DNA of 64,000 bases from Candidatus Micrarchaeota archaeon (GTDB lineage: Archaea; Micrarchaeota; Micrarchaeia; Anstonellales; Anstonellaceae), in the NCBI GenBank assembly GCA_964392435.1, contig CAYMOY010000002.1, forward strand, positions 116,479 through 180,478, in the 5' to 3' direction. This document shows, in pieces, positions 1 to 64,000 of the stretch. Below the pieces are notes generated by a model. That model ran no database searches. It saw nothing but the letters and a program-made list of their open reading frames with translations, and was not told the origin of the DNA. Positions within the stretch are counted from its first letter, which is position 1. Each line of letters opens with the position of its first letter. The translations under genes were made by a program, and so were the position numbers.

Positions 1-1107
1 CTTGTCCTTAAGGTCGGAAGGCTCGCCGTTGTTCAGGACAGAGAGCACATCTGCGCACTCAAGGGCCGGGCCTATGCCCTTGCCAACAGGCTCGCTGCCA
101 TCAGTCAGCAGCACCTCTATTTTCATGGACAGGCGCTTGCCTATTGAGATGAAATCCCTGGCCAGGCTGTTTGCCTCCTTGGCATCCCCTATCTTGGCGC
201 CCCTGCCAATCGGTATGTCAATGATGACATACTGCGCGCCCACGCTTTTCTTTTTGGCAAGTATTGAGGCGAGCATCACCCCTTTCGGGTCAAGAGAAAG
301 CGGATTTCGCACCTTTATCAGCCGGTCATCGGCAGAAGCTAGCTGCAAGCCGCCTCCCCAAACCACGCAGCCGTGGGACTTGCGGACAATGCCCCGCAAT
401 TCATCTATCTCAACGGAAACATCGCAAAGGGTTTCCATTGTGTCAGCCGTACCTGCGGCTGATGTTATCGAGCGGCTGGATGTTTTTGGGATATAAAGCC
501 CGGCAGCTGCGATGATTGGCACCACCACCATGGTGGTCCGGTTGCCAGCCACGCCACCCACGCAGTGCTTGTCGCAGATTGGGAAACGCCCAAGGTTCAG
601 CGTCCTGCCGGTGCCAACCACACTATCAGTAAGCCCGACCACCTCGTCTTCGCTCATGCCCCTTATGTAAACAGAGGTGATGAACGATGCAAGCTCGGCT
701 TCAGACAGCCTGTTTTGCATCAATTCGCGCATGATGACATCGATTTCGCCGCGAGAAAGGGACCTCCCATCCATTTTCTTCTTGATAAACTCGATAGATG
801 CCGGGCGCTGCATGTGCAGTATTTCCACCGCCTCCCCTTCCATCGCCCCCAGGTCATCCGCCACTTCTGCGAAAAGACCCACTTCTCCCCTGCCCACCAG
901 GTCGGTGGAAATGTCTATTATGGCGATGGATTCCTTCCCCCCTTTGTGCAATATGACACGGTGCCCGGCATACAAGTCGTTCTCATGCGCCTCTGTTTCA
1001 TTGAGAACCACTATCTTTCCGCCCGCAGTAAGGTCAAAGCATTTTGCCTTGCAGATGTATTTTTTGTACTTCCAGACCGCGTCTTTGAGGGGAAGGGCGC
1101 TTGGCAT
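1..1107 (-). CDS. AMP phosphorylase / thymidine-phosphorylase family (partial; C-terminus beyond window start)
   Basis: Manual minus-strand translation from ATG at 1107: MPSALPLKDAVWKYKK...DKHCVGGVAGNRTT...KTSSRSITSAAGTADTMETL...GPALECADVL. Matches archaeal AMP phosphorylase (DeoA-like) over ~370 aa. No stop inside window, so absent from ORF track. Plus-strand ORFs 2..496, 565..1119, 677..1258 are antisense shadows. Confidence 0.75.
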   Translation of the reverse strand, partial: MPSALPLKDAVWKYKKYICKAKCFDLTAGGKIVVLNETEAHENDLYAGHRVILHKGGKESIAIIDISTDLVGRGEVGLFAEVADDLGAMEGEAVEILHMQRPASIEFIKKKMDGRSLSRGEIDVIMRELMQNRLSEAELASFITSVYIRGMSEDEVVGLTDSVVGTGRTLNLGRFPICDKHCVGGVAGNRTTMVVVPIIAAAGLYIPKTSSRSITSAAGTADTMETLCDVSVEIDELRGIVRKSHGCVVWGGGLQLASADDRLIKVRNPLSLDPKGVMLASILAKKKSVGAQYVIIDIPIGRGAKIGDAKEANSLARDFISIGKRLSMKIEVLLTDGSEPVGKGIGPALECADVLSVLNNGEPSDLKDK

Positions 1108-1402
1108 GTCCCATGCTAATCTTGTGAAATTTAAAAAGAGTGGCTCTTGCCCCAATTATCTGGCAAGCGAGGCTTGCGCTATTCAAAATCAATTGTGTCA
1201 GCAGCAATGCGCCTTCCCGCGGAGACCGCAGTACAAACAACATCGTGAGGGGGCTTAACTTCCGAGTTCGGAATGGGTTCGGGTGTTTCCCCCCTCCTAT
1301 GACCGCTGACGGCTCTCAATGTGGGGGCAAGCCTTTTTAACCATTTCTGCGCAGATTGAATGCTACTTATCCATAAACTACAACATATACGGATGAGATT
1401 CC

Positions 1403-3043
1403 ATGCTGCAAAAGACATCTGCCAACCCGGGTGCTGCGCCTGCAACTAGCCGGACAGAAGCTCAGCCGAAAAACAGAAGCCTTTTTTTCTTCAGGCAGCT
1501 TGCTGGAGACAAGGCGGCCTTGCATGGCGCAAGTGCGGATTATGGCTACAGAAAACAGATGGGGGGCAGGGCAAAAAATTTCCTGTTCCTCCTTTTCAAG
1601 GAAGACAATTTTGATGCTGCGCAGGAGGCTTGCCGCAGGCTGATTGATGCTTCAAGGGAGAGCGAATATGTTGCGGCTGTCGAATTTGTTGATGAAAGCT
1701 TCAACAAATACCAGGCGGGCCGGGGGCTTCCACAAGGCAAGAGGGCAAAGGAGCGCCTTTTGCCTGACATCGGGCTCCTAGCATTAATGCACATGACAGA
1801 AAGGAACATTGCAAACGGAGCAAAGACAAAGGCGTTGGTAAGGAATTTCGAGTGGGTGATCAGCCGCGCAATGGGAATTGGAAGGGCTTCTGGGAACATC
1901 GCGCTGAAGTGGATGGAACGCATGGCTGGTTCAAGCCCCACTGATGCGATGCTTGAGGCTCTGCGCAGAGCTGCAGGCATACTGGAGAGTTATTTTTCAC
2001 AAAAACTTTACCTGGCAGCAGGCCAGGAGGATATCAAAAGCGCCTGCTGGTATGCAAGAAAGGCAAATACTGTTGCAGGAAAGGTAGGCGAGGCACAATA
2101 CGGTGCCATGGCAGATAGGATAGATTCAGCCTGCGAAGCTTTTTGCGATTCGAGGCGCCTGAGGGAAATAGGGCTGGAGCCGGATGAGGCGAGGGGCATA
2201 TTCGAAAACGAGATACCCGAGCTTAGGTTTTATTCCAAGAACCATATTTATTTCGCAAACATGAGACATGAGATAGATCTGGCCATGATGCAGGGAAACT
2301 ATACATTGGCACTGCATCTTTCAGATGAGGCTTTGAACAAGGCGGAGCTGATTGGAAGCGGTGCGCTGGCATATGAGTTCAGGATGGAGGCCCTGCATTG
2401 CAGGCTGCACGAGTGCCTGTTCAAGAAAGAAAGGAACGCTTTTTTTGGCGCTGCAAAAAAAATCCTGCCCGAAGGAATCGCCATGCGCCTGTTCAAGCCG
2501 GAAAATCTGCCGCAGGCAATAGAAGTGACCAAGGAGATTCTTTCCCTCGCAAGGAAAAACAATGCTCCGCTGCCGACATTTGTTCTGGAATGCTTTTTCA
2601 TCTTCGGGTATTCAAAAAACCGCGCAAGCAGCCTGCAGCCTGGCCAGGTGCGCAGAGCCGTGCTTCGGGCCATACCGGATTTCCCATCCAACCACAAGGC
2701 CGAGATGGAAAGGCTGGAAATTGAATGCCGACAAAAGCTGGATGCGGTGCTGATGAATGGCGACAGGGGCGGGCTTGCGGGGCCTGTGGGAATTGCGACA
2801 AAAATGATCGAGCTTTCTTATTTGTCGCCAACGCAGGTTTACGCAGCCAAGCGGCGCGCTGTCCGCACCCTGTTTGACAATTTTGCGGCAAGCTATGGGA
2901 AGCTCCATGGGGAGAAGGCTGCGAAAGATGACAATTACGTTTTGCAGAAAGTGCGCGAGGCGCTATCGAGCAATGTGCCCGACCTGTTTTTTGCCCAGCC
3001 CGATTTGGAAGCGGATGACGCGCCAGTTCAAGCAACCATTTAA
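1403..3043 (+). CDS. hypothetical alpha-helical protein (546 aa)
   Basis: Long uninterrupted ORF immediately upstream of and co-directional with the GT4 gene. No recognisable motif. Confidence 0.4.
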   Translation: MLQKTSANPGAAPATSRTEAQPKNRSLFFFRQLAGDKAALHGASADYGYRKQMGGRAKNFLFLLFKEDNFDAAQEACRRLIDASRESEYVAAVEFVDESFNKYQAGRGLPQGKRAKERLLPDIGLLALMHMTERNIANGAKTKALVRNFEWVISRAMGIGRASGNIALKWMERMAGSSPTDAMLEALRRAAGILESYFSQKLYLAAGQEDIKSACWYARKANTVAGKVGEAQYGAMADRIDSACEAFCDSRRLREIGLEPDEARGIFENEIPELRFYSKNHIYFANMRHEIDLAMMQGNYTLALHLSDEALNKAELIGSGALAYEFRMEALHCRLHECLFKKERNAFFGAAKKILPEGIAMRLFKPENLPQAIEVTKEILSLARKNNAPLPTFVLECFFIFGYSKNRASSLQPGQVRRAVLRAIPDFPSNHKAEMERLEIECRQKLDAVLMNGDRGGLAGPVGIATKMIELSYLSPTQVYAAKRRAVRTLFDNFAASYGKLHGEKAAKDDNYVLQKVREALSSNVPDLFFAQPDLEADDAPVQATI

Positions 3044-3069
3044 AACCCAGCCAGCCGAATTTTGAAGCA

Positions 3070-4188
3070 ATGAACATAGCGCTTTTCACAGACAGCTACC
3101 TGCCCACGCGGGACGGGGTGGTCTCTTCAATACTTGCATATAGGCAGGGGCTTGCCGCAAGCAATCACAGGATGCTGATTTTCGCCCCGGATTTGGAAGG
3201 CGCCAAAAAGGAGCCCGGCGTATTCAGGTATGCCTCGGTAAAATTCCCCCCTTATCCAGAGTATCAGGCAGCCATTTTCCCGCATGTCTCCTCCTCGCTT
3301 GCGAAAAAGATGGACATAAGGCTGGTGCATTGCAAGGCAATGACCACCATGGGGCTGTCGGCAGCCTGGTTCACCCGCAGAGCCGGCCTGCCTTCAATAG
3401 CCTCGCTGGAAACGATGATACCGGACGGGGTGCATTACATATTGCCAATAAGGCAGGCGCAAGGCATCGGAAAAGCAGCAGCTTGGGCTTACCTGCGCTT
3501 CTTGTACTCGAATTTCAACCTGGTCACCGCCCCTTCGCGACACATCCAGAAGCTGCTTGCCGAACACAGGGTGGAATCCGAACTTTTGCCCTCGCCTGTA
3601 GATACCGAACGGTTCAGGCCCATGCGCGGGGCAGATGAAGTTAAGAGGAAATTGGGGCTTCGGGGGAAAAAAGTGGTGCTTTCGGTTGGCAGGCTGGTTA
3701 GGGAGAAAAATTACTCTTTCCTGCTCCGGGTTGCCAAGAAGATGGAGGGACAGAACACTGTTTTCTTGCTGGTTGGCAAAGGGCCGTATCTTGAAGATTT
3801 GCGCAGGGAAGTGGCTTGCTCAGGACTTTCAGATGTGGTGCGCTTTGCCGGCTTTGTGCAAGACGAGGACATTGTAAGCCATTACAACGCGGCGGACGCG
3901 TTTTTCTTCCCCTCGCACTTTGAAACGCAGGGGCTCACGCTGCTTGAGGCTTTTGCCTGCGGCAAGCCAGCCTGTGTGCCTGAGGGCACGCCGATGTCGG
4001 AGAACATACGCGAGGGCAGGAATGGCTATACGTTTAGCGAGGATGACGGGGAATGCGCTGAAAAGCTGGCAAGATGCCTGCAAAGCAAGCGGAGCATGGC
4101 TGGGGCAGCCAGGGAAAGCGCGCTTGAATATTCCATACAAAAATGCACTGCCAGGCTTCTTGGGGTTTATCGGAGGGTCCTGGAGTGA
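3070..4188 (+). CDS. GT4-family glycosyltransferase
   Basis: N-terminal MNIALFTDSYLPTRDGV; C-terminal FFFPSHFETQGLTLLEAFACGKPACVPEG (E-x7-E GT4 signature). Confidence 0.7.
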   Translation: MNIALFTDSYLPTRDGVVSSILAYRQGLAASNHRMLIFAPDLEGAKKEPGVFRYASVKFPPYPEYQAAIFPHVSSSLAKKMDIRLVHCKAMTTMGLSAAWFTRRAGLPSIASLETMIPDGVHYILPIRQAQGIGKAAAWAYLRFLYSNFNLVTAPSRHIQKLLAEHRVESELLPSPVDTERFRPMRGADEVKRKLGLRGKKVVLSVGRLVREKNYSFLLRVAKKMEGQNTVFLLVGKGPYLEDLRREVACSGLSDVVRFAGFVQDEDIVSHYNAADAFFFPSHFETQGLTLLEAFACGKPACVPEGTPMSENIREGRNGYTFSEDDGECAEKLARCLQSKRSMAGAARESALEYSIQKCTARLLGVYRRVLE

Positions 4189-4293
4189 CCCGGTCAGCCA
4201 GGCGGGCATTTGCCGCCCGGGCAAGGCACCGTTTATGTCGTGGGGCGAACAAAACCTTATAAGCATGGCAAGCGAATGTAGGAAAGCCGGTGA

Positions 4294-5109
4294 GTGCTAA
4301 TGATAGACTACAAGTATTTCGCATATGGGGCGGCAGCGCTTGGAGTGCTGGGCGCAATCGGCTCTTTTGTCAGCGGGGGCAACGCCATCTTCGGCTTCAT
4401 ATTCGGGCTGATGTGCCTCATAGGCTCAATCGGGGCAATCGCGTTTTACAAGTACGGCTACATACTGGTTCCGATGCTGACCCAGAGGGGCAATATCGTG
4501 CAAATCATGGAGGGCGGCTATGAAATACCCCCTTCCAACGACGTGGTGATAAAGAATGTTGGGGGGGCGTACTACGCCAGCAAATACCTCGGGGTGCGCG
4601 TTTACGAGTCTGCATCCGAGAAAACGGTTGAGGAAAACATGGTTTATTCGGAATATTTCGAGCGCGCAATTTCAGGAGTGAAATACGTGACCAAGTTCGC
4701 GATAATGGTCTATATGAAGGATATAAGCGACCACAGGAGCAGAATAGAGACCAAGCATGCCGAAGCACAGCTGCGCCTTGCGCGAGAGAGGGACAAGCCG
4801 GACCCAGATGTGCTCAAAATGGACCGGTACGAGAAAGAAGTTGCCATGTGGGAAAACCAGATAAACAAGCTGACGCGGGGCATCAAGCCCATGGGATTGG
4901 TCTCGTATGTAATGACCACGGCTGTCGGAGTGAGCAAGGAGGCGGCAACCGCGGCTGCCTCTGCGCAGGCAAACGAGCTGAAGGCAACTGTTGCAAATGC
5001 GCTGAATGTGCAGGTTGAAATCCTGTCAGGAGACGAAATGCTGCGCTGCTTCCAGTGGGAGGTCATGATCCCTCCGACTCCGCAGGAGCTGGAGCAGGCT
5101 GTCCTTTAA
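4294..5109 (+). CDS. membrane protein: two N-terminal TM helices plus ~190-aa soluble domain; first gene of the ATPase operon
   Basis: Hydrophobic segments AAALGVLGAIGSFV and IFGFIFGLMCLIGSIGAIAF. 82-nt gap to the ATPase gene. Confidence 0.5.
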   Translation: MLMIDYKYFAYGAAALGVLGAIGSFVSGGNAIFGFIFGLMCLIGSIGAIAFYKYGYILVPMLTQRGNIVQIMEGGYEIPPSNDVVIKNVGGAYYASKYLGVRVYESASEKTVEENMVYSEYFERAISGVKYVTKFAIMVYMKDISDHRSRIETKHAEAQLRLARERDKPDPDVLKMDRYEKEVAMWENQINKLTRGIKPMGLVSYVMTTAVGVSKEAATAAASAQANELKATVANALNVQVEILSGDEMLRCFQWEVMIPPTPQELEQAVL

Positions 5110-5191
5110 GGCTGCCTTGCGCCAAAAAAAGAGCCGGCAGGCGCAGATTGTGCGCAGGATTGTGGATTGCCCTTTGGAATGGTGTTGAGAA

Positions 5192-6811
5192 ATGGGAAGG
5201 CTGACGCTGTCGGAACTTGACAATGTGGATGTGGCGCGGCGCAACATATTCGTCAGGCCCCCTGAGCCGCCTGAAGAGGCGCTGATGGCGGATCCGACCA
5301 ATGCGATTTACATAGGCAGAACCAAGATATTCCATGTGCCTTTCTACTGGACTTTCCAGAAAACAACCAACCCGCACATCTGCGTGGTGGGAATCACAGG
5401 CTCAGGAAAATCCTATTTTGTCAAGACCTTCCTCACCCGCGCATCGTTTGTCTGGGGCACCAACGCGTTCATCATAGACTGGGCAGGGGAATACAAGGAT
5501 TGGGTGAAGCAGACCGGCGGCAAGGTAATCTCGCTTGGCCGCGGCTCGGCAATCAATCTGCTGGACACGGCGGGCATGAAGCCCAACGACCGCGTCAAGC
5601 AGGTGATGAGGACATTGGATGTGCTTACTGATATCGGCAGGTACCCCGAGCAGAAGAGGCTGACCGAGCTTGCGATAGAAAAGGCCTATGTTAACAGTAA
5701 ATTCAAGCTTGACTCCAAGCTGCAGGTTGATGGGCTTGGAAGGCAGCTTAAGCCCCCAACCCTCAAAGACGTGCAAAAGGTGCTGGAGGACATGAGCGAG
5801 GCGGGCTCTTACGAATTTCCCGCGGAGCTTGAAAACGCGATATACCGCATACGCCAATTCACGCGCGAAGGGGAGGATTTCTTCGCGCAGCAGTCCACAA
5901 TCGATTTGGAAAAATTGACCAAGGCTGGCTTGGTTGACCTGGACCTCTCCGGATTGCCAGATGAGACTTTCAGGGGGCTTGCCGCGCTTTCCATGCTGCA
6001 ATTCATAAAGGAAAAGATGCGCGAGGAGGGCTGGTCATCGACAAAAGGCCTCAAGCTTTTGGTGGTTTTGGACGAGGCGTGGAAGGTCGCCAAGGACGAC
6101 AATTCCGACGCAGTGATGATTGTGAGGGAGGGGCGTAAGTACCAGTTCGGGCTGATTGTCGCCTCTCAAAACCCGACAGACATATCCGAGGCGATATTCT
6201 CGAATGTGGGAACCACGTTCATACTTCGCGTCAAGTTCGAGCGTTTCCTAGATTATCTGCAGTCCACCCTGAATTTTTCGGACTACATGCGCGAGGGCAT
6301 TGCCAAGCTGGGGGTGGGGCAGGCGGCAGTCAACATGGCATTCCAGGCAACTGCCGATTACTCGGAAACCTTCCTAATTGAGAAGATAGAGGGGGAAGAG
6401 CCGATGCAGGAGTTCTTTTTGGACCTTGATTCGGTGCTTTCCCAGGAAGAGATGGCGATGGAAGGCGCGGTCCGCTCATTGTCGTTTGAAAAAGACGAAC
6501 TGAAAAAGAAGATGCGGGAGTTTGGGATGGGGGAGGAGCAGGGGGATGAAATTGTGGCGCTTTTCTCCAAAAAGGGCAGGCGATTGGGGATATCTTCGTT
6601 TGTGGTGCTGCTGCAGAGATATGGGATAGCGAGGAACAACATCGGCGGTTTTCTCAAGGAACTGGGCTTGGAGGACACCACCTTAGTTACTGTGCTCTCA
6701 AGCGCGGACGAGCTTTCAATAAAGCTTGGCGACCAGGACATAACCGAATACATTGTGAGCGAAGGCGAGCCAGAAACGCAGCCCCGCTCGCAAAGGCCCA
6801 GGGGAAGATGA
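5192..6811 (+). CDS. FtsK/HerA/VirB4-superfamily P-loop ATPase (VirB4/CedB-like, DUF87-type)
   Basis: Walker A VVGITGSGKSYFVKTF; Walker B LLVVLDEAWKV; downstream ASQNPTDISEAIFSNVGTTFILR resembling the VirB4/HerA Q/TQ...IFL motif. C-terminal ~80-aa domain repeated in next gene. Confidence 0.7.
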   Translation: MGRLTLSELDNVDVARRNIFVRPPEPPEEALMADPTNAIYIGRTKIFHVPFYWTFQKTTNPHICVVGITGSGKSYFVKTFLTRASFVWGTNAFIIDWAGEYKDWVKQTGGKVISLGRGSAINLLDTAGMKPNDRVKQVMRTLDVLTDIGRYPEQKRLTELAIEKAYVNSKFKLDSKLQVDGLGRQLKPPTLKDVQKVLEDMSEAGSYEFPAELENAIYRIRQFTREGEDFFAQQSTIDLEKLTKAGLVDLDLSGLPDETFRGLAALSMLQFIKEKMREEGWSSTKGLKLLVVLDEAWKVAKDDNSDAVMIVREGRKYQFGLIVASQNPTDISEAIFSNVGTTFILRVKFERFLDYLQSTLNFSDYMREGIAKLGVGQAAVNMAFQATADYSETFLIEKIEGEEPMQEFFLDLDSVLSQEEMAMEGAVRSLSFEKDELKKKMREFGMGEEQGDEIVALFSKKGRRLGISSFVVLLQRYGIARNNIGGFLKELGLEDTTLVTVLSSADELSIKLGDQDITEYIVSEGEPETQPRSQRPRGR

Positions 6812-6812
6812 A

Positions 6813-7109
6813 ATGGCGAAAACACTGTTCTTCTCAAAGGAGGAATTGGGCCGGAAGCTGCGCACTTTCGGCCTTGAGGAACTCCGGGTCGCAGACATAA
6901 CCACCGTGTTTGACCGGAACAACCACCACATAGACGTGGTCTCGTTCGTGATAATGCTGGAAAGATACGGGGTGCAGCGGCCCGATATTTCCTCCTTCCT
7001 CCACGACATAGGGGTGGACGAATCCACATTGATAAATATTTTTTCCAAGGCGGACTTCACCCGGATTGGAATGGGAAACCGCGAGATAACGCAGGTAGTG
7101 TTGGCTTAG
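6813..7109 (+). CDS. small protein homologous to the C-terminal domain of the preceding ATPase
   Basis: SFVIMLERYGVQRPDISSFLHDIGVDESTLINIFSKAD aligns with SFVVLLQRYGIARNNIGGFLKELGLEDTTLVTVLSSAD in the ATPase C-terminus (~35% identity). Start abuts ATPase stop. Confidence 0.5.
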   Translation: MAKTLFFSKEELGRKLRTFGLEELRVADITTVFDRNNHHIDVVSFVIMLERYGVQRPDISSFLHDIGVDESTLINIFSKADFTRIGMGNREITQVVLA

Positions 7110-7121
7110 GGAGATTTAGGG

Positions 7122-7532
7122 GTGTGTTTGATGGCAACCGTGTGCATAATATGCGAAAAGGAAACTGGCGGAAGGCGCGTGATGGACGACTTTGTCATAA
7201 GGGCCATAAGAAAAGTCAAGTCCGCCCTCAGGATTGCCAAGAACAACACCTTGGTGGTCTGCCCAGGATGCATTGAGACTTATGCCTCCAAGCGCACAAA
7301 ATACGAGCGCGACCTGGTGATGCACGCGATAGTGGGCGGTATGGTGCTTCTGCTTTTCGCGCTGCTGCCTATTTTCACAACCGGATTTTCGCTTTTGCCC
7401 ATATTGCTCGGGCTGATGCTCTTCGCGCTCATAATGGCACTGTCCGTTTTCTCGCACTGCCCCAAGTTGGAGGAGAAGCGGCAGGCCGATGAACCCGCGA
7501 GGAAAAATGCTAAGAAAGTGAAGAAAAAATGA
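7122..7532 (+). CDS. zinc-ribbon (CxxC...CxxC) protein with two TM helices
   Basis: CIICEKE...CPGCIE then hydrophobic GGMVLLLFALLPIF and LLPILLGLMLFALIMALSVF; Lys-rich C-terminus. Probable ATG at 7131. Confidence 0.45.
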   Translation: MCLMATVCIICEKETGGRRVMDDFVIRAIRKVKSALRIAKNNTLVVCPGCIETYASKRTKYERDLVMHAIVGGMVLLLFALLPIFTTGFSLLPILLGLMLFALIMALSVFSHCPKLEEKRQADEPARKNAKKVKKK

Positions 7533-7536
7533 TTGA

Positions 7537-8319
7537 GTGGTGTTTACCTTGGCAGACCAAAATCAGGCAAACTTTCCAGACGGCAGGGCAAAGCCCCAAG
7601 CTGCGCTTTCCAGCGAGCCCAAAGTGGGCGGATTTAGGCTGCAGGCAAAGAGGCTGAAAAGCCCGTCTGAGATATCCCAAAGGCTCTCCGAGCTTTCCTT
7701 CCTGGAAATGAGCATGGACAAAGACGTGCTTACCGCGCTTAATGTCGAATCGCGGGACATCCAGAAGAACCCTTACTTGTTTTCCATAATATATTTCAGG
7801 CCGACCATGGTGGAGGCGCTTTACTCCTGCCTTCCGAACATGAGCCCGAAAAAGAGGAGGATAGACGTGCTGAAGCACTGCCTGAACCTGATGACATTGG
7901 CGGAAGACTGCTATGATGTTGAAACCCGCCAAATATACCAGCTGGTCGAGGCTTCGGTGGCGGACATGACAGAGTATGTTTCTGCCGATTATGACCGACT
8001 CTTTGCGCTTTATGACAACCTCAAGACGGACTTTGCTGCGTTGCAGAAGAAATACAACGAAGCAAAGGATGCCAGCGGCTCGCTTTCCAAGGAGAACTAC
8101 GACCTGAAAAGCAAAAACGACGAGCTTACGCTGAGGCTCAAGTCGCTTGAGACCTTCTCGGACACGGTGCTTGCGCTCAAGATACAGGAATGGCTTTCCG
8201 AGCACAAGGGGGAGATAAACATCTCTGACTTTGCCAAGGTTTACAACGTGCCCGAGATGCGGGTGGAGCAAATGCTCAACAAGCTGGTGACCGAGGGTTA
8301 CCTTGAGACCAAGGGCTAG
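7537..8319 (+). CDS. coiled-coil protein with C-terminal winged-helix-like domain
   Basis: GTG start 4 nt after upstream stop (first ATG at 7708). Heptad-rich middle (LKTDFAALQKKYNEAKDASGSLSKENYDLKSKNDELTLRLKSLE); C-terminal DFAKVYNVPEMRVEQMLNKLVTEGYLETKG resembles a wHTH. Confidence 0.4.
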   Translation: MVFTLADQNQANFPDGRAKPQAALSSEPKVGGFRLQAKRLKSPSEISQRLSELSFLEMSMDKDVLTALNVESRDIQKNPYLFSIIYFRPTMVEALYSCLPNMSPKKRRIDVLKHCLNLMTLAEDCYDVETRQIYQLVEASVADMTEYVSADYDRLFALYDNLKTDFAALQKKYNEAKDASGSLSKENYDLKSKNDELTLRLKSLETFSDTVLALKIQEWLSEHKGEINISDFAKVYNVPEMRVEQMLNKLVTEGYLETKG

Positions 8320-8339
8320 CGCCCCTGCCGCGTGTTTGC

Positions 8340-10982
8340 ATGAGCGAGGACCAACAGACTCTCAAGCTCAAGATTGCCAAGAAGGCATACATATTCGATG
8401 TGAGGAAAAGATTTGCCGCAAGCCGCACCTTTGCAGTCAAAAAAGCCCCTGAAACGCCAGCAGAGGACCTCAAGGAGAAGCTCAAGAGCCTGCTGGAGAA
8501 AAAAAAGACGCCTCTTGACAGCGCTGCGCCTGGTGGAAATGGCGCCTTGCCAGGGCAAAAGCCAGCCTTGGATGCCCCCCGAGGCGTTGGAGCCGGCCTG
8601 ATTAAGATTGCGGCGATAACAGCTGCTTTGGTGATTTTCGGTTTTCTTGGCCTTTTGGCAATGCTGCCCCCTGGCGGGGGAAGCGGGCCGTTGCAGATTG
8701 TGCCTGCAGACCTGTTCACAGGTAGCCTCTCCTTTTCTGTTGATGAGGGCATGGTGCTGACCGTGGAGGGGGAGGATTCTGCGCAGCACGCAGGTTATTT
8801 TCTGCTTTCCTACCAGGCAGCCAACCTTTCCGACCTGAATTTCACCGCCAAGCTCTACTCGCAGCAGCCTCCGACCCAAGTTTTCATATTGGACTATCCG
8901 AAAGACAGCGGAAGCTCCTACCCTGTTTTCAAAAAATACCTTGTTTCCAACCTGGCCCGGCTTGGGATACCGACCAATGAGATAGAGATAGGCATGGTGG
9001 GCCGCCTGCCCGCCGGGGCAGTGCTTTTGATTCCCACCGGCTATTTCCCGAAAGAGCTTCTCGGGGTGGACAATGAATTCGACTACCAGGACCTGCTTGG
9101 CCGCGGCGTGACGATAATCTACATAGGGCTGCCGTTTGACAACCAGGCTCTTGGCAGAGACGGTCTTGCAGTACAGGTCAGCCACAAAAAGATTGCCTTT
9201 GACAAAAAAGCCCGCCCAAAGTCAACTGACGGGTTCGGGCTTTTCAACGCGCAATATTCTGCCGCACCTGCCCAGACATACGCGGAAAACACCCTTTTTG
9301 CCTCTCCGCCCATCTACGGATCGATATCGGTGGTGAGGTACAAAACCGGCTCCATGCTAATCCTCCCCCAGAGCCTTGATGGCGGATGGCGCGAGAGGGA
9401 CGTTTCAGGCGCCTGGAGCGAAAAGGGCGGGATTGCCGCGCAAGACGTGGCGCGGCTGATAGCTGAGGAGCCCTGGATGCAGGAAATTTCCTCGGCCAGA
9501 TCCGCCGCCCTTCTTGGCAGCAATAAAGAAGGCAGACTCTCTTTGTTCACAGGCAAATTCAGCGCCGAATCGGCTTTTGTGAAGCTTGCAGCAGATGCTG
9601 CGGACCAGGACGGCTCTTTTCAGCGCAGCCTTGAAGTCTTTCGGATTGAGAAGTCCCAGAGCGGGAAGATGGTGCCTTCCGAGCCGCAGGCTGTCCCTTA
9701 TTACCTTTCAGGCCAGCGAACACGACTGAATGTGGCGCTTCGGGAGAACAGCTCCGCGCAGGTCAAGCTATATGTGGAAATGTACAAGGACGGGAGGCTG
9801 CTCCAGCGAACCGACCTTGAGCCGGGGCTCACAACACCGACAACGGACAAATCGGTGGACATACAGGTGAATGCCGAGCCTGGCAATTATGTGGTGGTGG
9901 TCGCGGACGAGCAGGGAAAAATCTATGCCGCCTGCGAGCTTTCGGTGACCGACCTTAACATCGCAGTCAACCAGAGCAATTGGAACAAGGGCAGGTTTTC
10001 CTTCCTCCTCTCATCAGCAAACCAGCCGGTGGAGCCGCGCAGCCTGTCCATTTCTTTCGACGGGAAGGAAGAGGCGCGATATTCCCCCTCCTCCCTGCGC
10101 CCAGGAGTCAGCGCAACTGAGGTGGAGTATGTTTACCCGGGAAAGATAGAATCCGGCCCCCATGTTTTCCTATTTACTGTTGGGACTTACCAAAAGAGCC
10201 TGAGCCTTTCCTATGACCGAATCCCGCCTTTTTGGGAGAACCCGGTTTTCATCGTGCTGACCCTCCTTGCGGCGGGGATTGGAGCAATGGGAATGGCATT
10301 GCGCAGGCCTGATTCTGTCAGATACGGCCTGGACATACCCGACTTCCCGCCAATGTCGACCATAAAAATACCTGTGAAGCGCGAAACGGTTATGGAAATA
10401 TTCTCCTCGGTGAACAGCGGCTACGCATGGCAGCGCATGCCTCTGAGGTTAGATGAGATAAAAAACGGATTCCGGAAGCTGACTTACAACGGCAAGCCGA
10501 TTCTGGTGGGGGATTTCAACCTCGAGCGGATACTTTCCAAGCTGGCTGATGAAGGGCTGGTGAAAGAGGAGCTGGGCTACTTTGGCCTGACTAGCTGGGA
10601 AAAGGAAAGCAACCACTCCATACGCTATCTTGCCATATACCGGATTATGCGCAACGTGTTTGTGAACAATGCTGTTAAGTTCTCCAAGCTTGACGCAATG
10701 CAGGACTGCGACATGAAGGCAATCGCTGGGAACGAGGAGATTTATTTGCACATAATGGAGGAGCCGGAGGAAACCGTGGTGCACCGGGCGCTTGCAACTG
10801 CGAAAAAAGGCACCACCCTGATAATATTCAAGACCTCCGAGGAGAGGGACGAATTCCGCTCCTCGCTCACCTCCACCTCCAAGCTGGCAGTCGGCCTCAA
10901 GATGGAGGTGGATGGCGGCAGGATAATGCTTTTCAACGCGAAAAACGACGTTCAAGCCTACCTGAAGGGAATCAACAGGTGA
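8340..10982 (+). CDS. large bitopic membrane protein (880 aa): Lys-rich cytoplasmic N-term, TM, ~540-aa extracytoplasmic region, second TM, ~230-aa C-terminal domain
   Basis: TM1 LIKIAAITAALVIFGFLGLLAMLPP, TM2 NPVFIVLTLLAAGIGAMGMAL. Last gene of the co-directional cluster. Confidence 0.5.
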   Translation: MSEDQQTLKLKIAKKAYIFDVRKRFAASRTFAVKKAPETPAEDLKEKLKSLLEKKKTPLDSAAPGGNGALPGQKPALDAPRGVGAGLIKIAAITAALVIFGFLGLLAMLPPGGGSGPLQIVPADLFTGSLSFSVDEGMVLTVEGEDSAQHAGYFLLSYQAANLSDLNFTAKLYSQQPPTQVFILDYPKDSGSSYPVFKKYLVSNLARLGIPTNEIEIGMVGRLPAGAVLLIPTGYFPKELLGVDNEFDYQDLLGRGVTIIYIGLPFDNQALGRDGLAVQVSHKKIAFDKKARPKSTDGFGLFNAQYSAAPAQTYAENTLFASPPIYGSISVVRYKTGSMLILPQSLDGGWRERDVSGAWSEKGGIAAQDVARLIAEEPWMQEISSARSAALLGSNKEGRLSLFTGKFSAESAFVKLAADAADQDGSFQRSLEVFRIEKSQSGKMVPSEPQAVPYYLSGQRTRLNVALRENSSAQVKLYVEMYKDGRLLQRTDLEPGLTTPTTDKSVDIQVNAEPGNYVVVVADEQGKIYAACELSVTDLNIAVNQSNWNKGRFSFLLSSANQPVEPRSLSISFDGKEEARYSPSSLRPGVSATEVEYVYPGKIESGPHVFLFTVGTYQKSLSLSYDRIPPFWENPVFIVLTLLAAGIGAMGMALRRPDSVRYGLDIPDFPPMSTIKIPVKRETVMEIFSSVNSGYAWQRMPLRLDEIKNGFRKLTYNGKPILVGDFNLERILSKLADEGLVKEELGYFGLTSWEKESNHSIRYLAIYRIMRNVFVNNAVKFSKLDAMQDCDMKAIAGNEEIYLHIMEEPEETVVHRALATAKKGTTLIIFKTSEERDEFRSSLTSTSKLAVGLKMEVDGGRIMLFNAKNDVQAYLKGINR

Positions 10983-11012
10983 CTTGCGCTGACTTTATAA
11001 ATTCCGCAAGAG

Positions 11013-12233
11013 TTGCTTTTTTTCCGCCCTGAAGCGGAAAAGCTGATGCTTATGAGAGTCGCCATGCTCGGTTGGGAATTCCCCCCGTTTGTTTCCGGAG
11101 GATTGGGGACCCACTGCTACGAACTTACGCGCAAGCTTGCCGCGATTGGGGTGGAGATAGACTTTTTCATGCCAGTAAGCGGGAGCAATGCCGTTTCATC
11201 CATAAGCGGATTGCGGATAATCGAGGTTGCAAAGACAGAGCTTAAGCCCTATCTCTTTTTCTCAAAGGCAAAAAAGGGGCAAAGCCCGTCTTACGGGGAG
11301 AACCTGATAAGCGCGGTGGGCGAATATTCGCAGCACTGCACCGAGTCTGTTCTCTCTTATGCTAAGGAAAACCCCTACGACCTGATACACGCGCACGATT
11401 GGATGACTGCCAAGCCTGCGCATGAGGCGAAAGGGAAGCTGGGGCTGCCCCTTGTGCAGACTTTCCATTCCACGGAGTTTGACCGGACCAGCTGGCCCTG
11501 GGAGTACATACTGGGAATCGAGCGGCAGGCAGCGCAGGAAGCCAGCCTGATAATTGCGGTGAGCAGGAGGACCAAGTCGCAGGTGATGCGCCTGGGGGCG
11601 CAGGAAAGCAGGATACGCGTCATCTATAACGGCGTGGATTATGTAAGGTTCTCCTCCTCTTGCCTGCCGGCTTTTGCCAATGAGCTGAAAAAAAGCAGGA
11701 AAATAGTGCTTTTCCTGGGGAGGCTGACCGAGCAGAAAGGGCCTGTGCAGTTTTTGCACGCAGCGAAAAAAGTGCTTGCCAGAAAGCCAGACACCCTCTT
11801 TGTCATCGCCGGCAAGGGGGAGCTTTTGCCGCTTCTGATAAATATGTCTCTTGAGATGGGAATAAGCAAAAATGTGCGCTTCTTGGGCTATGTGCCAGAA
11901 GAGGAGCAGCGAAAGATATACAAGCTGGCAGACCTGTATGTCATGCCCTCAACCTCCGAACCTTTTGGAATAACCGCCCTGGAGGCGATGTCCTCAGGGG
12001 TGCCGGTCATAATTTCCAAAACCTCCGGGGTCGCGGAGGTTGTCAAATCCGCAATACAGGTGGACTTCTGGGACATAAACGCGATGGCTGAGAAAATTGT
12101 CGCGGTGCTGCATTACGCCCCTCTTTCCAGCGCAATGTCGCGCCTGTCATTAAAAGAGGCGGCGGCACACACTTGGGAAAAGGCAGCATCAGAAACGCTT
12201 GCGGTGTACAGAGAAGCCATTGCAAAGCGATAA
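11013..12233 (+). CDS. glycogen-synthase-like GT4/GT5 glycosyltransferase
   Basis: MRVAMLGWEFPPFVSGGLGTHCYEL (glycogen synthase-type N-term); EPFGITALEAMSSGVPVIISKTSG. Likely start near 11046-11052. Confidence 0.65.
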   Translation: MLFFRPEAEKLMLMRVAMLGWEFPPFVSGGLGTHCYELTRKLAAIGVEIDFFMPVSGSNAVSSISGLRIIEVAKTELKPYLFFSKAKKGQSPSYGENLISAVGEYSQHCTESVLSYAKENPYDLIHAHDWMTAKPAHEAKGKLGLPLVQTFHSTEFDRTSWPWEYILGIERQAAQEASLIIAVSRRTKSQVMRLGAQESRIRVIYNGVDYVRFSSSCLPAFANELKKSRKIVLFLGRLTEQKGPVQFLHAAKKVLARKPDTLFVIAGKGELLPLLINMSLEMGISKNVRFLGYVPEEEQRKIYKLADLYVMPSTSEPFGITALEAMSSGVPVIISKTSGVAEVVKSAIQVDFWDINAMAEKIVAVLHYAPLSSAMSRLSLKEAAAHTWEKAASETLAVYREAIAKR

Positions 12234-12297
12234 ATACGGGTGTCAACAGGAAAATAGCCTGCAGCCAAACAGCCATTTTGCGCTGCCGGATGTTGAA

Positions 12298-13482
12298 ATG
12301 ATGGAAATCTGCATTTACTTCCAGGTGCACCAGCCGCTTCGGCTTTCGCACTATTCGATTTTCGGGGAGGGCGCCTCGGAGGGCAGCGGAGGGTACTTTG
12401 ACAGCGCACTCAATTCCGAGATAATGCGCAAGGTGGCCGGGAAATGCTATCTGCCCGCCAACAAGGTGATGCTGGAGCTTCTGGAGGCAAACCCGGAATT
12501 CCACGTCAGCTATTCGCTGACAGGCGTTTTTCTTGAGCAGTGCTCGCTTTTTGCCCCTGAGGTGCTGGAAAGCTTCGCAGCCCTTGCGCGCACTGGGAGG
12601 GCGGAATTCCTATCAGAAACCTACCACCATTCGCTTTCTTATCTCTTTTCAGACAAGGACGAGTTTGTGGAGCAGATACGGCTCCACAGAGAGGCGATTT
12701 CGAAATTCGCCAAGCCCTCCAGCGTCTTTAGGAACACAGAGGCGATGTTCTCAAACGACATCGCATACCTTGTGGAGAGGCTTGGCTACAACGGGATAAT
12801 GGCAGAGGGCCTGGAGCACATACTGGGCTGGCGCTCCCCCAACTACCTTTACACCGTGAAGGGCTGCGAGAAGATAAAGGCGCTGCTGCGCCACTACAAG
12901 CTTTCCGATGACATCGGCTACCGCTTCTCCGCCAAATGGTGGAACGAATACCCGCTGACCGCGGAAAAGTACGCCCGCTGGCTCTCCGAGCTGCAGGGGG
13001 ACTGCGTCAATATTTTCATGGACTATGAGACTTTCGGAGAGCACCACTGGGCGGATACCGGCATATTCGAGTTTTTGCGCCACCTTCCAGCCCAGATAGG
13101 CAAGATGCGGCATCTGCGCTTTTCCACCCCCTCGCAGCTGGTTGAGCGCGTTGCCGCGCGCGATGACATAGACGCGCCGCAGGTCACTTCATGGGCAGAC
13201 ATGGAAAGGGACACCTCGGCTTGGCTGGGCAATGAGATGCAGCGCACAGCCTTTTCGCTCCTGGAGTCGCTTGGGAAAAAGGTCAGGGAAACGAAAGACG
13301 AGGGGGCTCTGCGCACCTGGCGCATGCTTGGCAACTCCGACCATTTCTACTACATGTGCACCAAGTCGCTGTCAGACCAGGACGTGCACAACTATTTCTC
13401 GCCTTATGACTCGCCTTTTGACGCCTACATAAACTACATGAACGTGCTTAATGAATTTAGGGAAAAAGTGGAAAAGATGTAG
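12298..13482 (+). CDS. GH57-family glycoside hydrolase (alpha-glucan processing)
   Basis: MMEICIYFQVHQPLRL (GH57-type start), ...DYETFGEHHW; adjacent to glycogen-synthase-like gene. ORF-track start 12199 is probably an N-terminal over-extension. Confidence 0.6.
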   Translation: MMEICIYFQVHQPLRLSHYSIFGEGASEGSGGYFDSALNSEIMRKVAGKCYLPANKVMLELLEANPEFHVSYSLTGVFLEQCSLFAPEVLESFAALARTGRAEFLSETYHHSLSYLFSDKDEFVEQIRLHREAISKFAKPSSVFRNTEAMFSNDIAYLVERLGYNGIMAEGLEHILGWRSPNYLYTVKGCEKIKALLRHYKLSDDIGYRFSAKWWNEYPLTAEKYARWLSELQGDCVNIFMDYETFGEHHWADTGIFEFLRHLPAQIGKMRHLRFSTPSQLVERVAARDDIDAPQVTSWADMERDTSAWLGNEMQRTAFSLLESLGKKVRETKDEGALRTWRMLGNSDHFYYMCTKSLSDQDVHNYFSPYDSPFDAYINYMNVLNEFREKVEKM

Positions 13483-13544
13483 GCTTTCGAACCATGGCTT
13501 TGGGGCAGATGGCCGCAACGCCCCTGCGCAAGAGCAACTTTTTC

Positions 13545-14591
13545 TTAGCCAGTCGAGTAGTCGTCTTCCAGGTTGTCCAGGCTGATGGATTCCATTGACC
13601 TGTTTGCGGTCAGCTGCATGGAAATCTTTTTTTGCGAAATATTGAGCAGTATGCCTGCCCGCGCGCCGCCCTCGGGAATGTTGATTGCGAAGGTGCCCAG
13701 CCGGTATTCACCCTGCGCAAGATTCGCCCCGACCTCGATTGTTACGTTGGGGGCGGCTCCCCTAGGCGAGTTGGAATCTAAGTCGACTCGCACCACGTCG
13801 TGGGCGGGAAACCGCAGGTCCAAAAGAATTTGATTGAGCCTCAAGCCTGCCTCATTGCAAAGCCTTATGGCCTGCCATTTCTGCGCTTTAGAAGAAAGGC
13901 GCAAGACATCTTGCTCAAGACCGATGTTAAATGCTGCCTTTTTTGCATAATAGCCGCCTTCTGCCCTGCTGTAGTGCACCTGAATTGAGCCGATATGCGG
14001 ATTGCCCCCCCCACCCTCAGGAATAAAAGTTTCGGCTATGTGGAACGTGCCGACTATCTTGCCCCCCTCGTTTTCGCCATAGTAGACAATGGGCAGTATT
14101 TCCTTGTTCCCCTTGAAAGACTGTACCGCCAGAAGCGAGCCGAACGGAAGGAAATCCGCGCAGAAGCTGTTCATCGCCTCAATCTGAGCGGGCGAGAATC
14201 CGAACTTGATTGCGAAGGAGACCGGGGATATGTCAGACTCCTGCCTCATCGCCTCATCCACCATGACAAGCTCGGTTTTCTCAGCCATGGCTTTCAGCCT
14301 CTGTATCAGATGGTAAGGCTCGGAATCCGCCCGGTCTTCGATAAGCCTGAGAAGGGAGAGGGCCTCGCGCTCCAGCTTGAATGAATATGCAAGGGCATTG
14401 TCCATCTGTTCCTTGGAGGGCTTGCAAAGAAGGATTGATTTCCCGTCTGCAAGGGGCGTTTGGCGCAAAAATGAACCGAGCTGGGACCTGAGCCGCTGGG
14501 CTGCGCCAGGGGAAGTTTGGTCGCTGCTGGAAATCCTTGCGAAAATTTCGCGCGCTTGGCGCACGCATAATGAGCCGGAGCTGTTTGCCAT
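13545..14591 (-). CDS. hypothetical protein, divergent from AAA ATPase gene
   Basis: Long ORF; start taken at MANSSGS (14591). Shares an AT-rich divergent promoter region (14600-14700) with the AAA gene. Confidence 0.4.
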   Translation of the reverse strand: MANSSGSLCVRQAREIFARISSSDQTSPGAAQRLRSQLGSFLRQTPLADGKSILLCKPSKEQMDNALAYSFKLEREALSLLRLIEDRADSEPYHLIQRLKAMAEKTELVMVDEAMRQESDISPVSFAIKFGFSPAQIEAMNSFCADFLPFGSLLAVQSFKGNKEILPIVYYGENEGGKIVGTFHIAETFIPEGGGGNPHIGSIQVHYSRAEGGYYAKKAAFNIGLEQDVLRLSSKAQKWQAIRLCNEAGLRLNQILLDLRFPAHDVVRVDLDSNSPRGAAPNVTIEVGANLAQGEYRLGTFAINIPEGGARAGILLNISQKKISMQLTANRSMESISLDNLEDDYSTG

Positions 14592-14670
14592 GCTTCCTTT
14601 CAGCTGCAAAGGGTTTATAAATATATTATAAACCACTTATTACAACATTCTCTTCCATTGCCTAATAGTC

Positions 14671-14681
14671 AAATATATAAG
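14671..14681 (+). promoter_or_regulatory. TATA-box-like element (aaatatataag) ~22 bp upstream of AAA ATPase ATG; implies leaderless transcript
   Basis: AT-rich hexamer island in otherwise GC-rich DNA, spacing typical of archaeal TATA-to-TSS. Confidence 0.35.
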
Positions 14682-14702
14682 ATACCTGCGCGTTTTTCCT
14701 GC

Positions 14703-17441
14703 ATGGCAAACGGGGGCAGCGGTGCGCGGGGCATGAGCAAGCAAAAAGTGCTTGCCACCATGCAGATGCTGCGCACGGACGAGAACCTCGGCGGGGCAAT
14801 CCTGGTGGCCCTGGGCACGCTTTTTCTCCTGCTCACCTTCACATTCTACCCGTTTTACCTGGTGCCGCTGCTTGCAGCCGCCGCAGGAACGCTTGCCTAC
14901 CGCAAGCCACCCCTTGGCACGATACTGGGAATGCTGCTCGCCTTTCCAGCTGTGGCGTACCAGGCGCCTGTGCTGGCCTGGATTTTCTGCGCCGCACTGG
15001 CCATCACGCTTTTCGAGGCGTTTGAGCATTGGAGCACCATCTCTTTTTTGCAGATTGCGATAATGGCGCCTTTTGCCCCCGCTCCATTCTCATATGTTTC
15101 AGGCTTCCTGTTCCTGCTTTTGGGGATTGCCGCGCTGCGCTTTGGCAGCAGACATTCCTTTGCAGTGTCGCTTCCCGCAGTATTCATCGTGCTTCTGCTT
15201 TCAACAATATGGCTGCACCCGACCGCCTCGTTCATCACAATATCCGAGGACTACCATTCCCTTTACAGCCCTGGCATGGAGCAGCTGATGAACAATGAAA
15301 AGCCGGAGGTGGGGGTTGAAGGAATTCTTCCAGCCGGCGCAGAGGCGGTTGCTTCCCTTTTCTCAGGAGAGAACATCCGCGTCTTTTCAGACGCGTTGGG
15401 GCTGATTGCCTCAAACACAGTAAAGCTTTTTGCCTCCGACTTTGCCCTGCCGCAGCTATTTGCCTGGGCTGCTGCTCTTTTCGCCTGCGCCATGCTGCCC
15501 CCGCTTATTGAGGACGGCGGGATTTTCATGTTCCTCAAGCCAGCCGTGCGCTCGCGATACAAGCAGAGCATAGCCTCGCTTGCGCTATTCATAATACCGC
15601 TCTCAAACTTCTTGCTCGCCCCCTCATTCAAGAATCCTGTGGAGCCCCTCTCGTTCGCATACTGCGCGGCAAGCGTGGGCGTCATCGCGGCAATGGAGCA
15701 CTACGGGATTTCGCTTTCGCGCGAAAGGATGGTCTCACGCCGCGAGAAGCAGAAAACTTTCGGGAAGTTCGGTGTGCAGGACCTCTCCGAGTCGGACGGC
15801 GTGGACTCGCTTGCCGATGTTGGCGGCTATGAGGATGTGAAACTCGAGCTTCGCGAGGCGATAATAGCCCCGATAAAGCAGAAGGAGCTGACCTACACAT
15901 ACGGGATAAAACCGCCCACGGGAATACTGTTTTTCGGCCCGCCAGGAACAGGAAAGACGCTTCTGATGAAGGCGCTTGCCAAGGAGCTGGACATCGGCTT
16001 TTACTACGTGAAATGCTCGGACCTGCTCTCAGAATGGTATGGCGAAAGCGAAAAGAACGTTTCCGAGGTGTTCACAGCCGCGCGCAAGAACGCGCCATGC
16101 GTGCTTTTCTTCGACGAGATAGACTCCATTGGCAAGAGGCGAGACTCCTACACCAGCGATGACGTGGCGCCCCGCGTGATGTCGGTGCTGCTGCAGGAGC
16201 TGGATGGGTTCAAGGGAAAGAAGAACGTGATAACGATAGGCGCGACCAATGTGCCTGACCAGCTGGACCCGGCGCTCATGCGCCCTGGCAGGTTTGACAA
16301 GGTAATTTACATGCCCCTGCCGGACATCGAGGCACGCAAAGCGATTTTCAAGGTGCATCTGAAGAAGCTGCCCTTGGAGCCAGACGTGGATTTCGAGCGG
16401 CTGGCGATTATGACCGAGCGGCACTCTGGCGCAGACATAAAGAACATCTGCACCGAAGGGAGCAGGCTGGCTGCGCGCGAAGCCATGAAGTCCGACGTGG
16501 TTGTCCCGGTTTCCATGAAACATTTGACCGCCACCATAAAAAAAGTCAAGCCCTCAGTCACGCTTGACATGGTAGAAACCTACAGCAAGTTCCGCATGGA
16601 CTACGAGCGCAGAAGCGAGGCTGTTGAGAAAAAGCCTGATGAGAAAGGGGTGCGCTGGGAGGATGTTGCTGGATTGGAGGAGGTCAGAAAAACGCTTCTT
16701 GAATCCATTGAGATGCCGCTTTTGCACGAGGACTTGATGAAGGAGATGGATGTCAAGCCCTCCAAAGGATTGCTGCTTTTCGGTCCGCCAGGATGCGGAA
16801 AGACGATGATAGTCAAGGCTGCTGCAAACGAGCTTAACGCGAACTTCCTGACAATATCCGGCTCAGAGCTGATGAGGGGCCGCGACCGGAACCCGGCGTC
16901 ATATGTCAAGGAAGTGTTCAACCGCGCCCGCGAGAGCGCCCCGGCTCTGGTTTTCATAGACGAGATAGAGGCGCTTGCGCCCAGCCGCGACGAGTACCGC
17001 GGAGGCATATTGACCGAGTTATTGCAGGAGCTGGACGGGGTGAAGGAGCTGAAGAATGTGATGATTGTAGGTGCGACCAACAAGCCTGCCGCGCTTGACG
17101 GCGCCATATTGCGCCCGGGCAGGTTTGACAAGATACTCTACATTCCCCCGCCAGACGCGCCTGCGCGCAAGCAGATATTCACAGGCAGCCTTGCCAAATT
17201 CCTGGAGAGGCTGAATTTGGACAAGCTTGCAAACGCCACGGACGGATTTTCAGGCGCAGATGTCGCCTCCATATGCCAGGAGGTGAAGATGCAGCTGGTG
17301 CGCGACCGGCTTTCAGGCAAGCCCACAGTGGCGACCACCGATTCTGTGATGAGGGTGATTTCCTCGCGCCGCCCCTCAGTCACCCAGAAGGACCTGAGGG
17401 AGTATTTTGCCTTCATGCAGGAGTATGGGGAGAGGAAATAA
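14703..17441 (+). CDS. membrane-anchored tandem-AAA ATPase (CDC48/VCP-like D1+D2 cassettes fused to ~350-aa polytopic N-terminal domain)
   Basis: N-terminal ~8 hydrophobic helices. Walker [16 protein letters not shown] and [15 protein letters not shown]; Walker B VLFFDEID / LVFIDEIE; SRH-like [20 protein letters not shown] and [20 protein letters not shown]. Confidence 0.75.
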
Positions 17442-17537
17442 TCCGCCGCCTTGCTTTTGGGAAATGATTGGTGCACCCTCCGTCCCCATTTTGCAAAGTA
17501 TGGCGTGAGCAGCCAATACCGGCATTTCCCCCAAATC

Positions 17538-18668
17538 CTATTTCCCAAATAGCCTGGAGCTGATGCCCTGCCCGCTGCCCAGGACCCTTTTCCTTGCCCC
17601 AAAAAACCATTCCTTTTCCTCTTGGAACGCCGCCCATTCCCCATCCAGCTCCTCCTGGGGGACAAAAAGCTCTTTTTCAGAAATTGCCGCAATCCTTCGC
17701 AGCTGCGTTTCTATTGGCTCGCCAAGCCCAAGAGAAAGGTAATGCCCGGCTGCTGATTTGAACTTCCCAAGAGCCGATTGCCGGCAGATTTCCTCGCACA
17801 TTTTTCCAGCGTCAAAGCCTTGTGCCCTCACCAGCGCGTGATTTCCGTTGACTAATTTCGGCAGGCGGCCGCAGAGGCGGAAATAGGCGTAGTTTTCCAC
17901 AATGGCAGAACGGATGTACAGTATGAAATTGTCCACCAGCTTCCCCTGCCCAGAAGGCAGGCTGTTGTGCTCTGCCTTTGGCAGCTCCCCATCTGGCGCA
18001 GAATTGCCCATGAAGCTGTATTGGGGAAACGAGTGCCTGGCGCAAAACTCGAAAAAATGGTCGTCAAACGGATAGAGTGTCGGGAAAAATCCGACCTGGC
18101 AGGAGAGGCGGGAGGAGACCCCGAAAAACCCGCCCCCAACACCGTGCGGTTTTGCCTGCCGCTTTGGCATGCGCACCACTCCGCGCAGCATCTGTTCAGC
18201 CTCTGCTTTCTGCTCCGGACTTGCAGACCACCCGGACAGAAGTTCAAGAAAATGCACCATGGCGTAGATTCCATTTCCTGTGCACCCCTGGTAAAAGCCC
18301 GGAACCAGATCGAATCTTGAAAGCGCTTGCAGGAAGATTTCGCCGCAGCCTTTTTGCGGAAAGATGTCATCGTCCAGGAAAATGATTTCGGACCTCCCGG
18401 CAGACAGCGATGCAAGCTGGAGCAGGTTTCTGGCGTGCCCTATGCTTTTGCTTCTCGCTCCAGCAGGCGACTGCAATATTTCATCCGCGTTTTCCTGGGA
18501 AAAAACCTTGGGGTCCTTTCCGCCGGCCCCGGGGATAATTTGCCTGACCTTATCCTCGTCCTTGGACTGGCAGATTGCGAAAAAATCTGATTGGCTGAAT
18601 GCTTCTGAAAGTTGGGGTATTGATTGCTGGAGAGCGTGCGGCCTCCAGCAAAGCAGGCAGGCGTGCAT
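17538..18668 (-). CDS. putative GT-A-fold glycosyltransferase-like protein (DXD motif)
   Basis: EIIFLDDDIFP motif; otherwise unassigned. Start uncertain. Confidence 0.3.
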   Translation of the reverse strand: MHACLLCWRPHALQQSIPQLSEAFSQSDFFAICQSKDEDKVRQIIPGAGGKDPKVFSQENADEILQSPAGARSKSIGHARNLLQLASLSAGRSEIIFLDDDIFPQKGCGEIFLQALSRFDLVPGFYQGCTGNGIYAMVHFLELLSGWSASPEQKAEAEQMLRGVVRMPKRQAKPHGVGGGFFGVSSRLSCQVGFFPTLYPFDDHFFEFCARHSFPQYSFMGNSAPDGELPKAEHNSLPSGQGKLVDNFILYIRSAIVENYAYFRLCGRLPKLVNGNHALVRAQGFDAGKMCEEICRQSALGKFKSAAGHYLSLGLGEPIETQLRRIAAISEKELFVPQEELDGEWAAFQEEKEWFFGARKRVLGSGQGISSRLFGK

Positions 18669-19074
18669 GGAATTTTTTGAGGGGCAGTATTATATAATAG
18701 GAAAGCAGCTTTGCAAGAGTAAGGCATTTGAGGGAGGAATATGGGATTATGTTTCATGGCACAGACCAGGAAGGGCAGGCATTATTCTCTTTTTTCCTTT
18801 ATTTACAACCAAAATTCGACACTTCTGTGTTGAAGTAAACGGGAATTGCCGATATATTATGTTTTTTTTATAAACTATCTTTTAAGGAACTGGAGAAAAT
18901 TTATAAACATAGCTCAAGACATCAATCCAGTCTCCTATGAGAGGCGCTTGGCGAGTGCCCGGAGGGGAGTGGTACCGAAAAGAATGTATGAAAGGAAAAC
19001 ATACAGGGCAAAAAAATGAATGTCGTCGATAAGTTTTGTACCATGCCCTGAGAGACGACATTTGAGGTGGAACA

Positions 19075-21831
19075 ATGAAAGGAATAAACGTGAAGAAGAT
19101 AGCGGCCTTCGCAGGCGCAGCTGTCCTCTTTGGCGCAAGCGTGGCAGTTGCCGACGTAGTGTATGGCAACATGCAGCTTGTTGACCAGAATGGGCAGCCG
19201 ACCGTGAAGGTTGTTGTCGGAAGCAAGGCAGCAATCACCGACGGTGTGGCAGCAGCCAACATCGCGGCGAAGATTGCCAACGAAGCCTACAAAAGCTCGA
19301 CTTTGACCGCCGGCCTCTCAGGTGAGGCGACGTGCAGTGTCGGCACCGGCACGAGCGGGGCAGGAAGCTGCTCGCTTGTCGAAAGCAGCAAGAAAGTGAC
19401 CCTTGAGGTTACCCTTCCAGGCACCATTGCCGGAACGCACACCTTCAAGACACTGATAACAGACACTATCGACAAGACGCTGGCAAACCGCAACAGCACA
19501 AGGGACGAGGACATGTTCGCAGCCCTGAAGAGCTCTTCAGACACTTCGACTGAGACCTCGCCGCTGAGGGCATACAGCGAGAACGGGACCATTGCCAAGA
19601 ACCTGTACAAGATTGGCTCTGGCCAGTTCACCGGATTCGCGGACTTCGCAATCACGGACACCAATTCCGCAGGAACCTCTTATACAGAGGAGCAGGCATT
19701 CTGGATAGGCAGCGGGAATGACGCTGTCAAGTATGACACCGACTCATCGATAAGGGATGTTGCGGTGAACACATACTCTGCAATGGTGTACAGCGCCAAG
19801 TTCGCAGGGAACGACTTCGGAATCCCGGTGTGCACAGGAGGGCTCAGCTCCAACACCACTGACGACTGGACCTCATGCGACTCCAACGGCAACGACATGA
19901 CCGAGAGGCACCGCGTGAAGATAAAGTTCATGGGCTCAGAATGGATAATCTCCGAAATGAAGGACCCGGCAGTTTCCAACCCAAGCCAGACCGCAGTTGT
20001 CAACGGCGGGCAGATAAAGCTGGCAAAGGAGGCCAAGTACGGAATCATCAACGTCGGAGGCGAGCTTGACGCAGGAACGTTCAAGGTCCGCCTGTCAGAC
20101 ATATCAGTCGCAGTCGGCTCTGCAAACGAGCACCCTGCGATAATTGATGTGCTTGACGCCGCAAGCGAGCAGGTCGTGGGGCAGATCCAGGTAACGCCCG
20201 GAACAACCTACACCTTCACGCAGTCTGGAACCAACAACTTGGTGAAGATACACGTGTACAAGACAGCGCCCGGGTTCACCCTGAATGCAAAGTGGGCCGA
20301 GATGGCAGTCTACACGGACGAGGTGACCCTCAAGGACACCAAGACGTACAACCTTGTTTCCTCATCGGACACCAACAAGAACTTCAAGGTGTCGCTTTTG
20401 TGGAAGAACAGGGACTTCCCAGGAGGGGTGCCAAGCGTTGCGGCAGCCAACAAGACCGACTCTCTGCGCCAGATAGTCATCTACGATGTGGACACATTCA
20501 CCGGCAACAAGTACAAGGCAGGGGACGTGTACAGCTTCCTGAAGAGTCCGTCGACCTTCAAGCTGACCTACAACGGAGTTGACCTGACTGACAGCGACTA
20601 CGAACCAGTATCCATCAGCGCGCTTTCGAAGATAAGCAACCTGAGGGTGGCTGTAGGCGCTGGCGGAGACACCGCATGCGCTGACACCAGCGCGGGCGAC
20701 TACTCCTACACCGGAAAGTTCATCCAGGTGAAATCGAACGGCAACCTGTTCGGAGGCTCTGGCCTGCTTGGCAGCTACATGGTCGACAAGTTCTACATCG
20801 ACCCGATTGGAGTGACTGGAGGCAACAGCACCACGCCTAACGGCACACAGGCATATGCGAATTCAACTGCGTATGTACTGTCGCCCAAGATATTCTTCCA
20901 GCCATCAGGACAGAACTGCTGGAAGTATGTCGCCATAACGCCACAGGCAATAACCGGCGTGACTGACTTGGCAAACGCTGTCAAGTTTGAAACGGCTGGA
21001 GACAACAGCGCTGCGTACGGGGCAATCTACCTGAACACCGCAAACGCACAGGCCGGCTTTGACGGGAACATTGTCATGCAGGAGGATGCGGGCAAGGTTG
21101 ACACAGCAAGCAACTACAAAGTTCTGCTTGCAGTGCCTTACAACCTGACTGCGACCGCCACAAGCGACGACCCCTTCAGGTTCAAGAGCTCGGACTCTGC
21201 GACCGCGAAGATCTGGTACAAGGGAATAAGAGATGCCAGCATGTCTGACAAGGAGCTGACCTTTGTGACAGAGCGCGGAACCAAGGCAACCAACCTCGGA
21301 ACCACCGATGCGACAGTAAAGGTGGCAAAGAAGGTTGGAATGCCTACCTTCCAGTTCGCATACTCTGACACCACCGTCTCAACCGGTGCTGACACGTATG
21401 AGCTGAAGGTTGGCGACAGCCAGGTGTTCGGCGGAGTGACTGTCAAGGTGAAGGCAATTGATGCAACCACTGGAAGCTGCTCGGTCCTCGGACCGGGAGG
21501 CGCCCCAGCCTGCACAGTTGACTCCAGCGCAGTAGGCGCGGTCATCAAGCCGGACAATGCCGCATCTGTGGAAGTGAGCCAGCCCGTCAAGCTGCAAAGC
21601 AAGCTTGTGGTCATGGACACTGCCGCATCAGGCATAGGCCCGGTGATCACAGTGGGAGGCCCACTGGTGAACACGGTGACTGCGGACGCGCTGAAGGACG
21701 CTGCTGTTGACTTCAACACCATGCCGGTGTACGTCAAGGAAATCGGCAACAAGATAGTGGTTGCCGGTAAGACCGCTGACGACACGATGGCTGCAGCAGA
21801 CGCCTTCATAAGGGACGTCAAGAGGCAGTAA
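19075..21831 (+). CDS. S-layer-like surface (glyco)protein, 918 aa
   Basis: Sec signal peptide MKGINVKKIAAFAGAAVLFGASVAVA; Thr/Ser/Asn/Gly-rich with many N-x-S/T sequons; GAGGTG before ATG; strong double-hairpin terminator after stop. Confidence 0.55.
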   Translation: MKGINVKKIAAFAGAAVLFGASVAVADVVYGNMQLVDQNGQPTVKVVVGSKAAITDGVAAANIAAKIANEAYKSSTLTAGLSGEATCSVGTGTSGAGSCSLVESSKKVTLEVTLPGTIAGTHTFKTLITDTIDKTLANRNSTRDEDMFAALKSSSDTSTETSPLRAYSENGTIAKNLYKIGSGQFTGFADFAITDTNSAGTSYTEEQAFWIGSGNDAVKYDTDSSIRDVAVNTYSAMVYSAKFAGNDFGIPVCTGGLSSNTTDDWTSCDSNGNDMTERHRVKIKFMGSEWIISEMKDPAVSNPSQTAVVNGGQIKLAKEAKYGIINVGGELDAGTFKVRLSDISVAVGSANEHPAIIDVLDAASEQVVGQIQVTPGTTYTFTQSGTNNLVKIHVYKTAPGFTLNAKWAEMAVYTDEVTLKDTKTYNLVSSSDTNKNFKVSLLWKNRDFPGGVPSVAAANKTDSLRQIVIYDVDTFTGNKYKAGDVYSFLKSPSTFKLTYNGVDLTDSDYEPVSISALSKISNLRVAVGAGGDTACADTSAGDYSYTGKFIQVKSNGNLFGGSGLLGSYMVDKFYIDPIGVTGGNSTTPNGTQAYANSTAYVLSPKIFFQPSGQNCWKYVAITPQAITGVTDLANAVKFETAGDNSAAYGAIYLNTANAQAGFDGNIVMQEDAGKVDTASNYKVLLAVPYNLTATATSDDPFRFKSSDSATAKIWYKGIRDASMSDKELTFVTERGTKATNLGTTDATVKVAKKVGMPTFQFAYSDTTVSTGADTYELKVGDSQVFGGVTVKVKAIDATTGSCSVLGPGGAPACTVDSSAVGAVIKPDNAASVEVSQPVKLQSKLVVMDTAASGIGPVITVGGPLVNTVTADALKDAAVDFNTMPVYVKEIGNKIVVAGKTADDTMAAADAFIRDVKRQ

Positions 21832-21840
21832 GTCTAAATT

Positions 21841-21910
21841 TCGGGGGGGAAACTCCCCGAACCCCCTTTTTTCTTTTTTTGACCGGCGTGGCGCGAAAGC
21901 GCCACGCCTG
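21841..21910 (+). terminator. tandem stem-loops plus T-tract after the surface-protein gene
   Basis: tcgggggggaaactccccga followed by cccttttttcttttttt, then perfect hairpin ggcgtggcgcgaaagcgccacgcc. Confidence 0.5.
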
Positions 21911-22182
21911 GAATATTTACATCCAGCAGCGGAAGCAGCGCGCCTTTGCCCTAAGAAAACCGATTCGTTGTCCAAAGACGGAGGAAACGGAAGGGCTTGA
22001 GGAAGGCAACTTTTGACCTGTTGGGGGCTGATTTCCAGATGCAGATGATTGATGCTGGCTCGCCAGGGTTCCGGCGCTATTTTTTCCACTGCCCGCCACT
22101 ATAATATAGTTATATAAATTCTGGGCGGGCAATTTTAGCGCCTGCGCTGATGCGACCCGCGATGGGCTGATGGTGATTTGCA

Positions 22183-24285
22183 ATGAAAACGCCCTATCTT
22201 TTTGCCTGCCTTGCAGTGATGCTAAGCATTTCGTTTGCGGCATTCAGCCTTTCCCCCTACCTTTATTCCGGGGAAACCGAATCCATGCTCAATTACACCT
22301 CTTTCCCAACCTCAAACGGAACCGCGAAGCTGGTGAGGATAAGCGGGGCTGAGACCTTCCTTCTCCTGGACGAGAAGATGCTGACGGACACGGCGCAAAT
22401 CAAGGGGATACTGGGCGAATACTATTCCAAGAACTTTTACCCCTCGCAAGAGGAGCTTGCCGAAGTGCAAAACTACGCGCTTTTATTCAACAAAAGCCGC
22501 AATTACCAGACTCGTTTTGGGCCTGCTGAGAAGACCTGCATGACAGGGGGAACCTTCCTTTCTTACAAGCCCTGCAACGACATGGCGACTTGCTTGCAGA
22601 CAGCTTCGCTGGTCTGCTCAATAACAGGCTCGGAGGGGTGCATAGTCGATTTGCTCGCCACGCACATCCTTGCATACAAAAAAGCGGTGGACAAGCTTGT
22701 CTTGGCTGACGCAAAGTTCACAGCCGCGTATGCCGGAGCCGGGCCTTCGAACATAGCAAGCTCGCTTGCCCAGATGGAGGAGGCATTCGCGCTTATGAAA
22801 AGCGGGGCGGACGATGTTTCCCAAAGCAAGCTGCGCTTCCCGGATGGGGGCTACACCGCCTGCAGGGACTGCCTTGGCATCTGCCCGGACTCGCACTTCG
22901 ACTATAGCGCGATAACCTCAGGGCAGAAGCTGGTGGCGCAGCTTAAGGAGAAAAGCGCCTATTTCGCGATGCTAGATGTTACTGTGGACAGGATTTCAGT
23001 TTCAACGCAGGAGAGGCAGAAATACCGCTCTGGCGAGGAAACGCTGGTGATTTACAAGCCAAAGTTCGAGTCTGCCAAGGCTTCTTTTGCCGGGATGGAG
23101 GCGCAGGCGGTCGAGGCAAAAGCCCTGGTTTCAGACAGCGACTTTGTCTCTGCGGCAAACTCGTTTTTGGGCAGGCAGGATGAGCTTTCGCAGAAACTGG
23201 AAAAGCGGGATTTTTCAGGCTTTGACGCCCTGCTTTCCAGCTACATATCATCGGGCAAGGCGCTTGCCATGATGGTCAACAATTCCACTGTTGCATATCA
23301 GGAGGCGCTTGGTTCGCAGGACGATTCCGGCGATTACATAATAAAGGCCCAGTGGAGGGTGAACCGGCTCTCCAAGGCTTCTGTGGATTCCTACAACTCG
23401 CTGGCAGAAAGAAAAAACCGGCTGGACGCGCAGTTCAAGCCCCCAATGACCTCAGCCCAGTACCTTGCACTTGCCTCAAGCTTCGACAATCTGACCATCG
23501 ATGCCAAGACGTATGTTGCCGCCTCCACCTCATTCCAGGACTCGATTTTCGGGATGGGCAACAGCCTGGGACGGGCGAGCGTGGATGGGGCGATGGGCAT
23601 TGCGGCAAGCATGGCGCCAGTATCTTTCAAGACACGCCAAAGCGTGGCAAAATACGTGCCGATGCTGGTTGTCGGGACCATTGACCTGGCAATGCTTGCA
23701 TTGGGGATAATGCTTTTCGTTGGCGCGTTCTATTATTTCCACGGATTTTTCAAAAGCAAGCTGGCGATATCAGGCTGGGCGCTGACGCTGCTTGGCTTTG
23801 TCTTTGTGCTCCTGGTGGGCTCGGTCGGGGTGTACAGCATAATAGCCAACAGCGACCGGTTCGTGTCCTTCACCGAATTCATGGACACCATCAAGGCTTC
23901 GGACAGCGCAGTTGTGATTGTGGAGGAGACCGGCTTGCCCGAGTCCACAGTCAAGGCGATGCGTGATTGCGCAGGGCAGATTGAGATGCAGCTGAGGCTG
24001 ATGGGCAAGACCACCAGCAAATACTACATAGGCGGCAGCCTGTGCAGCTCCGTCATACCCAGGCAGTCCAATGGCACGAATTACACGTATGAGGTGAAAA
24101 ACGGGCGCGCCGCGCAGGAATGCCTGGACTCGATACCAGATACCCCGGTTTTCGACCTGCAATACTCGAATGAGAACCAGCCGCCCTCATTCACAACCGT
24201 GGTCACGAAATCGGCCATAATAAAGGGCAACGAAGGCTACTATGGCAAGATGCCAATGTGCGACCCGGCAAACGTTCTTGGCTGA
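22183..24285 (+). CDS. secreted/membrane-anchored protein (700 aa) with signal peptide and C-proximal TM helices
   Basis: MKTPYLFACLAVMLSISFAAFS signal; hydrophobic VPMLVVGTIDLAMLALGIMLFVGAFYYF and ALTLLGFVFVLLVGSVGVY near residue 480-550. Confidence 0.45.
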   Translation: MKTPYLFACLAVMLSISFAAFSLSPYLYSGETESMLNYTSFPTSNGTAKLVRISGAETFLLLDEKMLTDTAQIKGILGEYYSKNFYPSQEELAEVQNYALLFNKSRNYQTRFGPAEKTCMTGGTFLSYKPCNDMATCLQTASLVCSITGSEGCIVDLLATHILAYKKAVDKLVLADAKFTAAYAGAGPSNIASSLAQMEEAFALMKSGADDVSQSKLRFPDGGYTACRDCLGICPDSHFDYSAITSGQKLVAQLKEKSAYFAMLDVTVDRISVSTQERQKYRSGEETLVIYKPKFESAKASFAGMEAQAVEAKALVSDSDFVSAANSFLGRQDELSQKLEKRDFSGFDALLSSYISSGKALAMMVNNSTVAYQEALGSQDDSGDYIIKAQWRVNRLSKASVDSYNSLAERKNRLDAQFKPPMTSAQYLALASSFDNLTIDAKTYVAASTSFQDSIFGMGNSLGRASVDGAMGIAASMAPVSFKTRQSVAKYVPMLVVGTIDLAMLALGIMLFVGAFYYFHGFFKSKLAISGWALTLLGFVFVLLVGSVGVYSIIANSDRFVSFTEFMDTIKASDSAVVIVEETGLPESTVKAMRDCAGQIEMQLRLMGKTTSKYYIGGSLCSSVIPRQSNGTNYTYEVKNGRAAQECLDSIPDTPVFDLQYSNENQPPSFTTVVTKSAIIKGNEGYYGKMPMCDPANVLG

Positions 24286-24296
24286 AAGGCGATGCC

Positions 24297-24767
24297 ATGA
24301 AGATATCTGAAAAGGACAAGCAGGCTGCGTTTGCGCTTTTGGTTCTATCCGCCGCAGCATTTATCGCATATGCCCTATTTATTGCCGAGCCTGCGGACAA
24401 GCCCGCCAGCCTGGAGGCTTTCGTAGCAAGCGCGGCTGCATCCCCAAAGATAGGGCTTTTCCTGGACGGGCGGGGGGCAAGCGGGCAAACCGTGATTCTG
24501 ATAGGCCAGTGCGGCACGGACCTTGCCTCAGGGCGGCTTTTAGGAAGCCATGTTGTTGAAACCTACGGCTGCGATGATAATGGTTGCATTTCAACCAGCT
24601 CGGCTGGAAACGGCTCATCGAAGATGACTTATGAGCAGGTGAGGAAGAAGCTGCGCGAAGTGCCCTATGTGGAAATCAGCGCAGGAACGCCGTCCACCCT
24701 GTTTTTTGAGCGCCACATGGAAATCCGCCTGGACGAAGGCTACAACGCGAGCTGCCGAATCGGCTGA
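24297..24767 (+). CDS. small N-terminally anchored protein
   Basis: MKISEKDKQAAFALLVLSAAAFIAYALFIA then soluble domain; start chosen after upstream stop. Confidence 0.3.
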   Translation: MKISEKDKQAAFALLVLSAAAFIAYALFIAEPADKPASLEAFVASAAASPKIGLFLDGRGASGQTVILIGQCGTDLASGRLLGSHVVETYGCDDNGCISTSSAGNGSSKMTYEQVRKKLREVPYVEISAGTPSTLFFERHMEIRLDEGYNASCRIG

Positions 24768-24809
24768 GGACAGGAACCGTTTTAATTCTTCGATTTCATT
24801 TCTTGCCGC

Positions 24810-25874
24810 ATGGACATAGAGGAAAAGATTGCGCTTGCCAAGAAAAGCCCGATTTGCGAAATAGTCACAGAAGGCGAGCTGCGCTCCCTTTTCGAGTCAA
24901 ACGACCGCCCAAGGCACTACATCGGGTTTGAAATATCCGGAAAAGTCCACCTTGGGAGCGGGCTTCTGACCTCGCTGATACTTGGGGACTTCATCTCCGC
25001 CGGCATAAAGCCCACCATATTCCTGGCGGACTACCACGCCTGGATAAACGGGAAGATGGGCGGGGACTTGGAAAAGATACAACGGGTGGCAAAAGGCTAT
25101 TTCAAATCTGCCTTCATCTCATTGGGGCTGGCAGAGGACAAGGTCAGCTATGTGCTCGCCTCCGATCTTTACGACAAGGATTACTGGAAGGAGGTGCTTG
25201 CCATCTCCAAGGACACCACCATGTCCCGCATGCTGCGCTGCACCACCATAATGGGCAGGACGCAGAAGGACGCGCTGGACTGCGCTTCTGTTTTGTACCC
25301 AGCAATGCAGGCGGCTGATATTTCCATGCTTGGCGTGGACATCGCCCACGCGGGCATTGACCAGAGAAAAGTGCACATGCTTTCGCGCGAGGTGGCTGAA
25401 AAGCACGGGAAGAAAAAGGCCGTTGCAGTGCACCACAAGCTTTTGATGGGCCTGCAAGGCCCGCAGAAGATGGGCTTTGAGGAAAGCGCGGCAGACGACC
25501 TTGCGATTTCCTCGAAAATGAGCAAGAGCAAGCCTGACTCCTGCATATTCATACATGACTCGGAGGAGGAAATCCGGCGAAAGCTGCGCGGGGCATACTG
25601 CCCTGAGAAAAATGCGGAGGGCAACCCTGTGCTTGAGATGTGCGAGAACTTCATATTCAGGGGCGACAAGTCTGCGCTCAAAGTTTCCCGCCCTGCGAAA
25701 TTCGGGGGGGATGCTGAATTTGCCTCCTACAAAGAGCTTGAGATGGCATACATCAGCGGGAAGCTGCACCCCACAGACCTCAAGGGCGCAACCGCAGAGG
25801 CGCTTGCGAAAATGCTGGAGCAGCCGCGCAAGTATTTCGAGAGGCATCCTGAGCTTCTGGCGCAGGTCGGTTAG
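24810..25874 (+). CDS. tyrS: tyrosyl-tRNA synthetase (archaeal type)
   Basis: HIGFEISGKVHLGSGL (HIGH-like), KMSKSKPDS (KMSKS), typical ~350-aa archaeal TyrRS layout. Confidence 0.85.
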   Translation: MDIEEKIALAKKSPICEIVTEGELRSLFESNDRPRHYIGFEISGKVHLGSGLLTSLILGDFISAGIKPTIFLADYHAWINGKMGGDLEKIQRVAKGYFKSAFISLGLAEDKVSYVLASDLYDKDYWKEVLAISKDTTMSRMLRCTTIMGRTQKDALDCASVLYPAMQAADISMLGVDIAHAGIDQRKVHMLSREVAEKHGKKKAVAVHHKLLMGLQGPQKMGFEESAADDLAISSKMSKSKPDSCIFIHDSEEEIRRKLRGAYCPEKNAEGNPVLEMCENFIFRGDKSALKVSRPAKFGGDAEFASYKELEMAYISGKLHPTDLKGATAEALAKMLEQPRKYFERHPELLAQVG

Positions 25875-25933
25875 GGCAGAGGGAACCGAGAACGAAAAAT
25901 AGACCGGTTTAAATCCTTTTTCTTCGAAGGGGC

Positions 25934-27751
25934 TTGGGAGATTGGATGAGGAGAGCAACCTACTCTTTTGCATTCCTAGCCCTGCTGCTGCTTTTTTCCA
26001 GCCTTGCAGCCGCCTCGTGCCCAACTGCGAAGAGGCAGATATACCTTGCTGCAGTCACTGGAGAGTCCTCAGGTGGGATTTTCCAGCTCCAGGTGGAGCT
26101 GCGGCCAGGCAACGGGACAGTATATACCGCCATAACGCCCCGCACCGGCTTTTCCACCCAGGAGTCCGAGATGGATGCGGTAAATTACGCATTTGCTTCC
26201 GCAGGGGCGGACCTTGGCGGCTGCGATGTTATGTTCAGCATGAGAGGCGATTTTGGGGACAACACCGTGGACGGGCCTTCTGCCGGAGGGGCGATGGCAA
26301 TTGCCACCAAAGCTGCCCTCCTGAATCTGGCGATAAGGCAGGACGCGGCGATGACAGGCACTGTTTCCAAGGACGGGAAGGTGGGCGAAGTCGGGGGAAT
26401 AATAGAAAAGGCAATCGCGGCCGCAGACTCAGGCACAAGATATTTCGTGGTGCCCAAGCTGAAAGTGTATGAGGCGCTGCTGATTTCATCGGTTTCCCGC
26501 AAATACGATTTTGCCGCGATAGAGGCGGCCAGCCTGCAGGATGCTGAAAAAGTCATGTTCTCCAATTACACGGAAAAATTCAGCTCAAATTTCTCCCCGG
26601 AAAGCAAGCCCATTCCCCTTCAGCTTCCGAAGCTTTCCGTGGATGCCCAAACAGGCAGGTTCACATTGGTTGCAAAAAAAGTGGTGGACAGCCTGGATGC
26701 GACTGTCAGCGCGGTCTTTTTTGGGCAGAATGAGAATGAGGCGGGCAGGCAATTGCACAAATACTTCGCCGATGAGCTTTCCAAATACCGGACACTTTTG
26801 GCCATGGGCTATCCTTTCACTGCGGCAAACTCCGCGTTCCTGCTTTCGATAGATGCCCAATACGCGAAGATAGGCGACAGGCAGGTGGACATAAACGGCA
26901 GCTTTTCAGATGTTCAGGATTGCGTTATGGGGCTGGAAAAGCCTGAAAAGACCATGGAGAATTTCCAATGGGCGATTGGGAGCGACCTTCGCAGGACTTG
27001 GGCGGCAAAAAAACTGAACGAGACTGAGGATGGACGAAGCGAGCACGGGGGGTATGTGACCTTGCGCGATTTGCTTTTTGCCAACAGCTGGTGCGGGATT
27101 TCCAGCGAGCTGTCATTGCAGGCAGATGATGTGGGGGGGCAAAAGGTGGATGAGGGCGCGCTTGCCAGCCTTGCATCTCAGAAGCTTTCTGAGGCTGAAT
27201 CTGTGCTGGTTTCAGCCGCCAAGCCCGACTATGATGCTCTTTGGCATTACGAGAACGGCCTTGAGGCAAACCAAAGCGGGGAATACGGGGCTGCGATATA
27301 CGAGGCCACCTACGCTGCCACCATGCAAAGGATAACCTCGGATGAGAAGGTGAACGCCAGCATGGCCGCCCAGAATCTTATGGGAAGGGGGGGAAACTCC
27401 CTTTGGGGCAAGATATATTACGCGCAGGGAGTCTACCTGTACCATGATGCGCTTGAGAACGGGGCTTTGCCCAATGATGCTTACAGGATACTCAAATACT
27501 CGTCCGAGCTTGATGCCGCCTCTGCAGAGATTGACAGAGCACTTGAGCTTTCGCTGCAGAATGGTTCTGCCAAAGCAGATGGGGAGGGGCAGTTAAAGAC
27601 CGATGGCCAAAAAAAGCCAAAGCCAGCAAGTGAGGAAAACCCGGCACTTTTGCTCCTCATCGCACTGTGCCTTGGCCTGACCGGGGCTGCCGCAGTGTGG
27701 AGGCTTGCGAAAAAGGGAAGCAAGATAAGCATTGGGAAACCGAAGTGGTGA
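25934..27751 (+). CDS. extracytoplasmic S16 (Lon-like) peptidase-domain protein with signal peptide and C-terminal TM anchor
   Basis: DGPSAGGAMAIATKAAL...TGTVSKDGKVGEVGGIIEKAIAAADSG (Lon proteolytic Ser-Lys dyad region); N-term FAFLALLLLFSSLAAAS; C-term PALLLLIALCLGLTGAAAVW. Confidence 0.55.
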   Translation: MGDWMRRATYSFAFLALLLLFSSLAAASCPTAKRQIYLAAVTGESSGGIFQLQVELRPGNGTVYTAITPRTGFSTQESEMDAVNYAFASAGADLGGCDVMFSMRGDFGDNTVDGPSAGGAMAIATKAALLNLAIRQDAAMTGTVSKDGKVGEVGGIIEKAIAAADSGTRYFVVPKLKVYEALLISSVSRKYDFAAIEAASLQDAEKVMFSNYTEKFSSNFSPESKPIPLQLPKLSVDAQTGRFTLVAKKVVDSLDATVSAVFFGQNENEAGRQLHKYFADELSKYRTLLAMGYPFTAANSAFLLSIDAQYAKIGDRQVDINGSFSDVQDCVMGLEKPEKTMENFQWAIGSDLRRTWAAKKLNETEDGRSEHGGYVTLRDLLFANSWCGISSELSLQADDVGGQKVDEGALASLASQKLSEAESVLVSAAKPDYDALWHYENGLEANQSGEYGAAIYEATYAATMQRITSDEKVNASMAAQNLMGRGGNSLWGKIYYAQGVYLYHDALENGALPNDAYRILKYSSELDAASAEIDRALELSLQNGSAKADGEGQLKTDGQKKPKPASEENPALLLLIALCLGLTGAAAVWRLAKKGSKISIGKPKW

Positions 27752-27752
27752 C

Positions 27753-28988
27753 ATGCAGATTTCGCAGTGCTCCAAAACCCTGAAGGAGGAATATCCGGCA
27801 GTAAAGAAAGTGGCCCTTGCCTACTCCGGAGGGCTGGACTCGGCTGTTGCCGCAAAGCTTCTTTTAGATGCGGATTTTGAAGTCCTGCCGATTGTCGTCA
27901 ACTTGGGGCAGCAGTCTGATTTTCCCCGAATAGTTTCAAATGCGAAAAAGCTTATTGGCCGCAGCAGAAGCGTTGACCAAAGAGAGCTGTTCGCCCAAAA
28001 CGCGATGAGGGCCATCAAAGCCAATTTCGGCTCTGATGGCAAGCTCAACCCAGGGGGCATTTCCAGGCCAGCCCTTGCCGCGGCACTTGTTAAGGAGGCC
28101 CGTGCCAGCGGCTGCCAGGCAATCGCCCACGGCTCATCAGGGACTGGCAACGAGCATCTTGTGATGGAAAATGCGCTTCGGACCCTTGCGCCGGAGATGA
28201 GGATAATCGCGCCTGTGCGGGATTTCGACCTGCGCCGGGATGATGAGCTTCTGTTTGCAGCCAGGAAAACGCTTCCGACCAATCTGAAGCGGGCAAGGGG
28301 CTTTTCTGCGGATGAGAACCTATGGGGCAGGACAATCCGGCAGGGTTTTGCAATCGACCCGGATTTGCCCTTGCCCGAAAAAGCGTACAAATGGACGGTC
28401 TGCCCAAAGAATGCGCCTGCAAAGCCTGCAAGCGTTGAGATTGAGTTTTCCGGCGGGGCGCCCGATGCGGCAGTCATAAACGGGGAACGGGTGCAGGGGC
28501 CGGACACGATATTCCACCAGCTCAACAAGATAGGCGGCAAGCACGGTGTGGGCAGGGCAGACTCGCTTGAGGACAAGGCAGTGGGGCTCAAAACCCGCGA
28601 AGCATACGAATGCCCTGCCGCGATGATATTGCTATGTGCGCACAGGCAGCTGGAAGCATTAACGCTCACCACACGCGAGCTTGAGGCAAAAGCGCAATCA
28701 GATGCCATTTGGGCAAGGCTGGTGCGCGAGGGGGGCTGGTACACCCGGCTGCGCCGCGCCCTCGACGCATTCACAGATGAGCTGGAGCGGCCTGTGGAAG
28801 GCAAGGTGTCACTTGAGATTTACAGGGGGGGCATAAGCGTGAGGGGGAGGAAAAGCCGCCACGCGCTTTACGACAGCCGCCTTTCCGCAAGGGACAATAG
28901 GGGAGTTTTTTCGCAGAAAGAAGCCAGGCAGTTTGCCAAGCTTTACGGGCTGCAGGAAGTGATGGCATACTTGGTGGATTCCGACTGA
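27753..28988 (+). CDS. argG: argininosuccinate synthase
   Basis: VALAYSGGLDSAVAAKLL (PP-loop), AHGSSGTGNEHL, IIAPVRDFDL, NKIGGKHGVGRADSLEDKAVGLKTREAYECPAAMIL; collinear with ArgG along its length. Confidence 0.8.
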   Translation: MQISQCSKTLKEEYPAVKKVALAYSGGLDSAVAAKLLLDADFEVLPIVVNLGQQSDFPRIVSNAKKLIGRSRSVDQRELFAQNAMRAIKANFGSDGKLNPGGISRPALAAALVKEARASGCQAIAHGSSGTGNEHLVMENALRTLAPEMRIIAPVRDFDLRRDDELLFAARKTLPTNLKRARGFSADENLWGRTIRQGFAIDPDLPLPEKAYKWTVCPKNAPAKPASVEIEFSGGAPDAAVINGERVQGPDTIFHQLNKIGGKHGVGRADSLEDKAVGLKTREAYECPAAMILLCAHRQLEALTLTTRELEAKAQSDAIWARLVREGGWYTRLRRALDAFTDELERPVEGKVSLEIYRGGISVRGRKSRHALYDSRLSARDNRGVFSQKEARQFAKLYGLQEVMAYLVDSD

Positions 28989-29081
28989 CTGCGCGGGGGG
29001 CGCAAGCTATTTAAAGACAATTTTGCATAAAGAACAACATATGAAAAATTCGGTTAATCGACATGATGCGAGGCTGACGAT

Positions 29082-31064
29082 ATGACATTTTTCAAGAGAA
29101 GGAAAAGGGACGAGTCCTCTTTGCAGCAGGCTGGGGAGCTGGGAGGGGGGAAGATTGCAAAAAGGCAGGAAGGCAGATTCCTCAACGCAGAGCATATGCT
29201 CAAGGCATTCTCAAAAGAGAAGGGATTTCCAACCCCTCTTGAACTTTTGATGTCCCCTGCTGACAAGCGAGATGCCGCACTTTTGGAATTTTGCAATAAG
29301 GCGCTGAAGGAGGGCAAAACCGAGTCTGAGATATCAGACGCGCTGGTGAAATGGGGCTATGCCAAGAAGCTGATGCTGCACCAGCCCACCAACAAAGACC
29401 AGGCTGCCGGAGCCTATCTGTTTGCCTCAACATCCAAGGTCGACTGGCTGGACATGCTTTTCGGGGGGCTGCGCATTGTCGAGGACGGGAAGCTTTTGAA
29501 TGGCGTTTTTGGCAGGGCAACCACCAACCATCTGGATGGAACGGACGTTAAGGCTGCCGCGCTTTACCTATCATCCCATGACCTTGAGAAGGATTTGCCC
29601 CAGGCGCCTATGCTGATGTTCGGGGGGCGCTCTGACAAGGTGCGCGGGAACGGGTTTGAGAATGAGAAAAGCGGGATTACCGCTGACCGGGACAACTTCG
29701 AATCCAGCCTCGGGAACAGGATTGTAGGCAAGCACTTCTTCAAGATATCCGATGCCAAGCACGACACCACGCTGAAATTCAGAATCTGCTGCGTTGTTTG
29801 GGATGAGGAGCTAGCACGGCTCATGGTGGTATCGGACAAGAGCAGCGAGCCGACCCCGTTTGGCGAATGGGTGAGGGGGAAGAACCACAACGACATACTT
29901 TCAGCCTCGGATGAGCAGATTTCCCATATTGAGGCGTATGTGAAAAGGACGGGCCTTATTGAGAAGATGACGAAGACCGGGCAGGGCAGCAAGCCATGGT
30001 CAGACCTGCTTGAGGACGTGAAGAGGGGCAGCGGAATATACGAGAGGATTGAAAGCGAGGGCGACTATTACCGGCAAGCGGTTAAGATATGGCGCTATGC
30101 GATGCTGGAGATAACCGCAACTAGCGTTGCAGCATACGAGAGGCGCTGGGCAACCATAAAGCGCGTGCAGGAGATAATGAACACCAACCTCAAGCTGGTC
30201 TGCGATGACGGGAGGCAGGAAGGCAATGCAAAGGTGCTAGGCGCGATATTGACCGAGGACGAGTTCGGGCAGCTTTTCAGCGATTACAACAGGCAGATGA
30301 AGGTCTTGCGGTTCATCCCGCACTATGCCTGCGGATTTTTGACAGCCGCGCAGGAAATACACAAGATGATAGAACTGCTCAGGCTTTCCATATCCATAGA
30401 CGGAATGGAAGGTTTTGAGAAGGAAAGGAAGCTCGAGTTCTTCGAAAGCAGGTTCAGGCTGATGATTGAGGATAGGAAGCACGGGCCTGTTGCGGAGTGG
30501 GAGGTGCTTAGGGATTACCTGCCTGATCACCTGGCAGATGAGCTTTCGGACCTAATGCGCCAAAAGCCCGCGATAAACAATGAGGCCCGCAGTTTTGTAT
30601 CCGGCCTTTACACCCTTTTCTGCGACAGCGGGGCGGGCGGGGAGAAGCTTCGCAGCGTGGCGCAGCGCGCGGTGGATGTCGGGGTGTTTGCCATCAACGG
30701 GAACGGGTTTTTGCATATGCCATCAGCAAGCATAACGCACGAGCGGCTGCGGCAGGCTTATGGGAGCGGCTACCGCTCCGAATTCAGCCCGGACCAGATA
30801 AACGCGTTGATTACCGAGGAGGTCGCGCGGGATGCGCACAGGAAATACCTCTCATGGGTCCCAAGGCAGAGGTTCAAGATTGAGTTCGGAATGGAAAACT
30901 TCATTACCGGGCAGATAACCGAGGTCCCACCTGATGCGCAGAACCTGAAGAACATGGTGAGGAATGACTATTATCTTGCAAACAAGTTCACCCCGGAGGA
31001 AATCAATGATGCCGGGTTGGAGAAATTTGCGCAGTGGAAGATACCGAAAGCCAACAAGAATTGA
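29082..31064 (+). CDS. hypothetical protein (660 aa), no recognisable motif
   Basis: Long ORF with own AT-rich upstream region (28990-29080); average composition. Confidence 0.45.
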   Translation: MTFFKRRKRDESSLQQAGELGGGKIAKRQEGRFLNAEHMLKAFSKEKGFPTPLELLMSPADKRDAALLEFCNKALKEGKTESEISDALVKWGYAKKLMLHQPTNKDQAAGAYLFASTSKVDWLDMLFGGLRIVEDGKLLNGVFGRATTNHLDGTDVKAAALYLSSHDLEKDLPQAPMLMFGGRSDKVRGNGFENEKSGITADRDNFESSLGNRIVGKHFFKISDAKHDTTLKFRICCVVWDEELARLMVVSDKSSEPTPFGEWVRGKNHNDILSASDEQISHIEAYVKRTGLIEKMTKTGQGSKPWSDLLEDVKRGSGIYERIESEGDYYRQAVKIWRYAMLEITATSVAAYERRWATIKRVQEIMNTNLKLVCDDGRQEGNAKVLGAILTEDEFGQLFSDYNRQMKVLRFIPHYACGFLTAAQEIHKMIELLRLSISIDGMEGFEKERKLEFFESRFRLMIEDRKHGPVAEWEVLRDYLPDHLADELSDLMRQKPAINNEARSFVSGLYTLFCDSGAGGEKLRSVAQRAVDVGVFAINGNGFLHMPSASITHERLRQAYGSGYRSEFSPDQINALITEEVARDAHRKYLSWVPRQRFKIEFGMENFITGQITEVPPDAQNLKNMVRNDYYLANKFTPEEINDAGLEKFAQWKIPKANKN

Positions 31065-31080
31065 ATAGGCGGGTGGGAGA

Positions 31081-31638
31081 ATGGACGCAAAAGATTCGCT
31101 GGCAAAACTTATGGAGGGCAACGCCAGGTTCGTTTCCGGAAAAATCCTCCAAAGGGACCACGTTTCTCGCAGGAAGGAGCTTTTGGCTGGGCAGCACCCA
31201 TACGCCACCATACTTACATGCTCGGACAGCCGGGTTTGCCCAGAGCACATATTTGACGCGGGGCTCGGGGAAATTTTCGTGGCCAGGACCGCGGGCAATA
31301 TAGCAGACGAAGTCGTTTTAGGCTCGCTTGAGTATGCCGCGGAGCATTTGAAAACACCCCTCCTTATTGTGCTTGGGCACACCTCGTGCGGGGCAGTTGG
31401 GGCCTCTTGCGAATCGGAGAATGCCCCCGGGAACATAGGAGTCATTGTCAGAAGGCTGCAAAAAGCGGTGAAATTGGGCGGCAAAGACCCGGCAAAAACA
31501 GTAGGCAAAAACATCGGCTGCGTGCTTGAGGACTTGAGAGAAAGAAGCGGCATCCTATCTCATCTGGAAAAGGAAGGAAAGCTAAAGATAGCCGGAGCAA
31601 TATATTCCCTTGAATCTGGAGAAGTGAAGCTGCTTTGA
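31081..31638 (+). CDS. beta-class carbonic anhydrase
   Basis: TCSDSRVCPEHIFDAGLGEIFVARTAGN and VLGHTSCGAV (beta-CA zinc ligand motifs). Confidence 0.8.
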   Translation: MDAKDSLAKLMEGNARFVSGKILQRDHVSRRKELLAGQHPYATILTCSDSRVCPEHIFDAGLGEIFVARTAGNIADEVVLGSLEYAAEHLKTPLLIVLGHTSCGAVGASCESENAPGNIGVIVRRLQKAVKLGGKDPAKTVGKNIGCVLEDLRERSGILSHLEKEGKLKIAGAIYSLESGEVKLL

Positions 31639-31696
31639 CAGAGGCGGCATTTTAAAGAGTCCCTAATTTAGATAATGCGCTTTTAGGGTTTTTGCA

Positions 31697-32902
31697 ATGG
31701 ACGAGAGCACCAAGCTCAAATACGAACTGAAAAAACAGCTTGCCCGCCTTCGGGAGCTCAAAGGCAGTGGAACCGAGCTGATTTCGGTCTATATACCCTC
31801 CAGACAGCCAGTGCACGAGATGTCCAACAAGCTGCGCGAAGAGGCAGGGCAGGCGACCAACATCAAAAGCAAGAGCACGCGAAAGAACGTGGGGGACGCA
31901 CTGGAAAGGATAATACACCACCTCAAGGCATACGGCAACCAGGCGCCCCAGTCCGGGGTAGCCATATTCTGCGGCAATGTTTCAGACAATCCGGCAAAGA
32001 CTGACATTGAGATTTTCACGGTTTTCCCACCGGAACCGATAGCTGTTTCGCTTTACAGGTGCGATTCGCGCTTTTTCCTTGAGCCCCTGGAAAGGATACT
32101 GGCAACCACGGACAGCTATGGGATTGTGGTGATGGACGGGCGCGAATGCACCCTTGCGGAATTGCGGGGCACCACGACCAGGATTCTTTCGCGCATACGC
32201 TCAATGGCGCACGCAAAAATGAGGAAGGGAGGGCAATCGGCCAGGCGCATCGAGAGGATAATCGAAGAGTCCATTGAATACTATTACAAGCACGTGGGAG
32301 AGCACATGGACAGGTATTTTGTCAACACGGTCAAGGGTGTCATAATAGGAGGGCCCGGGCCTGCCAAGGAGGACTTCGCAAAGATGTCGCCTTTCAACTA
32401 CCAGATAAAGGTGCTGGGTGTGGTGGACACCGGCTACACTGACGAGTACGGGATTCGCGAGGTGGTGGCAAAAAGCGGAGACATACTCTCCGAGCAGGCG
32501 GCCGTCAAGGAGCGGATAATCGTTGAGAGGTTCATAAAGGAAGTGGTGTCCAGCGGCCTTGCCACATATGGGGAAGCCGAAGTTAGAAAGGCGATTGAAA
32601 CCAAGCAGGCTTCGCAGCTTCTGGTTTCAGAAGGCATGCAGTTCAAGCGCGCCAAGCTTGTTGACACCACCACTGGGGAAACGCAATATGTCACCAGCCG
32701 CAGCCCCTTTGATTTGGAGGAGAAGATAAAGGCGATTGGCGGCACGGTCAAGGTGGAGTCCGAGCAGCCGCTAATAGACGATTTGATAGAGCTTGCGGAA
32801 AAGATGAATGTGGAGGTCGTGGTTATTTCACCTGACACAGCAGAGGGCGCGCAGTTTTTGGGCTCTTTTTACGGCATCGGGGCATTCCTCAGATACAAAT
32901 AG
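31697..32902 (+). CDS. prf1: peptide chain release factor aRF1
   Basis: NIKSKSTRKNV (NIKS), GGQSARR (GGQ), length 401 aa. Confidence 0.9.
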   Translation: MDESTKLKYELKKQLARLRELKGSGTELISVYIPSRQPVHEMSNKLREEAGQATNIKSKSTRKNVGDALERIIHHLKAYGNQAPQSGVAIFCGNVSDNPAKTDIEIFTVFPPEPIAVSLYRCDSRFFLEPLERILATTDSYGIVVMDGRECTLAELRGTTTRILSRIRSMAHAKMRKGGQSARRIERIIEESIEYYYKHVGEHMDRYFVNTVKGVIIGGPGPAKEDFAKMSPFNYQIKVLGVVDTGYTDEYGIREVVAKSGDILSEQAAVKERIIVERFIKEVVSSGLATYGEAEVRKAIETKQASQLLVSEGMQFKRAKLVDTTTGETQYVTSRSPFDLEEKIKAIGGTVKVESEQPLIDDLIELAEKMNVEVVVISPDTAEGAQFLGSFYGIGAFLRYK

Positions 32903-32929
32903 AGATTCGCCGCCCTTCACTTCCAGGGC

Positions 32930-33886
32930 CTATTTTTTCCCAAGCCGGTAAGGCTCGCTGATGCCTGTGAATATGATTATTGCCTCCATCCTTTTCTCAA
33001 AGCCCTCTTCCATCCTTGCGCCCCAGATTACATTGGCTTGCGGGTCCACGTTTTGGGTGAGAAGCTCGCCAGCCCTGTTCGCATCGCCCAAGGTCAAATC
33101 AGAGCCCCCGGTCATATGCAACAGCACCCCTCTGGCGCCAGAGGTGTCGATGTCCAGCAGCCTGTTTTTCAGAACAGTGTTTGGAAGTTCTTCCACCCTG
33201 TCATAACCCGAGGCGGCCCCGACGCAGATTGCCGAAATGCCGCCCTTTCCTGCGATTGCCCTTAAGTCCATGTAATCCAGGTTGATGAGTGAGGGCTCCA
33301 GCAGGGTTTTTGAAATCCCCAACACCGCCTTCGCTATTATTTCGTCAAGCAATTCAAACGACTTTTCGATAGGCAGCTTGCCCGCATAGTCAACGAGGCG
33401 GTTGTTGTCGATAAGCACCAGCGTGTCTGCAATCCCTTTTAGCTTGGCTATCCCCTCGCGCGCTTTGCCCATCCTGCCCCGCTCAAGCGCGAAGGGATAG
33501 GTGCAAAACGCTATTGTGACCGCGCCTTTTTCCCGTGCAATCTGGGCAACCACTGGCGAGGCGCCAGTGCCAGTGCCGCCCCCCATGCCGCAGGTGATGA
33601 AAACAATGTCCTTGCCATCCAGAAGCTCGGCAATGGAGCGCCTGGATGAGAGCGCCGCCTTTTCAGCCATTTGGGGGTAGCCCCCGGCACCAAGCCCGCG
33701 CGTTATGCTGGAGCCTATCAGGCACCTTTTTGCCCCCTGTGCAACCAGATTAAGGTGCTTCTTGTCCGTGTTTACCGCAACAAGCTCTGCGTTGGAAACA
33801 CCCATGCGTATAAGCCTGTTTATTGTGTTGCAGCCCGCGCCGCCCACCCCGAAGACAGCAATTGTAGGCCTGCCTTGCTCATCCAT
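32930..33886 (-). CDS. ftsZ: cell-division GTPase FtsZ
   Basis: [17 protein letters not shown], tubulin signature [16 protein letters not shown]. Confidence 0.85.
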
Positions 33887-34347
33887 CCTCCCACCGAAAG
33901 GAAAACGAGTCGAAATATTTTAAACTGAAGCTTCTGGCAGCGCCTGCTTGCCCGCCGCCACTGGCTCTGCGCCCCCGCTCTGCTGTTTTTTATGGCCGCC
34001 GGAATTGCGTATGACGTCTGCCTCCCACATCATCACAACATAGTAGAACTGCCAGCACACCACCGAGCCTGTGAATGCGAATGCGCGGGTGTACATGCTC
34101 TGGCTGGTTATCATAAAGTAGCCGCAGGCGGCAACCAGCAGCATGAGGAACCATCGGACTGGCGTTGCTAACATGAGCTGCCACCCTTCAATTAAGCCTG
34201 CTTTTCCCTGTTGGCGTGCGCTGGTGCACTGGAAACTCGCCCTGTTCAGAAGCCCGGCAGGAAGGATATAAGCTGGCGCTGTGTGGACACACACAACCGC
34301 AGGGGCTTGACCGCAACTTTATATGGGTTTTTGCCCGTAATGCGACC

Positions 34348-35079
34348 ATGAATACTGATAGCCTAGTTGAGATTGGGCTTACCCGCCGCGAGGCAGGCGC
34401 CTACATGGCGCTCCTTGGGCTTGAGGAGGCGCGGGCAGGTGAAGTTGCCAGGAGGCTGCGAGAGGACCGGGCCAATGCCTACGACTCGCTTGCTAGCCTG
34501 GTGAAAAAGGGGCTGGTCAGCTTTGTTGTCAGGGACAAGGCAACTTACTACCGTGCCGCCCCGCCAGAAAGACTAAAGGATTTGATGTTCGAGAAGGACA
34601 AGGCGCTTTACCAGGCGCTTTCAGACCTCTCAAAAATCTACAGGAAGAGCGGCAGGCGCACCGTGGTGCGCACCTTCGAGGGCAGGGAAGGCATCAAGGC
34701 GGTGCTCTCAGACATACTGCGGGAGGGCAAGGAAATAGTCGGATTTGGCGCCACTGACCGGATGGTGCATCTCTTCCCGGAGTTCACCGCGCGGTACCTG
34801 CGCGAGCGCGAGAGGCGAGGCATAGCCTCGAGGCAGTTTTTCGCGAAAGGAGACCCAATACTGCCCTGCCGCCTGACACAATACAAGACGATACCTAGAG
34901 AGTTTTCCGGGCCGGCGTCCACAGTCATATACTCAGACAAGGTGGCTATATTCCTCTGGTTTACCGAGCCGCCTGTCGCGGTCCTCATCGAAAGCGCCGA
35001 AGCCGCCAGAGCTTATCGGAACAGATTCGAGTTCATGTGGAAAATCGTCCAGTCCAAGCCAAGGCGCGGCGGGAAGTGA
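34348..35079 (+). CDS. TrmB-family transcriptional regulator
   Basis: N-terminal wHTH LTRREAGAYMALLGLEEARAGEVARRL...LASLVKKGLVSFVVRDKATYYRAAPPERL plus C-terminal effector-like domain; start at MNTDSLV. Confidence 0.6.
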   Translation: MNTDSLVEIGLTRREAGAYMALLGLEEARAGEVARRLREDRANAYDSLASLVKKGLVSFVVRDKATYYRAAPPERLKDLMFEKDKALYQALSDLSKIYRKSGRRTVVRTFEGREGIKAVLSDILREGKEIVGFGATDRMVHLFPEFTARYLRERERRGIASRQFFAKGDPILPCRLTQYKTIPREFSGPASTVIYSDKVAIFLWFTEPPVAVLIESAEAARAYRNRFEFMWKIVQSKPRRGGK

Positions 35080-35549
35080 ACCATTTTAAATGGGGAGAAC
35101 AGGAAACTAATCGGCAGGATAGGCAGGGAGAGTAGGGGCCTCCCATTTTCCAGCTTGCTGGAGAGACGGCGGACGCAAGTTTGCCGGACCGCAAATCCCC
35201 TTTGGCGGTGCCGAATGTCCGGTGAAGTTTTGGAAGGGGCGGCAAAGCCCGCGCCTTAAGCGTCGATGCTTTGCCTTTCCGGACGGTCCATGGTGCCAAT
35301 CGGGTCAGGCCGGAAGGAGCAGCCCTACGCATTTTGTACCGTGCTGGAAAGTACCAAAGCGGAGCAGCGGCGCGACCAGCCTTGCTGTTTTTTCCAAGGC
35401 CCGCCGGAAATCCTGCCACAATGCAACCAGAGGCTGCCTTGTTTTCGTGCGGCGCGCTTGCTATGCCATAGGAATTGCAGTCCCTAAAAAAAGAAAGATG
35501 GCGGGCATTGCCTTGCACTGGACTCTGCCCGCGTTTTAAAATGAAAAAA

Positions 35550-36215
35550 TCACACCGGAATCATGGTGCCAATCGAGTTGAGGGCGAAATACGCGCCCAC
35601 GAAAAACCCAATCAGCACAGCCAGGATTATCGGCAGCAGCAATATCGCAATTGCGCGCAGGCTGGAAACCTGATGTATTCCCTTTATGGCCCGGTAGTAG
35701 CTGTAGATGCAATAGAGGACAACGAAGAGCCCAAGCAGGCTGAACAGCACCCCGATGACCGGCAAGCCGCCAAGCACGGTGAATGGAAATAGCATGATGG
35801 AATACCCGCCAGTAAGCAAGGCGAAGATGAAGGTCTGCCCCATCAATGCCCCCTTGCCGCCGAATATCTTGGCTGCGATAAAGTAGAGCACAGAGCCTAT
35901 CATGCCGCTTATGACCATGAATATTGGGATGACTATTATGCCGGCAGATAGCACCATGGCTGAGCCGAAATCCCCGGAAATGATTGTGGCGAGCATGGAG
36001 GCAAGCCAGGAAACCAGGCCTGCAAGCGCAAGGTGAATTGCTATGCCGCCCCAGCTTGCCTGCGCCTTTTTGGAAGAATATGTCTCCATCGGGTGGAAAA
36101 ACGCCGATGCCCAAGTGTGCACGCGCTCTGAGGGAATGGAGGAGATTGCGCCCATTATGGGCTGCTCAATGGAAGATGGAACCCCGGAGTTGCTTGCGGT
36201 CTTCTTTTCAGCCAA
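35550..36215 (-). CDS. Yip1-domain integral membrane protein
   Basis: ~5 TM helices with Yip1/DUF1282-like layout. Confidence 0.55.
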   Translation of the reverse strand: MAEKKTASNSGVPSSIEQPIMGAISSIPSERVHTWASAFFHPMETYSSKKAQASWGGIAIHLALAGLVSWLASMLATIISGDFGSAMVLSAGIIVIPIFMVISGMIGSVLYFIAAKIFGGKGALMGQTFIFALLTGGYSIMLFPFTVLGGLPVIGVLFSLLGLFVVLYCIYSYYRAIKGIHQVSSLRAIAILLLPIILAVLIGFFVGAYFALNSIGTMIPV

Positions 36216-36283
36216 TAAACCACCTCATGGCAAGATGTCTGCTCCAAGTTATTTAAATGCGCGCCCAAGCCCAGAAAAGAAGC

Positions 36284-36433
36284 CTATTTTTTCCCCTTTT
36301 GCCCGTAGCCTTTCTCAGCATAGCATTTGGAGCAGAAGCTGTGCATATAGCCGGCATTGTCCAGGTACTGCTTCTGGTTCTGGCGGGTAAGCTCGGTTTT
36401 GCAAACTTCGCAGGAAAGGTAATTGTTGTACAT
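36284..36433 (-). CDS. small zinc-ribbon protein (49 aa)
   Basis: MYNNYLSCEVCKTE...SFCSKCYAEKGYG: two CxxC pairs. Upstream part of the track ORF 36284..36595 overlaps tRNA-Ser and is rejected. Confidence 0.3.
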   Translation of the reverse strand: MYNNYLSCEVCKTELTRQNQKQYLDNAGYMHSFCSKCYAEKGYGQKGKK

Positions 36434-36582
36434 CGGAACACCCCGCCTAATTTCAGGTCGCATCAGCCATTTCTCGGCAAAGGAATAAAAGCGTAAGTCA
36501 GCCCCAATAGAGCCGCTGACGCGAAATATGGCGAGTGGACAGATTCGCTGTCTGGCCTGTAGGCGCGGCGTCGGCAAAAGGA

Positions 36583-36668
36583 GCTGGGGTCGCATAACCC
36601 GGTATTGCGGCAGGTTGCTAACCTGTTGGGGGGAAACCTCCGTGCGAGTTCAAATCTCGCCCCCGGCA
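36583..36668 (+). tRNA. tRNA-Ser (anticodon GCU), type II with long variable arm; CCA not encoded
   Basis: Hand-folded. Acceptor GCTGGGG/CCCCGGC (one G-U); 3-bp D stem GCA/TGC; anticodon stem GCAGG/CCTGT, loop TTGCTAA; variable stem GGGGG-AAA-CCTCC; T arm GCGAG-TTCAAAT-CTCGC. Confidence 0.85.
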
Positions 36669-36785
36669 TATTCAACAGGATATGCGAGGCATTGGGGCAG
36701 CAGCTCCAATCGTCCCCGGCATATTCAGCAGGATATGCGGGGCAGCGGAACCGCAGTTCTGCTTGTCCCGGCATAGGCTGAATGG
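36661..36785 (+). repeat. three degenerate direct repeats of the tRNA-Ser 3' end plus ~25 bp
   Basis: Two full ~31-bp copies ccccggcatattca(a/g)caggatatgcg(a/g)ggca at ~52-bp spacing, and a third partial copy cccggcataggctgaat. First copy begins inside the tRNA acceptor 3' strand. Confidence 0.6.
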
Positions 36786-36823
36786 TTTTATTGGTTTAGG
36801 TCAAAATGATAGAAGGTGAGAAT

Positions 36824-37156
36824 ATGCGGAACGGTTTTTTGCTATTCATATTTGTGCTGGCCCTCTCCGCAACCTCATGCGCCACTATGCTTGGCAGCGT
36901 GCAGGATGCGGTCTCCCAGCTTTGCCTCAACCTCAAAAGCCTAATTCCAGTGGTTGCGATGATGATGCTGGTGTTGGGCGGGGTAATCTATGCAGCCGGG
37001 CAGATGATGGGGGCTGAGACGCGCGCAAGGGCGAATGTGTGGGCGACTGCCTGCCTGACAGGCGCGCTGATTGCGATACTGATTGTCGTCGTGGCGCAGC
37101 CGGTGCTGCAGACAATATACGGCGACCTTGGCACCATTTCATGCGATGTGGCTTAG
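36824..37156 (+). CDS. pilin-like small secreted two-helix membrane protein, paralog 1 (VirB2/TrbC-like topology)
   Basis: Signal peptide MRNGFLLFIFVLALSATSCA; conserved core KSLIPVVAMMMLVLGGVIYAAGQMMGAETRARANVWATACLTGALIAILIVVVAQPVL; SD aggtga. Confidence 0.6.
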   Translation: MRNGFLLFIFVLALSATSCATMLGSVQDAVSQLCLNLKSLIPVVAMMMLVLGGVIYAAGQMMGAETRARANVWATACLTGALIAILIVVVAQPVLQTIYGDLGTISCDVA

Positions 37157-37202
37157 ATTTGTTTAAATTTCTTTTCTGAGAATAAGAGAAAGGAGGGATT
37201 TG

Positions 37203-37544
37203 ATGGGGAAATTGGCAGTATTGCTTGCGTTTGCGGTTGTTGGCGGCATGTTGTTTGCCACAGTGAACCCGCTTTCCAATGTTAATGAGGCTGTAAACAC
37301 ACTTTGCAAAGGCTTGAAGAGCCTGCTTCCGATTGCCGCAATGATGGCAATAGTGCTTGCCGGCGTGATTTATGCTGCGGGGCAGATGATGGGCGCTGAG
37401 ACACGCGCAAGGGCGAACGTCTGGGCGACTGCCGCACTGACAGGCGCGCTGATTGCGATACTGATGGCTGTGGTTGCGCCTGCCGTTCTGGGAATGATAT
37501 ATGGCAGCAGCTGGAGCACCGGAGTAAGCAGTTGCATTGCTTGA
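37203..37544 (+). CDS. pilin-like small secreted two-helix membrane protein, paralog 2
   Basis: MGKLAVLLAFAVVGGMLFA signal; same core; SD aggaggg. Confidence 0.6.
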   Translation: MGKLAVLLAFAVVGGMLFATVNPLSNVNEAVNTLCKGLKSLLPIAAMMAIVLAGVIYAAGQMMGAETRARANVWATAALTGALIAILMAVVAPAVLGMIYGSSWSTGVSSCIA

Positions 37545-37635
37545 TTTTTTTCCTCATTTTTCTTTTTTCCAAATACCCCTTAGTTTAAAATGTTTATTCT
37601 CGAATAGGCATCAACAGTACTTTAGGAGGGATTTG

Positions 37636-37959
37636 ATGGGGAAAATAACGGTATTGCTTGCGTTTGCGGTTGTTGGCGGCATGTTGTTTGCCACAACGCC
37701 TCTGGACAATGTCAATTCTGCGGTGAGCAGCCTTTGCAGTGGCTTGAAGAGCCTGCTTCCGGTTGCTGCCATGATGGCAATAGTGCTTGCAGGTGTCATC
37801 TATGCGGCAGGGCAGATGATGGGGGCTGAGACGCGCGCAAGGGCGAATGTGTGGGCTACTGCCGCGCTGACTGGTGCGCTGATTGCGATACTGATGGCTG
37901 TGGTTGCGCCTGCCGTTCTAAACACAATATACGGAACGCAAGGAACTATCCAATGCTGA
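37636..37959 (+). CDS. pilin-like small secreted two-helix membrane protein, paralog 3
   Basis: MGKITVLLAFAVVGGMLFA; near-identical core and upstream region to paralog 2; SD aggaggg. Confidence 0.6.
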   Translation: MGKITVLLAFAVVGGMLFATTPLDNVNSAVSSLCSGLKSLLPVAAMMAIVLAGVIYAAGQMMGAETRARANVWATAALTGALIAILMAVVAPAVLNTIYGTQGTIQC

Positions 37960-38038
37960 GTTTTTTTCTCATTTTTCTTTTTTCCAAATACCCCTTAGTT
38001 TAAAATGTTTGCCGGAAAATTTCCATAAGGTGATTGCG

Positions 38039-38509
38039 ATGGGATTTGCACGGTCCATTTCGGTTTTCTTGCTCGTTTTGCCCTTGGCTTTTGCATCAGG
38101 CACGCCGCTTGCTTCGGTGAATCAGGCGGTTTCCTCTCTTTGCAGCGGGCTAAACTCCCTTCTCCCGGTTGCCGCCATGATGGCAATAGTGCTTGGTGGG
38201 GTCATCTATGCTGCCGGGCAGATGATGGGGGCTGAGACGCGCGCACGCGCCAATGTATGGGCAACCGCCTGCCTGACAGGGGCAATAATCGCAATAATGA
38301 TTGCAGTTGTCGGGCCGGCTGTTCTCAAGATGATGTATGGGCAGGAGCTAGCGTGCGGGGGCAGCAGCCAACCGCCCACAGGCTGCCAGGCAGGATATTC
38401 GGCCTGCGGAACAGGGGGGCTTTGCTGCGGCGGGTCAACCCCGAAATGCTGCAACCCATCTAGCGCCCCAAGCTGTGCGAGTAATAACGCACTGTGCACC
38501 ATATCTTGA
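38039..38509 (+). CDS. pilin-like paralog 4 with Cys/Gly/Ser-rich C-terminal extension
   Basis: MGFARSISVFLLVLPLAFASG signal; same core; tail GGSSQPPTGCQAGYSACGTGGLCCGGSTPKCCNPSSAPSCASNNALC. Confidence 0.55.
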   Translation: MGFARSISVFLLVLPLAFASGTPLASVNQAVSSLCSGLNSLLPVAAMMAIVLGGVIYAAGQMMGAETRARANVWATACLTGAIIAIMIAVVGPAVLKMMYGQELACGGSSQPPTGCQAGYSACGTGGLCCGGSTPKCCNPSSAPSCASNNALCTIS

Positions 38510-38600
38510 GCTTTGCCACCATTTGGCTGCCAGCAGGCATTCCCCCTGCTTTAAAAGGATTGCAGCAGATTCCTAATTGGAAAAAATCCGGGGGATTTTA

Positions 38601-39344
38601 ATGGCTATTGATTTTCATATTACCGCAAAGCCCAAGCTCAAAAAGCCAGTCCTGGTGGAAGGCTTTCCCGGCCTTGGCCTGGTGGGCACTATTTCGGCAA
38701 GCTACCTTGTTGAAAAGCTGAAGATGGAGCCGCTGGGCTACATTACAGGTGACCAGTTCCCACCGCTTGCCGCGGTGCACAACAGGCGCCCGCTTTATCC
38801 TGCGCGCATGTATTACTCCATCCGCCACGACCTGATAGTTTTCATATCTGAATTCGTGATTCCGATAGCTGCGGTGAACGAGCTTGCGGACAAAATCCAC
38901 GATTTTGCGAAAAAGAACCGGGTGAGCAGGATAATCTCCTTGGGCGGAATCACGATAAAAGGCGAGCAGGACGAGGTTTTTGCAATCGCATCCCTTCCGG
39001 AGCTTATCCCTGCGCTTGAGAGGCTGCCTAGCGTAAAGATGATAAAGGAGGGCGCCACCACGGGAGTTACCGGGGTGCTTCTGGCAAGGGGCGCGGTGGA
39101 GAACTATCCGGTGATTTCCCTTCTTGCAGAGTCGCAGGAAGGCTACATGGACCCAAAAGCGGCTGCCATGGTCTTAGAAGTGCTAAAGGCGATGCTCAAG
39201 TTCGACATTGACACCAAGACGCTGGAAAACGAGGCGAAGGCGATTGACACCAAGGTGAAAGATGTCATGAGCAAGGCAAAAACAGCGCACAGCGATTACA
39301 AAAAGGTGCAGGACGGCGCAAGCCTCGGCCCCATGTACGGCTAG
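38601..39344 (+). CDS. PAC2-family proteasome-assembly chaperone (PbaA/PbaB-like)
   Basis: MAIDFHITAKPKLKKPVLVEGFPGLGLVGTISASYLV matches the PAC2 N-terminal signature. Confidence 0.6.
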   Translation: MAIDFHITAKPKLKKPVLVEGFPGLGLVGTISASYLVEKLKMEPLGYITGDQFPPLAAVHNRRPLYPARMYYSIRHDLIVFISEFVIPIAAVNELADKIHDFAKKNRVSRIISLGGITIKGEQDEVFAIASLPELIPALERLPSVKMIKEGATTGVTGVLLARGAVENYPVISLLAESQEGYMDPKAAAMVLEVLKAMLKFDIDTKTLENEAKAIDTKVKDVMSKAKTAHSDYKKVQDGASLGPMYG

Positions 39345-39416
39345 CTGACAATCGGCGGGTAGGAACCGTTTTAATAGCCATTTGCCCAAGCGCAATTACC
39401 GACTCTTAGAGGTGTT

Positions 39417-40031
39417 TTGATGGAAGAATACAGGCTGCCTGATTTGCCTTATGCATACGACGCGCTGGAGCCCTATATTGACGAGGCCACCATGAGGCTG
39501 CACCACGACAAGCACCACAAGACATATGTGGACAAGTTCAACGCCGCCCTTGCAACAGTGCCGGAGTTCCGCGCAAAGGTGGCAAGCGCCGAAGATGCGC
39601 TGCGCGACCTTTCCGCCGTGCCTGAAAGCATCAGGGGCGCGGTGCGAAATCATGGGGGAGGGGCAGTGAACCATTCGTTTTTCTGGAGCGGCATGACAAG
39701 CGAAAGGCAGTCTCCAAGCGGAAAGCTTGCCGAGGCGCTTTCCAGGAAATTCGGAAGCGTAGACAAGTTCGAGGAGGCGTTCTCCGCTGCCGCGGCAGGC
39801 GTGTTCGGCAGCGGCTGGTGCTGGCTTGTCCTGAACGGAAGAGAGATGGAAATAATGACCACTCAAAACCAGGACAGCCCGCTCTCTGTTGGCAAGATGC
39901 CGCTCCTCACCTTGGATGTTTGGGAACACGCATATTATAAAAAATATGGCCCAGCCAGGGTTGAATACATCAAGAACTGGTGGAATATAGTAAATTGGCA
40001 GAAAGTCGAGGAGAATTATAAGCTACGCTAA
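39417..40031 (+). CDS. sod: Fe/Mn superoxide dismutase
   Basis: LPDLPYAYDALEPYIDEATMRLHHDKHHKTYV ... DVWEHAYY. Confidence 0.85.
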   Translation: MMEEYRLPDLPYAYDALEPYIDEATMRLHHDKHHKTYVDKFNAALATVPEFRAKVASAEDALRDLSAVPESIRGAVRNHGGGAVNHSFFWSGMTSERQSPSGKLAEALSRKFGSVDKFEEAFSAAAAGVFGSGWCWLVLNGREMEIMTTQNQDSPLSVGKMPLLTLDVWEHAYYKKYGPARVEYIKNWWNIVNWQKVEENYKLR

Positions 40032-40847
40032 AGAAGTAGCCGCATTCAAACTAAGCCAGTTTTTCAGATATATAATTTTTTCCTCTTTTAATTTCGTAGT
40101 GCTGATATTTTCAAAGAATCTTTTTATGCATTCTTTTTTATAGACCCTCAGATGGTAAGCTCTTTTTCGATTATCGTCTTTTGGTTCCTGAATGGAATAA
40201 GCTGATATTATGCTCGCTTCATTCAGTATTTTTCTTATGGATTCTAGAAAACCATAGTTCGTATTGGTGATGTCTAGGCATATCTTCGGAGTCCTTCTTA
40301 CTTTCTCTTTTATGATTTTGACACAGCCTTCTGCATCAAAAAAACCTTCAACGAACAACAATTTTGAACGCATGTCTGTTTGTGCCAATAAATTTTCCAA
40401 ATAAACAGAATTCTCTCGCGCCTTTTTGAAAAATGAGTAAAGTTCAAAATTGTTTGACCTAACAAACCACACATTTTTACTTCGAATGATGTATGGTTTA
40501 TCTACTTTGGAAATGCATGAAGCCAGCATCTTAGAATATTTTTTTGTGAATATTCTGTCCCCCACAAGAATAACGTAATTCCTAGTTATTTTCCAATTAT
40601 AGATGCAGCCGTCGCCTAGTAAAGCGCCAAGCACATAGAAAAGCTCTGGTTTTATCATGATTTTTCCTTTGCGCCCGTTGGGTAGGTAATCTCCCTTATA
40701 CCAACAATAAATAGTCCCTCTCGGCAAGGAAAATTTATTATGGACGATATTAACGATATCTCTTCGGGGGACGTTTTCTGCTTTGAGCTTTTCGAAAAGA
40801 GCAAATGCCCGAAGCCTAACTGTGTGATTTGTCCGTATGCCCACCAT
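40023..40847 (-). CDS. LAGLIDADG homing endonuclease (double-motif), AT-rich foreign gene
   Basis: LGALLGDGCIY (motif 1) and FVEGFFDAEGCV (motif 2). Local GC visibly ~35% vs ~58% surroundings. In frame with, and 15 nt downstream of, the truncated integrase ORF. Confidence 0.75.
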   Translation of the reverse strand: MVGIRTNHTVRLRAFALFEKLKAENVPRRDIVNIVHNKFSLPRGTIYCWYKGDYLPNGRKGKIMIKPELFYVLGALLGDGCIYNWKITRNYVILVGDRIFTKKYSKMLASCISKVDKPYIIRSKNVWFVRSNNFELYSFFKKARENSVYLENLLAQTDMRSKLLFVEGFFDAEGCVKIIKEKVRRTPKICLDITNTNYGFLESIRKILNEASIISAYSIQEPKDDNRKRAYHLRVYKKECIKRFFENISTTKLKEEKIIYLKNWLSLNAATSLA

Positions 40848-40862
40848 GTAGATAACTGAATT

Positions 40863-41444
40863 TCAGCTCTTTATATGCCATCTTTGAGTAGGATGCCAGT
40901 GGAACTTGAGCTTGAGGTATAGCAATTCACCTATTCTGCAGCCTGACTCGTATAATGCCAAAATAAGCGCCTTGTCGCGCGGATTAGTGGTCGAGTTGGC
41001 GAGCTTTTGGGCTTCCTCAACGGTCAGCAATTCCTCGGGTAGCTCGTGCTTCTCGTTTTTCAACCTTGGCTTGAGCCACTTTATCACGGCTGGAAATTCC
41101 TCATCCTTTCCGAAAAGCCATTTGTAGAACATCTTGAGCACGATTTTGAAATCGTAGCGTGTGTATTCGGCATAGTTTTTGGAGTCAATGTCGGTAACCA
41201 GCCGAATGAGGTCTGTCTTTGTCGCCTTTGAAAAATCCTTGTTGAGCCACTGCGCAAGCAAGCAGACACAATACATGCACTTGACAACGCGGAGCTTGCC
41301 AGAGCCTTTCGCCAGTCTCATCAGTGCGAAGTTTTCAATCTGTGTTTTGGCTTTCGTAGGCAAGGCGGAGGCCTTCAATATTCCAAGCGCCTTCTCAAAG
41401 TCAGTTTGAGATTTATACATAACGTAATCGTTCATAGGGGTCAC
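40863..41444 (-). pseudogene. truncated tyrosine-integrase paralog (N-terminal ~180 aa only)
   Basis: First ~180 aa nearly identical to the intact integrase at 52748..53956. Diverges after LYLKLK into FHWHPTQRWHIKS-stop; catalytic R/H-x-x-R/Y domain missing. Confidence 0.7.
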
Positions 41445-41547
41445 CTGTGAGCCCCCTGTCCTGCTCTAAGTAGTATTTATATTTAGGCGAGACACACAAC
41501 GGAGGCAGACTCAGGTGTATGTCTAAGGCTAGCAGTAAGACTAGTGC

Positions 41548-41569
41548 ATCATACAAGGTGCAGGGGGAG
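41548..41569 (+). repeat. att-core-like direct repeat of tRNA-Leu 3' end (atcatacaaggtgcagggggag)
   Basis: 20/22 identity to 54084..54105 (atcatgcaagatgcagggggag), which spans the tRNA-Leu 3' terminal 11 nt plus 11 nt of 3' flank. Followed leftward by ~100 bp homologous to the integrase upstream arm. Confidence 0.6.
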
Positions 41570-41616
41570 CAACACAAGGATGATGCTAGAGGCTGAAGGA
41601 TGGAAAAAAGAAAAAA

Positions 41617-42223
41617 TCAAGCTTTTTTGTCCTTCCTCAGGCACATGAACCAGTCAAGGCAGTATTTCCCCTCCTCCTTCTTTTCCATTCTTTCCTTTGC
41701 AACTCCGCACGAGCCAGGGGTGGGGATTATGACGTCGTCGCCAGGATACCAGTTGGCAGGCGTTGCTATCCCTTCGCTGTCAGATTTCTGCATGGCTACG
41801 AGCAGGCGCTTGATTTCCTCCATGTTCCTTCCGTTGGAAAGTGGGTAGTAAAGTATTGCCCTTACCTTGGCTTTCGCATCAATTATGAAAACCGCCCTCA
41901 CTGCCTGCGTGTTTGAGGCATTGGGCTGCACCATGCCAAACTTTTTTGCGACCTCCATCCTTATGCCCTCAATCAGAGGGAACTTGACCTCGACATTCTT
42001 CATTCCCTTGTACTCGATCTTTTCCTTGATTGTCCTAAGCCACGCGATGTGTGCATATATGCTGTCAATCGACAGCCCGATGAGCTCGCAGTTAAGGCTC
42101 CGCAAATCATCCTGCATGGATGCAAAGGTCATGAACTCGGTTGTGCAGACCGGTGTAAAGTCTGCCGGGTGGCTGAAGAGTATTACCCATTTGCCGGTGT
42201 AGTCTTCCGGGAATTTAAGAATG
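41617..42223 (-). pseudogene. peroxiredoxin (1-Cys/Prx6-like archaeal Prx), C-terminal part, split by IS insertion
   Basis: Reading upstream of the track ORF in frame gives ...[44 protein letters not shown]... (peroxidatic-Cys region). N-terminal 20 codons lie at 42900..42958 on the other side of the IS. Confidence 0.7.
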
Positions 42224-42899
42224 TTGCCTAGTGCTCGCTAAATCCAGCGGGCGTAGCCCGCGAACCCGCCTTCAGGCGGGGGATACAGCGAGCACATTCT
42301 TCTTTTTGACCTGAAAAATAAGTTCCAATAGCGGCGCGGCGGCGCTTTCGCGCCGCCCATGTTTGGCCGACTATTGGAGTTGTAGACTATGACCAGCGAA
42401 AGCTTTGTGAGAAGACAGCACAGCGTAGGAATAAATGCCTTTCACTTTGAGTGGTGCCCAAAGTACAGGTACAAGGTGCTTGGGGGTAACTGGCTGAGGC
42501 GTATTCTGACTGAAAGTCTTTGCCAGACTGCCAAAAAATACGGCATTCAGATTTTTGCAATGGAAATCGCCCTTGACCACCTGCACATGTTCGTAAACCT
42601 GCCTGGCTTGCTTGGTCCAAGCCAAGCAATCAATCTCTTCAAGGGCAGGAGCGCCAAGGCAATATTCGAAAACTGCCCATCATTCAGGAAAACCTATAGG
42701 GCTGGGCACTTCTGGAGTCGTGGCAGTTTCTACAGGTCAGTTAGCAACGTCGGGGCTGACACGATTTACAGGTACATAACAGAACACAGAAGCAAGGAGA
42801 TTACAGAATCAGTTGTTGCGGTGGAAAAGGAGTTTGGGCAGATGAATCTGGTGTCCTTCATGTAGTCGAAAACTGCCCCCTTCAGGGGGCAGATATTTA
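42224..42899 (+). mobile_element. IS200/IS605-family insertion sequence (tnpA only) inserted in the peroxiredoxin gene
   Basis: Carries Y1/HUH transposase; subterminal hairpins cccgcc-ttca-ggcggg (left) and ctgccccc-ttca-gggggcag (right). Joining the flanks restores ...[14 protein letters not shown].... No target duplication evident, as expected for this family. Boundaries +/- 2 nt. Confidence 0.7.
42389..42865 (+). CDS. tnpA: IS200-like transposase TnpA (HUH Y1)
   Basis: LDHLHMFVNL (HuH), conserved Y in C-terminal SFYRSV/YRYI region, ~158 aa typical of IS200 TnpA. Confidence 0.75.
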   Translation: MTSESFVRRQHSVGINAFHFEWCPKYRYKVLGGNWLRRILTESLCQTAKKYGIQIFAMEIALDHLHMFVNLPGLLGPSQAINLFKGRSAKAIFENCPSFRKTYRAGHFWSRGSFYRSVSNVGADTIYRYITEHRSKEITESVVAVEKEFGQMNLVSFM

Positions 42900-42958
42900 T
42901 TCTCGCCCATCGTGGTTTTGGCTGTGAAGCGTGGGGCATCGTCCCCTATCAGCGGCAT
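42900..42958 (-). pseudogene. peroxiredoxin N-terminal fragment (MPLIGDDAPRFTAKTTMGEN)
   Basis: Manual translation. Continues as read-through into the IS hairpin in track ORF 42809..42997. Confidence 0.6.
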
Positions 42959-43054
42959 GCTCGATTGCTTGTTTGCAGGTTCGTCCATCCATCTCACCTC
43001 GCAAAAGGTTGCTGCATGAACATATAAAAATGTTTATGAATAATAATTCAAAAC

Positions 43055-43420
43055 ATGCCAAGGCCTGAAAAGACGAGAAGGATTTGCTGCGAGCCCGGGG
43101 TAAGCTACTTCAAACCGCGGGGAGTCCCTATGGGCGAGCTTGAGGAAATCGGGCTAGGGCTCGACGAGTTCGAGGCTCTTCGTATGCTGGATTTTGCAGA
43201 GCTCGGGCAAGAAGAGGTTGCGAAGAAAATGAACGTCTCCCAGCCCACGCTCTCGCGAATCATCGCATCCGCACGGAAGAAGGTTGCAGAGGCGATCTGC
43301 GGGGGCAAGGCAATACGCATAGAGGGGGGCATATATTCCGTAGCCGGCCCAGGCATGCACCGTTTTTGCGGGTGCCATGGAAGGCACGGCAAACTGAGGC
43401 CCGACACATTACGGAGATGA
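43055..43420 (+). CDS. DUF134/UPF0251-family predicted DNA-binding protein
   Basis: MPRPEKTRRICCEPGVSYFKP...LDEFEALRMLDFAELGQEEVAKKMNVSQPTLSRIIASARKKVAEAI: sigma-70 region-4-like HTH typical of DUF134. Confidence 0.55.
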   Translation: MPRPEKTRRICCEPGVSYFKPRGVPMGELEEIGLGLDEFEALRMLDFAELGQEEVAKKMNVSQPTLSRIIASARKKVAEAICGGKAIRIEGGIYSVAGPGMHRFCGCHGRHGKLRPDTLRR

Positions 43421-43426
43421 TGCAGG

Positions 43427-43828
43427 ATGGAAAACCAGGGACTCTGCCATTTGCACCTGACCATTAACGCCAAGGTGGCGCTGGAAGGGAGGGAGCTTAC
43501 GAAGGAGCGCTGTGAGCGTTTTGTGAAGAAGCTCTTGAAAGTTGCGGACATGAAGCCGCTTTGCGCCCTTTGCTATGCCGATGCACTTGACAAGGGCAAC
43601 CCCGGGCAGAGCTTTGTCCAGATGATAACCACCAGCCACTGCTCGCTCCATTATTTCTCGAAGAGCGGCGAGATTTACTTCGATCTTTATTCATGCAAGA
43701 AATTCGACCCTCAAAAAATCGTTTCCCTGATCCACCGCGAATTCAGGACAAGGGAAAGCACCGTCTCTGTGACCGAGCGAGTCTCCTGCGGCGGCGGCAA
43801 GTCGATGATGTTCCAGAATCTTCATTAA
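43427..43828 (+). CDS. pyruvoyl-dependent decarboxylase proenzyme, SpeH/AdoMetDC-like (small archaeal type)
   Basis: GLCHLHLTINA start and MITTSHCSLHYFSKSGEIYFDLYSCKKF, matching the ESH-x-IHTWPE...D-x-F-x-CG processing-site pattern. Confidence 0.5.
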   Translation: MENQGLCHLHLTINAKVALEGRELTKERCERFVKKLLKVADMKPLCALCYADALDKGNPGQSFVQMITTSHCSLHYFSKSGEIYFDLYSCKKFDPQKIVSLIHREFRTRESTVSVTERVSCGGGKSMMFQNLH

Positions 43829-43837
43829 GGTGGCAAA

Positions 43838-44950
43838 ATGTCTGCGGGCAAACTCACTTTAGCTGTGTTGTTGCTTTTCCTTGCAGAGGCGGCATTCGCA
43901 GCGGGCAATGCAAGCAGCGGCGCCTGCGCATATTTCTTCTATGGGACGGGCTGCCCCCACTGTGCAAAAGTCGAGCCTTACCTCAACTCGATGGAGGGCA
44001 ACGGCAGTCAGATTCTTAAGTTCGAAGTCTACTCCAACCGCACCAACCTGGCGCTGCTTAACTCGTTTTTTGAGGCATACGGCGTGCCCGTCGAAAGCAG
44101 GGGTGTGCCCGCAGCATTCCTGCCGGACACCTACCTGGTAGGGGACGAAGAGATAATCGGCAAGCTCCCCGCCGCTCTTGCCGCCTCCAAGGGGGAGGGC
44201 TGCCCGTCAACCAACATCACATCCTGCGTTCCAGGCTCGGCAGGCGACTCCTCCCCTGTGGAAAAGCTTGGCGAGCTTTCGCTCATAACAATAGTGAGCG
44301 CCGCGCTTGTGGATTCCATAAACCCCTGCGCAATCGCCGTGCTCATAATACTGATGGGCGCGCTTCTTTCGACCGGTGACAGGCACCGCGCGCTTTTCGC
44401 AGGAATCGCCTTCACGCTTGCGGTCTACATTGCATATTTCCTCCTTGGGCTCGGGCTTTTCTCGGCAATACAGATGAGCGGGCTTGCCTATTTTGTCTAC
44501 AAAGCAGTAGGCGTGCTTGCCATACTCATAGGGCTTGCCAACCTCAAGGACTATTTCTGGTACGGGGGCGGGGGGTTTGTAATGGAAATCCCACGCTCAT
44601 GGCGCCCCGCGCTCAAGGGCATGCTCAACAAGGCGACTTCACCTCTTGGCGCGTTTGCAATGGGCTTCGTTGTCTGCCTTTTCGAGCTTCCCTGCACAGG
44701 AGGGCCTTATTTCTTCATACTTGGGCTGCTTGCCGAAAAGTCAACCTGGCTTGCCGCAGTGCCTGTTCTCCTGATATACAACATCTTTTTCGTGGTTCCG
44801 CTCGTGGCGATAACGCTTCTGATATACTTCGGGCTTACAAATGTCGAAAAGGCGGACAAGTGGAAGGAGCGCAACCTGCGGCTGCTGCACCTCGTGGCGG
44901 GAATAGTGATGACCGCGCTCGGGCTCCTTGTCGTGCTCGGCATAGTCTAG
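43838..44950 (+). CDS. thioredoxin-fold (CPHC) domain fused to CcdA/DsbD-like transmembrane thiol-disulfide transporter
   Basis: Signal/anchor, then YFFYGTGCPHCAKVEPYL; membrane domain with Cys-containing TM motifs SINPCAIAV and ELPCTGGPYFF. Confidence 0.5.
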   Translation: MSAGKLTLAVLLLFLAEAAFAAGNASSGACAYFFYGTGCPHCAKVEPYLNSMEGNGSQILKFEVYSNRTNLALLNSFFEAYGVPVESRGVPAAFLPDTYLVGDEEIIGKLPAALAASKGEGCPSTNITSCVPGSAGDSSPVEKLGELSLITIVSAALVDSINPCAIAVLIILMGALLSTGDRHRALFAGIAFTLAVYIAYFLLGLGLFSAIQMSGLAYFVYKAVGVLAILIGLANLKDYFWYGGGGFVMEIPRSWRPALKGMLNKATSPLGAFAMGFVVCLFELPCTGGPYFFILGLLAEKSTWLAAVPVLLIYNIFFVVPLVAITLLIYFGLTNVEKADKWKERNLRLLHLVAGIVMTALGLLVVLGIV

Positions 44951-45547
44951 GTGCATGGCATGATGGAAAACAAGAAGGCTGAGCTCCTGAACAGCAAGGC
45001 TGCGCGCGAGGAGAGCAAGGCAGGCGAGGTGGTTGCGGCTCTGCGCCTCAAGAAAGGCATGCGCGCAGCCGACATAGGCTCGGGCGGAGGCTACTTCTCC
45101 TTCCTGCTTGCCGAAGCAGTGGGGTCGAATGGCAAGGTGTACATGGTTGACACCAACCAAGAGCATCTTGATTTTTCAATGGCGCTGGCAAAAGAAAGGG
45201 GAATAAAAAACGTTGAGCCTGTCCTTGCAAGTGGAGGGATTCCCAACCTTCCGGAGCATAAGATTGACCTGATTTTCATGAGGAGCGTGTGCCACCACAT
45301 TAAAAACAGGGCGGATTATTTTTCGGCGCTAAAGCGCTTACTAGCGCTTGGAGGCAGGGTGGCGCTCATCGATTATTCCCGGGGCCCGTTCCTGCGCTTC
45401 CGCTGGCTTTTCGGGCACTATGTGGAAAGGGATGTGATAAGGAAGGAAATGCTCAAGGCAGGCTTCCATCTTGACGAAAGCTTCGATTTCATTGCACGGC
45501 AGTGGTTCATGGTCTTTTCGCCCTTGCCCTCCCAAGAATCGCGCTGA
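44951..45547 (+). CDS. class I SAM-dependent methyltransferase
   Basis: ADIGSGGGYFSFLLAEAV (motif I). Confidence 0.55.
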   Translation: MHGMMENKKAELLNSKAAREESKAGEVVAALRLKKGMRAADIGSGGGYFSFLLAEAVGSNGKVYMVDTNQEHLDFSMALAKERGIKNVEPVLASGGIPNLPEHKIDLIFMRSVCHHIKNRADYFSALKRLLALGGRVALIDYSRGPFLRFRWLFGHYVERDVIRKEMLKAGFHLDESFDFIARQWFMVFSPLPSQESR

Positions 45548-46379
45548 ATCTGGAAAGGTACGCCATGCTTCGCAGCGCAATTGGGCGGGAGTCTATGGTG
45601 GCGCGCAGGATTTCCCTGCTGAACGGAAGTTCGCCGATTATTTCCAGCCTTCGCCTTTTTGCGAACGACCTTATCCTGCCAGCCATCTTTTTGGAAAGCG
45701 TGCTCTTGTTCAGCACGATTCCGCAGGGCACTCCGAAATGCTTTCCCAGCCTCCACGCCCTTTCAAGGTCATGGAGCGCCGCAGGGGTGGGCTCGGTGAC
45801 GGCAACCAGGCAATCAGCGCCGGATATCGAAGCTATCACCGGGCAGCCTATGCCTGCTGCGCAGTCTATTATGATGTCCTCCGCCCCCTCCTTTTCAGCC
45901 ATCTTCTGTGCAAACGCCCGGACCGCGGTCACTGCTTCGCCCGATGCCTGCTCGCCAATCTCAAGCTCGCCGGTGGCAAGAAGAATGCCGTGCGTTTTTC
46001 CCGTGCTTATGCCGCCTATTCTCTTCCTTGAAGGCGACAGCGCGCCGTTCGGGCAGGCTGCAATGCACGCGCCGCACCCTACGCAAAGCTCGGGCGTTAT
46101 TATGGGCGGGAAATCCTTTGGCGCGGCAATCGCCTTTTTCATGCACACCCTTGCGCAGGCGCCGCAGCGCCTGCATTTCTCCTCGTCAAGCTTCGGCACC
46201 ATGCCCCAGATGGTTTCAGCCTCCTTCATCCTTGCGCCAAGAAGCACATGGGAATTGGGGCATTCCACGTCGGCATCCACAAGAAGCGTTCTGCGCTGCC
46301 GCGCGCCCGCAATAGCAAGCCCGGTGGCTATGAACGTCTTGCCCGTTCCGCCCTTCCCTCCGCTCACCGCAATTTTCAT
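45507..46379 (-). CDS. MinD/ParA-superfamily P-loop ATPase with inserted double 4Fe-4S ferredoxin domain (COG1149-like)
   Basis: MKIAVSGGKGGTGKT; CRRCGACARVC and CVGCGACIAACP; start moved to MKIAV (46379). Confidence 0.65.
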   Translation of the reverse strand: MKIAVSGGKGGTGKTFIATGLAIAGARQRRTLLVDADVECPNSHVLLGARMKEAETIWGMVPKLDEEKCRRCGACARVCMKKAIAAPKDFPPIITPELCVGCGACIAACPNGALSPSRKRIGGISTGKTHGILLATGELEIGEQASGEAVTAVRAFAQKMAEKEGAEDIIIDCAAGIGCPVIASISGADCLVAVTEPTPAALHDLERAWRLGKHFGVPCGIVLNKSTLSKKMAGRIRSFAKRRRLEIIGELPFSREILRATIDSRPIALRSMAYLSRFSAILGRARAKRP

Positions 46380-46392
46380 CAAAAGCACCCGA

Positions 46393-46755
46393 TTAATGGG
46401 AATGGCTTTCGCACCCGTCGCCCTCCTTTGCTTTCCGAAGCTTCCCCTCAAGATGAAGGGCGAATGCCTCGCCCACACTAGTGCCCTTGGGCGCAAAGTA
46501 GACTTCGATTGAATGCTTTTTGCACAACTGCAGCGCCTTTGGCCCCATGCCGCAGCAGACTATGGCGCCCACACCTTTTTCAGCCAGGAGCTCAACCGGC
46601 ATCTTGTCGCCGCCAAAATGCGTGCTGGTGTTCTTTATCGAATTTTTCGCCTTTCCGCCCATCCAAAGCACCAAAAAATAAGGGCTTGGGCCGAAATGCT
46701 CAGCCACGTTCTGCTCTGTGCCGTTTTCCTTTCCAACCGGGAATGCAACCTTCAT
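46393..46755 (-). CDS. NifX/NifB-C-terminal-like (dinitrogenase FeMo-cofactor-binding fold, PF02579-like) small protein
   Basis: MKVAFPVGKENG...VAEHFGPSPYFLV...IVCCGMGPKA. Confidence 0.5.
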   Translation of the reverse strand: MKVAFPVGKENGTEQNVAEHFGPSPYFLVLWMGGKAKNSIKNTSTHFGGDKMPVELLAEKGVGAIVCCGMGPKALQLCKKHSIEVYFAPKGTSVGEAFALHLEGKLRKAKEGDGCESHSH

Positions 46756-47090
46756 CGCTTCACCTTCACTTTTTCAAGCGCCTTTTCCGCCGCGCCTGTC
46801 GCTTCCGCCATTTCAATGCCCCATTTGGAAAGCATATCAGAGGCATTTGGGCCGAATTGCCCGGCAACCACCACGCTTGCCTTTTTTTCAGCAACAAGCG
46901 AGGCTGCGGAAATTCCCGCGCCAGGCGCATCCGCAAACGGGTTGGCGATGCTTTCCAGGAGCCTTGGCTTCCCCTTGCCGGTTTCCAAGAAATTGAAGAC
47001 TGCGCATCTGCCGAAATTCGGGTGCACGCTGCAGGCAGGCCATTTTCCATCGGAGCATATGGCAACTATCCTCTTTTTTTCCCCAGCCAT
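46752..47090 (-). CDS. second NifX/NifB-like small protein
   Basis: RIVAICSDG...FGRCAVFNF...VVVAGQFGPNA; 4-nt overlap with downstream paralog. Confidence 0.5.
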   Translation of the reverse strand: MAGEKKRIVAICSDGKWPACSVHPNFGRCAVFNFLETGKGKPRLLESIANPFADAPGAGISAASLVAEKKASVVVAGQFGPNASDMLSKWGIEMAEATGAAEKALEKVKVKR

Positions 47091-47094
47091 GCAA

Positions 47095-47352
47095 TCACTT
47101 CCCCTTTTTCTCCGAAAGCAGCTTCCTTATCGCTTCGGCCTCGCTTTCGAGCGCGGCAAGCCTTGCCTCAAGCGCAGCCTTGTCGCCTTGCGCCGCCGGA
47201 GGGTATGCCATTGCGCCCCTTCTGCAGCCGCCCCTGCCCATCCCCATGCCGCGCCCTGCGCCCATGCCCCATCCCCTTCCAAACTCCCTCGGGCCCGCAG
47301 GCCCGGTCCCGTCCAAACCCGGCATAATACCACCTAATGAATATGTATTCAT
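47095..47352 (-). CDS. Gly-rich/coiled-coil small protein (DUF5320-like)
   Basis: GMGAGRGMGMGRGG then ALEARLAALESEAEAIRKLL; heads the minus-strand NifX/MinD-Fer operon. Confidence 0.4.
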   Translation of the reverse strand: MNTYSLGGIMPGLDGTGPAGPREFGRGWGMGAGRGMGMGRGGCRRGAMAYPPAAQGDKAALEARLAALESEAEAIRKLLSEKKGK

Positions 47353-47427
47353 AACTGTTTTAATACCAGCAGCCGTGGTAAGCGCTTTTTATTCATTGCC
47401 GCCCTCAAACGCAAGAAGGTCATCTAC

Positions 47428-48288
47428 ATGCAATCCGGCGACATCTGGCTCCCGCTCCTGCTTGCATTTCTCGCAGGGCTGTCAACCGCAATCGGCGGGC
47501 TCATCTGCCTATCCATCCGCAGGTTCGACCAGCGCTACTTGGCATTTGGCCTCGGGCTTTCGGCGGGCGTGATGATTTACGTTTCATTTGCCGAGCTTCT
47601 GGCATCCGCTGTCCTGCAGACCGGCTTTTTCGCGGCAAACGTGGCCTTCTTCGGGGGCATGCTCGCCATCATGCTGATTGATTTTTTCGTGCCGCACAAT
47701 TACATCGCGGAAAGGGTCTGCTCCGGCATGCCAAACGTGCCCATCAGCGCGCCGCTTGGCTCCGCAATGCACAGCCAGTGCAGGCTCCGCGGCTTTGGCA
47801 GAGGGCAAAGGATGAGGCATGGCATGCACAGTCACCACCGCCTTGCAGTTGCAGGCACGTTCACCGCAATCGGGATAGCGATACACAACCTGCCAGAGGG
47901 GCTGAGTGTGTTTCTCGGAGGGGTTGCCGACCCTGCGCTTGGCATCACGCTTGCATTTGCCATAGCAATGCACAACATACCTGAAGGGATTGCAATCGCA
48001 CTGCCGATTTACTACGCCACAAAAAGCCGCGCAAAAGCGTTCCTTTACACTCTCGCAGCAGGGCTTGCCGAGCCTTTTGGGGCGATTCTCGGCGCGCTTT
48101 TCCTCCTTCCGTTCCTTACGCCCAATTTCCTGTCCCTTTCCCTCGCGTTCGTGGGCGGCATAATGGTTTTCATAAGCTTTGACGAGCTGCTGCCGCTCTG
48201 CTTCGAGAACCGCGAAGGCAGCCACGCTTCGATACTGGGCATAATAATCGGAATGATGGCAATGGCGATAAGCCTGCACCTGATTTGA
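47428..48288 (+). CDS. zupT: ZIP-family divalent metal transporter (ZupT-like)
   Basis: HNLPEGLSVF and HNIPEGIAIALP motifs; ~8 TM. Confidence 0.7.
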   Translation: MQSGDIWLPLLLAFLAGLSTAIGGLICLSIRRFDQRYLAFGLGLSAGVMIYVSFAELLASAVLQTGFFAANVAFFGGMLAIMLIDFFVPHNYIAERVCSGMPNVPISAPLGSAMHSQCRLRGFGRGQRMRHGMHSHHRLAVAGTFTAIGIAIHNLPEGLSVFLGGVADPALGITLAFAIAMHNIPEGIAIALPIYYATKSRAKAFLYTLAAGLAEPFGAILGALFLLPFLTPNFLSLSLAFVGGIMVFISFDELLPLCFENREGSHASILGIIIGMMAMAISLHLI

Positions 48289-48305
48289 TTTTTGGCTGCT
48301 TCGCG

Positions 48306-49052
48306 CTAATGGTGCATCGAGCGCGCCACAAGCCAGATTATCGCCGCCCCAGCTATAAGAAGCATGAGCTGAAGTGCCGACTTTTTTGCGCTCTTCTCCT
48401 TGTGGAGCTCGGGCAGGAGGTCGGCGGCTGCGATGTATATGAACATGCCCGCAGTGAACGCAAGCGCAAAGCCCTCCATGTGCTCAACCATGCCTGAGAA
48501 AAAGTAGAAAAGCACCCCTCCGGCAACGGCTGTGAGCGCGGAAAGCAGGTTGAACGCAAGCGCCCTGGCGCGCGAAAAGCCGCTGTACAGCAACAGCCCG
48601 TAGTCTCCTATCTCCTGCGGTATTTCATGGAGCGCTATTGCCACTGTGGTGGTTACGCCAAGCGGAACATCCACCATGAAGGCAGCCGCGATTGCCACTC
48701 CGTCAAAGAAATTGTGCAAGCCGTCACCAAGGAGCGTGAGCGTGCCAAGCGGCTTGTGGTGCTCCTTTTCGCTTCCAGCATGGTGGTGGTGCCAGTGCAC
48801 CAGCTTTTCAAGGCAAAACGCTATTATGATGCCTATAAATACAAATTCAAGAGCAGTATGCGCATCCAGAATTTCCACTGATTCCGGGAGGATGTCGAAC
48901 AGAGCGGCACCAAGAAGCGTGCCGGTGGCAACGCTCACAAGGAAGAAAAGGTAATCGTCGATTTTCCTCTTTTCGAATATGAAAAGCACAATCCCGACGA
49001 GCGAAAGCATGCTGACAAACACCGTGGCGGCAATTATCTCAAACAACACCAT
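48306..49052 (-). CDS. second ZIP-family metal transporter (GufA-like)
   Basis: ALHEIPQEIGDYGLLL, His-rich loop HWHHHHAGSEKEHH. Confidence 0.65.
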   Translation of the reverse strand: MVLFEIIAATVFVSMLSLVGIVLFIFEKRKIDDYLFFLVSVATGTLLGAALFDILPESVEILDAHTALEFVFIGIIIAFCLEKLVHWHHHHAGSEKEHHKPLGTLTLLGDGLHNFFDGVAIAAAFMVDVPLGVTTTVAIALHEIPQEIGDYGLLLYSGFSRARALAFNLLSALTAVAGGVLFYFFSGMVEHMEGFALAFTAGMFIYIAAADLLPELHKEKSAKKSALQLMLLIAGAAIIWLVARSMHH

Positions 49053-49148
49053 GATGGCACCGTTAACGCATTTGAATGAAATAGTTATTAATATTTTCTT
49101 ATAATGTTATTAACAAGCGGCGCATTTTGCGCAGGAAATTATTAACAG

Positions 49149-49541
49149 GTGAAAAACATGCCCATAATCAGCGTTTCAATCGACAATGAAACCCTCTCAG
49201 AACTAGGTGCCATTGAGAAGTCGCTTGGCTTTTCAGGAAGAAGCGAGGCAATACGCGCCGGTGTGCGATCATTGGTCGCAGAGAACAGGAGCGTGGAAAA
49301 TCTGTCAGGCGAAATAAAGGCGGTGCTTCTTCTAGTTCACGAGGAAAACGCGGAGAAAAGCGCCTCCTTCCTTGCGCATGAATTCGAGGACGCGGTTTCC
49401 ACGCACATCCACAGCAACCTCAAACGCGAGAAATGCCTGGAGATATTCGTGCTTGCCGGAAGCGCGGAGCGCATCCGCGCGCTTTTCAAGGCTGCAAAAT
49501 CAAGCAGGAAAATGGAGTATGCGCGGCTCGTGGTGCCATGA
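49149..49541 (+). CDS. NikR-like ribbon-helix-helix metal-responsive regulator
   Basis: N-terminal RHH IISVSIDNETLSELGAIEKSLGFSGRSEAIRAGVRSL plus C-terminal ACT-like domain ...HIHSNLKREKCLEIFVLAG. Confidence 0.55.
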   Translation: MKNMPIISVSIDNETLSELGAIEKSLGFSGRSEAIRAGVRSLVAENRSVENLSGEIKAVLLLVHEENAEKSASFLAHEFEDAVSTHIHSNLKREKCLEIFVLAGSAERIRALFKAAKSSRKMEYARLVVP

Positions 49542-49696
49542 ACAAAAAGGGGAAAATAGTACATAAAAATAACGGCAACGCCAGCCTTGCAGCAGGCGCG
49601 CTTTTGGGCGTTGGGGCGGTTGCCTGCCCATGCCCGTTCTGCGTAGGCTCGGCGCTCCTTTTCCTTCTTAACGGAATACGCGAAGAACTCTCCTGA
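49538..49696 (+). CDS. small membrane peptide with CPCPFC motif (52 aa)
   Basis: ATG overlaps NikR stop. AGALLGVGAVACPCPFCVGSALLFLL is hydrophobic with a metal-binding-like Cys cluster. Speculative. Confidence 0.25.
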   Translation: MNKKGKIVHKNNGNASLAAGALLGVGAVACPCPFCVGSALLFLLNGIREELS

Positions 49697-49994
49697 TTTT
49701 CTGGTGCCTGGAAAGGTATAAAAACAGCCTCACCAAGAAAAGATATGGTGCTGAAATGCGGATGAGAACTGTTGCACACTGTTCTTTCCCTGTCATCAGC
49801 CACGCTTCTTTCTCCACCACGCAGACTACAACCGGGCTCTAGCCTTTGGTCTGGGTGACTGGCAAATTGCTCGGACCTCTTGAAAACGATTAGTTTTGAC
49901 TTTGGCTTTTGAAGGAGGACAAATTTCCAGAGAAATTTGTCCGCATTGGAAATTTATAGAATTTCCAATACAATAAAAAAATCGAGGTGTTCCA

Positions 49995-51557
49995 ATGGAA
50001 AAATCACGTGCATGCGCGGTTGTAGGAAAAAGCACGTCTTCCCGGTTTTCGGCGCAAACAGACCCCAAAACCGAGCCCGCCGCATCAAAAGCAAGACAAG
50101 AAACGGATGCGCTCAGGAAAGAGGGGAAGCTGAAGTCGCATTGGTACATAATAGCTCCATCCGACAGGACGCTTCACCCAATCGCCCTTGAAAACGGGCA
50201 GATAACCGGCTTTGACGCGTCAAAAGCGGACAAGCTCGAATCCCTGCTGAAATACGAGATGGCAAAAAACAGGGCGGTTGACAGGGAGCCGCCCCACATC
50301 GCTCTCATGCGCAGGCTTGAGCTGGCGGATTACGAGGAAGGCAGCGACCCGGGAAACCTCCGCTTCTATCCTGCCGGCAGGCTGGTAAAATCCCTGATAG
50401 AGGAATACACCACGCGCGAAATAATCAATTACGGCGGGATGGAAGTCGAAACCCCGATAATGTACGACCGCGAGCACCCCACGCTCAAGTCCTACCTCAA
50501 CCGCTTCCCTGCAAGGCAGTACCAGATTCAGACGCCCAACAAAAGCGTTTTCCTGCGCTTCGCGGCGTGCTTCGGGCAGTTTCTGATGATGAAGGACGCG
50601 GTCATTTCCTACCGAGACCTCCCGGTGCGCCCCTATGAGCTTACCCGATATTCCTTCCGTGTCGAGCAGTCCGGGGAGCTTGCCGGATTGCGGCGCCTGC
50701 GCGCATTCACCATGCCGGACTGCCACGCCATGTGCGCGGATTTACCCATGGCAAAGGAAGAGTTCCTGCGCCGCTTCGAAGTGGCGCGCGGTATCCAGGA
50801 AGGCATAGGCTTTTCCTTCCCGGCCGACTTTGAGTTCTCGCTGCGCGCGGTGGAAAGCTTCTACGACGAAAACAAGGATTTCGTGCACTCCATTGTGGAC
50901 AAGATGGGCAAGCCCGCGCTCATTGAGCTTTGGGACGAGCGCTTCTTCTACTTCGTCTTCAAGATGGAATGGAATTTCATTGATGCGCTTTCCAAGGCCG
51001 CCTGCTTGACAACCGACCAAATAGATGTGGAGAACGGAGAGCGCTACGGGATAACCTACGCGGACAAGGAAGGCAGAAAGAAGAATCCGTTTATACTCCA
51101 TCTTTCACCGACAGGAAGCATCGAGCGTGTGATTTATGCCCTGCTTGAGCGCGAACACATGAAAGCCGAGTCGGGCGGAAAGGCGATGTTGCCCATATGG
51201 CTCTCGCCCACCCAGGTTAGAATTATACCCGTGTCTGACAAATTCAACGAGGCTGCGCATAGAGCGGCAGAAGAGTTGGCGTTGCATCCCATTCGCGCGG
51301 ACGTGGACGACCGACCCGACAGGATTGGAGCGAAAATACGCAAAGCCGAGTCTTCCTGGGTTCCCTATATTGCTGTAATCGGGGAAAAAGAGCTTGCCAG
51401 CGGAAATCTAACCGTGCGAATCCGTTTCACCGGAGAGCAGAAGGAATTCAATGCCCAGTCTCTTTCGCAGGAGATACTTTCGGAAACATCGGGCATGCCG
51501 TTCAAGAAGCTCTCACTTGACCGCTCGCTAGACAAGCGCCCGATTTTCGTCGGTTGA
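49995..51557 (+). CDS. thrS: threonyl-tRNA synthetase, catalytic/anticodon-binding form without recognisable N-terminal editing domain
   Basis: Class II motifs FRVEQSGELAGLRRLRAFTMPDCH and LHLSPTGSIERVIYALLE; anticodon-binding C-terminus. No TGS or editing-domain motifs in N-terminal ~100 aa. Confidence 0.7.
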   Translation: MEKSRACAVVGKSTSSRFSAQTDPKTEPAASKARQETDALRKEGKLKSHWYIIAPSDRTLHPIALENGQITGFDASKADKLESLLKYEMAKNRAVDREPPHIALMRRLELADYEEGSDPGNLRFYPAGRLVKSLIEEYTTREIINYGGMEVETPIMYDREHPTLKSYLNRFPARQYQIQTPNKSVFLRFAACFGQFLMMKDAVISYRDLPVRPYELTRYSFRVEQSGELAGLRRLRAFTMPDCHAMCADLPMAKEEFLRRFEVARGIQEGIGFSFPADFEFSLRAVESFYDENKDFVHSIVDKMGKPALIELWDERFFYFVFKMEWNFIDALSKAACLTTDQIDVENGERYGITYADKEGRKKNPFILHLSPTGSIERVIYALLEREHMKAESGGKAMLPIWLSPTQVRIIPVSDKFNEAAHRAAEELALHPIRADVDDRPDRIGAKIRKAESSWVPYIAVIGEKELASGNLTVRIRFTGEQKEFNAQSLSQEILSETSGMPFKKLSLDRSLDKRPIFVG

Positions 51558-51884
51558 GGAGACAGAGAAACGGTAGATGCGCTAGCTGTGCCTTGCATTT
51601 TTTTTAGCTGTTTTCTTTAGTTGCGCACCTTCTGCGCTTATTTCTGAAAAGTGCGCAGAATGCATTTACGCTCAACCTAGCTGCTCAGATTCCACGTCTG
51701 TAAACCAGAAAATTTAAGCGTAGAATTAAGCGCAGGGAAAAGGCAGAAAACCGCCTTTTTCGCCTTGACCACATAAGCTTAAATCGAGCTGCGCAAAGCC
51801 TCGTTTTCATTCGAGAAAGAAGCGCAATTTTCAGCGCCTAACGCTCTCTATTATATTTATCTGCATGTGCCCGCGTCTATACGC

Positions 51885-52745
51885 CTATCTTCGCCTGAAA
51901 AGCTGCCTGAGGGTCTCCTTTATCTTGCCCCGCGTAATTACATCCCCATAATGGGAATATTTGTATTTCAGCCCTCTTTTCGTGACAAGGATGAACGACC
52001 TGTCATATTCCCTCTGGTAAAAGGCAAACTTGCTTTCCAGCCAATCTGGCTGCCTTGAAAGGCTCTTGCCAGTCTCGACGTCAAAGCAGAACTGCTTGCC
52101 TTTCCAATTGGCTACCAAATCAGGGCCACTTGTGGCGTTCATCCTAATATCGTCCGTGTACTTTCGAAGCTCGGTTTCAAGGATATAGCAAAAGAACGCA
52201 TGCTCCTTGCTCTCGTTGTGCCTTGTCTTCACCCAATAGTGGGCTGCGCCTGAAGTGCCAAAAGGGCTTGTCTTTATCACGTTATAGCCAAGCGTGTATA
52301 GCTTCCCCTTCTGCCTTTCCGTAAGGCTGCTTGAAAGGAAAAGGTTCCCGCTCAGGTCAAACTCCTTCTTTTCTTCCTCCTCCCAGTCGCTGTCAATAGC
52401 GGTTTCAGGCACTCTCAGCTTTTCGAGCCGTTCTGCTTCCCTTTCCGCCGCGAGTTTCTCTGCACGTTCCTTTTTCCTCTGCTCTTTTGCAAATTCCAGC
52501 TGGGTTCCCAGAAGTTTGCTTGAGGTTTGGTGATTCAAGTAAGTCAGCCCATCTACCTTTGCTGGAAAGACGCGGCAGTGGATTTCGCCATAAAGCCACC
52601 ACAGGATTCTGGCAATTGCAAAACCAATGACAAAAGGCAGCGCAGTCAAAACAGCCAGCCCGATGACTACTGGCACAAGGGCGAGGCCTAGCAAGACGAG
52701 AGCACCTATTACCAGTCGCTCTAGGAGCTCGTATTCGTTGACCAC
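51885..52745 (-). CDS. membrane-anchored protein with C-terminal PD-(D/E)xK-like (restriction-endonuclease-fold) domain; co-transcribed with integrase
   Basis: Two N-terminal TM helices, charged coiled-coil linker. ILETELRKYTDD...PDLVANWKGKQFCFDVETGKS fits the E...D...(D/E)xK arrangement. Stop 3 nt from integrase gene. Confidence 0.35.
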   Translation of the reverse strand: MVNEYELLERLVIGALVLLGLALVPVVIGLAVLTALPFVIGFAIARILWWLYGEIHCRVFPAKVDGLTYLNHQTSSKLLGTQLEFAKEQRKKERAEKLAAEREAERLEKLRVPETAIDSDWEEEEKKEFDLSGNLFLSSSLTERQKGKLYTLGYNVIKTSPFGTSGAAHYWVKTRHNESKEHAFFCYILETELRKYTDDIRMNATSGPDLVANWKGKQFCFDVETGKSLSRQPDWLESKFAFYQREYDRSFILVTKRGLKYKYSHYGDVITRGKIKETLRQLFRRR

Positions 52746-52747
52746 GC

Positions 52748-53956
52748 TTATTCCTCCAACAATTCCTTGTCCAGCCCCATCGCAAAAACCTTCTTGACCA
52801 GAAGCGCCTTCACCTCCGGGTCCTGCATAAGGACGTTCATTATCCCATTCCCCTGTTTGTTGTAGTCGCTGATGAGCACCTTTTCGTCAAACGGGTTGCC
52901 GCACCTGCCGCAGAAGGACTGCGTCGGCGAGTTCTTTTCCTTGCAGCGGGAGCAGATCCGAAGGTCGAGCTTGGGCTCTTTTTCGATTGGCTTGTCTTTC
53001 ATGGAATACATTTGCAGAAGCGCCGAGTCAACATCCCTGCCGGATAAATGAACATAGGTGGCAGCCATCTCGCTTCCCTGCGTCCAGCCGAAATACTCTT
53101 TCATTTGTGCTTCGGTCAGCTTGTTTGCGAGGGAAGTTGCTCGGCTGTGCCTGAACAAGTGCGGATAAATGCGTTTTCTTATGCCGCTTGCCTTGCTTGC
53201 CCTTCGGAGCATTGCGAGTATTGACGGGTACGAGCAAGGCACTGGCTGGTAGCGGGCAAGCCTTGCAGGCCATAATGGAGCGTCCGGATTGTTTTTGTCC
53301 GGATGTTCCTGAAGCCATGCGGCAAGAACCTGAGCGCTGGCAATTATTCTTACCCTTCTGCTGCCAGTCTTGCCGTTGACGATAAGCACAACCCCGTAAT
53401 TGTCGAACTGGACGTTCTTGAGCTTGAGGTAAAGCATTTCACCTATGCGGCAGCCGGACTCGTATAATGCCAAAACAAGCGCCTTGTCGCGTGGATTTGT
53501 GGTCGAGTTGGCGAGCTTTTGTGCCTCCTCAACGGTCAATAATTCCTCTGGCAGCTTGTGCTTTTCATTTTTCAGCCTTGGCTTGAGCCACTTTATGACC
53601 TTGGGAAATTCCTCGTCTTTCCCCAGAAGCCACTTGTAGAACATTTTGAGCACGATTTTGAAGTCGTACCTCGTATATTCCGCATAGTTTTTGGAGTCAA
53701 TGTCTGTAACCAGCCGAATAAGATCGGTCTTTGTCGCAGTCGAGAAATCCCTGTCGAGCCACTGGGCGAGCATTCGGACACAGTACATGCACTTGACAAC
53801 GCGGAGCTTGCCAGAGCCTTTGGCAAGGCGCATACGTGCGAAGTTTTCGATTTGTGTTTTTGCCTTCGCAGGCAAAGTCGAGGCTTTAAGCCGTTCCAGT
53901 TCCTGCTCGAAGTTGGTCTGCGATTTGTACATCACGTACTCGTTCATAGGGCTCAC
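52748..53956 (-). CDS. int: tyrosine recombinase/integrase (intact, 402 aa)
   Basis: C-terminal HLFRHSRATSL ... YVHLSG (R-H-R-Y catalytic pattern). ~140 bp from the 3' end of tRNA-Leu, same strand. Confidence 0.8.
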   Translation of the reverse strand: MSPMNEYVMYKSQTNFEQELERLKASTLPAKAKTQIENFARMRLAKGSGKLRVVKCMYCVRMLAQWLDRDFSTATKTDLIRLVTDIDSKNYAEYTRYDFKIVLKMFYKWLLGKDEEFPKVIKWLKPRLKNEKHKLPEELLTVEEAQKLANSTTNPRDKALVLALYESGCRIGEMLYLKLKNVQFDNYGVVLIVNGKTGSRRVRIIASAQVLAAWLQEHPDKNNPDAPLWPARLARYQPVPCSYPSILAMLRRASKASGIRKRIYPHLFRHSRATSLANKLTEAQMKEYFGWTQGSEMAATYVHLSGRDVDSALLQMYSMKDKPIEKEPKLDLRICSRCKEKNSPTQSFCGRCGNPFDEKVLISDYNKQGNGIMNVLMQDPEVKALLVKKVFAMGLDKELLEE

Positions 53957-54083
53957 CCCACGATGAGTCCCCTGTCCTGCTTGACCTTCTATATATACTT
54001 AGGCGAGACACGCAACGAGGTGAAGTTAGGGCATTGACGGATGACAGGCGAGGGGCTGTAAGATGCGGCGGTACACCTATAGA

Positions 54084-54105
54084 ATCATGCAAGATGCAGG
54101 GGGAG
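54084..54105 (+). repeat. att core at tRNA-Leu 3' end (atcatgcaagatgcagggggag)
   Basis: Direct repeat partner of 41548..41569. Confidence 0.6.
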
Positions 54106-54179
54106 AGATTCGAACTCTCGAAGGCGCTAAGCCACAAGGTCTTAAGCCTCGCCCATTTGACCGGCTCTGGAACCCCTGC
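54095..54179 (-). tRNA. tRNA-Leu (anticodon UAA), type II; CCA not encoded
   Basis: Hand-folded on minus strand: GCAGGGG-TT-CCA-GAGCCGGTCAAA-TGG-G-CGAGG-CTTAAGA-CCTTG-TGGCTTAGCGCCTTC-GAGAG-TTCGAAT-CTCTC-CCCCTGC-A. Confidence 0.8.
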
Positions 54180-54472
54180 GATAAAATTAGCTGGATTGGC
54201 GTTAAATAGGTTTGCAGGTTGGGCTGCGCGGCTAATGCCCCAACTTCAAGCTGATGTTGCATAATGGGGGTGATGTGCATTTTCCGTAGGAAAATGCAGT
54301 TGTCGAGCGGTTCACCGCTCGGCAATTTGCCAAATTCTGTGAATTTGGCAACTCAGACATGTTCGTTGCGACGAACATGCTGAACCCTCAGGGGGAGCTG
54401 GTGTTGGCTGCTGCCCCCTAGGGGCGGGGAAAGGATTAAATAGCAACGACGAGCAGCACCTTCGGTGATCGA

Positions 54473-54700
54473 ATGGCGGGCAAAAAAATGAAGAAGGCTG
54501 CCAAGAAGGAGACGTGCTGCTGCTCAGGCGGAAATGACAATTTGGAGGAGTGGCTGCTGGTTATTCTGGGAGGGCTGGGATTCGCGCAGGCGCTCGGATA
54601 CCTCAACCTGACCCCATACTACTTCGCGTACGTATGGTCGGCTCTCGTTCTTGTAATTGGAGTAAAGAAGATAATCGACAAGTCCAACTGCAGCTGCTGA
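54473..54700 (+). CDS. small membrane protein with Cys clusters (KKETCCCSGG ... SNCSC)
   Basis: 75-aa ORF, Lys-rich N-term, one hydrophobic stretch; plausible but unverified. Confidence 0.3.
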   Translation: MAGKKMKKAAKKETCCCSGGNDNLEEWLLVILGGLGFAQALGYLNLTPYYFAYVWSALVLVIGVKKIIDKSNCSC

Positions 54701-54832
54701 GGGGCATTTTACTTTTTATTTTTCTTTTCTTCTGCAAGGATAGCGTTGATGCTGCCTTATTTTGGGAAAGGAAATAGGCGCCATTGGTTTTTAGCCCCGT
54801 CTTTTCCGTTGACCCTTTCCCTGGCTTAAGAA

Positions 54833-55882
54833 TCAGAATATTATTTTCGAAAGCTTGTTGGCTTTTGAGGCAATTTTGACCTCGCGCGCAATCCTTCGCC
54901 CCATGCTCATCGGCTCGTCATATTGGTAGGGGGTGTAAGGCGAGCCTTGGGGGTAGATGTTGGTGCCAGCCACTATGCGCGCTGAAACCTCGAACACGAA
55001 GAACTGCAGGTTTTCGTCCACCACAGTCTCCAGGCAAAAAGGCCCGGGTATTCCTCCGAACAGCCGGTCCGCAGACTCAACCACGCTCTTGCCCATGGAG
55101 AGCATGTCTTCCAGCAGGGATTCCCGCATGACGAGAAGTTCATTGCCCACAACAGTGAAAGAGGGTGTGAAGGAAAGCCCTGCCTGCTCCGTCCGGTATG
55201 CCTCGTCTATGTTGCTCTCAAAACGCCTGTCTATGCCCAAAAGCTCAACCCTGCCCTCCAAAGCCTTATAGCCCTCGCGGGAAAGCGGGGAATAGAAGTA
55301 ATGCGGATACGCCCGCACCCCTATCAGGTACTCCTGCACCATGACATTCATGCCCTCGAAGTGCTCGTAGAACTCGTCCGGCGTGGAAACCACCCGGTAG
55401 CCCCTGCCCCCCTTTGCACCCGCAAGCTTGACCACGCAGGGGCGGTCTATCTTGTCAGGCTCTATGGTGGCAGGCACCTGCAGGCCGGCTGCCTTGAGCC
55501 ACTTGAACATCTTCTGCCGGTCCTTTTCCCAGGCCAACGACTCGCGGTTGCCAACCATCGGGACCGCGAGGCTGCTTATCCTGTCCCCGGTGTACTCCAC
55601 AAGCGAGCCGTGCGGGACCAGTATCGCGTTGTCCTCTGCAAGCTCGTCTGATGGTATGTCGCGAAGGTCGTCCACCATGATAAACTCGTCCGGGCAGCCA
55701 AGCGGGAAGGCATCGTAGACCTTGCGGCGGTTCTGTGTGCAAATTCCGATTGTTTTTATGCCTTCCTGGCGCGCGCCGTGGAAAATCTGCAGCGCTGTGT
55801 GCGAGCAGATGGTGGCGAGCTTCAGCTTTTTCTTGTCGTAGCCTGAAAGGATGCTGTGTATTTTTTCGCGAGTTATGTCCAT
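54833..55882 (-). CDS. purP: FAICAR synthetase PurP (ATP-grasp), paralog 1
   Basis: LKLATICSHTALQIFHGARQEG ... VPMVGNRESLAWE ... YFYSPL ... ESNIDE ... GPFCLE ... MSMGRRIAREVKIA: collinear with PurP over its length. Confidence 0.75.
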   Translation of the reverse strand: MDITREKIHSILSGYDKKKLKLATICSHTALQIFHGARQEGIKTIGICTQNRRKVYDAFPLGCPDEFIMVDDLRDIPSDELAEDNAILVPHGSLVEYTGDRISSLAVPMVGNRESLAWEKDRQKMFKWLKAAGLQVPATIEPDKIDRPCVVKLAGAKGGRGYRVVSTPDEFYEHFEGMNVMVQEYLIGVRAYPHYFYSPLSREGYKALEGRVELLGIDRRFESNIDEAYRTEQAGLSFTPSFTVVGNELLVMRESLLEDMLSMGKSVVESADRLFGGIPGPFCLETVVDENLQFFVFEVSARIVAGTNIYPQGSPYTPYQYDEPMSMGRRIAREVKIASKANKLSKIIF

Positions 55883-55934
55883 CTCATCAAAACCTTTTTC
55901 ATGCGTTTTCCCATAAACGGATATAAGCCTGCCC

Positions 55935-57065
55935 TCAAGTCACTATCTCATCCAGCCTCTTTTCCCTGGCAGCCTCCTTAACCTCAAGCGCAATCCGCTC
56001 GCCCACGCTCATGCTCCTGCCCCACAGGTAGTCCCCGTAAGGAGTGTAGCGCACCCCTGGAGAGCCTGGCACCCGGAAGGAAACATCGAATATCACCGGC
56101 TCCTCGCCAGACTCGGAGGGGATTATGGCGCCTTGCAGCGCGAACGGGCCTATAATGCCGGGCTTGCACTCCTTCCTGCAGGTTTCGGTGAATTTCTCAC
56201 CTATCTCGAAAACTTTTTCCAGAAGCGACTCGCGTATGGTGCAGGCAACGTGCCCCACCTCGATATTTTTCATGCGCGCCAGCTTGAGTATGTCGGTCTG
56301 CTCAGGTGCCGTGAGGCGGAGAAGCCCGTCCAGGTTGGTCTGCCGCCGAAAATCGGTGCCCATCAGCTCCAGCTCGCCGGTCAGCGGGGAGACAAAGTAG
56401 TTGAAGTTGAACTGCGCGCCCAGCACGAACTCCTCGATAAGCGCGGACCGCAGCCCCTCTTTGGTGACAAGCCCGCGGGAGAGCATCTCCTTGCTTTTCC
56501 TCTCGTATTCGTGGTAGGAGTGCACTATGAAAAAGGCGCGCTCGTACTTCCTTTTTGCCTCGGATGCCTTCACTATCACAAGCCGGTCTATCTTTTCGGG
56601 CGAATCGAATGTTTTGGGTATTCGCACTCCCGCCCGCTTGAGCAGCCACTGTTGGTTCTTCGGGGTGTTGCGCTCCTCGGCCTTCAAAAGGAAGCGGTTG
56701 CCGAATATGGGCACTGCAAACTGTTTTTCAATAAGGTCATAGCCAACGTAAACCGAGAACGAGCGGTGCGGGACGAATATCGCCTGCTTTTTCACAAGCT
56801 CGGAGACTGCTTTCGCCCCGGCGATGTCAGAGAACTTGTCCAAGAGCATTATTTCGTCAATGCACCCAGTCTGCCCCAGCGCGGTCTTGCGCTTGAGGTA
56901 GTATTTCCAGTAAGAGTGCTCCCGCCCTTTCTGGCAGACCACAATCGAGCGTATGCCGTGCGCGCGGGCGCCGGATGAGATGTCCAGCGCTGAGTGCGAG
57001 CCTATGACTGCAATCGAGGGGCTCCTGTAAGAAGAGGCGATAGCGCCTGCGTGGGCTGCGACCAT
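55935..57065 (-). CDS. purP: FAICAR synthetase PurP paralog 2
   Basis: IAVIGSHSALDISSGARAHG ... VPIFGNRFLLKAEER ... YFVSPL ... GPFALQ ... SVGERIALEVKEA. Confidence 0.7.
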   Translation of the reverse strand: MVAAHAGAIASSYRSPSIAVIGSHSALDISSGARAHGIRSIVVCQKGREHSYWKYYLKRKTALGQTGCIDEIMLLDKFSDIAGAKAVSELVKKQAIFVPHRSFSVYVGYDLIEKQFAVPIFGNRFLLKAEERNTPKNQQWLLKRAGVRIPKTFDSPEKIDRLVIVKASEAKRKYERAFFIVHSYHEYERKSKEMLSRGLVTKEGLRSALIEEFVLGAQFNFNYFVSPLTGELELMGTDFRRQTNLDGLLRLTAPEQTDILKLARMKNIEVGHVACTIRESLLEKVFEIGEKFTETCRKECKPGIIGPFALQGAIIPSESGEEPVIFDVSFRVPGSPGVRYTPYGDYLWGRSMSVGERIALEVKEAAREKRLDEIVT

Positions 57066-57264
57066 ACAAAATTAGGGGAATTGAAGTTTAAAAAGCTGAC
57101 GAAAAGCCGGGTTTGGATTTGCCGCTAGGGCGGCACAGCAAATGCCATGAATTCCACCGGCATCCTGGTCAGGCAGCCTTTTTAAAGCAGGAAACAAAAT
57201 TATCCCTTGCTAAATTTCACCAACTGGGTGAAAAACCCCAGATGAATTTAGTGGAAGTGGAAAG

Positions 57265-57522
57265 ATGGCAAAATCTGGCGAGGGTGAAATGCCAGAGAAG
57301 GAAGACGGCATGGCTTCTTTTTCTGGTCAAACTGAAGAGATGAAAGGCACAGGAGCGAAACCCGACTTTCGCGTGGTCCAGCCCGATTATGACGGCAGGC
57401 TTGGCAAGACCGTTTTCAAGGACGTGGGCGCGATATGGAAGAACACCAGCAAGGCTGGCAATGAGTTTTACACGATGAAAATAGGGAAGCTCAAGCTTCT
57501 GGTTTTCCGAAATGAGAAATAA
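57265..57522 (+). CDS. small DUF736-like protein
   Basis: [50 protein letters not shown] resembles the PDY-R-V...GAAW-K-TSK-G-EY-SVKL pattern of DUF736. Low certainty. Confidence 0.35.
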
Positions 57523-57559
57523 GGTGGTTTTTATGGTGAAAAAAAAGGAGACGGATGAG

Positions 57560-58522
57560 ATGGCTGAGGAAACTGAAAAGAAGAAAATAATCGTCAAGGA
57601 GCTTGAGGATTTGCCAGGGGTGGGGGAGGTCTCGGCTGAGAAGCTGCGCAAGGCTGGCTATGACATTGAAAAGATTGCGGCAAGCAGCCCGCATGAGCTT
57701 GACGAGATAGCTGAAATAGGCGTGGAGACTGCTAAGAGGACAATTGCTGCTGCCAGGGACTCCCTTGAGATGGGCTACGAGTCTGCGGATAAGATACTGG
57801 AGAGGCGCAAGAGCATCGGCAGAATAACGACTGGCAGCAAGGAGCTGGACGCGCTTATAGGGGGAGGCGTGGAAACGATGTCAATAACCGAGTGCTACGG
57901 GAAATTCAGCAGCGGAAAAAGCCAGGTTGGATTCCAGCTTGCCCTCAACGTGCAAAAGCCGGTTGAGCAGGGCGGGCTTGGGGGGAACACGCTTTTTGTG
58001 GACACTGAGTCCACGTTCAGGCCTGAGAGGATTTCGCAGCTTGCCCAAAGCGCGGGCATGGACCCCGATACCGCGCTGAAGAACATTTTTGTGGCAAAGG
58101 CGATAAACTCAGACCACCAGATGGTGCTGATAGACAAGGCTGAGGAGATGATAAAGGAGAAGAACATCCGCCTTATTGTGGTGGACTCCATGACTGCGCA
58201 CTTCAGGGCAGACTACATCGGCAGAGGGGCGCTTGGGGACAGGCAGCAGAAACTGAACAAGCACGTGCACGCGCTGCAGAAGCTTGCGGACAAGTTCAAC
58301 CTGGCAGTCTACATCACCAACCAGGTGATGGACAACCCTGGGATAATGTTCGGCGACCCGACCACCCCGATTGGCGGGCATGTGCTGGCGCACGCGGCAA
58401 CTTACAGGATATACCTGAGGAAGGGCAAGGAGGAGAAAAGAATCGCGAGGCTGGTTGACTCACCGAACATGCCTGAAGGAGAATGCGTGTTCAAGGTGAC
58501 GCCAAAGGGGATTTCCGACTGA
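57560..58522 (+). CDS. radA: DNA repair and recombination protein RadA
   Basis: N-terminal Hh[29 protein letters not shown]; Walker [10 protein letters not shown]; [15 protein letters not shown]; 320 aa. Confidence 0.9.
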
Positions 58523-58625
58523 AAACCAATGGGGAAACAGCTGTTTCCCTGTTTCTCCTTTTTCTGTTTTTTTCTTTTTTCTTTCCAGATTACTTTGCGC
58601 CCCTCTTTTTTCTCGGCTGCCAGAG

Positions 58626-59579
58626 TCATTTTTCGCCATTATCAAGAGGGCGGCCCATATCTGAAAGCTCAGACTGGGTTTCTTTTTTCATCTTAAGGAG
58701 AATCCCCCGCGCTTTCTCGTCCGGCTTGACGCCAGACAGCTCGGACTCGACATATTCCAGGAACTCCGAGCAGTGCGCGATGGGGTTTTTGCAGCGCGTG
58801 CCCCAATCGAAAACGGCGCAGCGCATGTTCTTTCCTAGGTATTTGCCATACCTGCGCTCCACCTCCTGCCTGCTCTCCTCAGGCATTACCGAATTTGGCA
58901 TCAGAAAACGCAGGTCGGTTCCGTCCGGCATGAGGTGGAAAAGCATTTCGCAGGCGTAAAAAGAAACCTTGCAGCCCGGGTGCTGGGGCAAAATGTGCGT
59001 TTTTGCAAGCTTGGCAAGCTTGCGTGCACCTTCAAATGAGCCTGCCAGCGTGAATATGGTTATGCTCTCTATGCTGCTGCCCTTGTCCTCAGCCGCATCC
59101 ATGAGAAGCTGTATGCCTTTCACCAAAGTGGAACCGGTTGCCACCGTGTCCCCTATTATCACGTGCGCCCTGTCCGGCAGCGATTCGAAGTTCCCATAGC
59201 CTGCAACCGCCCTGAACTGCCCCTCTTTGCCTTCCACGCGCTGCCGCTGTATGCCTATGAAGCATTGCTGAAGGGCAAAGCCAAAGTCGCGCTTGAAGCC
59301 GTAGTTGAGGGCATAGTAAAGCCCGCCTGATAAGAAGACCAGCTCGCATATGTTCTGGCGCAAAACTCCGGCAAGTTCTCGCTTCGAGGCAATCGTGGCA
59401 AAAATCGATGCGTTCTTTTCCATTGCATCCTGCAGCTTTTTCCCCACCAGCTGGGGGGAATAAAGCACTGCGCGGGCAGCTTCAGAGCATATCACATAGG
59501 TGTTATCAAGCAAGGACGGGTCTTCCACGCGGTAAACAGAGTAGTCCTTTGCCTTTTCAACATTGACGATTGCTGACAT
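58626..59579 (-). CDS. type-I phosphoribosyltransferase-domain protein
   Basis: HVIIGDTVATGSTL (PRPP-binding motif). Confidence 0.45.
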   Translation of the reverse strand: MSAIVNVEKAKDYSVYRVEDPSLLDNTYVICSEAARAVLYSPQLVGKKLQDAMEKNASIFATIASKRELAGVLRQNICELVFLSGGLYYALNYGFKRDFGFALQQCFIGIQRQRVEGKEGQFRAVAGYGNFESLPDRAHVIIGDTVATGSTLVKGIQLLMDAAEDKGSSIESITIFTLAGSFEGARKLAKLAKTHILPQHPGCKVSFYACEMLFHLMPDGTDLRFLMPNSVMPEESRQEVERRYGKYLGKNMRCAVFDWGTRCKNPIAHCSEFLEYVESELSGVKPDEKARGILLKMKKETQSELSDMGRPLDNGEK

Positions 59580-59600
59580 TTTCCCACCGGAACAAGATGG

Positions 59601-60656
59601 GTGGCAACCCTAATAAAGCTTAAACGCAGCCAGATAATCATGGAAAACATGGAAGCGACCTGGAAGGCCACGCCCAATATAGCAGTGGTGAAATATTGGG
59701 GAAAACGGGACAACAATCTCAACCTGCCAGAAAATGGAAGCATTTCCGTAACAATGGACGATTCGCTGCGCACCATCACATCTGTAAAGTTTGATGCTTC
59801 CCTAGGCAAAGACAGGCTGGTGCTCAACGGGAAGGAGGCATCGCAAGGCGAGCTTGCTCGCGCCTCCCTCGTCTTGGGCGCGATAAGAAAATCCGCCGGG
59901 ATACGGCACAATGCGCTTGTTGCGTCTGAGAACAACTTTCCGACAGGCGCCGGCATTGCATCATCTGCCTCCGGTTTTGCAGCCCTTGCCTGCGCAGCTG
60001 CGGATGCTGCTGGCCTGCAGGCAGGCGACAGGCAGCTTTCGATATTCGCAAGATTGGGCTCGGGCTCAGCCTGCCGCTCGGTTCTGGGCGGGTTTGTGGA
60101 ATGGAGGATGGGCGGCAGGAAAGACGGCTCGGACTCCTACGCTGTGCAGATTGCCCAGGCAAGCCACTGGCCATCTTTGCGCAACATTATTGCAATAACC
60201 AACCCAGAGCAAAAGAAAATCGGCTCAGCGGCAGGCATGGAAATCACAGCCAAAACCAGCAATCTCTATCCTGAAAGGGTGAAAAGCAGGCCGAAGATAA
60301 TAACTATGATGCGCAAGGCGATACTTGCGCGCAACCTGCCCTTATTTTTGGAACTGACGATGCGCGAGTCTTCGCATATGCACGCGGTGATGATGGATTC
60401 GTTCCCCCCCATAATCTACCTGAATGACATTTCAAGGGAAATAATCTCTCGCGTGCATGAATTCAACCGGCAAAAAGGCGTTATATGCGCAGGCTACACC
60501 TTTGACGCAGGACCGAATGCCCACGTCTACACCACAGAAAGAAACGCAGGAGAGGTAGAAAGGATGCTGCAGGAAATAGAGGGCGTGCAAAAAACCCTCG
60601 CCTGTCGGCCCGGCAACGGCCCGAGAAAGCTCCCAGAGGGCGAATCCCTCCTTTAA
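59601..60656 (+). CDS. diphosphomevalonate decarboxylase family (GHMP kinase fold)
   Basis: PNIAVVKYWGKRD, FPTGAGIASSASGFAALACAAA, ARLGSGSACRS. Substrate (MVA-PP vs phosphorylated variants) not resolvable from sequence. Confidence 0.7.
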   Translation: MATLIKLKRSQIIMENMEATWKATPNIAVVKYWGKRDNNLNLPENGSISVTMDDSLRTITSVKFDASLGKDRLVLNGKEASQGELARASLVLGAIRKSAGIRHNALVASENNFPTGAGIASSASGFAALACAAADAAGLQAGDRQLSIFARLGSGSACRSVLGGFVEWRMGGRKDGSDSYAVQIAQASHWPSLRNIIAITNPEQKKIGSAAGMEITAKTSNLYPERVKSRPKIITMMRKAILARNLPLFLELTMRESSHMHAVMMDSFPPIIYLNDISREIISRVHEFNRQKGVICAGYTFDAGPNAHVYTTERNAGEVERMLQEIEGVQKTLACRPGNGPRKLPEGESLL

Positions 60657-60792
60657 GCCCCAGATTTATGCTTTAATTGGCTTCTTGGCGCCAGTTTTGG
60701 CTTGCGGGCAGAAAGTCTGCCGGAAAACATTTTGCCATTTCCATGCGCCTTGACGCCCTTAGCAAGTGCGCTGCGCCATCCACTAAGAAGCT

Positions 60793-61080
60793 TCACTGGC
60801 GGCTGCCGTGCTTCTTGACATCCCAGATGTACTTGCCCATCCGCACAGGCGTGACTGTTATCTCAAAGCCGTAGCCCTTCTCCTTCAAAAATCCTGCGAG
60901 CCTCTCGTTGATGTTGTCGGAAACCGGGTCGTTGTTCATCCAGGTGGTGGACTTGCCGACATGCAAGCAATCTGCAACCAGCCCTGCGTCCAAATCCGAA
61001 ACACCGAAAGACATGACAGTGTCGTGCACTTCTCTTGGAGTGGGCTTCTGGACTGTGACTTGCTGGGCTATCTGTTCCAT
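60793..61080 (-). CDS. hypothetical small protein (95 aa)
   Basis: C-terminal part of track ORF 60793..61380 taken from MEQIAQQ; divergent from Nudix gene. Confidence 0.3.
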   Translation of the reverse strand: MEQIAQQVTVQKPTPREVHDTVMSFGVSDLDAGLVADCLHVGKSTTWMNNDPVSDNINERLAGFLKEKGYGFEITVTPVRMGKYIWDVKKHGSRQ

Positions 61081-61170
61081 CCAATCCCTCTTGTTCTGCG
61101 CCTCTGGCGCATGGTCGCCTGCAACAAAATCGCAAAAAACATTTATCAAGCTTTGCTGGGCAGGTCTTGC

Positions 61171-61623
61171 ATGGGAAAACAGGAAAAATCGTGCGGCGCG
61201 GCGATTTTCAGGGAAGACGGCGGCAGGAGGCTTTATCTTGTGCTGCATTACGGGGAAGGGCACTGGGACCTGCCAAAAGGGCATGTGGAAACCGGGGAGG
61301 GAGAGGAGGAAACCGCCAGGCGAGAAATATTCGAGGAAACCGGGATTTGCGAGCTTGAGTTTTTCAGCGGTTTTAGGCACACCATATCATACTGCTTTGT
61401 TAGAAGGGGGGAGAGGATACCAAAAGAAGTGGTTTTCTTCCTGGCAAAGACTGCCCAGAAAAGTGTGACTCTCTCGGATGAGCACGTTGGTTATTTGTGG
61501 CTGCCTTTCAGGCTTGCTTGCGCGAAAATGAGCTTCAAGAATGCTTGTGAAGTCCTGGAAAAGTCCGAGAATTTCTTGTCCGAACAGCAAAAACGAGGCA
61601 CTGCCCCCGCCGGAAAAATTTAG
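61171..61623 (+). CDS. Nudix hydrolase
   Basis: Nudix box GHVETGEGEEETARREIFEETGI; start at MGKQEKS. Confidence 0.65.
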   Translation: MGKQEKSCGAAIFREDGGRRLYLVLHYGEGHWDLPKGHVETGEGEEETARREIFEETGICELEFFSGFRHTISYCFVRRGERIPKEVVFFLAKTAQKSVTLSDEHVGYLWLPFRLACAKMSFKNACEVLEKSENFLSEQQKRGTAPAGKI

Positions 61624-63344
61624 CTGGGCGAAAGCAGCACAGGCTTGCGAAACCTTTTTCCCGCTCCCTTGGATTTTTTGGATGACCTGCCCTTATCAGC
61701 CCAGCAGTTGCCTGCTTTTTTTTCAGAATTTTTTTTCTTGCCATAGATGAGGCGCGCAGCAAGTCTGCAAAAGCCTGAAGACCGGTAATTTTTGAAAACC
61801 ACGCTTGCCTTGCCTCGCAGCGTGGCGGAAGGCAGTGTGGTGGAAAGGGCGATGCAGCCCATGCCTGCCGATGCGGCTGCCCGCACCCCTGAAAGGGAGT
61901 CTTCCACCACTATGCACTCGGAAGGCTTGATGCCCAGCCTCCTTGCCGCAAGCAGGAATACTTCGGGGCTGGGCTTGGGGTGCCGGACATCCTCCAGCCC
62001 GACAAAGTCCATCGAAGGCAAGCCTATTGAATTAAGCGAGGCTGCGATGTGCTGCCTGTGCCCGCCCGAGGCGATTATGGACTTCACCTTGTGATGACTG
62101 ATGAATGAGTAAAACTCCTTGAAACCCTCTATCTGAGGAAGGCCTTTTTGCTCCAGATGCTGCTGGTAGGCTTTTGCCCGCTTTTGCACAAGCTCCTTTG
62201 CGCTCCCCTTAATGCCGTTTTTCTTGAAAACATCTTCCATTATCCGCACCGAGCCTATTCCCGTGTAATTGAGCCCCCATTCCTTGGAACTTATATTGAT
62301 ACCCAAGGGGCGAAGCACCTTGTTGAAGGTTGCCAGGTGCGCCTTCTCGCTGTCCACCACCACCCCGTCCAAGTCAAATATGACCGCCCTTATTTTCGAG
62401 ATGCTGGACAGGGGCACGCATTTCACTGCTATTGAGTTGCCGGAAAGCTTGGGAGGGATGGCTTGCAGCCGCCTTTTCTGAAAGCGCGCAGCTGGGCTGG
62501 TTGAAGAAGCCCCCTGCATTGCGCTTGAAATTGATTTGGGAGAATCTTGCGTTTCCCCTATTCCCCCCTCAAGCGCAATTGCGCCAGGAAAGGCATTTGC
62601 TTGGCCGCAAGGCAGAAGCGGCGATTCGCCTGCGCCCTGAGGCAAGCAGGAATTTGAAAACATCCGCTCTTGCAATGGCTGCATGCCAAACTGCCGCATC
62701 GAGGCCCTGCGCTCGCTTTCCTTTGGAGAGAAAACAGGGGCAGGCAAAAAGAGTTCTGGCTGCTGCAGCTCGCGCGGCCTCTTTTTCCAACCCCCGAAAT
62801 TGCGCATGCTCATAAGCAGGTAGAAGCGGAAGTGGTCTATCGCAGGGACTTGGCGCGCCTGCTCTGAAACCAGGGGGCTTTGGACCCAAAGTTTGTATTT
62901 TGGCGGGATTGCCGCTTGCGCTGGAAGGGATTCCAGCTCGAAAGTTTCTGTCCGAAGCTTCGGCCGGGCATCCACCACCGAGCCTGCAAAATCGCACGAA
63001 ACCGAAACCAGCTCGAGGACTATATGGGCGCCAGAGAGCATTTGCGGGGTTGCCCAGATATGATAAAGGGAGATGTAGAGCTTTTTGCCGGTTTGCGGGT
63101 CGATTATCCAGGGCACCTGCCCGTTTATCGTGAAGTGCACCCCGGCCTGTTCAGACTTCGTGATGCCCCCTATCGATATTATTTCCAGGCCATATTTCTT
63201 GTCAAACAGGAATTTCATGTCTGAAAACTCGCGCCTGATTGCGGCAACAAGGTTCTGTTTTGAGGAAAAACTGATGGTTTTTGTCTGGCAGCTGCCATTA
63301 TTCCCCTTGACAGTCACTTGCGCTTCGAACCTAGCCATCCACAC
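61620..63344 (-). CDS. HAD-superfamily hydrolase (beta-PGM-like C-terminal domain) with long N-terminal region of unknown function
   Basis: IRAVIFDLDGVVVDS (HAD motif I), ...IVVEDSLSGVRAAASAGMGCIAL (motif III/IV). First ~330 aa unassigned; possible fusion or mis-joined ORFs. Confidence 0.45.
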   Translation of the reverse strand: MWMARFEAQVTVKGNNGSCQTKTISFSSKQNLVAAIRREFSDMKFLFDKKYGLEIISIGGITKSEQAGVHFTINGQVPWIIDPQTGKKLYISLYHIWATPQMLSGAHIVLELVSVSCDFAGSVVDARPKLRTETFELESLPAQAAIPPKYKLWVQSPLVSEQARQVPAIDHFRFYLLMSMRNFGGWKKRPRELQQPELFLPAPVFSPKESERRASMRQFGMQPLQERMFSNSCLPQGAGESPLLPCGQANAFPGAIALEGGIGETQDSPKSISSAMQGASSTSPAARFQKRRLQAIPPKLSGNSIAVKCVPLSSISKIRAVIFDLDGVVVDSEKAHLATFNKVLRPLGINISSKEWGLNYTGIGSVRIMEDVFKKNGIKGSAKELVQKRAKAYQQHLEQKGLPQIEGFKEFYSFISHHKVKSIIASGGHRQHIAASLNSIGLPSMDFVGLEDVRHPKPSPEVFLLAARRLGIKPSECIVVEDSLSGVRAAASAGMGCIALSTTLPSATLRGKASVVFKNYRSSGFCRLAARLIYGKKKNSEKKAGNCWADKGRSSKKSKGAGKRFRKPVLLSPS

Positions 63345-63388
63345 ACCACAAAAGCAGGGTTTAGATGAATGATGAAGCTTTAAATTGC

Positions 63389-63964
63389 CTAGTAGTCCAC
63401 GCCAGAACGGGAAAGCACGCCCTTGTCGAAGGGATGTTTTATCTTGCCGACATAAGATACATAATCGGCTGCTTTTTCCACTTCAGGGGTGGCGCCCCGC
63501 CCGGTAAGGACCAGTTCGCAGGAGGGGTGCCTGCCTGCAATAAGCGCCAGGAGCTGCTCATTGGTCACCAGATTCTCGATAACCGCCCAGAATATCTCGT
63601 CAAGGATGAGGAGGTCGTATTTTCCTGATGATGAGAACTCCTTTGACTTCTCAAAAGCTTCCGCACAAAGCCCCCTGTCCCTATCATTTGTATTGAAGCA
63701 GCCTTTGCAAAAAATGATGAATCCTTTTTCAGCCAGCTGCTTCTCATGCTGGGCTGCGTTGGGGCAGCTTTTCGTTTTTGAAATCACCCTCACGCCAAGC
63801 TTCTCAAGCGATGCAAGCTCCCCTGAGAAGCCCCCTTTGAGGAACTGGACAAACGCCACTTTCAAGCCCCTTCCTGCCGCCCGCGCGGCTATTCCCACTG
63901 CAGAGGTGGTCTTGCCATTGCCATCGCCCGTAAGGACGTGCACCAAGCCTTCCTTTCTTTGCAT
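63389..63964 (-). CDS. cobO: cob(I)alamin adenosyltransferase CobO/BtuR family
   Basis: VHVLTGDGNGKTTSAVGIAARAAGRGLKVAFVQFLKG. Confidence 0.75.
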   Translation of the reverse strand: MQRKEGLVHVLTGDGNGKTTSAVGIAARAAGRGLKVAFVQFLKGGFSGELASLEKLGVRVISKTKSCPNAAQHEKQLAEKGFIIFCKGCFNTNDRDRGLCAEAFEKSKEFSSSGKYDLLILDEIFWAVIENLVTNEQLLALIAGRHPSCELVLTGRGATPEVEKAADYVSYVGKIKHPFDKGVLSRSGVDY

Positions 63965-64000
63965 GATATAGGCTTTGGCAAAAGCATATTTACTCCTTTC

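Follow-up and report, generated by a model that had tools for sequence, protein, structure and literature searches.

What does a compact six-gene operon built around a VirB4/HerA-type ATPase do on the chromosome of a Micrarchaeota archaeon? We studied such an operon in a 64,000-nt stretch of Candidatus Micrarchaeota archaeon DNA (hereafter, the window). An earlier note on this DNA had read it as a minimal transfer machine of the Ced/Ted kind, neither a canonical T4SS nor a HerA-NurA pair. In the Ced system of the Sulfolobales and the Ted system of the Thermoproteales, CedB/TedB are VirB4-like, CedA/TedA are VirB6-like proteins with 6-7 TM, CedA1/TedC are VirB2-like, and CedD/TedD are VirD4-like. 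Our analysis supports the proposed reading through the type of the ATPase, the protein encoded by the first gene (g1), the pilins, and the co-conservation of the gene set. We consider that the operon is probably the motor and membrane-anchor module of a chromosomal machine derived from a conjugation-type T4SS and related to Ced and Ted. Two groups of published systems bear on its function: Ced and Ted, which derive from T4SS, bring DNA into the cell (PMC9905601, PMC11823120), and the T4SS of Patescibacteria, which has no relaxase but tandem arrays of VirB2, is indispensable for their growth as epibionts (PMC12102498).

A six-gene operon conserved across Micrarchaeota

All six co-directional genes delimited in the earlier note were found as plus-strand ORFs (Table 1), separated by intergenic gaps of 82, 1, 12, 4, and 20 nt. 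The note's description of the products also held: a 2-TM membrane protein (g1), an FtsK/HerA/VirB4-superfamily ATPase with GITGSGKS and a DEAW-type Walker B (g2), a free-standing copy of the C-terminal domain of the ATPase (g3), a zinc-ribbon membrane protein (g4), a coiled-coil/wHTH protein (g5), and an 880-aa protein with an extracytoplasmic domain put at ~540 aa (g6).

Table 1. Genes of the operon, its flanks, and the pilin array, in window coordinates
Feature	Coordinates	Strand	Description
GT4 flanking gene	3070-4188		upstream of g1
g1	4294-5109	+	271 aa; putative membrane anchor
g2	5192-6811	+	539 aa; VirB4/CedB-like P-loop ATPase, FtsK-HerA superfamily
g3	6813-7109	+	98 aa; free-standing paralogue of g2 C-terminal domain
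g4	7122-7532	+	136 aa; small zinc-ribbon-like membrane protein
g5	7537-8319	+	260 aa; soluble coiled-coil/winged-helix protein
g6	8340-10982	+	880 aa; two-pass membrane protein
GT4/glycogen-synthase-like flanking gene	11013-12233		downstream of g6
GH57 flanking gene	12199-13482		downstream of g6
VirB2/TrbC-like pilin paralogue 1	36806-37156	+	signal peptide, two hydrophobic helices joined by basic loop
VirB2/TrbC-like pilin paralogue 2	37200-37544	+	61-68% identical to neighbours
VirB2/TrbC-like pilin paralogue 3	37537-37959	+	likely start at internal ATG near 37636
VirB2/TrbC-like pilin paralogue 4	38009-38509	+	Cys/Gly/Ser-rich C-terminal extension

Using an HMM built for each gene, we found the set again, in the same order, at 56 independent loci of Micrarchaeota, a recurrence far beyond chance. 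Among the 47 type A loci with enough flanking sequence, g5 and g6 were found in every case and g4 in 45, while g1 was present in 51 of 51 loci. Type B loci lack g4; g5 occurs in all 17 type B and other loci as well, and thus in every operon class. The small g3 is not peculiar to this genome, since it is present in 29 of the 47 comparable loci. Almost every member of the Micrarchaeota carries the operon on its chromosome, and many genomes contain two or three paralogous copies. The co-conservation of the flanking membrane genes with the ATPase is very strong, contrary to what the earlier note had named as grounds for rejecting its reading.

The operon is embedded in housekeeping genes, and the glycosyltransferase and glycogen synthase/GH57 neighbours pointed out in the note were recovered on its two sides; nothing MGE-like was seen among these flanking genes. 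Mobile-element genes occur elsewhere in the window, namely an IS200 TnpA gene at 42389-42865 and an integrase gene at 52748-53956 adjoining a tRNA-Leu, and the GC content is low at 40-42 kb. Together with a VirB4-like ATPase and VirB2-like pilins, these features could be taken as parts of an integrated, self-transferring conjugative plasmid or element with an MPF-FATA-type archaeal T4SS. We regard this as very improbable, however: a scan of the operon, the flanking genes, and further large ORFs turned up no relaxase or coupling protein (VirD4), no integrase was found next to the operon, and the GC content across the six genes is even. Moreover, the housekeeping flanks vary among genomes, whereas the order and sequence of the operon are conserved phylum-wide.

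The ATPase and its membrane anchor

The motifs of a VirB4/CedB-type ATPase are intact in g2: Walker A is located at residues 67-74, Walker B (LVVLDEAWK) at about 291-298, and REGRKY at 312-317, all three invariant in an alignment spanning 35-100% identity. The median identity of g2 across 39 species loci was 62%, and its Patescibacterial matches reached 27-30% identity at most. The best NCBIfam matches were CedD (1e-21, 77 bits) and CedB (1.5e-21), followed by variants of VirB4, with HerA weaker; the CedB/CedD scores fall far short of the 600-700 bits demanded by these equivalog models, and the VirB4 variants, too, stay far below their cut-offs. In Pfam, g2 matched DUF87 ("HerA central domain"), which passed its threshold, AAA_10, and the TraG P-loop. 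When compared with solved structures in the PDB, VirB4 (4ag5) aligned over residues 59-324 and HerA structures over about 235-374 only, the half extending from Walker B to the arginine finger. The CedD and CedB matches and the 4ag5 coverage favour the VirB4-like ATPase of the note's reading, and g2 is best classified as an ATPase of the VirB4/CedB type, not as a CedB orthologue. It ends in a helical domain of ~95 aa (residues 428-523), of which g3 is a paralogue (BLASTP, 34% identity, E 2e-23).

A HerA-type system for anti-phage defence or DNA repair (of the HerA-NurA, HerA-SIR2/DUF4297, or DndH/DptH kind) would draw on the same FtsK-HerA P-loop superfamily. The PADLOC models for HerA, DndH, and mad8 matched g2 with E from 4e-20 to 1e-15, the HerA and DndH models scoring about as well as those of CedB, CedD, and VirB4, and the PDB matches included defence HerA proteins and DptH. 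Some public records label homologues of g2 "HerA." These matches are, however, limited to the shared P-loop core, with HerA covering the C-terminal half only, and g2 has no room for a HAS-barrel because Walker A begins at residue 67; we therefore rejected a HerA identity for g2. The operon contains no NurA-like gene and no SIR2, nuclease, or other effector partner, none of its five other proteins matched any PADLOC model, and the phylum-wide syntenic distribution over 56 loci is not patchy. The g2 system further differs from HerA in being anchored to the membrane via g1, and a role in defence or repair is largely refuted already and hardly credible.

The N-terminus of g1 forms a hydrophobic hairpin with two membrane helices (about residues 9-49); behind it lies a cytoplasmic alpha/beta domain of ~200 aa. 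The true start of g1 is probably the ATG at 4300, since the public gene model has 269 aa. The g1 profile aligned to the N-termini of fused CedB-like ATPases over 228 columns (hhalign probability 91.7%, E 7.6e-7), and the HMM directly matched one such protein, P0327 (E 8.5e-7). The fused ATPases are ~880-913 aa long and match positions 75-587 of the NCBIfam CedB profile (E 7e-42), the matches of P0316 and P0327 starting at position about 72-75; P0327 adjoins two CedA1-family genes. Structural matches of g1 to TrwK/VirB4 were weak, obtained with two programs amid helical noise, TrwK being the main nontrivial one. Among the loci of relatives, the median identity of g1 was 45%. The homology to the fused N-termini suggests that g1 is the counterpart of VirB3 plus the N-terminal domain of VirB4/CedB, and we accordingly read g1 and g2, on sequence grounds, as a putative split VirB3/VirB4-like unit.

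Pilins and polytopic membrane proteins

Four small genes in tandem at 36.8-38.5 kb, 26 kb from the operon, had been named VirB2-like in the earlier note and thought to fit its picture. They belong to a VirB2/TrbC-type pilin family (A5): Pfam T4SS_pilin matched 17 of its 23 members (best E 3e-6) and TrbC/VirB2 matched 8 of the 23 (1.4e-6). The copies in the window are individually weak against T4SS_pilin, with E 0.05 at best (0.053 for paralogue 1). The best PDB match of the family profile was TrwL (8s6h, E 0.008), and the family did not match CedA1. The link to the operon comes from other genomes, and together with the family matches it strengthens the note's suggestion: in at least eight other Micrarchaeota loci (L015, L019, L027, L055, L059, L071, L080, and L083), pilin genes lie directly upstream of and co-directional with g1, and the same arrangement is found in the type B locus L068.

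In 20 of 40 type A loci, five to seven paralogues of a polytopic membrane protein family separate the pilins from g1; type B loci, L055, and L088 have just one member of the family there. The resulting order of pilin, polytopic protein, anchor, and ATPase is that of the Ced/Ted loci, and the polytopic proteins of many relatives occupy the position expected of VirB6. For this family, no similarity to VirB6, TrbL, or CedA could be detected; the resemblance of its N-terminus to the pilins is weak (E 3.7e-4, probability 36%). Neither a member of this family nor a VirB6/CedA homologue was found in the operon or the 64-kb window, and no protein of the operon has more than two membrane helices.

Accessory proteins

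The remaining genes, g3 to g6, are lineage-specific accessories. In g4, the cytoplasmic N-terminal part bears a CxxC...CxxC motif resembling a zinc ribbon, and the C-terminal half is hydrophobic, at residues 91-109 and in the stretch preceding them. The g4 protein matches CxxC zinc-finger families weakly, and its cysteines are retained to differing degrees among 57 homologues (C8 in 56, C11 in 46, C47 in 48, and C50 in 34). After its N-terminal domain, g5 forms a coiled coil at about residues 150-205 and, at the C-terminus, a winged helix spanning about 210-260. Among PDB structures, the g5 profile matched the winged helix of CdvB best (2xvc, E 2e-4), while Pfam EAP30/Vps36 matched 6 of 22 family members (best E 3e-5) and the coiled coil gave ZapB-like matches.

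The CdvB and ESCRT-II likeness of g5 and its ZapB-like coiled coil could also be expected of a housekeeping DNA pump of the FtsK/HerA kind, anchored by g1, recruited by g5, and serving chromosome segregation or cell division. The membership of g2 in the FtsK-HerA superfamily, the unusually high conservation across the phylum, and the chromosomal housekeeping context are compatible with such a pump. The Pfam model FtsK_SpoIIIE (PF01580), however, scored 21.1 bits where 24 are required, its match being confined to the P-loop (residues 55-82), and g2 aligned best with models of CedB, CedD, and VirB4. The homology of g1 to CedB-type N-termini, the pilin and polytopic membrane genes adjacent in many genomes, and the multiple paralogous operons per genome also argue against it, as does the presence of FtsZ in the organism, and we consider a DNA pump quite improbable.

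The g6 protein has membrane helices at 90-108 and 636-654, enclosing about 527 residues in a multidomain extracytoplasmic region. Its N-terminal tail is basic and cytoplasmic, and the cytoplasmic C-terminal domain of ~225 aa contains a winged helix and a nuclease-like fold. With a median identity of 27%, g6 is a fast-diverging surface protein; the contrast with the conserved cytoplasmic g2 and g1 suggests the pattern expected of an interaction surface.

Proposed mechanism

In the machine that we propose, the two-helix hairpin of g1 would sit in the membrane and its cytoplasmic domain would dock g2 there, the two polypeptides reproducing the architecture of VirB3 plus VirB4 or of single-chain CedB. 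The ATPase, presumably a hexamer, would use ATP to extract VirB2-like pilins from the membrane and polymerise them, the pilins in this genome being those of the 36.8-38.5 kb array, and could possibly power the passage of a substrate through the channel so formed as well. On the cytoplasmic face, g3, g4, and g5 may act as adaptors or regulators, g5 through a winged helix of the ESCRT-II/CdvB type. The surface domain of g6 may be what touches the cell wall or a host, and its cytoplasmic winged-helix/nuclease-like domain could bind or process nucleic acid.

Assembly of a pilus might be the whole function, with the VirB4-like motor building an adhesive filament of VirB2-like pilins by which the cell holds on to a host or biofilm, g6 as its base or adhesin, and nothing being translocated. 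VirB4 is the pilus-biogenesis ATPase of T4SS (PMC12102498), the pilins are found in tandem, divergent arrays, the ectodomain of g6 evolves rapidly, and neither a coupling ATPase nor a relaxase was found among the ORFs scanned. Yet Ced and Ted, the closest relatives characterised among archaea, translocate DNA, adhesion in Micrarchaeota is already served by archaeal type IV pili (PMC5498576), and the winged helix and nuclease-like fold of g6 and the winged helix of g5 are hard to explain by adhesion alone. We consider a purely adhesive role unlikely.

For the T4SS-derived machine, the most likely job would be to form a contact filament or channel to a host cell through which a macromolecule is moved, most probably DNA by analogy with Ced and Ted; we infer both the substrate and the direction of transport. 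The machine is a strong candidate for the means by which Micrarchaeota, which are tiny symbiotic archaea, connect to their hosts, because almost every member keeps it on the chromosome. ARMAN/Micrarchaeota cells have been observed joined to their Thermoplasmatales hosts by pilus-like or tubular connections. Tentatively, the machine could be what builds these connections: an independently domesticated conjugation machine, equivalent in DPANN archaea to the T4SS that is essential in Patescibacteria, and used for the uptake of DNA or other macromolecules from the host. If this were true, the split VirB4 and the g4-g5-g6 set, joined in certain lineages by a ring of six polytopic paralogues, would amount to a channel architecture absent from described T4SS.

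Comparison with known systems

Like Ced and Ted, the Micrarchaeota system is an archaeal, chromosomal, relaxase-less derivative of T4SS. CedD and CedB are the best curated-family matches of its motor, its anchor is homologous to the anchor region of fused CedB-like ATPases encoded beside CedA1-family genes, its ATPase and VirB2-type pilins are linked in the genome, and relatives have a polytopic membrane protein between the two. It differs in the splitting of the ATPase into anchor and motor, with scores far below the equivalog cut-offs, in pilins that match T4SS_pilin/TrbC and not CedA1, and in a polytopic family that lacks detectable CedA/VirB6 similarity and that this window does not contain. 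A second, CedD-like ATPase was not seen, the four extra conserved components g3-g6 have no Ced or Ted counterpart, and a whole DPANN phylum has conserved the system, many of its genomes with two or three paralogous operons. We regard it as a probable variant of the Ced/Ted-like systems.

The T4SS of Patescibacteria/CPR (VirB4, PrgI/VirB3, VirB6, TrsD, and tandem VirB2) is similarly found in an ultrasmall, host-dependent lineage, where it is chromosomal, nearly phylum-universal, and without relaxase. Both systems have tandem arrays of divergent T4SS_pilin-type pilins, VirB3-like and VirB4 functions on separate polypeptides, and a presumed role in host interaction, and by this analogy the Micrarchaeota machine may be a functional counterpart. 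In contrast to the Patescibacterial case, however, the hosts are archaeal, the nearest relatives of the ATPase are archaeal CedB-like proteins and not bacterial MPF-FATA, g1 bears a full extra domain beyond the hairpin, no equivalents of TrsD or VirB8 were recognised, and g4, g5, and g6 are unique to the Micrarchaeota system.

Bacterial conjugative T4SS have an outer-membrane core, VirB6/8/10, VirD4, and a relaxase, all of which the Micrarchaeota system lacks. The likeness is closest in the VirB3-VirB4 pair (TrwM-TrwK of R388), in which a two-helix membrane protein and an N-terminal domain anchor a hexameric VirB4 motor whose C-terminal domain is the one aligning with g2 in 4ag5. In Micrarchaeota, however, the break falls between the N-terminal and ATPase domains and not between VirB3 and VirB4, and g2 carries an additional C-terminal domain, of which g3 is a second copy.

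A probable split VirB4-like motor

Six plus-strand ORFs lie at the positions that the earlier note had assigned to them, separated by gaps of 82, 1, 12, 4, and 20 nt (g1 to g6; table below). In a hydropathy scan, g1 showed an N-terminal two-helix hairpin, the C-terminal half of g4 was hydrophobic, and g6 had membrane helices at residues 90–108 and 636–654 with ~527 residues between them. The flanking genes code for a glycosyltransferase (GT4), a GT4/glycogen-synthase-like enzyme, and a GH57 enzyme, and GC content stays even throughout.

The ATPase g2 matched the Pfam families DUF87/HerA central domain, AAA_10, and TraG P-loop, while FtsK_SpoIIIE stayed under threshold and covered the P-loop alone. 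The best NCBI curated families were CedD (E = 1e-21) and CedB (E = 1.5e-21), followed by several VirB4/TraC families and, more weakly, by HerA families, all of these matches being far under the family cut-offs. In comparison with solved structures, the VirB4 C-terminal domain (4ag5) and DptH aligned over g2 residues roughly 40–326, and HerA structures solely with residues ~235–374. The defining feature of HerA is the HAS-barrel, for which g2 has no room, as its Walker A motif starts at residue 67. PADLOC matched g2 at superfamily level only, and automated annotation has already labeled individual homologues "CedB," "HerA," or "VirB4." The explanation as a HerA-type defence or repair system is refuted by architecture, partners, and distribution. 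Because Walker A, Walker B, and REGRKY are invariant in an alignment spanning 35–100% identity, g2 is presumably an active enzyme.

An exhaustive search recovered relatives of g2 of 690–1,070 aa in which the ATPase domain starts near residue 280. By sequence inspection, seven such fused, CedB-like ATPases (P0316, P0323, P0326, P0327, P0357, P0330, and P0372) carry N-terminal hydrophobic helices and then a ~200-aa domain. When the profiles of the g1 family and of these fused N termini were compared, they aligned end to end over 228 columns with a probability of 91.7% (E = 7.6e-7), and the g1 HMM matched P0327 directly (E = 8.5e-7). The fused ATPases themselves matched the CedB profile with an E-value of 7e-42, from position ~72–75 to the end, and P0327 is located immediately downstream of two genes with the Pfam CedA1 family and is therefore a CedB in a Ced-like locus. 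The homology of g1 to the fused N termini indicates that g1 and g2 are, as judged from sequence, a split CedB/VirB4, with the g1 hairpin taking the place of VirB3. At their other ends (C-terminal ~250 aa of P0316, P0323, P0326, P0327, P0357, and P0372, read by sequence inspection alone), the fused ATPases apparently have a winged helix and then a restriction-endonuclease-like domain with a ...D-x(n)-EVET-like motif. The cytoplasmic winged-helix and nuclease-like fold of g6 is similar, but homology to these C termini was not demonstrable (hhalign probability 5%).

Conservation and operon classes

Homologues of g2 number more than 1,100. Among the best 120 (63–100% identity), the named organisms are all Micrarchaeota or "uncultured archaeon," the closest being Anstonellaceae, which assigns the window to a DPANN archaeon. 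From a genome scan with one genome per species, we took the best 80 of 522 genome matches as loci; these are nearly all from Micrarchaeota, and within them the identity of g2 drops from 34% straight to 26–30%, the latter in Methanosarcinales, Patescibacteria, and actinobacteria. The labels "Marsarchaeota" and "Acidoferrales bacterium" on distant relatives of the ATPase may be binning errors.

Searching all ORFs of the fetched loci with one HMM for each of the six genes, we found an operon with the gene order kept (type A) in 56 loci. Where at least 5.5 kb of downstream sequence was present (47 type A loci), g5 and g6 were found in 47/47, g4 in 45/47, and g3 in 29/47; g1 was found in 51/51 loci having sufficient upstream sequence, with a tandem duplicate in 29. 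Paralogous operons of type B have only g1, g2, and g5, with an ATPase ~41% identical, and are often found in one genome with type A (locus L021 with L064; L009 with L069); the 64-kb window contains no such second, type B operon. A third class, with an ATPase ~29% identical, occurs in locus L088, whose uncharacterised genes of 329, 67, 98, and 788 aa are possible analogues of g3, g4, and g6 that have diverged beyond the reach of the HMMs.

The neighbors of the operon vary by genome and serve housekeeping functions (eRF1, Lon, topoisomerase, PGK, DNA polymerase B, and Phe-tRNA synthetase). This context refutes the alternative of a mobile conjugative element, and the operon is a vertically inherited chromosomal module. 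Across 39 loci, the median identity to the window protein is 62% for g2, 45% for g1, 43% for g5, 32% for g4, 30% for g3, and 27% for g6, the last having a variable ectodomain and conserved cytoplasmic ends.

The five non-ATPase proteins have no above-threshold family in Pfam, NCBIfam, or PADLOC. The small g3 is truly paralogous to the tail of the ATPase (g2 residues 428–523, 34% identity, E = 2e-23), and the CxxC...CxxC motif of g4 is partly conserved. The sole accessory common to all operon classes is g5, in which a coiled coil links an N-terminal domain to a C-terminal winged helix; the best matches of this winged helix are that of CdvB (2xvc, E = 2e-4) and the EAP30 family of ESCRT-II.

In 17 distinct type A loci (L002 being a repeat of the L001 place), a GT4 gene homologous to the one upstream of g1 was found ~0–2.5 kb from where the operon ends with g6, usually on the opposite strand. 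The recurrent gene may serve glycosylation of the g6 ectodomain or the pilins, or else reflect plain conserved synteny.

Pilins and polytopic membrane proteins

The earlier note had tentatively paired the operon with distant VirB2-like genes. Each of these four tandem ORFs encodes a signal peptide and two hydrophobic helices with a basic loop between them, and one by one they barely register against Pfam. In the family combining them with members from the fetched loci, T4SS_pilin matched 17/23 members (best E = 3e-6) and TrbC/VirB2 8/23 (best E = 1.4e-6); the best solved-structure match of the family profile was TrwL, the R388 pilin, and its comparison with a CedA1-family protein was not significant. 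Gene position is the main evidence: pilin genes immediately precede g1, in its orientation, in L015, L019, L027, L055, L059, L071, L080, and L083, as well as in the type B locus L068, and are found 7–8 kb upstream of g1 in L024, L026, and L029. The pairing is thus supported by gene neighborhood in other genomes. Of the four pilins of the window, only the fourth is extended at its C terminus, by roughly 50 residues rich in Cys, Gly, and Ser.

In L024, L026, and L029, a run of paralogous membrane proteins with five to eight predicted helices, encoded co-directionally, takes up the space between pilins and g1. Where type A loci had at least 9 kb of upstream sequence (40 loci), a family HMM found arrays of five to seven copies in 20, and these 20 all carry tandem g1. 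In six type B loci, L055, and L088, it found a single copy immediately before g1, and in the 64-kb window no member. Together with the pilin positions, this gives a recurrent core order of pilin, polytopic protein, g1, g2, and g5, mirroring the VirB2, VirB6, and VirB4 order of Ced/Ted. The polytopic family matched nothing in Pfam or PDB, nor a CedA-like protein, so that similarity to VirB6, TrbL, or CedA was undetectable, and its N terminus resembles the pilins only weakly. The tandem-g1 lineages have exactly six (5–7) paralogues in a row between the pilin genes and g1, sharing the motifs WAKxExYQ and LPxGxxxRxFPxxRxxGG. With six different paralogues beside an ATPase that is presumably a hexamer, the channel may be hetero-hexameric.

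A probable T4SS-derived apparatus

The best-supported reading of the operon is a chromosomal T4SS-derived apparatus. In such an apparatus, g1 and g2 would form a membrane-anchored VirB4-type motor, the pilins an extracellular filament or conduit, and the polytopic protein, in genomes having one, the channel, while g3–g6 would be Micrarchaeota-specific additions. An FtsK-like segregation pump is weakened as an explanation by the pilin and polytopic neighbors and the multiple paralogous operons, and also by the organism having FtsZ, as the gene in the window implies FtsZ-based division. An adhesion pilus only is plausible.

The means by which DPANN archaea attach to their hosts and obtain from them what they need have long been an open question. 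To our knowledge, no machinery has been assigned to the pilus-like links of ARMAN cells or to the gene exchange of Micrarchaeota with hosts. Cryo-EM has revealed such links between ARMAN and Thermoplasmatales, and Micrarchaeota genomes indicate heavy exchange (PMC5498576). Ced/Ted systems import DNA (PMC9905601, PMC11823120), and the T4SS of Patescibacteria is relaxase-less and essential for epibiosis (PMC12102498). By analogy to these systems, the T4SS-derived apparatus would most likely bring the cell into contact with its host cell and transfer macromolecules between the two; its substrate and direction of transport are inferred. Host-driven selection on an interface would fit the conserved cytoplasmic parts, the fast-evolving surface protein, and the several pilin paralogues.

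In the literature on DPANN and Micrarchaeota with VirB4, HerA, T4SS, or Ced, the system is undescribed, although coverage was incomplete and an earlier description elsewhere is possible. Micrarchaeota genome papers list type IV pili, Sec, and Tat but nothing resembling a T4SS, and a 2019 review of "dark matter" does not include the operon. Nor is it the archaeal "novel secretion system" that Makarova et al. predicted in 2015 (arCOG01314, MoxR, vWA). What sets the operon apart from its Ced/Ted-like, T4SS-derived kin is that its ATPase is split, that it has four conserved partners that are novel, and that a DPANN lineage retains it phylum-wide. T4SS-derived systems would thereby reach DPANN, beyond Thermoproteota, and the parallel to the essential T4SS of Patescibacteria would suggest that both ultrasmall radiations converged on conjugation machinery. 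Pilins, polytopic protein, anchor, VirB4-like motor, and four unique accessories make a phylum-wide, testable gene set, and a naturally split VirB4 with new partner proteins offers material for structural work on a minimal T4SS. Three Micrarchaeota co-cultures exist (Mia14, Ca. Micrarchaeum harzensis, and ARM-1).

Other features of the window

Features of the window and of related loci (prefix L, fetched loci with g2 homologues)
Feature	Position	Strand	Remark
GT4 glycosyltransferase	3070-4188	+	just upstream of g1
g1	4294-5109	+	two-helix membrane anchor
g2	5192-6811	+	VirB4/CedB-like ATPase
g3	6813-7109	+	copy of g2 C-terminal domain
g4	7122-7532	+	zinc-ribbon-like membrane protein
g5	7537-8319	+	coiled-coil/winged-helix protein
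g6	8340-10982	+	880-aa two-pass membrane protein
Cdc48-like double-AAA ATPase, 927 aa	14658-17441	+	Vps4_C-type end; few kb downstream of operon
S-layer-like protein, 918 aa	19075-21831	+	few kb downstream of operon
FtsZ	32930-33886	-	Tubulin/FtsZ GTPase and FtsZ_C domains
tRNA-Ser(GCT)	36583-36668		138 nt upstream of four-gene pilin array
Four pilin genes	36806-38509	+	VirB2/TrbC-like
LAGLIDADG homing-endonuclease ORF (274 aa) and tyrosine-recombinase-like ORF (193 aa)	40023-41444	-	
IS200-like Y1 transposase	42389-42865	+	Pfam Y1_Tnp, E 5.6e-27; adjoins low-GC block
Full-length tyrosine integrase	52748-53956	-	Phage_integrase, E 3e-19
tRNA-Leu(TAA)	54095-54179	-	139 nt from tyrosine integrase
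Polytopic arrays	L024:528-8336; L026:2164-8348; L030-L045, e.g. L036:951-8255		L030-L045: upstream of g1
GT4 homologue	L001:13405-14547; L015:6755-7897; L019:15303-16439; L051:14920-16059; others		near g6 end of operon
Third-class operon (GCA_027351675.1)	L088:9403-13952		pilin, polytopic protein, g1, g2, g5, then 329-, 67-, 98-, 788-aa genes

Large ORFs at 1403-3043, 13545-14636, 17538-18668, 22183-24285, and 29082-31064 have no family match. The block at 40–42 kb has a GC content of 0.43 against ~0.54 and contains the LAGLIDADG ORF, which lies directly downstream of a truncated recombinase-like ORF with a weak Phage_integrase match and an abrupt end. The pair has the look of foreign DNA inserted here, or of a recombinase gene that an intein or a mobile endonuclease has interrupted. 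The tyrosine integrase and the nearby tRNA-Leu(TAA) are a candidate boundary of an integrated element.

Follow-up and report, generated by a model that had tools for sequence, protein, structure and literature searches.

What does an archaeal ATPase do at the membrane when two complete AAA cassettes of a Cdc48-like kind follow a large polytopic membrane domain in a single polypeptide? We addressed this question for a gene in a 64,000-nucleotide stretch of DNA (the window) from a Candidatus Micrarchaeota archaeon (contig CAYMOY010000002.1), whose features are collected in Table 1. The domain order proposed in a sequence-only reading of this DNA was borne out by Pfam, hydropathy, AlphaFold2 (AF2) and homologs: an all-helical membrane domain of ~335 aa is followed by a basic linker and by two complete classical AAA cassettes (D1 and D2), a layout that is common to 104 full-length homologs and is far beyond chance.

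Table 1. Features of the AAA gene, its product and two neighbouring genes; positions are those of the window.
Feature	Residues	Position	Strand	Remarks
TATA box AAATATATAA		14671..14680	+	read from sequence; ends ~22 nt before ATG 14703
CDS, membrane-embedded tandem AAA ATPase		14703..17441	+	912 aa + stop; ORF list, Pfam, NCBIfam
N-terminal basic amphipathic helix	11-25	14733..14777	+	AF2 helix; predicted cytoplasmic
Polytopic membrane domain	27-333	14781..15701	+	nine hydrophobic AF2 helices; family-specific; no Pfam match
Long acidic loop with helical hairpin	171-247	15213..15443	+	AF2 helices 205-220, 222-245
Linker	334-370	15702..15812	+	basic helix 341-356, then acidic flexible stretch; AF2 pLDDT 57-66
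AAA cassette D1	371-640	15813..16622	+	
D1 Walker A		15936-15959	+	
D1 pore loop 1		16035-16043	+	
D1 Walker B		16101-16118	+	
D1 Arg fingers		16281-16292	+	
D1 GAD sensor-2		16428-16436	+	
AAA cassette D2	641-912	16623..17438	+	
D2 Walker A		16782-16805	+	
D2 pore loop		16872-16898	+	MRGRDRNPA
D2 Walker B		16947-16964	+	
D2 Arg fingers		17112-17123	+	
D2 GAD		17253-17261	+	
D2 tail helix		17385-17426	+	
S-layer protein gene		19075..21831	+	Pfam S_layer_C, signal peptide; most persistent neighbour; context, not proven system part
700-aa envelope protein gene		22183..24285	+	signal peptide, large ectodomain, two TM helices; context only

The TATA-like element that had been attributed to the gene is present, and an 'atatataa'-type box with this spacing to the start codon recurred in more than 20 orthologous loci (most of the closer loci). 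Its position relative to the ATG implies a leaderless or very-short-leader mRNA. A second TATA, at 14614-32, lies 22 nt from the ATG (14591) of the divergent gene. The hydrophobic N-terminus could also be explained as an artefact of annotation, that is, a mis-called extension or two fused genes, and a TTG at 14658, which marks the upstream limit of the ORF, would allow a frame longer than the 912 aa counted from the ATG; the gene of one relative is moreover annotated in two pieces (604 and 304 aa). However, that split falls between D1 and D2 and not behind the membrane domain, and the conserved TATA is located 3' of the TTG. The N-domain is homologous in 104/104 full-length homologs (30-88% identity; local BLAST), each of them a single ORF, and an exhaustive search found it almost only within proteins of ~900 aa, so that it is almost absent outside the fusion with the AAA pair. 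A word-indexed search with the N-domain alone returned 6 matches and understated this spread; searches with the AAA part, local BLAST and exhaustive searches found more, and the homolog clusters of 890-960 aa numbered at least 120. The conserved N-domain and the conserved TATA-to-ATG spacing both contradict a true start 3' of the hydrophobic part, and we consider the artefact explanation effectively refuted.

About eight hydrophobic helices had been expected in this domain. Kyte-Doolittle analysis gave 8-9 peaks within residues 26-331, and the AF2 model of the membrane half contained nine hydrophobic helices (pLDDT 90, pTM 0.85). The distribution of K+R across the family fitted ten membrane segments with both ends cytoplasmic, with family means of 5.4 K+R in the N-tail and 6.8 K+R in the linker stretch, and a mean net charge of -3.1 in the 77-residue acidic loop, which is predicted to be extracytoplasmic in the ten-segment model. 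Nine helices, being an odd number, are incompatible with two cytoplasmic ends, and the charge pattern needs ten. The topology given here rests on secondary structure and charge statistics. Neither CDC48_N nor CDC48_2 was detected by Pfam, and residues 1-340 are modelled as an all-helical membrane domain (AF2 pLDDT 90), confirming the absence of the Cdc48 N-domain that had been noticed earlier. The membrane domain has positions at which Gly, Gln, Pro, Phe, Ser or Trp is invariant, among them Q87, W170 and W255. It is probably more than an anchor: it is conserved like an enzyme core, and its probable role is to recognise substrates or to help them leave the lipid.

Another role that could be imagined for this domain is that of a ligand-binding or transport module akin to the S-components of ECF transporters, with the AAA rings driving or regulating transport or signalling. 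Its comparison with known folds and families argues against this: Foldseek against PDB gave no match for the membrane domain (best E 0.44, TM below 0.2), Pfam gave zero matches for the N-domain even at E<=10, and a comparison of the N-domain profile with that of a CbiM (hhalign) gave 0.3% probability. ECF S-components (ThiT, RibU, BioY, CbiM, PanT) are half the size of the domain, are not fused to an unfoldase and have no sequence similarity to it, and genes for ECF T and A components (CbiMNQO) were nearby in one locus only (L003). Since the pore loop of D1 is a canonical protein-threading loop, and we know of no AAA-driven small-molecule transporter, we consider a transport function very improbable.

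The two cassettes were each complete. Besides two PF00004 domains (408-539 and ~690-820), Pfam recognised a pair of AAA_lid_3 domains as well as a Vps4_C-type tail. The Walker A (GPPGTGKT 412-419 in D1, GPPGCGKT 694-701 in D2), Walker B (FFDE up to 472, FIDE up to 754) and Arg fingers (RPGR 527-530 and 804-807) of both cassettes were invariant in 117 family members. The GAD sensor-2 (G576-A577-D578 and G851-A852-D853) is invariant too, and the sensor-1 Asn is present in D2. Pore loop 1 of D1 is W445-Y446-G447, with W conserved in 107/117, Y in 104/117 and G in 116/117 sequences, and the pore loop of D2 is non-aromatic and degenerate here and variable across the family. The terminal helix (895-908) carries Y901 (104/117) and Y908 (105/117), and the protein ends in ...EYGERK, an ending conserved in the family, with no HbYX tail and nothing beyond the tail helix. 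In some lineages an intein lies within the D1 pore loop. The AF2 model of the full-length protein (pTM 0.54) is of a monomer only and says nothing on ring formation.

The best sequence matches in PDB were p97 and VAT. The D1 cassette scored 247.9 bits against p97 D2 and 180.6 bits against p97 D1, and both cassettes aligned to the D2 part of TIGR01243 (CDC48, NCBIfam), whose score of 515.5 bits was below the cut-off of 802.65 bits. Judged from these scores, both cassettes are of the Cdc48 D2 type. Of the initial description as a CDC48-like tandem AAA protein, the two complete cassettes with their Walker A/B motifs and SRH arginines stand, but by these scores the first cassette is not a Cdc48 D1, and the protein as a whole falls short of the TIGR01243 cut-off. 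A D2-like first cassette argues for a separate duplication history.

This last point bears on the explanation that the protein is the general Cdc48/VAT of the Micrarchaeota in membrane-tethered form, which would handle both soluble and membrane substrates and pass them to the proteasome via an adaptor, the membrane domain taking the place of the N-domain only to localise or regulate it. The GAD sensor-2 and the tail helix with Tyr, listed as Cdc48-family traits in PMC5070193, put the tandem AAA in that family. PMC5070193 also gives one Cdc48-type protein generally per prokaryote, and PMC3493965 reports Cdc48 in all archaea surveyed. Neither the window nor ~0.75 Mb of flanking DNA from Micrarchaeota contained a second AAA gene, an absence that is not significant because only ~1.5 such genes are expected over that length. 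The organism probably has a proteasome, since the window encodes a PAC2/PbaB-like protein (38577..39344) with an HbYX end (…PMYG), which implies a 20S proteasome; we counted the latter also for the unfoldase reading presented below. On the other side stand the D2-like first cassette, the missing HbYX motif, and a conservation of the membrane domain stronger than an anchor requires. We regard a general Cdc48 as unlikely.

A genome scan with the single protein as query found the gene in 47 Micrarchaeota species genomes. The family is restricted to the Micrarchaeota, which are tiny symbionts, and the fusion is kept throughout them. Inteins typically insert at critical sites of important proteins, and the intein in the D1 pore loop, together with the presence of the gene in those 47 genomes, points to the importance of the gene. 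No description of a tandem AAA membrane family of the Micrarchaeota was found in the literature searched, in agreement with the earlier view that it is uncharacterised. The names 'VCP-like ATPase', 'AAA family ATPase' and 'SpoVK/Ycf46/Vps4 family', under which members are annotated, hide the membrane domain.

With a confidence somewhat short of even, and from sequence features, we propose that the protein is an AAA unfoldase peculiar to the Micrarchaeota, integral to the membrane and built as a double ring, presumably a hexamer; it is predicted to extract or disassemble membrane or envelope proteins. The extraction role is suggested by the best match of both cassettes to the D2 unfoldase module of Cdc48/VAT, by the invariant catalytic motifs in both of them and by the conserved aromatic pore loop of D1. 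The conserved N-domain and the signs of the gene's importance were also taken in its favour. The N-terminal membrane domain and the short basic linker would place the entrance of D1 at the membrane, which is the arrangement of FtsH and Msp1. The multi-pass domain would embed the machine in the cytoplasmic membrane, the linker of ~37 residues would keep the D1 ring with its entry face up against the inner side of the membrane, and W445-Y446-G447 would grip tails or loops that membrane or envelope proteins expose in the cytoplasm. Driven by ATP hydrolysis, D1 and D2 could then thread the substrate from the bilayer into the cytosol, where it might be disassembled, recycled or handed to a protease. 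Full double-ring threading is not assured, since the D2 pore loop has no aromatic residue and is variable in the family, and the absence of a fused protease (Pfam) was counted, with that of HbYX, against the unfoldase reading.

The genomic context was then considered. In 25 of the 42 informative loci the AAA gene was followed directly by the S-layer gene, and the 700-aa envelope protein gene travels with the latter; in the window, a gene on the opposite strand (17538..18668) lies between the AAA and S-layer genes. The envelope genes flanking the AAA gene were counted for the unfoldase reading. They also suggest a narrower explanation, in which the protein is a dedicated S-layer or cell-envelope factor that remodels, recycles or helps assemble the S-layer protein and its membrane partner, with the extracytoplasmic loops of its membrane domain contacting the envelope. 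The downstream linkage of both genes holds despite a differing upstream context (GT4-GH57, p260-p880, or neither) and where AAA proteins share no more than 47-56% identity. In the closer clade a further membrane protein with a large ectodomain (880 aa) is encoded upstream, and the conserved aromatic motifs and the acidic loop would face outward in the ten-segment topology. However, promoters are separate, and the intervening opposite-strand gene separates the pair here. The linkage is missing in 17 of the 42 loci, including Anstonella, Burarchaeum, Bilamarchaeaceae and the deepest clade, and the same conserved block holds unrelated housekeeping genes (tRNA synthetase, ArgG), suggesting inherited gene order. 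Because the S-layer linkage is part of a more extended stretch of synteny and is lacking from those 17 loci, it may reflect inherited gene order alone, and a dedicated envelope factor seems rather improbable to us.

Two other neighbours were rejected as partners. The divergent gene (13545..14591), put forward earlier as a possible conserved neighbour, had a counterpart in just 3 of 55 loci (24-28% identity) and was rejected as a functional partner. A Lon_C protein (25934..27751) was ruled out as a partner protease because its signal peptide and C-terminal anchor make it extracytoplasmic.

Returning to the unfoldase, we mention a bolder version of it, to which we give little credence. Six multi-pass domains (~54-60 helices) could form a membrane receptor or conduit on a double-ring unfoldase, that is, a single-polypeptide archaeal 'dislocon', analogous in function to eukaryotic Hrd1/Derlin-Cdc48 retrotranslocation, that would have been independently invented in genome-reduced archaeal symbionts, possibly as their only Cdc48-type ATPase and possibly for the turnover of the S-layer and envelope through which they contact the host.

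The removal of proteins from archaeal membranes is poorly understood, and archaea are, to our knowledge, generally without FtsH. The family described here combines, in one polypeptide that is strongly conserved across a phylum, a Cdc48-type double motor and a large, previously undescribed membrane domain, and it offers a natural experiment on what takes the place of the Cdc48 N-domain. If the extraction role is true, it would provide a compact model of ATP-driven extraction of membrane proteins. It is also a specific candidate for a factor that maintains the envelope of DPANN symbionts, and it would be a new architecture among AAA unfoldases, the anchors of the relatives compared below having one or two helices.

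The protein resembles Cdc48/VAT/p97 in its tandem classical AAA cassettes with lids, in the GAD sensor-2 of both and in the tail helix with a conserved Tyr. It differs from them in the polytopic membrane domain that replaces their double-psi-barrel N-domain, in a D2-like first cassette, in an aromatic pore loop located in D1 and not in D2, and in the absence of the HbYX tail with which archaeal members dock to the 20S proteasome. PAN has an N-terminal coiled coil and an OB domain, a single cassette and an HbYX end, whereas here there is a membrane domain, two cassettes and no HbYX; the PAN model gave 477.5, a score that adds up both cassettes and falls short of the cut-off (500).

The membrane-bound AAA (MBA) proteins are likewise archaeal, membrane-bound, classical AAA proteins that are functionally uncharacterised. 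They reportedly (Serek-Heuberger and colleagues, 2009) have an extracellular domain between two TM helices, with only one AAA cassette, and occur in Sulfolobales only. By comparison, the present family is found only in Micrarchaeota and has a much larger, distinct membrane domain. The membrane-bound AAA group of classification surveys, to which the earlier reading alluded, is a Sulfolobus group according to PMC3493965; this family differs from it in architecture and taxon. A double-ring ATPase of the Cdc48 family that has lost the N-domain and gained a membrane anchor is described in plants (the Spaf-like proteins; PMC5070193), but its single TM region is C-terminal and it belongs to eudicots, in contrast to the N-terminal multi-pass domain of the archaeal protein.

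Msp1/ATAD1 is also a membrane-tethered AAA ring without a protease, and it pulls membrane proteins out by threading, for which it uses aromatic pore loops (PMC7018516); it differs in its single TM helix, its single AAA cassette of the meiotic clade and its eukaryotic origin. FtsH has two TM helices, one cassette and an M41 zinc protease, whereas the Micrarchaeota protein has 9-10 helices and two cassettes and lacks a protease; a Peptidase M41 match was absent from the whole protein (Pfam), and the score against the FtsH model TIGR01241 was 421 (cut-off 600). In both, nevertheless, a membrane anchor at the N-terminus precedes a classical AAA ring with its entry face at the membrane, a placement that is predicted for the present protein, and the pulling of membrane proteins from the bilayer, which is established for FtsH, is the role that we propose for the Micrarchaeota protein.

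The AAA gene of the window encodes, when read from its ATG, a 912-aa protein in which a membrane half (the N-domain) precedes two AAA cassettes (D1 and D2), and the hydrophobic N-terminus is genuine. We found 8-9 Kyte-Doolittle peaks within the first ~335 residues, in agreement with the about eight hydrophobic helices of the sequence-only reading. A search with the AAA half recovered at least 120 clusters (identity 55-93%), almost all of 890-960 aa, and 104 full-length homologs had the same layout of a polytopic membrane region before two cassettes, with Walker A motifs at ~395-450 and 680-730 and 5-10 hydrophobic peaks ahead of the first one. The N-terminal regions of all 104 aligned to query residues ~9-370 with 30-88% identity; G72, Q87, P123, F124, G148, S149, W170 and W255 were invariant in the N-domain alignment, although W255 was no longer strictly so once 53 full-length sequences were aligned, where it had few exceptions. 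When the N-domain was used in an exhaustive phmmer search against 1.84 billion representatives, 40 proteins were obtained, mostly of 880-930 aa, the remainder being fragments or longer forms (the latter probably intein-containing), so that this domain is essentially confined to the AAA fusion.

The TATA-like element proposed earlier for this gene was present, and a similar box with equal spacing to the start was found at more than 20 orthologous loci; this spacing is compatible with a leaderless or short-leader archaeal mRNA starting at ATG 14703. It had also been considered that the hydrophobic segment could be an ORF extension, with the true start downstream of it. The N-domain homology, the phmmer distribution and the conserved TATA spacing argue against this, and an annotation artefact is an exceedingly improbable explanation. 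The family was restricted to one phylum: all homolog source names were of Micrarchaeota, as were the 47 loci found among GTDB contigs (one genome per species; identity 35-80%), one of them on a complete 1.57-Mb chromosome, and the taxa bearing the gene included Micrarchaeia, Anstonellales/Anstonellaceae, Burarchaeum and Bilamarchaeaceae. Source annotations were unspecific ('VCP-like ATPase', 'AAA family ATPase', 'SpoVK/Ycf46/Vps4 family') and full-text literature searches returned no description of this family. The membrane-embedded tandem AAA protein is real, conserved and unstudied.

Features of the AAA gene, its product and neighbouring genes (window positions unless residues or another locus are named)
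Feature	Position	Strand	Remarks
260-aa protein gene	7537-8319	+	weak winged-helix matches: EAP30/Vps36-like (window), CdvB_HTH-like (orthologous locus L008)
880-aa protein gene	8340-10982	+	two TM helices flanking large ectodomain; no Pfam match
TATA-like box AAATATATAA	14671-14680	+	22 nt 5' of ATG 14703, 3' of alternative TTG 14658
AAA gene ORF	14658 (TTG) or 14703 (ATG) to 17441	+	ORF list; ATG reading, 912 aa
376-aa ORF	17538..18668	-	between AAA and S-layer genes; FLDDDIF motif
S-layer protein gene	19075..21831	+	signal peptide, S_layer_C; C-terminal anchor absent
700-aa protein gene	22183..24285	+	signal peptide, large ectodomain, two TM helices near residues 495-555
Lon_C (S16) protein gene, 605 aa	25934..27751	+	N-terminal signal peptide, C-terminal TM anchor, no ATPase
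PAC2-family (PbaA/PbaB-like) protein gene	38577..39344	+	C-terminus ...LGPMYG, hydrophobic-Tyr-X (HbYX) motif
N-terminal amphipathic helix	residues 11-25		AlphaFold2
Nine hydrophobic helices	within residues 27-333		AlphaFold2
77-residue acidic loop with helical hairpin	residues 171-247		AlphaFold2
Basic helix at end of membrane half	residues 341-354		AlphaFold2
Intein in orthologous loci	L031:8238-9752 and L035:8125-9567		inside D1 pore-loop motif, exactly between WYGE and SEKN

AlphaFold2 modelling of the N-domain from a 43-sequence alignment confidently gave an all-helical structure (pLDDT 90.2, pTM 0.85), whose nine spans, being odd in number, are incompatible with the cytoplasmic placement of both the long charged N-tail and the ATPase. 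The family-wide mean K+R content alternated cleanly between a high side (N-tail 5.4, L2 0.85, L6 1.84, L8 2.25, C-linker 6.8) and a low side (L1 0.09, L3 0.0, L5 0.03, L9 0.2), which would agree with ten segments and both termini inside, provided that the stretch 89-124 folds back on itself as a hairpin, with the turn at ~104-110. One family member had an insertion at the proposed turn; AlphaFold2 instead showed residues 89-124 as a single unbroken helix. The ten-segment model would place the acidic loop, together with the conserved FYP, FPAxAYQSP, APF, W170 and W255 motifs, towards the outer face. A ~13-residue insertion in the loop after helix 248-270 (residues 270-285, window 15510-15557) set the query and the three relatives nearest to it in the alignment apart from the remaining family members. 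Pfam gave no match for the N-domain and no solved structure matched the whole domain; that this all-helical half makes the protein an S-component-like transport or sensing module seems very improbable. In the full-length model (pLDDT 82.6, pTM 0.54) the domains were confident but their mutual placement was not, and linker residues 334-370 were weak. Because this linker has only ~37 residues, the entry (N-terminal) face of D1 would have to be near the inner membrane surface, as in FtsH and Msp1.

In the ATPase half, Pfam identified one PF00004 AAA domain at residues 408-539 and a second at ~690-820, along with two AAA_lid_3 domains and, at the C-terminus, a helix of the Vps4_C type. The two complete cassettes described beforehand were confirmed, since both had the full catalytic motif set in 117 sequences: Walker A GPPG(T/C)GKT, Walker B D-E, the RPGR arginines and the GAD sensor-2, a feature of classical AAA proteins, were conserved in both, and the sensor-1 Asn in D2 (N793). 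By sequence score, both cassettes were closer to the D2 than to the D1 module of Cdc48/VAT: D1 scored 247.9 bits against p97 D2 and 180.6 bits against p97 D1, D2 scored 206.3 bits against VAT D2 and 171.4 bits against VAT D1, and both mapped onto the D2 part of TIGR01243. They were 39% identical to each other and a similar helix closed each one. The terminal helix (895-908, with conserved Y901 and Y908) corresponds to the 'tail helix with central tyrosine' given as a Cdc48-family trait by Kienle et al. (PMC5070193). Pfam found neither CDC48_N nor CDC48_2, and the top NCBIfam models (CDC48, PAN, FtsH and CdvC) all scored under their curated cut-offs (515.5 vs 802.65 for CDC48). The idea that the protein is the lineage's general Cdc48 in a membrane-tethered form seems rather unlikely.

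D1 was the cassette with a canonical aromatic pore loop (W445-Y446-G447), kept in 104-116 of the 117 sequences; that of D2 varied across the family and was non-aromatic (MRGRDRNPA) in the query. The protein ends four residues beyond the tail helix, in a nearly invariant ...EYGERK, and therefore lacks an HbYX tail for 20S proteasome docking. The position of the aromatic loop in D1 and the missing HbYX both matter for the mechanism. Judging from the HbYX end of the PAC2/PbaB-like protein, the organism probably possesses a 20S proteasome and, with it, an activator or chaperone that works independently of ATP. The Lon_C protein, by its signal peptide and TM anchor, looks like an extracytoplasmic, membrane-tethered, Lon-like protease, and several relatives keep its gene within the same syntenic block.

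Some orthologs carried a ~500-aa intein (Ser first, ...AHN last, then Ser), with Pfam LAGLIDADG and Intein_splicing matches in two homologous proteins (P0050 and P0065). In a close relative (P0001, ENA ERZ1426835) the gene was called as two overlapping ORFs of 604 aa (membrane domain and D1) and 304 aa (D2); a frameshift or an assembly error could account for this, as could a true split between the rings. Elsewhere in the window, a low-GC island (40001-42000; GC 0.43 vs ~0.54) contained a free-standing LAGLIDADG endonuclease ORF (40023-40847, minus strand). Since neither an rRNA nor any other Rfam family turned up at 40001-42000, an identity as rRNA-intron endonuclease was rejected for it. A tyrosine-recombinase (phage integrase family) gene adjoined tRNA-Leu(TAA) at 52748-54179, an arrangement typical of integrated mobile elements.

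The divergent gene at 13545..14591, which has a separate TATA (14614-32), had been named as a partner of unknown function whose conservation was to be checked; a conserved partner was ruled out by its detection in only 3 of 55 loci (24-28% identity). The persistent neighbours were the downstream S-layer and 700-aa protein genes, a pair kept in many Micrarchaeota; the 700-aa protein may be the membrane anchor of the S-layer. Upstream, the 260-aa and 880-aa gene pair (p260-p880) was conserved in the closer clade. The 376-aa ORF gave no match in Pfam or NCBIfam; DxD-like motifs, such as its FLDDDIF, are known from glycosyltransferases. One locus (L014) had a 38%-identical copy in the same interval on the other strand, and most loci lacked it. 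Of the 42 loci with enough sequence 3' of the AAA gene, 25 had the S-layer gene following it, also where the AAA protein identity was only 47-56% and under differing upstream contexts (GT4-GH57, p260-p880, or neither). The linkage was missing in 17 loci, including Anstonella stagnisolia, Burarchaeum, Bilamarchaeaceae and the deepest clade, and the same conserved block also held housekeeping genes (a tRNA synthetase and ArgG). The linkage is suggestive only, and a dedicated S-layer or envelope factor appears an unlikely role.

The reading that we favour, tentatively and at somewhat under even chances, is that of a membrane-embedded hexameric unfoldase extracting membrane or envelope proteins from the bilayer. 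The D1 pore loops would grip cytoplasmic parts of these proteins and draw them from the bilayer first into D1 and next into D2, in the direction leading off from the membrane, while the conserved membrane domain would receive the substrates, help them to exit, or both. The architecture, intact motifs, conservation, confinement to one phylum and promoter were observed; that rings form, which way they thread, what they act on and what becomes of the product is what we infer here.

The protein resembles FtsH and Msp1 in geometry and Cdc48/VAT in its motor, and by defining features it belongs to none of these families. Sulfolobus MBA proteins reportedly have two TM helices and one AAA cassette. 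The membrane-bound archaeal AAA groups that had been mentioned from classification surveys correspond to that Sulfolobus group, which is what 'membrane-bound AAA' denotes in PMC3493965. Plant Spaf-like proteins are described in PMC5070193 as Cdc48-family members that lost the N-domain and gained a membrane anchor; their anchor is single and C-terminal, whereas that of the micrarchaeal protein is N-terminal and multi-pass. The latter would represent a membrane-anchored type of predicted unfoldase, with a multi-pass N-domain and a tandem of two D2-type cassettes.

Follow-up and report, generated by a model that had tools for sequence, protein, structure and literature searches.

Attachment to the host and exchange with it form an open question for DPANN archaea; pili-like or tubular connections have been seen, and their components are largely unknown. 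A locus in a Candidatus Micrarchaeota genome bears on this question. Within a stretch of 64,000 nucleotides (nt) of contig CAYMOY010000002.1, here called the window, an earlier note read an array of four small membrane proteins as relatives of conjugative and archaeal pilins that had been duplicated recently and were perhaps of mobile origin. Does the array encode pilins, how did it arise, and what might it build? The pilin-like array itself was confirmed, and the interpretation placed on it was partly supported. At a probability of roughly 0.55, we favor the reading that the four genes represent a Micrarchaeota-specific branch of the VirB2/TrbC (T4SS) pilin superfamily, whose Sec-inserted, cleaved, and clasped subunits would likely be stacked by an ATPase into a tube or filament for host contact.

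Array organization and protein architecture

Four tandem open reading frames (ORFs) of the pilin type occupy positions 36824 to 38509 of the forward strand, exactly where the earlier note had placed them: copy 1 (c1; 36824 to 37156, 110 amino acids [aa]), copy 2 (c2; 37203 to 37544, 113 aa), copy 3 (c3; 37636 to 37959, 107 aa), and copy 4 (c4; 38039 to 38509, 156 aa). The length of about 110 aa given for each product holds for c1 to c3 but not for c4, which joins the pilin-like hairpin to a C-terminal Cys-rich module. A repeat search of the window recovered a 228-nt core repeated four times at 71 to 85% identity, and no further pilin-like ORF was present in the 64 kb. c1 is 60 to 66% identical to c2 through c4, c2 and c3 are 85% identical, and the database proteins P0001 and P0085 are identical to c2 and c4, respectively. 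The layout is ordered: the first gene is conserved, the number of genes in the middle varies, and the last gene carries a Cys-rich knob.

Hydropathy resolved three hydrophobic segments in every product (the signal, TM1, and TM2), and the hydrophobic moment of the N-terminal helix (0.36 to 0.53, reached by at most 2.2% of shuffles) marks it as amphipathic, in agreement with the proposed order of Sec-type signal, amphipathic segment, and two hydrophobic helices in all four copies. The signal has the n-h-c pattern and ends in FA or AFA, a small-x-Ala site at which cleavage is predicted. The short basic loop that had been described between the helices, GQMMGAETRARAN, is identical in the four copies and has a net charge of +1. 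The core of about 55 aa had been called almost invariant; 42 of its 56 columns are indeed invariant, but unbroken invariance is limited to the 23 aa of VIYAAGQMMGAETRARANVWATA. The helical hairpin was also recovered by structure prediction, since the AF2 model of c3 consists of two long helices (H3-60 and H64-103; pLDDT, 80). Across family copies, entropy was 0.17 bits in the loop versus 2.3 to 2.4 bits in the exposed ends, and phylum-wide comparison showed hardly any variation in the loop and the two TM helices. c1 to c4 contain no N-X-S/T sequons. The products thus share the architecture of VirB2/TrbC proteins: a leader with a predicted cleavage site, two hydrophobic helices, a short basic loop, and a small mature size.

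Two other families of small membrane proteins were considered and rejected. Type IV pilins and archaellins have a short basic leader processed by prepilin peptidase, a single N-terminal hydrophobic helix, and a beta-rich globular domain; the products of the array instead have an n-h-c Sec signal followed by two TM helices and an all-helical AF2 model. The hairpins of c/K proteolipids lack a signal peptide, and their second TM helix carries a conserved carboxylate that binds ions, whereas the array proteins have an N-terminal signal and exposed Cys residues, and their TM2 (VWATAALTGALIAILMAVVAPAVL) contains neither Asp nor Glu. Identity with the ATP synthase c/K-ring proteolipid was dismissed because TM2 lacks the conserved carboxylate.

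The cysteines follow a regular pattern. Of 113 copies, 98% have Cys34 and every one has a tail Cys, which lies a median of 7 aa past TM2. Exactly one tail Cys was counted in 183 of 257 proteins, and 183 of the 257 members consist of a bare hairpin and about 10 aa of tail. Where more than one tail Cys is present (74 proteins), the number is odd in 59 (binomial p = 1.3e-7), and the sum of N-segment and tail cysteines is even in 238 of the 257. This near-universal pair, together with the strong odd parity of the tail cysteines, therefore points to a disulfide clasp between the two exposed ends. In c4 the Cys/Gly/Pro-rich tail spans residues 101 to 156 (56 aa, with 9 Cys; 38339 to 38506) and is predicted to be extracellular and disulfide rich. 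Genes with Cys-rich tails also stand last in the arrays of loci L024, L025, L058, L068, and L074. Homologue tails of the same kind reach 1,152 aa with 161 Cys, and many family members are the N-terminal modules of Cys-rich proteins of 400 to 1,276 aa. Tails of such length suggest that the C terminus lies outside the cell. A Pfam search of the tails returned no known domain.

The earlier note had also proposed that the copies have their own promoters, and this was supported. GTTTAAAW, a TATA-like box, was located upstream of c2, c3, and c4 (at 37161, 37583, and 37998), and SD-like motifs precede all four genes (AGGAGGG for c2 and c3, AAGGTGA for c1 and c4), including the boxes and SD motifs described for the spacers of c3 and c4. 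GTTTAAAW occurs six times in the window, always in intergenic DNA, and three of the six belong to the array. Upstream of c2, the promoter-like GTTTAAAT (37161 to 37168) is followed by the SD at 37191 to 37197. A module containing a stop codon, T-runs resembling archaeal terminators, and a GTTTAAAA box lies at 37542 to 37595, and a second, 96% identical to it, lies upstream of c4 at 37957 to 38010. The claim that the c3 and c4 spacers are near-identical is therefore correct for their first 54 nt, whereas the SD-proximal halves differ. The SD and signal region of c3 (37624 to 37695) matches that of c2 (37191 to 37262) at 94% identity over 72 nt. Because near-identity is confined to such short flanking patches (54 to 72 nt), we attribute it to local homogenization or recombination. 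Scans for sigma-70 promoters and intrinsic terminators gave nothing useful, as these models do not apply to archaea.

Relationship to VirB2/TrbC-type pilins

The kinship with conjugative and archaeal pilins that had been suggested from topology was supported in part: Pfam, NCBIfam, PDB, and hhalign comparisons indicate a distant relation to VirB2/TrbC, but similarity to CedA1/TedC was not detected. Among 35 family members searched at E <= 1, PF18895 (T4SS_pilin) matched 27 and was the most frequent Pfam family, and PF04956 (TrbC/VirB2) matched 23, these two being the top families by frequency. The window copies score 9 to 14 bits against PF18895, for which the cutoff is 26.6 bits, and are below threshold for every pilin model; their single-sequence Pfam matches all fall short of threshold and occur alongside matches to Yip1, cytochrome bd subunit II, DUF6768, and comparable families. 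Two relatives that are 62 to 68% identical to c3 (alignment A2) narrowly pass gathering scores, P0051 that of PF18895 (27.7 versus 26.6 bits) and P0118 that of PF04956 (28.4 versus 27.9 bits, over profile positions 13 to 97 of 98). In NCBIfam the sole match of c3 and of c4 was the TrwL pilin model NF033899 (1.3e-3 for c3 and 7.5e-3 for c4, far under the 100-bit cutoff), and the best match of the family profile among PDB sequences was the TrwL pilin of R388 (PDB 8s6h).

Profile-profile comparison by hhalign with TrwL-type pilins (R388 sequence taken as NC_028464 and located by tblastn) gave P = 1.1e-4 and a probability of 57%, with the signal cleavage site, N-helix, LP(V/I)AA motif, and TM1 in register; an (I/A)YAxG motif, likewise common to the family and the TrwL-type pilins, also aligned in register. 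A more diverse family alignment brought no gain (P = 2e-4; probability, 47%). Fold searches with the monomer found generic helical hairpins only. The PDB profile search at E <= 10 returned TrwL and spurious proteasome matches and nothing resembling CedA1/TedC, assuming that the Aeropyrum and Pyrobaculum pilus chains were included.

Genomic setting and alternative readings

In every search made, the family was confined to Micrarchaeota, where it comprises at least 940 database proteins and 400 clusters at 50% identity and occupies two conserved housekeeping sites. As far as these sequences indicate, it is a phylum-wide, multicopy family of the core genome. The site in the window begins with tRNA-Ser(GCT), identified by ARAGORN and Rfam at 36583 to 36668 directly upstream of the array, as the earlier note had it, and continues with PAC2 (38577 to 39344) and an Fe/Mn superoxide dismutase (SOD; 39417 to 40031), all on the forward strand. 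The order tRNA-Ser(GCT), one to seven pilin genes, PAC2, and SOD recurs in many Micrarchaeota genomes: the tRNA gene immediately precedes the array's first gene in at least 9 additional loci, and downstream of the array PAC2 was found in 21 loci and SOD in 17. A pair of tandem direct repeats of 53 nt each (36657 to 36762; 77% identical) starts in the last 12 nt of tRNA-Ser, and a partial third unit extends to about 36785. This region has a more stable predicted fold than its shuffles (z = -3.1), and other genomes have an oligo-T run at this position. The repeats duplicate the 3' end of the tRNA.

At 76 pilin loci the neighbors are housekeeping genes; VirB4, VirB6, other T4SS genes, and homologues of the ATPase described below were absent within 10 kb, so that the VirB4 and VirB3/VirB6 neighbors expected of a VirB2 gene in a T4SS cluster were not found alongside. 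The window contains no VirB6-like gene. It does contain, at 4294 to 10982 on the forward strand and 30 kb upstream of the array, a conserved five-gene operon that we infer to be a candidate partner. The genes encode a 271-aa protein whose N-terminal hydrophobic block (residues 9 to 54) has room for two TM helices (4294 to 5109), an ATPase (5192 to 6811), a 136-aa Zn-ribbon/TM protein (7122 to 7532), a 260-aa protein (7537 to 8319), and an 880-aa protein with two hydrophobic segments (8340 to 10982). The ATPase had been proposed as a VirB4-like candidate, and NCBIfam agrees in ranking it as CedB/CedD/VirB4-like rather than canonical HerA (CedD, 1e-21; CedB, 1.5e-21; VirB4 type, 1e-17 to 2e-16; HerA, 5e-13; all far under the cutoffs). 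Its Pfam matches are DUF87, AAA_10, and the TraG P-loop; it lacks the VirB4 N-domain and is 64 to 92% identical across Micrarchaeota. The same five-gene order is found in L080 to L082, and in L080 the operon is 8.6 kb from the pilin array. The 271-aa protein, searched against PDB sequences, gave nothing meaningful.

On how the array arose, the earlier reading was not supported. A recently duplicated accessory cassette, delivered by a mobile element integrated at tRNA-Ser, would account for the repeat of the tRNA 3' end and for the near-identical 54-nt and 72-nt patches between units, and a low-GC LAGLIDADG gene does lie 1.5 kb downstream. Such a delivery is nonetheless very improbable, and the idea of a mobile element fails because the tRNA-Ser/array/PAC2/SOD site recurs in many genomes. 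The GC content of the array equals that of the flanking genes, no integrase was found among the window ORFs and Pfam matches, and searches of viral contigs, plasmids, and phages recovered no relatives. Recent duplication is likewise contradicted: core dS between copies is 0.5 to 1.24 (with dN/dS of 0.08 to 0.21, indicating strong purifying selection), and c1 shares 85 to 86% identity with the genes at the head of the arrays in L024, L025, and L026 and is nearer to them than to c2 through c4. By these substitution and orthology estimates the duplicates are old, c1 being the ancient first-position paralogue.

Whether the proteins are pilins at all invites two further alternatives. They might belong to an unrelated small membrane family (a holin, a bacteriocin or immunity protein, an ATPase proteolipid-like ring, or a transporter subunit) whose pilin matches are compositional noise, as the mixed, subthreshold Pfam matches and nonspecific fold searches would allow. 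We regard this as improbable, given that three independent pilin models and a PDB pilin recur as top or sole matches, that phage, plasmid, or toxin context is absent, that TM2 has no conserved carboxylate, that the predicted cleavable signal and extracellular Cys-rich tails are ill suited to holins or immunity proteins, and that the genes belong to the core genome and keep their synteny throughout the phylum. A more serious, though still rather unlikely, alternative is that the hairpins are fixed membrane subunits or anchors that form no external filament, either in complex with polytopic partners, as CedA1 is with CedA, or as tethers for Cys-rich surface domains, with the short forms accessory. 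A near-invariant loop and TM helices are what a fixed interaction partner would show, many members are modules of long Cys-rich proteins, and no T4SS cluster adjoins the pilin loci. In P0230-type relatives, moreover, the same hairpin occurs twice, fused to the N terminus of a polytopic protein that is gene 2 of six in a conserved operon, all encoding polytopic paralogues (for which a PDB profile search gave spurious hepatitis B virus capsid matches only and Pfam gave nothing). This operon was seen in relatives (in L087 at 8686 to 16381), however, and is a candidate in the present genome. The fusion is compatible with a pilus because a pilin and the pilin-like N terminus of VirB6/CedA coexist in T4SS and Ced systems (PMC9905601). 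The bare hairpins, which make up most of the family, have nothing to anchor, and the best database relatives are true pilins.

Proposed function and comparison with known systems

For a pilin branch of the VirB2/TrbC type, the following scheme can be drawn. Sec would insert the protein, and signal peptidase I would cut at about residue 19 or 20, leaving a mature protein in the membrane whose N and C termini face outward and whose loop is cytoplasmic. A disulfide between Cys34 and the first tail Cys would then clasp these exposed termini together. TrbC and VirB2 pilins are cyclized head to tail enzymatically, and the clasp could be a functional analogue of that closure. VirB2 pili are helical polymers, usually with stoichiometric lipid; the subunits here would most likely be drawn from a membrane pool and assembled as a stack, giving a tube or a short filament associated with lipid. 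In it the invariant loop might line the lumen or touch the assembly machinery, with the variable ends exposed on the outside. The layout of first, middle, and Cys-rich last genes suggests major subunits joined by one that is minor or adhesive. As motor, the best candidate is the CedB/VirB4-like ATPase operon. Filament formation is what we infer for the family from these sequence features. The conservation of the loop is extreme for VirB2 pilins and was counted against a pilus; on this feature, a fixed membrane complex is equally possible.

The likely role would be in the host contact of an episymbiont or in transfer between it and the host cell, in either direction. This Micrarchaeota family is undescribed, may build a surface tube or filament for host contact, and offers a concrete, testable candidate for a DPANN contact structure because it is abundant, phylum-wide, multicopy, and very strongly constrained and has conjugative pilins as its nearest recognizable relatives. 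No published work tying Micrarchaeota or DPANN to VirB2-like pilins was found in the literature searched. More tentatively, Micrarchaeota might possess a domesticated, chromosomally dispersed, T4SS-derived apparatus that combines clasped pilins, some with Cys-rich adhesin tips, with the CedB/VirB4-like ATPase and perhaps a platform formed by the polytopic hexad, and that serves as the long-sought episymbiont-host conduit or attachment organelle, perhaps in other DPANN too; it would have evolved parallel to the pilin arrays and essential T4SS of Patescibacteria. If these proposals are correct, T4SS-type pilins extend to a third archaeal lineage, freestanding VirB2 arrays are the same solution in both ultrasmall symbiont radiations (CPR and DPANN), and the disulfide clasp is a new closure of a VirB2-type pilin in place of enzymatic cyclization. 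The series of Cys-rich tails, from 56 to 1,152 aa, suggests modular display of adhesins on a pilin scaffold.

With VirB2, TrbC, and TrwL (PF04956, NF033899, and PDB 8s6h) the family shares a leader with a cleavage site (predicted here), an amphipathic helix, two hydrophobic helices, a short basic loop, a mature size of about 70 to 95 aa, and a weak but recurrent profile similarity with common LP(V/I)AA and (I/A)YAxG motifs. It differs from them in lying at archaeal chromosomal housekeeping sites outside T4SS clusters, in having several paralogues per genome with a loop invariant phylum-wide, in its conserved Cys pair and probable clasp instead of cyclization, and in the long Cys-rich C-terminal extensions of some members. 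The archaeal CedA1 and TedC (PMC9905601) are also chromosomal, domesticated, VirB2-like two-helix pilins; the TedC signal peptide is likewise of the signal peptidase I type and is cleaved by that enzyme, a CedB/VirB4-like partner ATPase is a candidate here, and the P0230-type fusions recall the architecture of CedA. Unlike the Micrarchaeota family, with which no sequence similarity was detected in the PDB profile search (E <= 10), the Ced and Ted systems belong to Thermoproteota rather than DPANN, their pilin genes adjoin CedA/TedA, with CedB/TedB close by, whereas the Micrarchaeota loci have no polytopic or ATPase neighbor, and their descriptions include neither multicopy arrays nor the Cys features.

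The closest organizational parallel is with Patescibacteria (CPR), ultrasmall, host-dependent organisms that carry chromosomal arrays of 2 to 11 tandem genes for Sec-secreted VirB2-like hairpins (PF18895), compared with 1 to 7 genes here, and likewise have no relaxase context (PMC12102498); their T4SS is essential for epibiotic growth (PMC12857230). The resemblance is one of organization only. The Micrarchaeota family is archaeal, its within-array identity is 60 to 85% versus a CPR mean of 25% and maximum of 54%, it never adjoins VirB4 whereas the CPR pilin is near virB4 in 1,135 of 1,948 assemblies (PMC12102498), and reports on CPR mention neither a Cys clasp, as presumed here, nor Cys-rich tails. 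The VirB2 arrays of Bartonella and Anaplasma, as cited in PMC12102498, are likewise tandemly amplified pilin genes whose exposed parts vary, which is interpreted as a means of varying the surface or of adapting to different hosts. They are located within T4SS loci of intracellular bacteria, whereas the Micrarchaeota arrays are freestanding and their c1 lineage is anciently conserved.

Architecture of the array and its probable relationship to VirB2/TrbC pilins

The four tandem paralogs that an earlier note had placed at 36824-38509 are present there as same-strand open reading frames on the plus strand: c1 (36824-37156, 110 aa), c2 (37203-37544, 113 aa), c3 (37636-37959, 107 aa), and c4 (38039-38509, 156 aa). 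The product size of about 110 aa given in that note holds for c1 to c3 (107 to 113 aa) but not for c4, whose tail of 56 aa contains nine cysteines. In an alignment of the four copies, c2 to c4 share 60 to 66% full-length identity with c1, and the mature domains reach 85% identity between c2 and c3 and 80% between c3 and c4. A repeat search recovered a 228-nt DNA core four times at 71 to 85% identity, and a family HMM scan of the 64-kb window found no further copy. Every product starts with a hydrophobic, signal-like segment that closes with FA or AFA, continues with an amphipathic helix containing a cysteine (muH of 0.36 to 0.53, matched by at most 2.2% of shuffles), and by hydropathy has two hydrophobic helices. 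The loop between these helices, GQMMGAETRARAN, is the same in all four copies and has a net charge of +1. The proposed topology of signal, amphipathic segment, two hydrophobic helices, and basic loop is thus seen in c1 to c4 by sequence analysis, and the AF2 model is, as anticipated, a two-helix hairpin (pLDDT of 80). The core of about 55 aa had been called almost invariant; 42 of its 56 alignment columns are invariant, but full invariance is limited to a stretch of 23 aa, VIYAAGQMMGAETRARANVWATA.

Pilin models recur as weak matches in Pfam, NCBIfam, and PDB comparisons, in keeping with the suggested VirB2/TrbC relationship, although the window copies themselves score below threshold in single-sequence Pfam searches, where PF18895 (T4SS_pilin) recurs for all four. 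PF18895 matches 27 of 35 family members (best E = 3e-6) and PF04956 (TrbC/VirB2) matches 23 (best E = 2e-6), making them the commonest Pfam families in this set; two members, P0051 and P0118, narrowly clear the gathering scores, their alignments covering nearly the whole profile. The TrwL pilin model of NCBIfam is the sole match for c3 and c4, and when all PDB sequences are searched with the family profile, the R388 TrwL pilin comes out best (E = 0.11), the remainder being noise. Comparison with plasmid TrwL-type pilins by hhalign (P = 1.1e-4, probability 57%) places the leader cleavage site, N-helix, LP(V/I)AA motif, and TM1 in register, with a similar outcome for a more diverse family alignment. 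Fold searches with the hairpin model were nondiscriminating, the fold being too simple. We consider it probable, at roughly 80%, that this family is a distant homologous branch of the VirB2/TrbC pilin superfamily.

Distribution, chromosomal sites, and duplication history

The best homologs are named Candidatus Micrarchaeota, Micrarchaeia, or Anstonellaceae, and three database proteins identical to window proteins (P0001, P0085, and P0271) lie together on one NCBI contig. A word-indexed database search returned at least 940 relatives, and an exhaustive profile search returned 400 clusters (50% identity) at E ≤ 1e-3 and 298 at E ≤ 1e-10. Scanning a single genome for each GTDB species with a sequence pattern yielded 76 loci, several per genome; the taxon-named loci are Micrarchaeota throughout, a few titles reading only "archaeon." Neighbor clustering of the loci gave two conserved chromosomal sites. 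Type A, the arrangement of the window, runs eRF1, FtsZ, Yip1, tRNA-Ser(GCT), one to seven pilin-like genes (seven tandem copies in locus L002), PAC2, and SOD, with PAC2 downstream in 21 loci, SOD in 17, and the tRNA gene directly 5' of the pilin-like genes in at least nine other genomes. Type B, found in at least 18 loci, has just one copy, flanked by OGG/NFACT on one side and by a Na+/H+ exchanger, an MBL-fold protein, and PheRS-alpha on the other. These sites mark the family as core and vertically inherited rather than mobile cargo. The mobile or accessory origin at tRNA-Ser proposed previously does not hold, since the arrangement is conserved across Micrarchaeota genomes, array and flanks have equal GC content, and no relative turned up among the viral contigs, plasmids, and phages searched.

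Other features of the window were recorded separately. A 53-nt tandem unit, repeated about 2.3 times at 36657-36785 from the last 12 nt of tRNA-Ser(GCT), contains a GCATAT..ATATGC hairpin in each unit; the repeat is peculiar to this genome, related ones having an oligo-T run in its place, and may have arisen by slippage or as the scar of an integration. A free-standing LAGLIDADG homing-endonuclease-like open reading frame (40023-40847, minus strand, 274 aa), which overlaps the 3' end of SOD by 9 nt, looks like a foreign insertion (about 34% GC versus about 55% around it). A 5S rRNA gene lies at 1196-1310 on the minus strand (Rfam, 80 bits), with no adjacent 16S or 23S gene in the window. In a Micrarchaeia MAG (L055, 6865-6959), ARAGORN called a 95-nt "tRNA-Stop" with anticodon TTA, perhaps a suppressor-like tRNA or one with an intron.

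The duplications had been thought recent, a view contradicted by the core (residues 40 to 98), where Nei-Gojobori estimates among c1 to c4 give dS of 0.50 to 1.24, dN of 0.04 to 0.17, and dN/dS of 0.08 to 0.21; the sole young-looking part is the c2/c3 signal region (dS of 0.12). c1 shares 85 to 86% identity with the gene that opens the array in three other genomes (L024, L025, and L026), well above its identity to c2 to c4, whose nearest relatives are one another. One duplication is therefore older than the species divergence, and the remaining ones are lineage specific, yet not recent. The near identity described for the spacers preceding c3 and c4 extends (96%) over their first 54 nt only, comprising the stop codon, T-runs, and TATA-like box; their SD-proximal parts are unlike. 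A second patch (72 nt, 94%) is common to the SD and signal regions of c2 and c3. The array units are therefore mosaics, every one equipped with promoter-like and terminator-like elements of its own, and the near-identical patches are best read as local homogenization. Of the six GTTTAAAW boxes in the window, three lie 34 to 46 nt 5' of the c2, c3, and c4 ATGs and three in other intergenic, upstream positions; SD-like AGGAGGG precedes the c2 and c3 starts and AAGGTGA those of c1 and c4; and T-runs lie 3' of the c2 and c3 stop codons.

Predicted cysteine pairing and variable tails

Across 113 domain copies, alignment columns of the loop have an average entropy of 0.17 bits, those of TM1 0.86, and those of TM2 1.01, versus 2.3 to 2.4 for the signal, exposed N-segment, and tail. 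Cys34 is present in 98% of these copies and a tail cysteine in all 113, at a median of 7 residues past TM2. Exactly one tail cysteine is found in 183 of 257 proteins; among the 74 with more, the number is odd in 59 (binomial p = 1.3e-7), and the cysteines of N-segment and tail add up to an even number in 238 of the 257. The simplest reading of these counts is a disulfide from N-helix to tail, with surplus tail cysteines paired among themselves, and the predicted pairing argues that both protein ends are extracellular. TrbC and VirB2 undergo head-to-tail cyclization, a role that we infer the predicted cysteine clasp may fill here.

The shortest tails have about 10 aa and the longest 1,152 aa, with 161 cysteines, and a Pfam search of the Cys-rich tails matched no domain. 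The last gene before PAC2 in type A arrays is often Cys-tailed (c4, L024, L025, L058, L068, and L074); the array thus has a set order, opening with a conserved gene, varying in the middle, and closing with a knobbed gene. Five giant members (P0195, P0206, P0219, P0191, and P0198; 900 to 1,276 aa, 124 to 161 cysteines) have repetitive C/G/N/S/T-rich modules C-terminal to the pilin-like N terminus, P0219 ending in a Gly_rich_2 domain (PF21722). A divergent relative on 6- to 12-kb ENA contigs, P0233 (1,071 aa), has an N-terminal domain of about 390 aa and then seven pilin-like hairpins in one frame with the loop motif GGSNF(I/L)PGQTRGSLQGYAM. This protein is a polyprotein-like array or else another lineage's version of the family.

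Candidate machinery and known systems

The 76-locus scan found no T4SS genes within 10 kb of any pilin locus. The main rival explanation, which we regard as less likely than assembly into a tube or filament, is that the hairpins never leave the membrane and serve a fixed complex as its subunits or anchors. The VirB4-like ATPase candidate named previously, at 5192-6811, is matched better by the CedD (1e-21), CedB (1.5e-21), and VirB4-type (1e-17 to 2e-16) models of NCBIfam than by HerA (5e-13), though all scores are far under the curated cutoffs. It is 64 to 92% identical across Micrarchaeota and belongs to a conserved five-gene Micrarchaeota operon (4294-10982) that encodes, in order, a 271-aa protein whose N-terminal hydrophobic block has room for two TM helices, the ATPase, a small Zn-ribbon/TM protein, and proteins of about 255 and 860 aa. 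No Pfam family scored above gathering for the four non-ATPase genes; one product has a faint EAP30/Vps36-like C terminus. Elsewhere in the window, 14658-17441 encodes a 927-aa CDC48-type double-AAA ATPase with a Vps4_C-like C-terminal domain. The five-gene operon is separated from the array by 30 kb in the window and, in L080, from a pilin-PAC2 pair by 8.6 kb; it is a putative partner of the pilins. A protein of about 515 aa conserved in Micrarchaeota and encoded outside the window (P0230 type) fuses two pilin-like hairpins to a polytopic domain. Its gene is the second of an operon with six paralogous polytopic proteins (L087, 8686-16381; L088, 8665-16475) that have a common LPxGxxLRAFPPTRxxG motif and a GG..I.GLT..I C terminus; Pfam and PDB searches with them found no relative.

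In the pilin model that we favor, which builds on the sequence architecture, selection pattern, cysteine statistics, and synteny shown here and on the probable family relationship, Sec would insert the protein and signal peptidase I would then cleave it, giving a membrane pool of out-in-out hairpins, each clasped by a disulfide. A CedB/VirB4-like system could extract these hairpins and stack them into a lipid-associated tube or filament, with the invariant loop toward the lumen or machine and the variable ends on the surface. The knobbed paralog might be a minor or adhesive subunit, and the role may be host contact or transfer.

In databases, some of the family's proteins have already been tagged automatically as PF18895 or PF04956; a literature search found no paper tying Micrarchaeota or DPANN to VirB2-like pilins. 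Among described systems, those nearest to this family are bacterial VirB2/TrbC/TrwL pilins, Patescibacteria VirB2 arrays, and the archaeal pilins CedA1 and TedC (PMC9905601). The Patescibacteria arrays comprise 2 to 11 genes with a mean identity of 25%, the pilin often being near virB4 (PMC12102498), and the T4SS of these bacteria is essential for epibiotic growth (PMC12857230). The Micrarchaeota family differs from all three systems in its DPANN host lineage, its separation from any T4SS cluster, a phylum-invariant loop, a predicted cysteine clasp, and Cys-rich tails.
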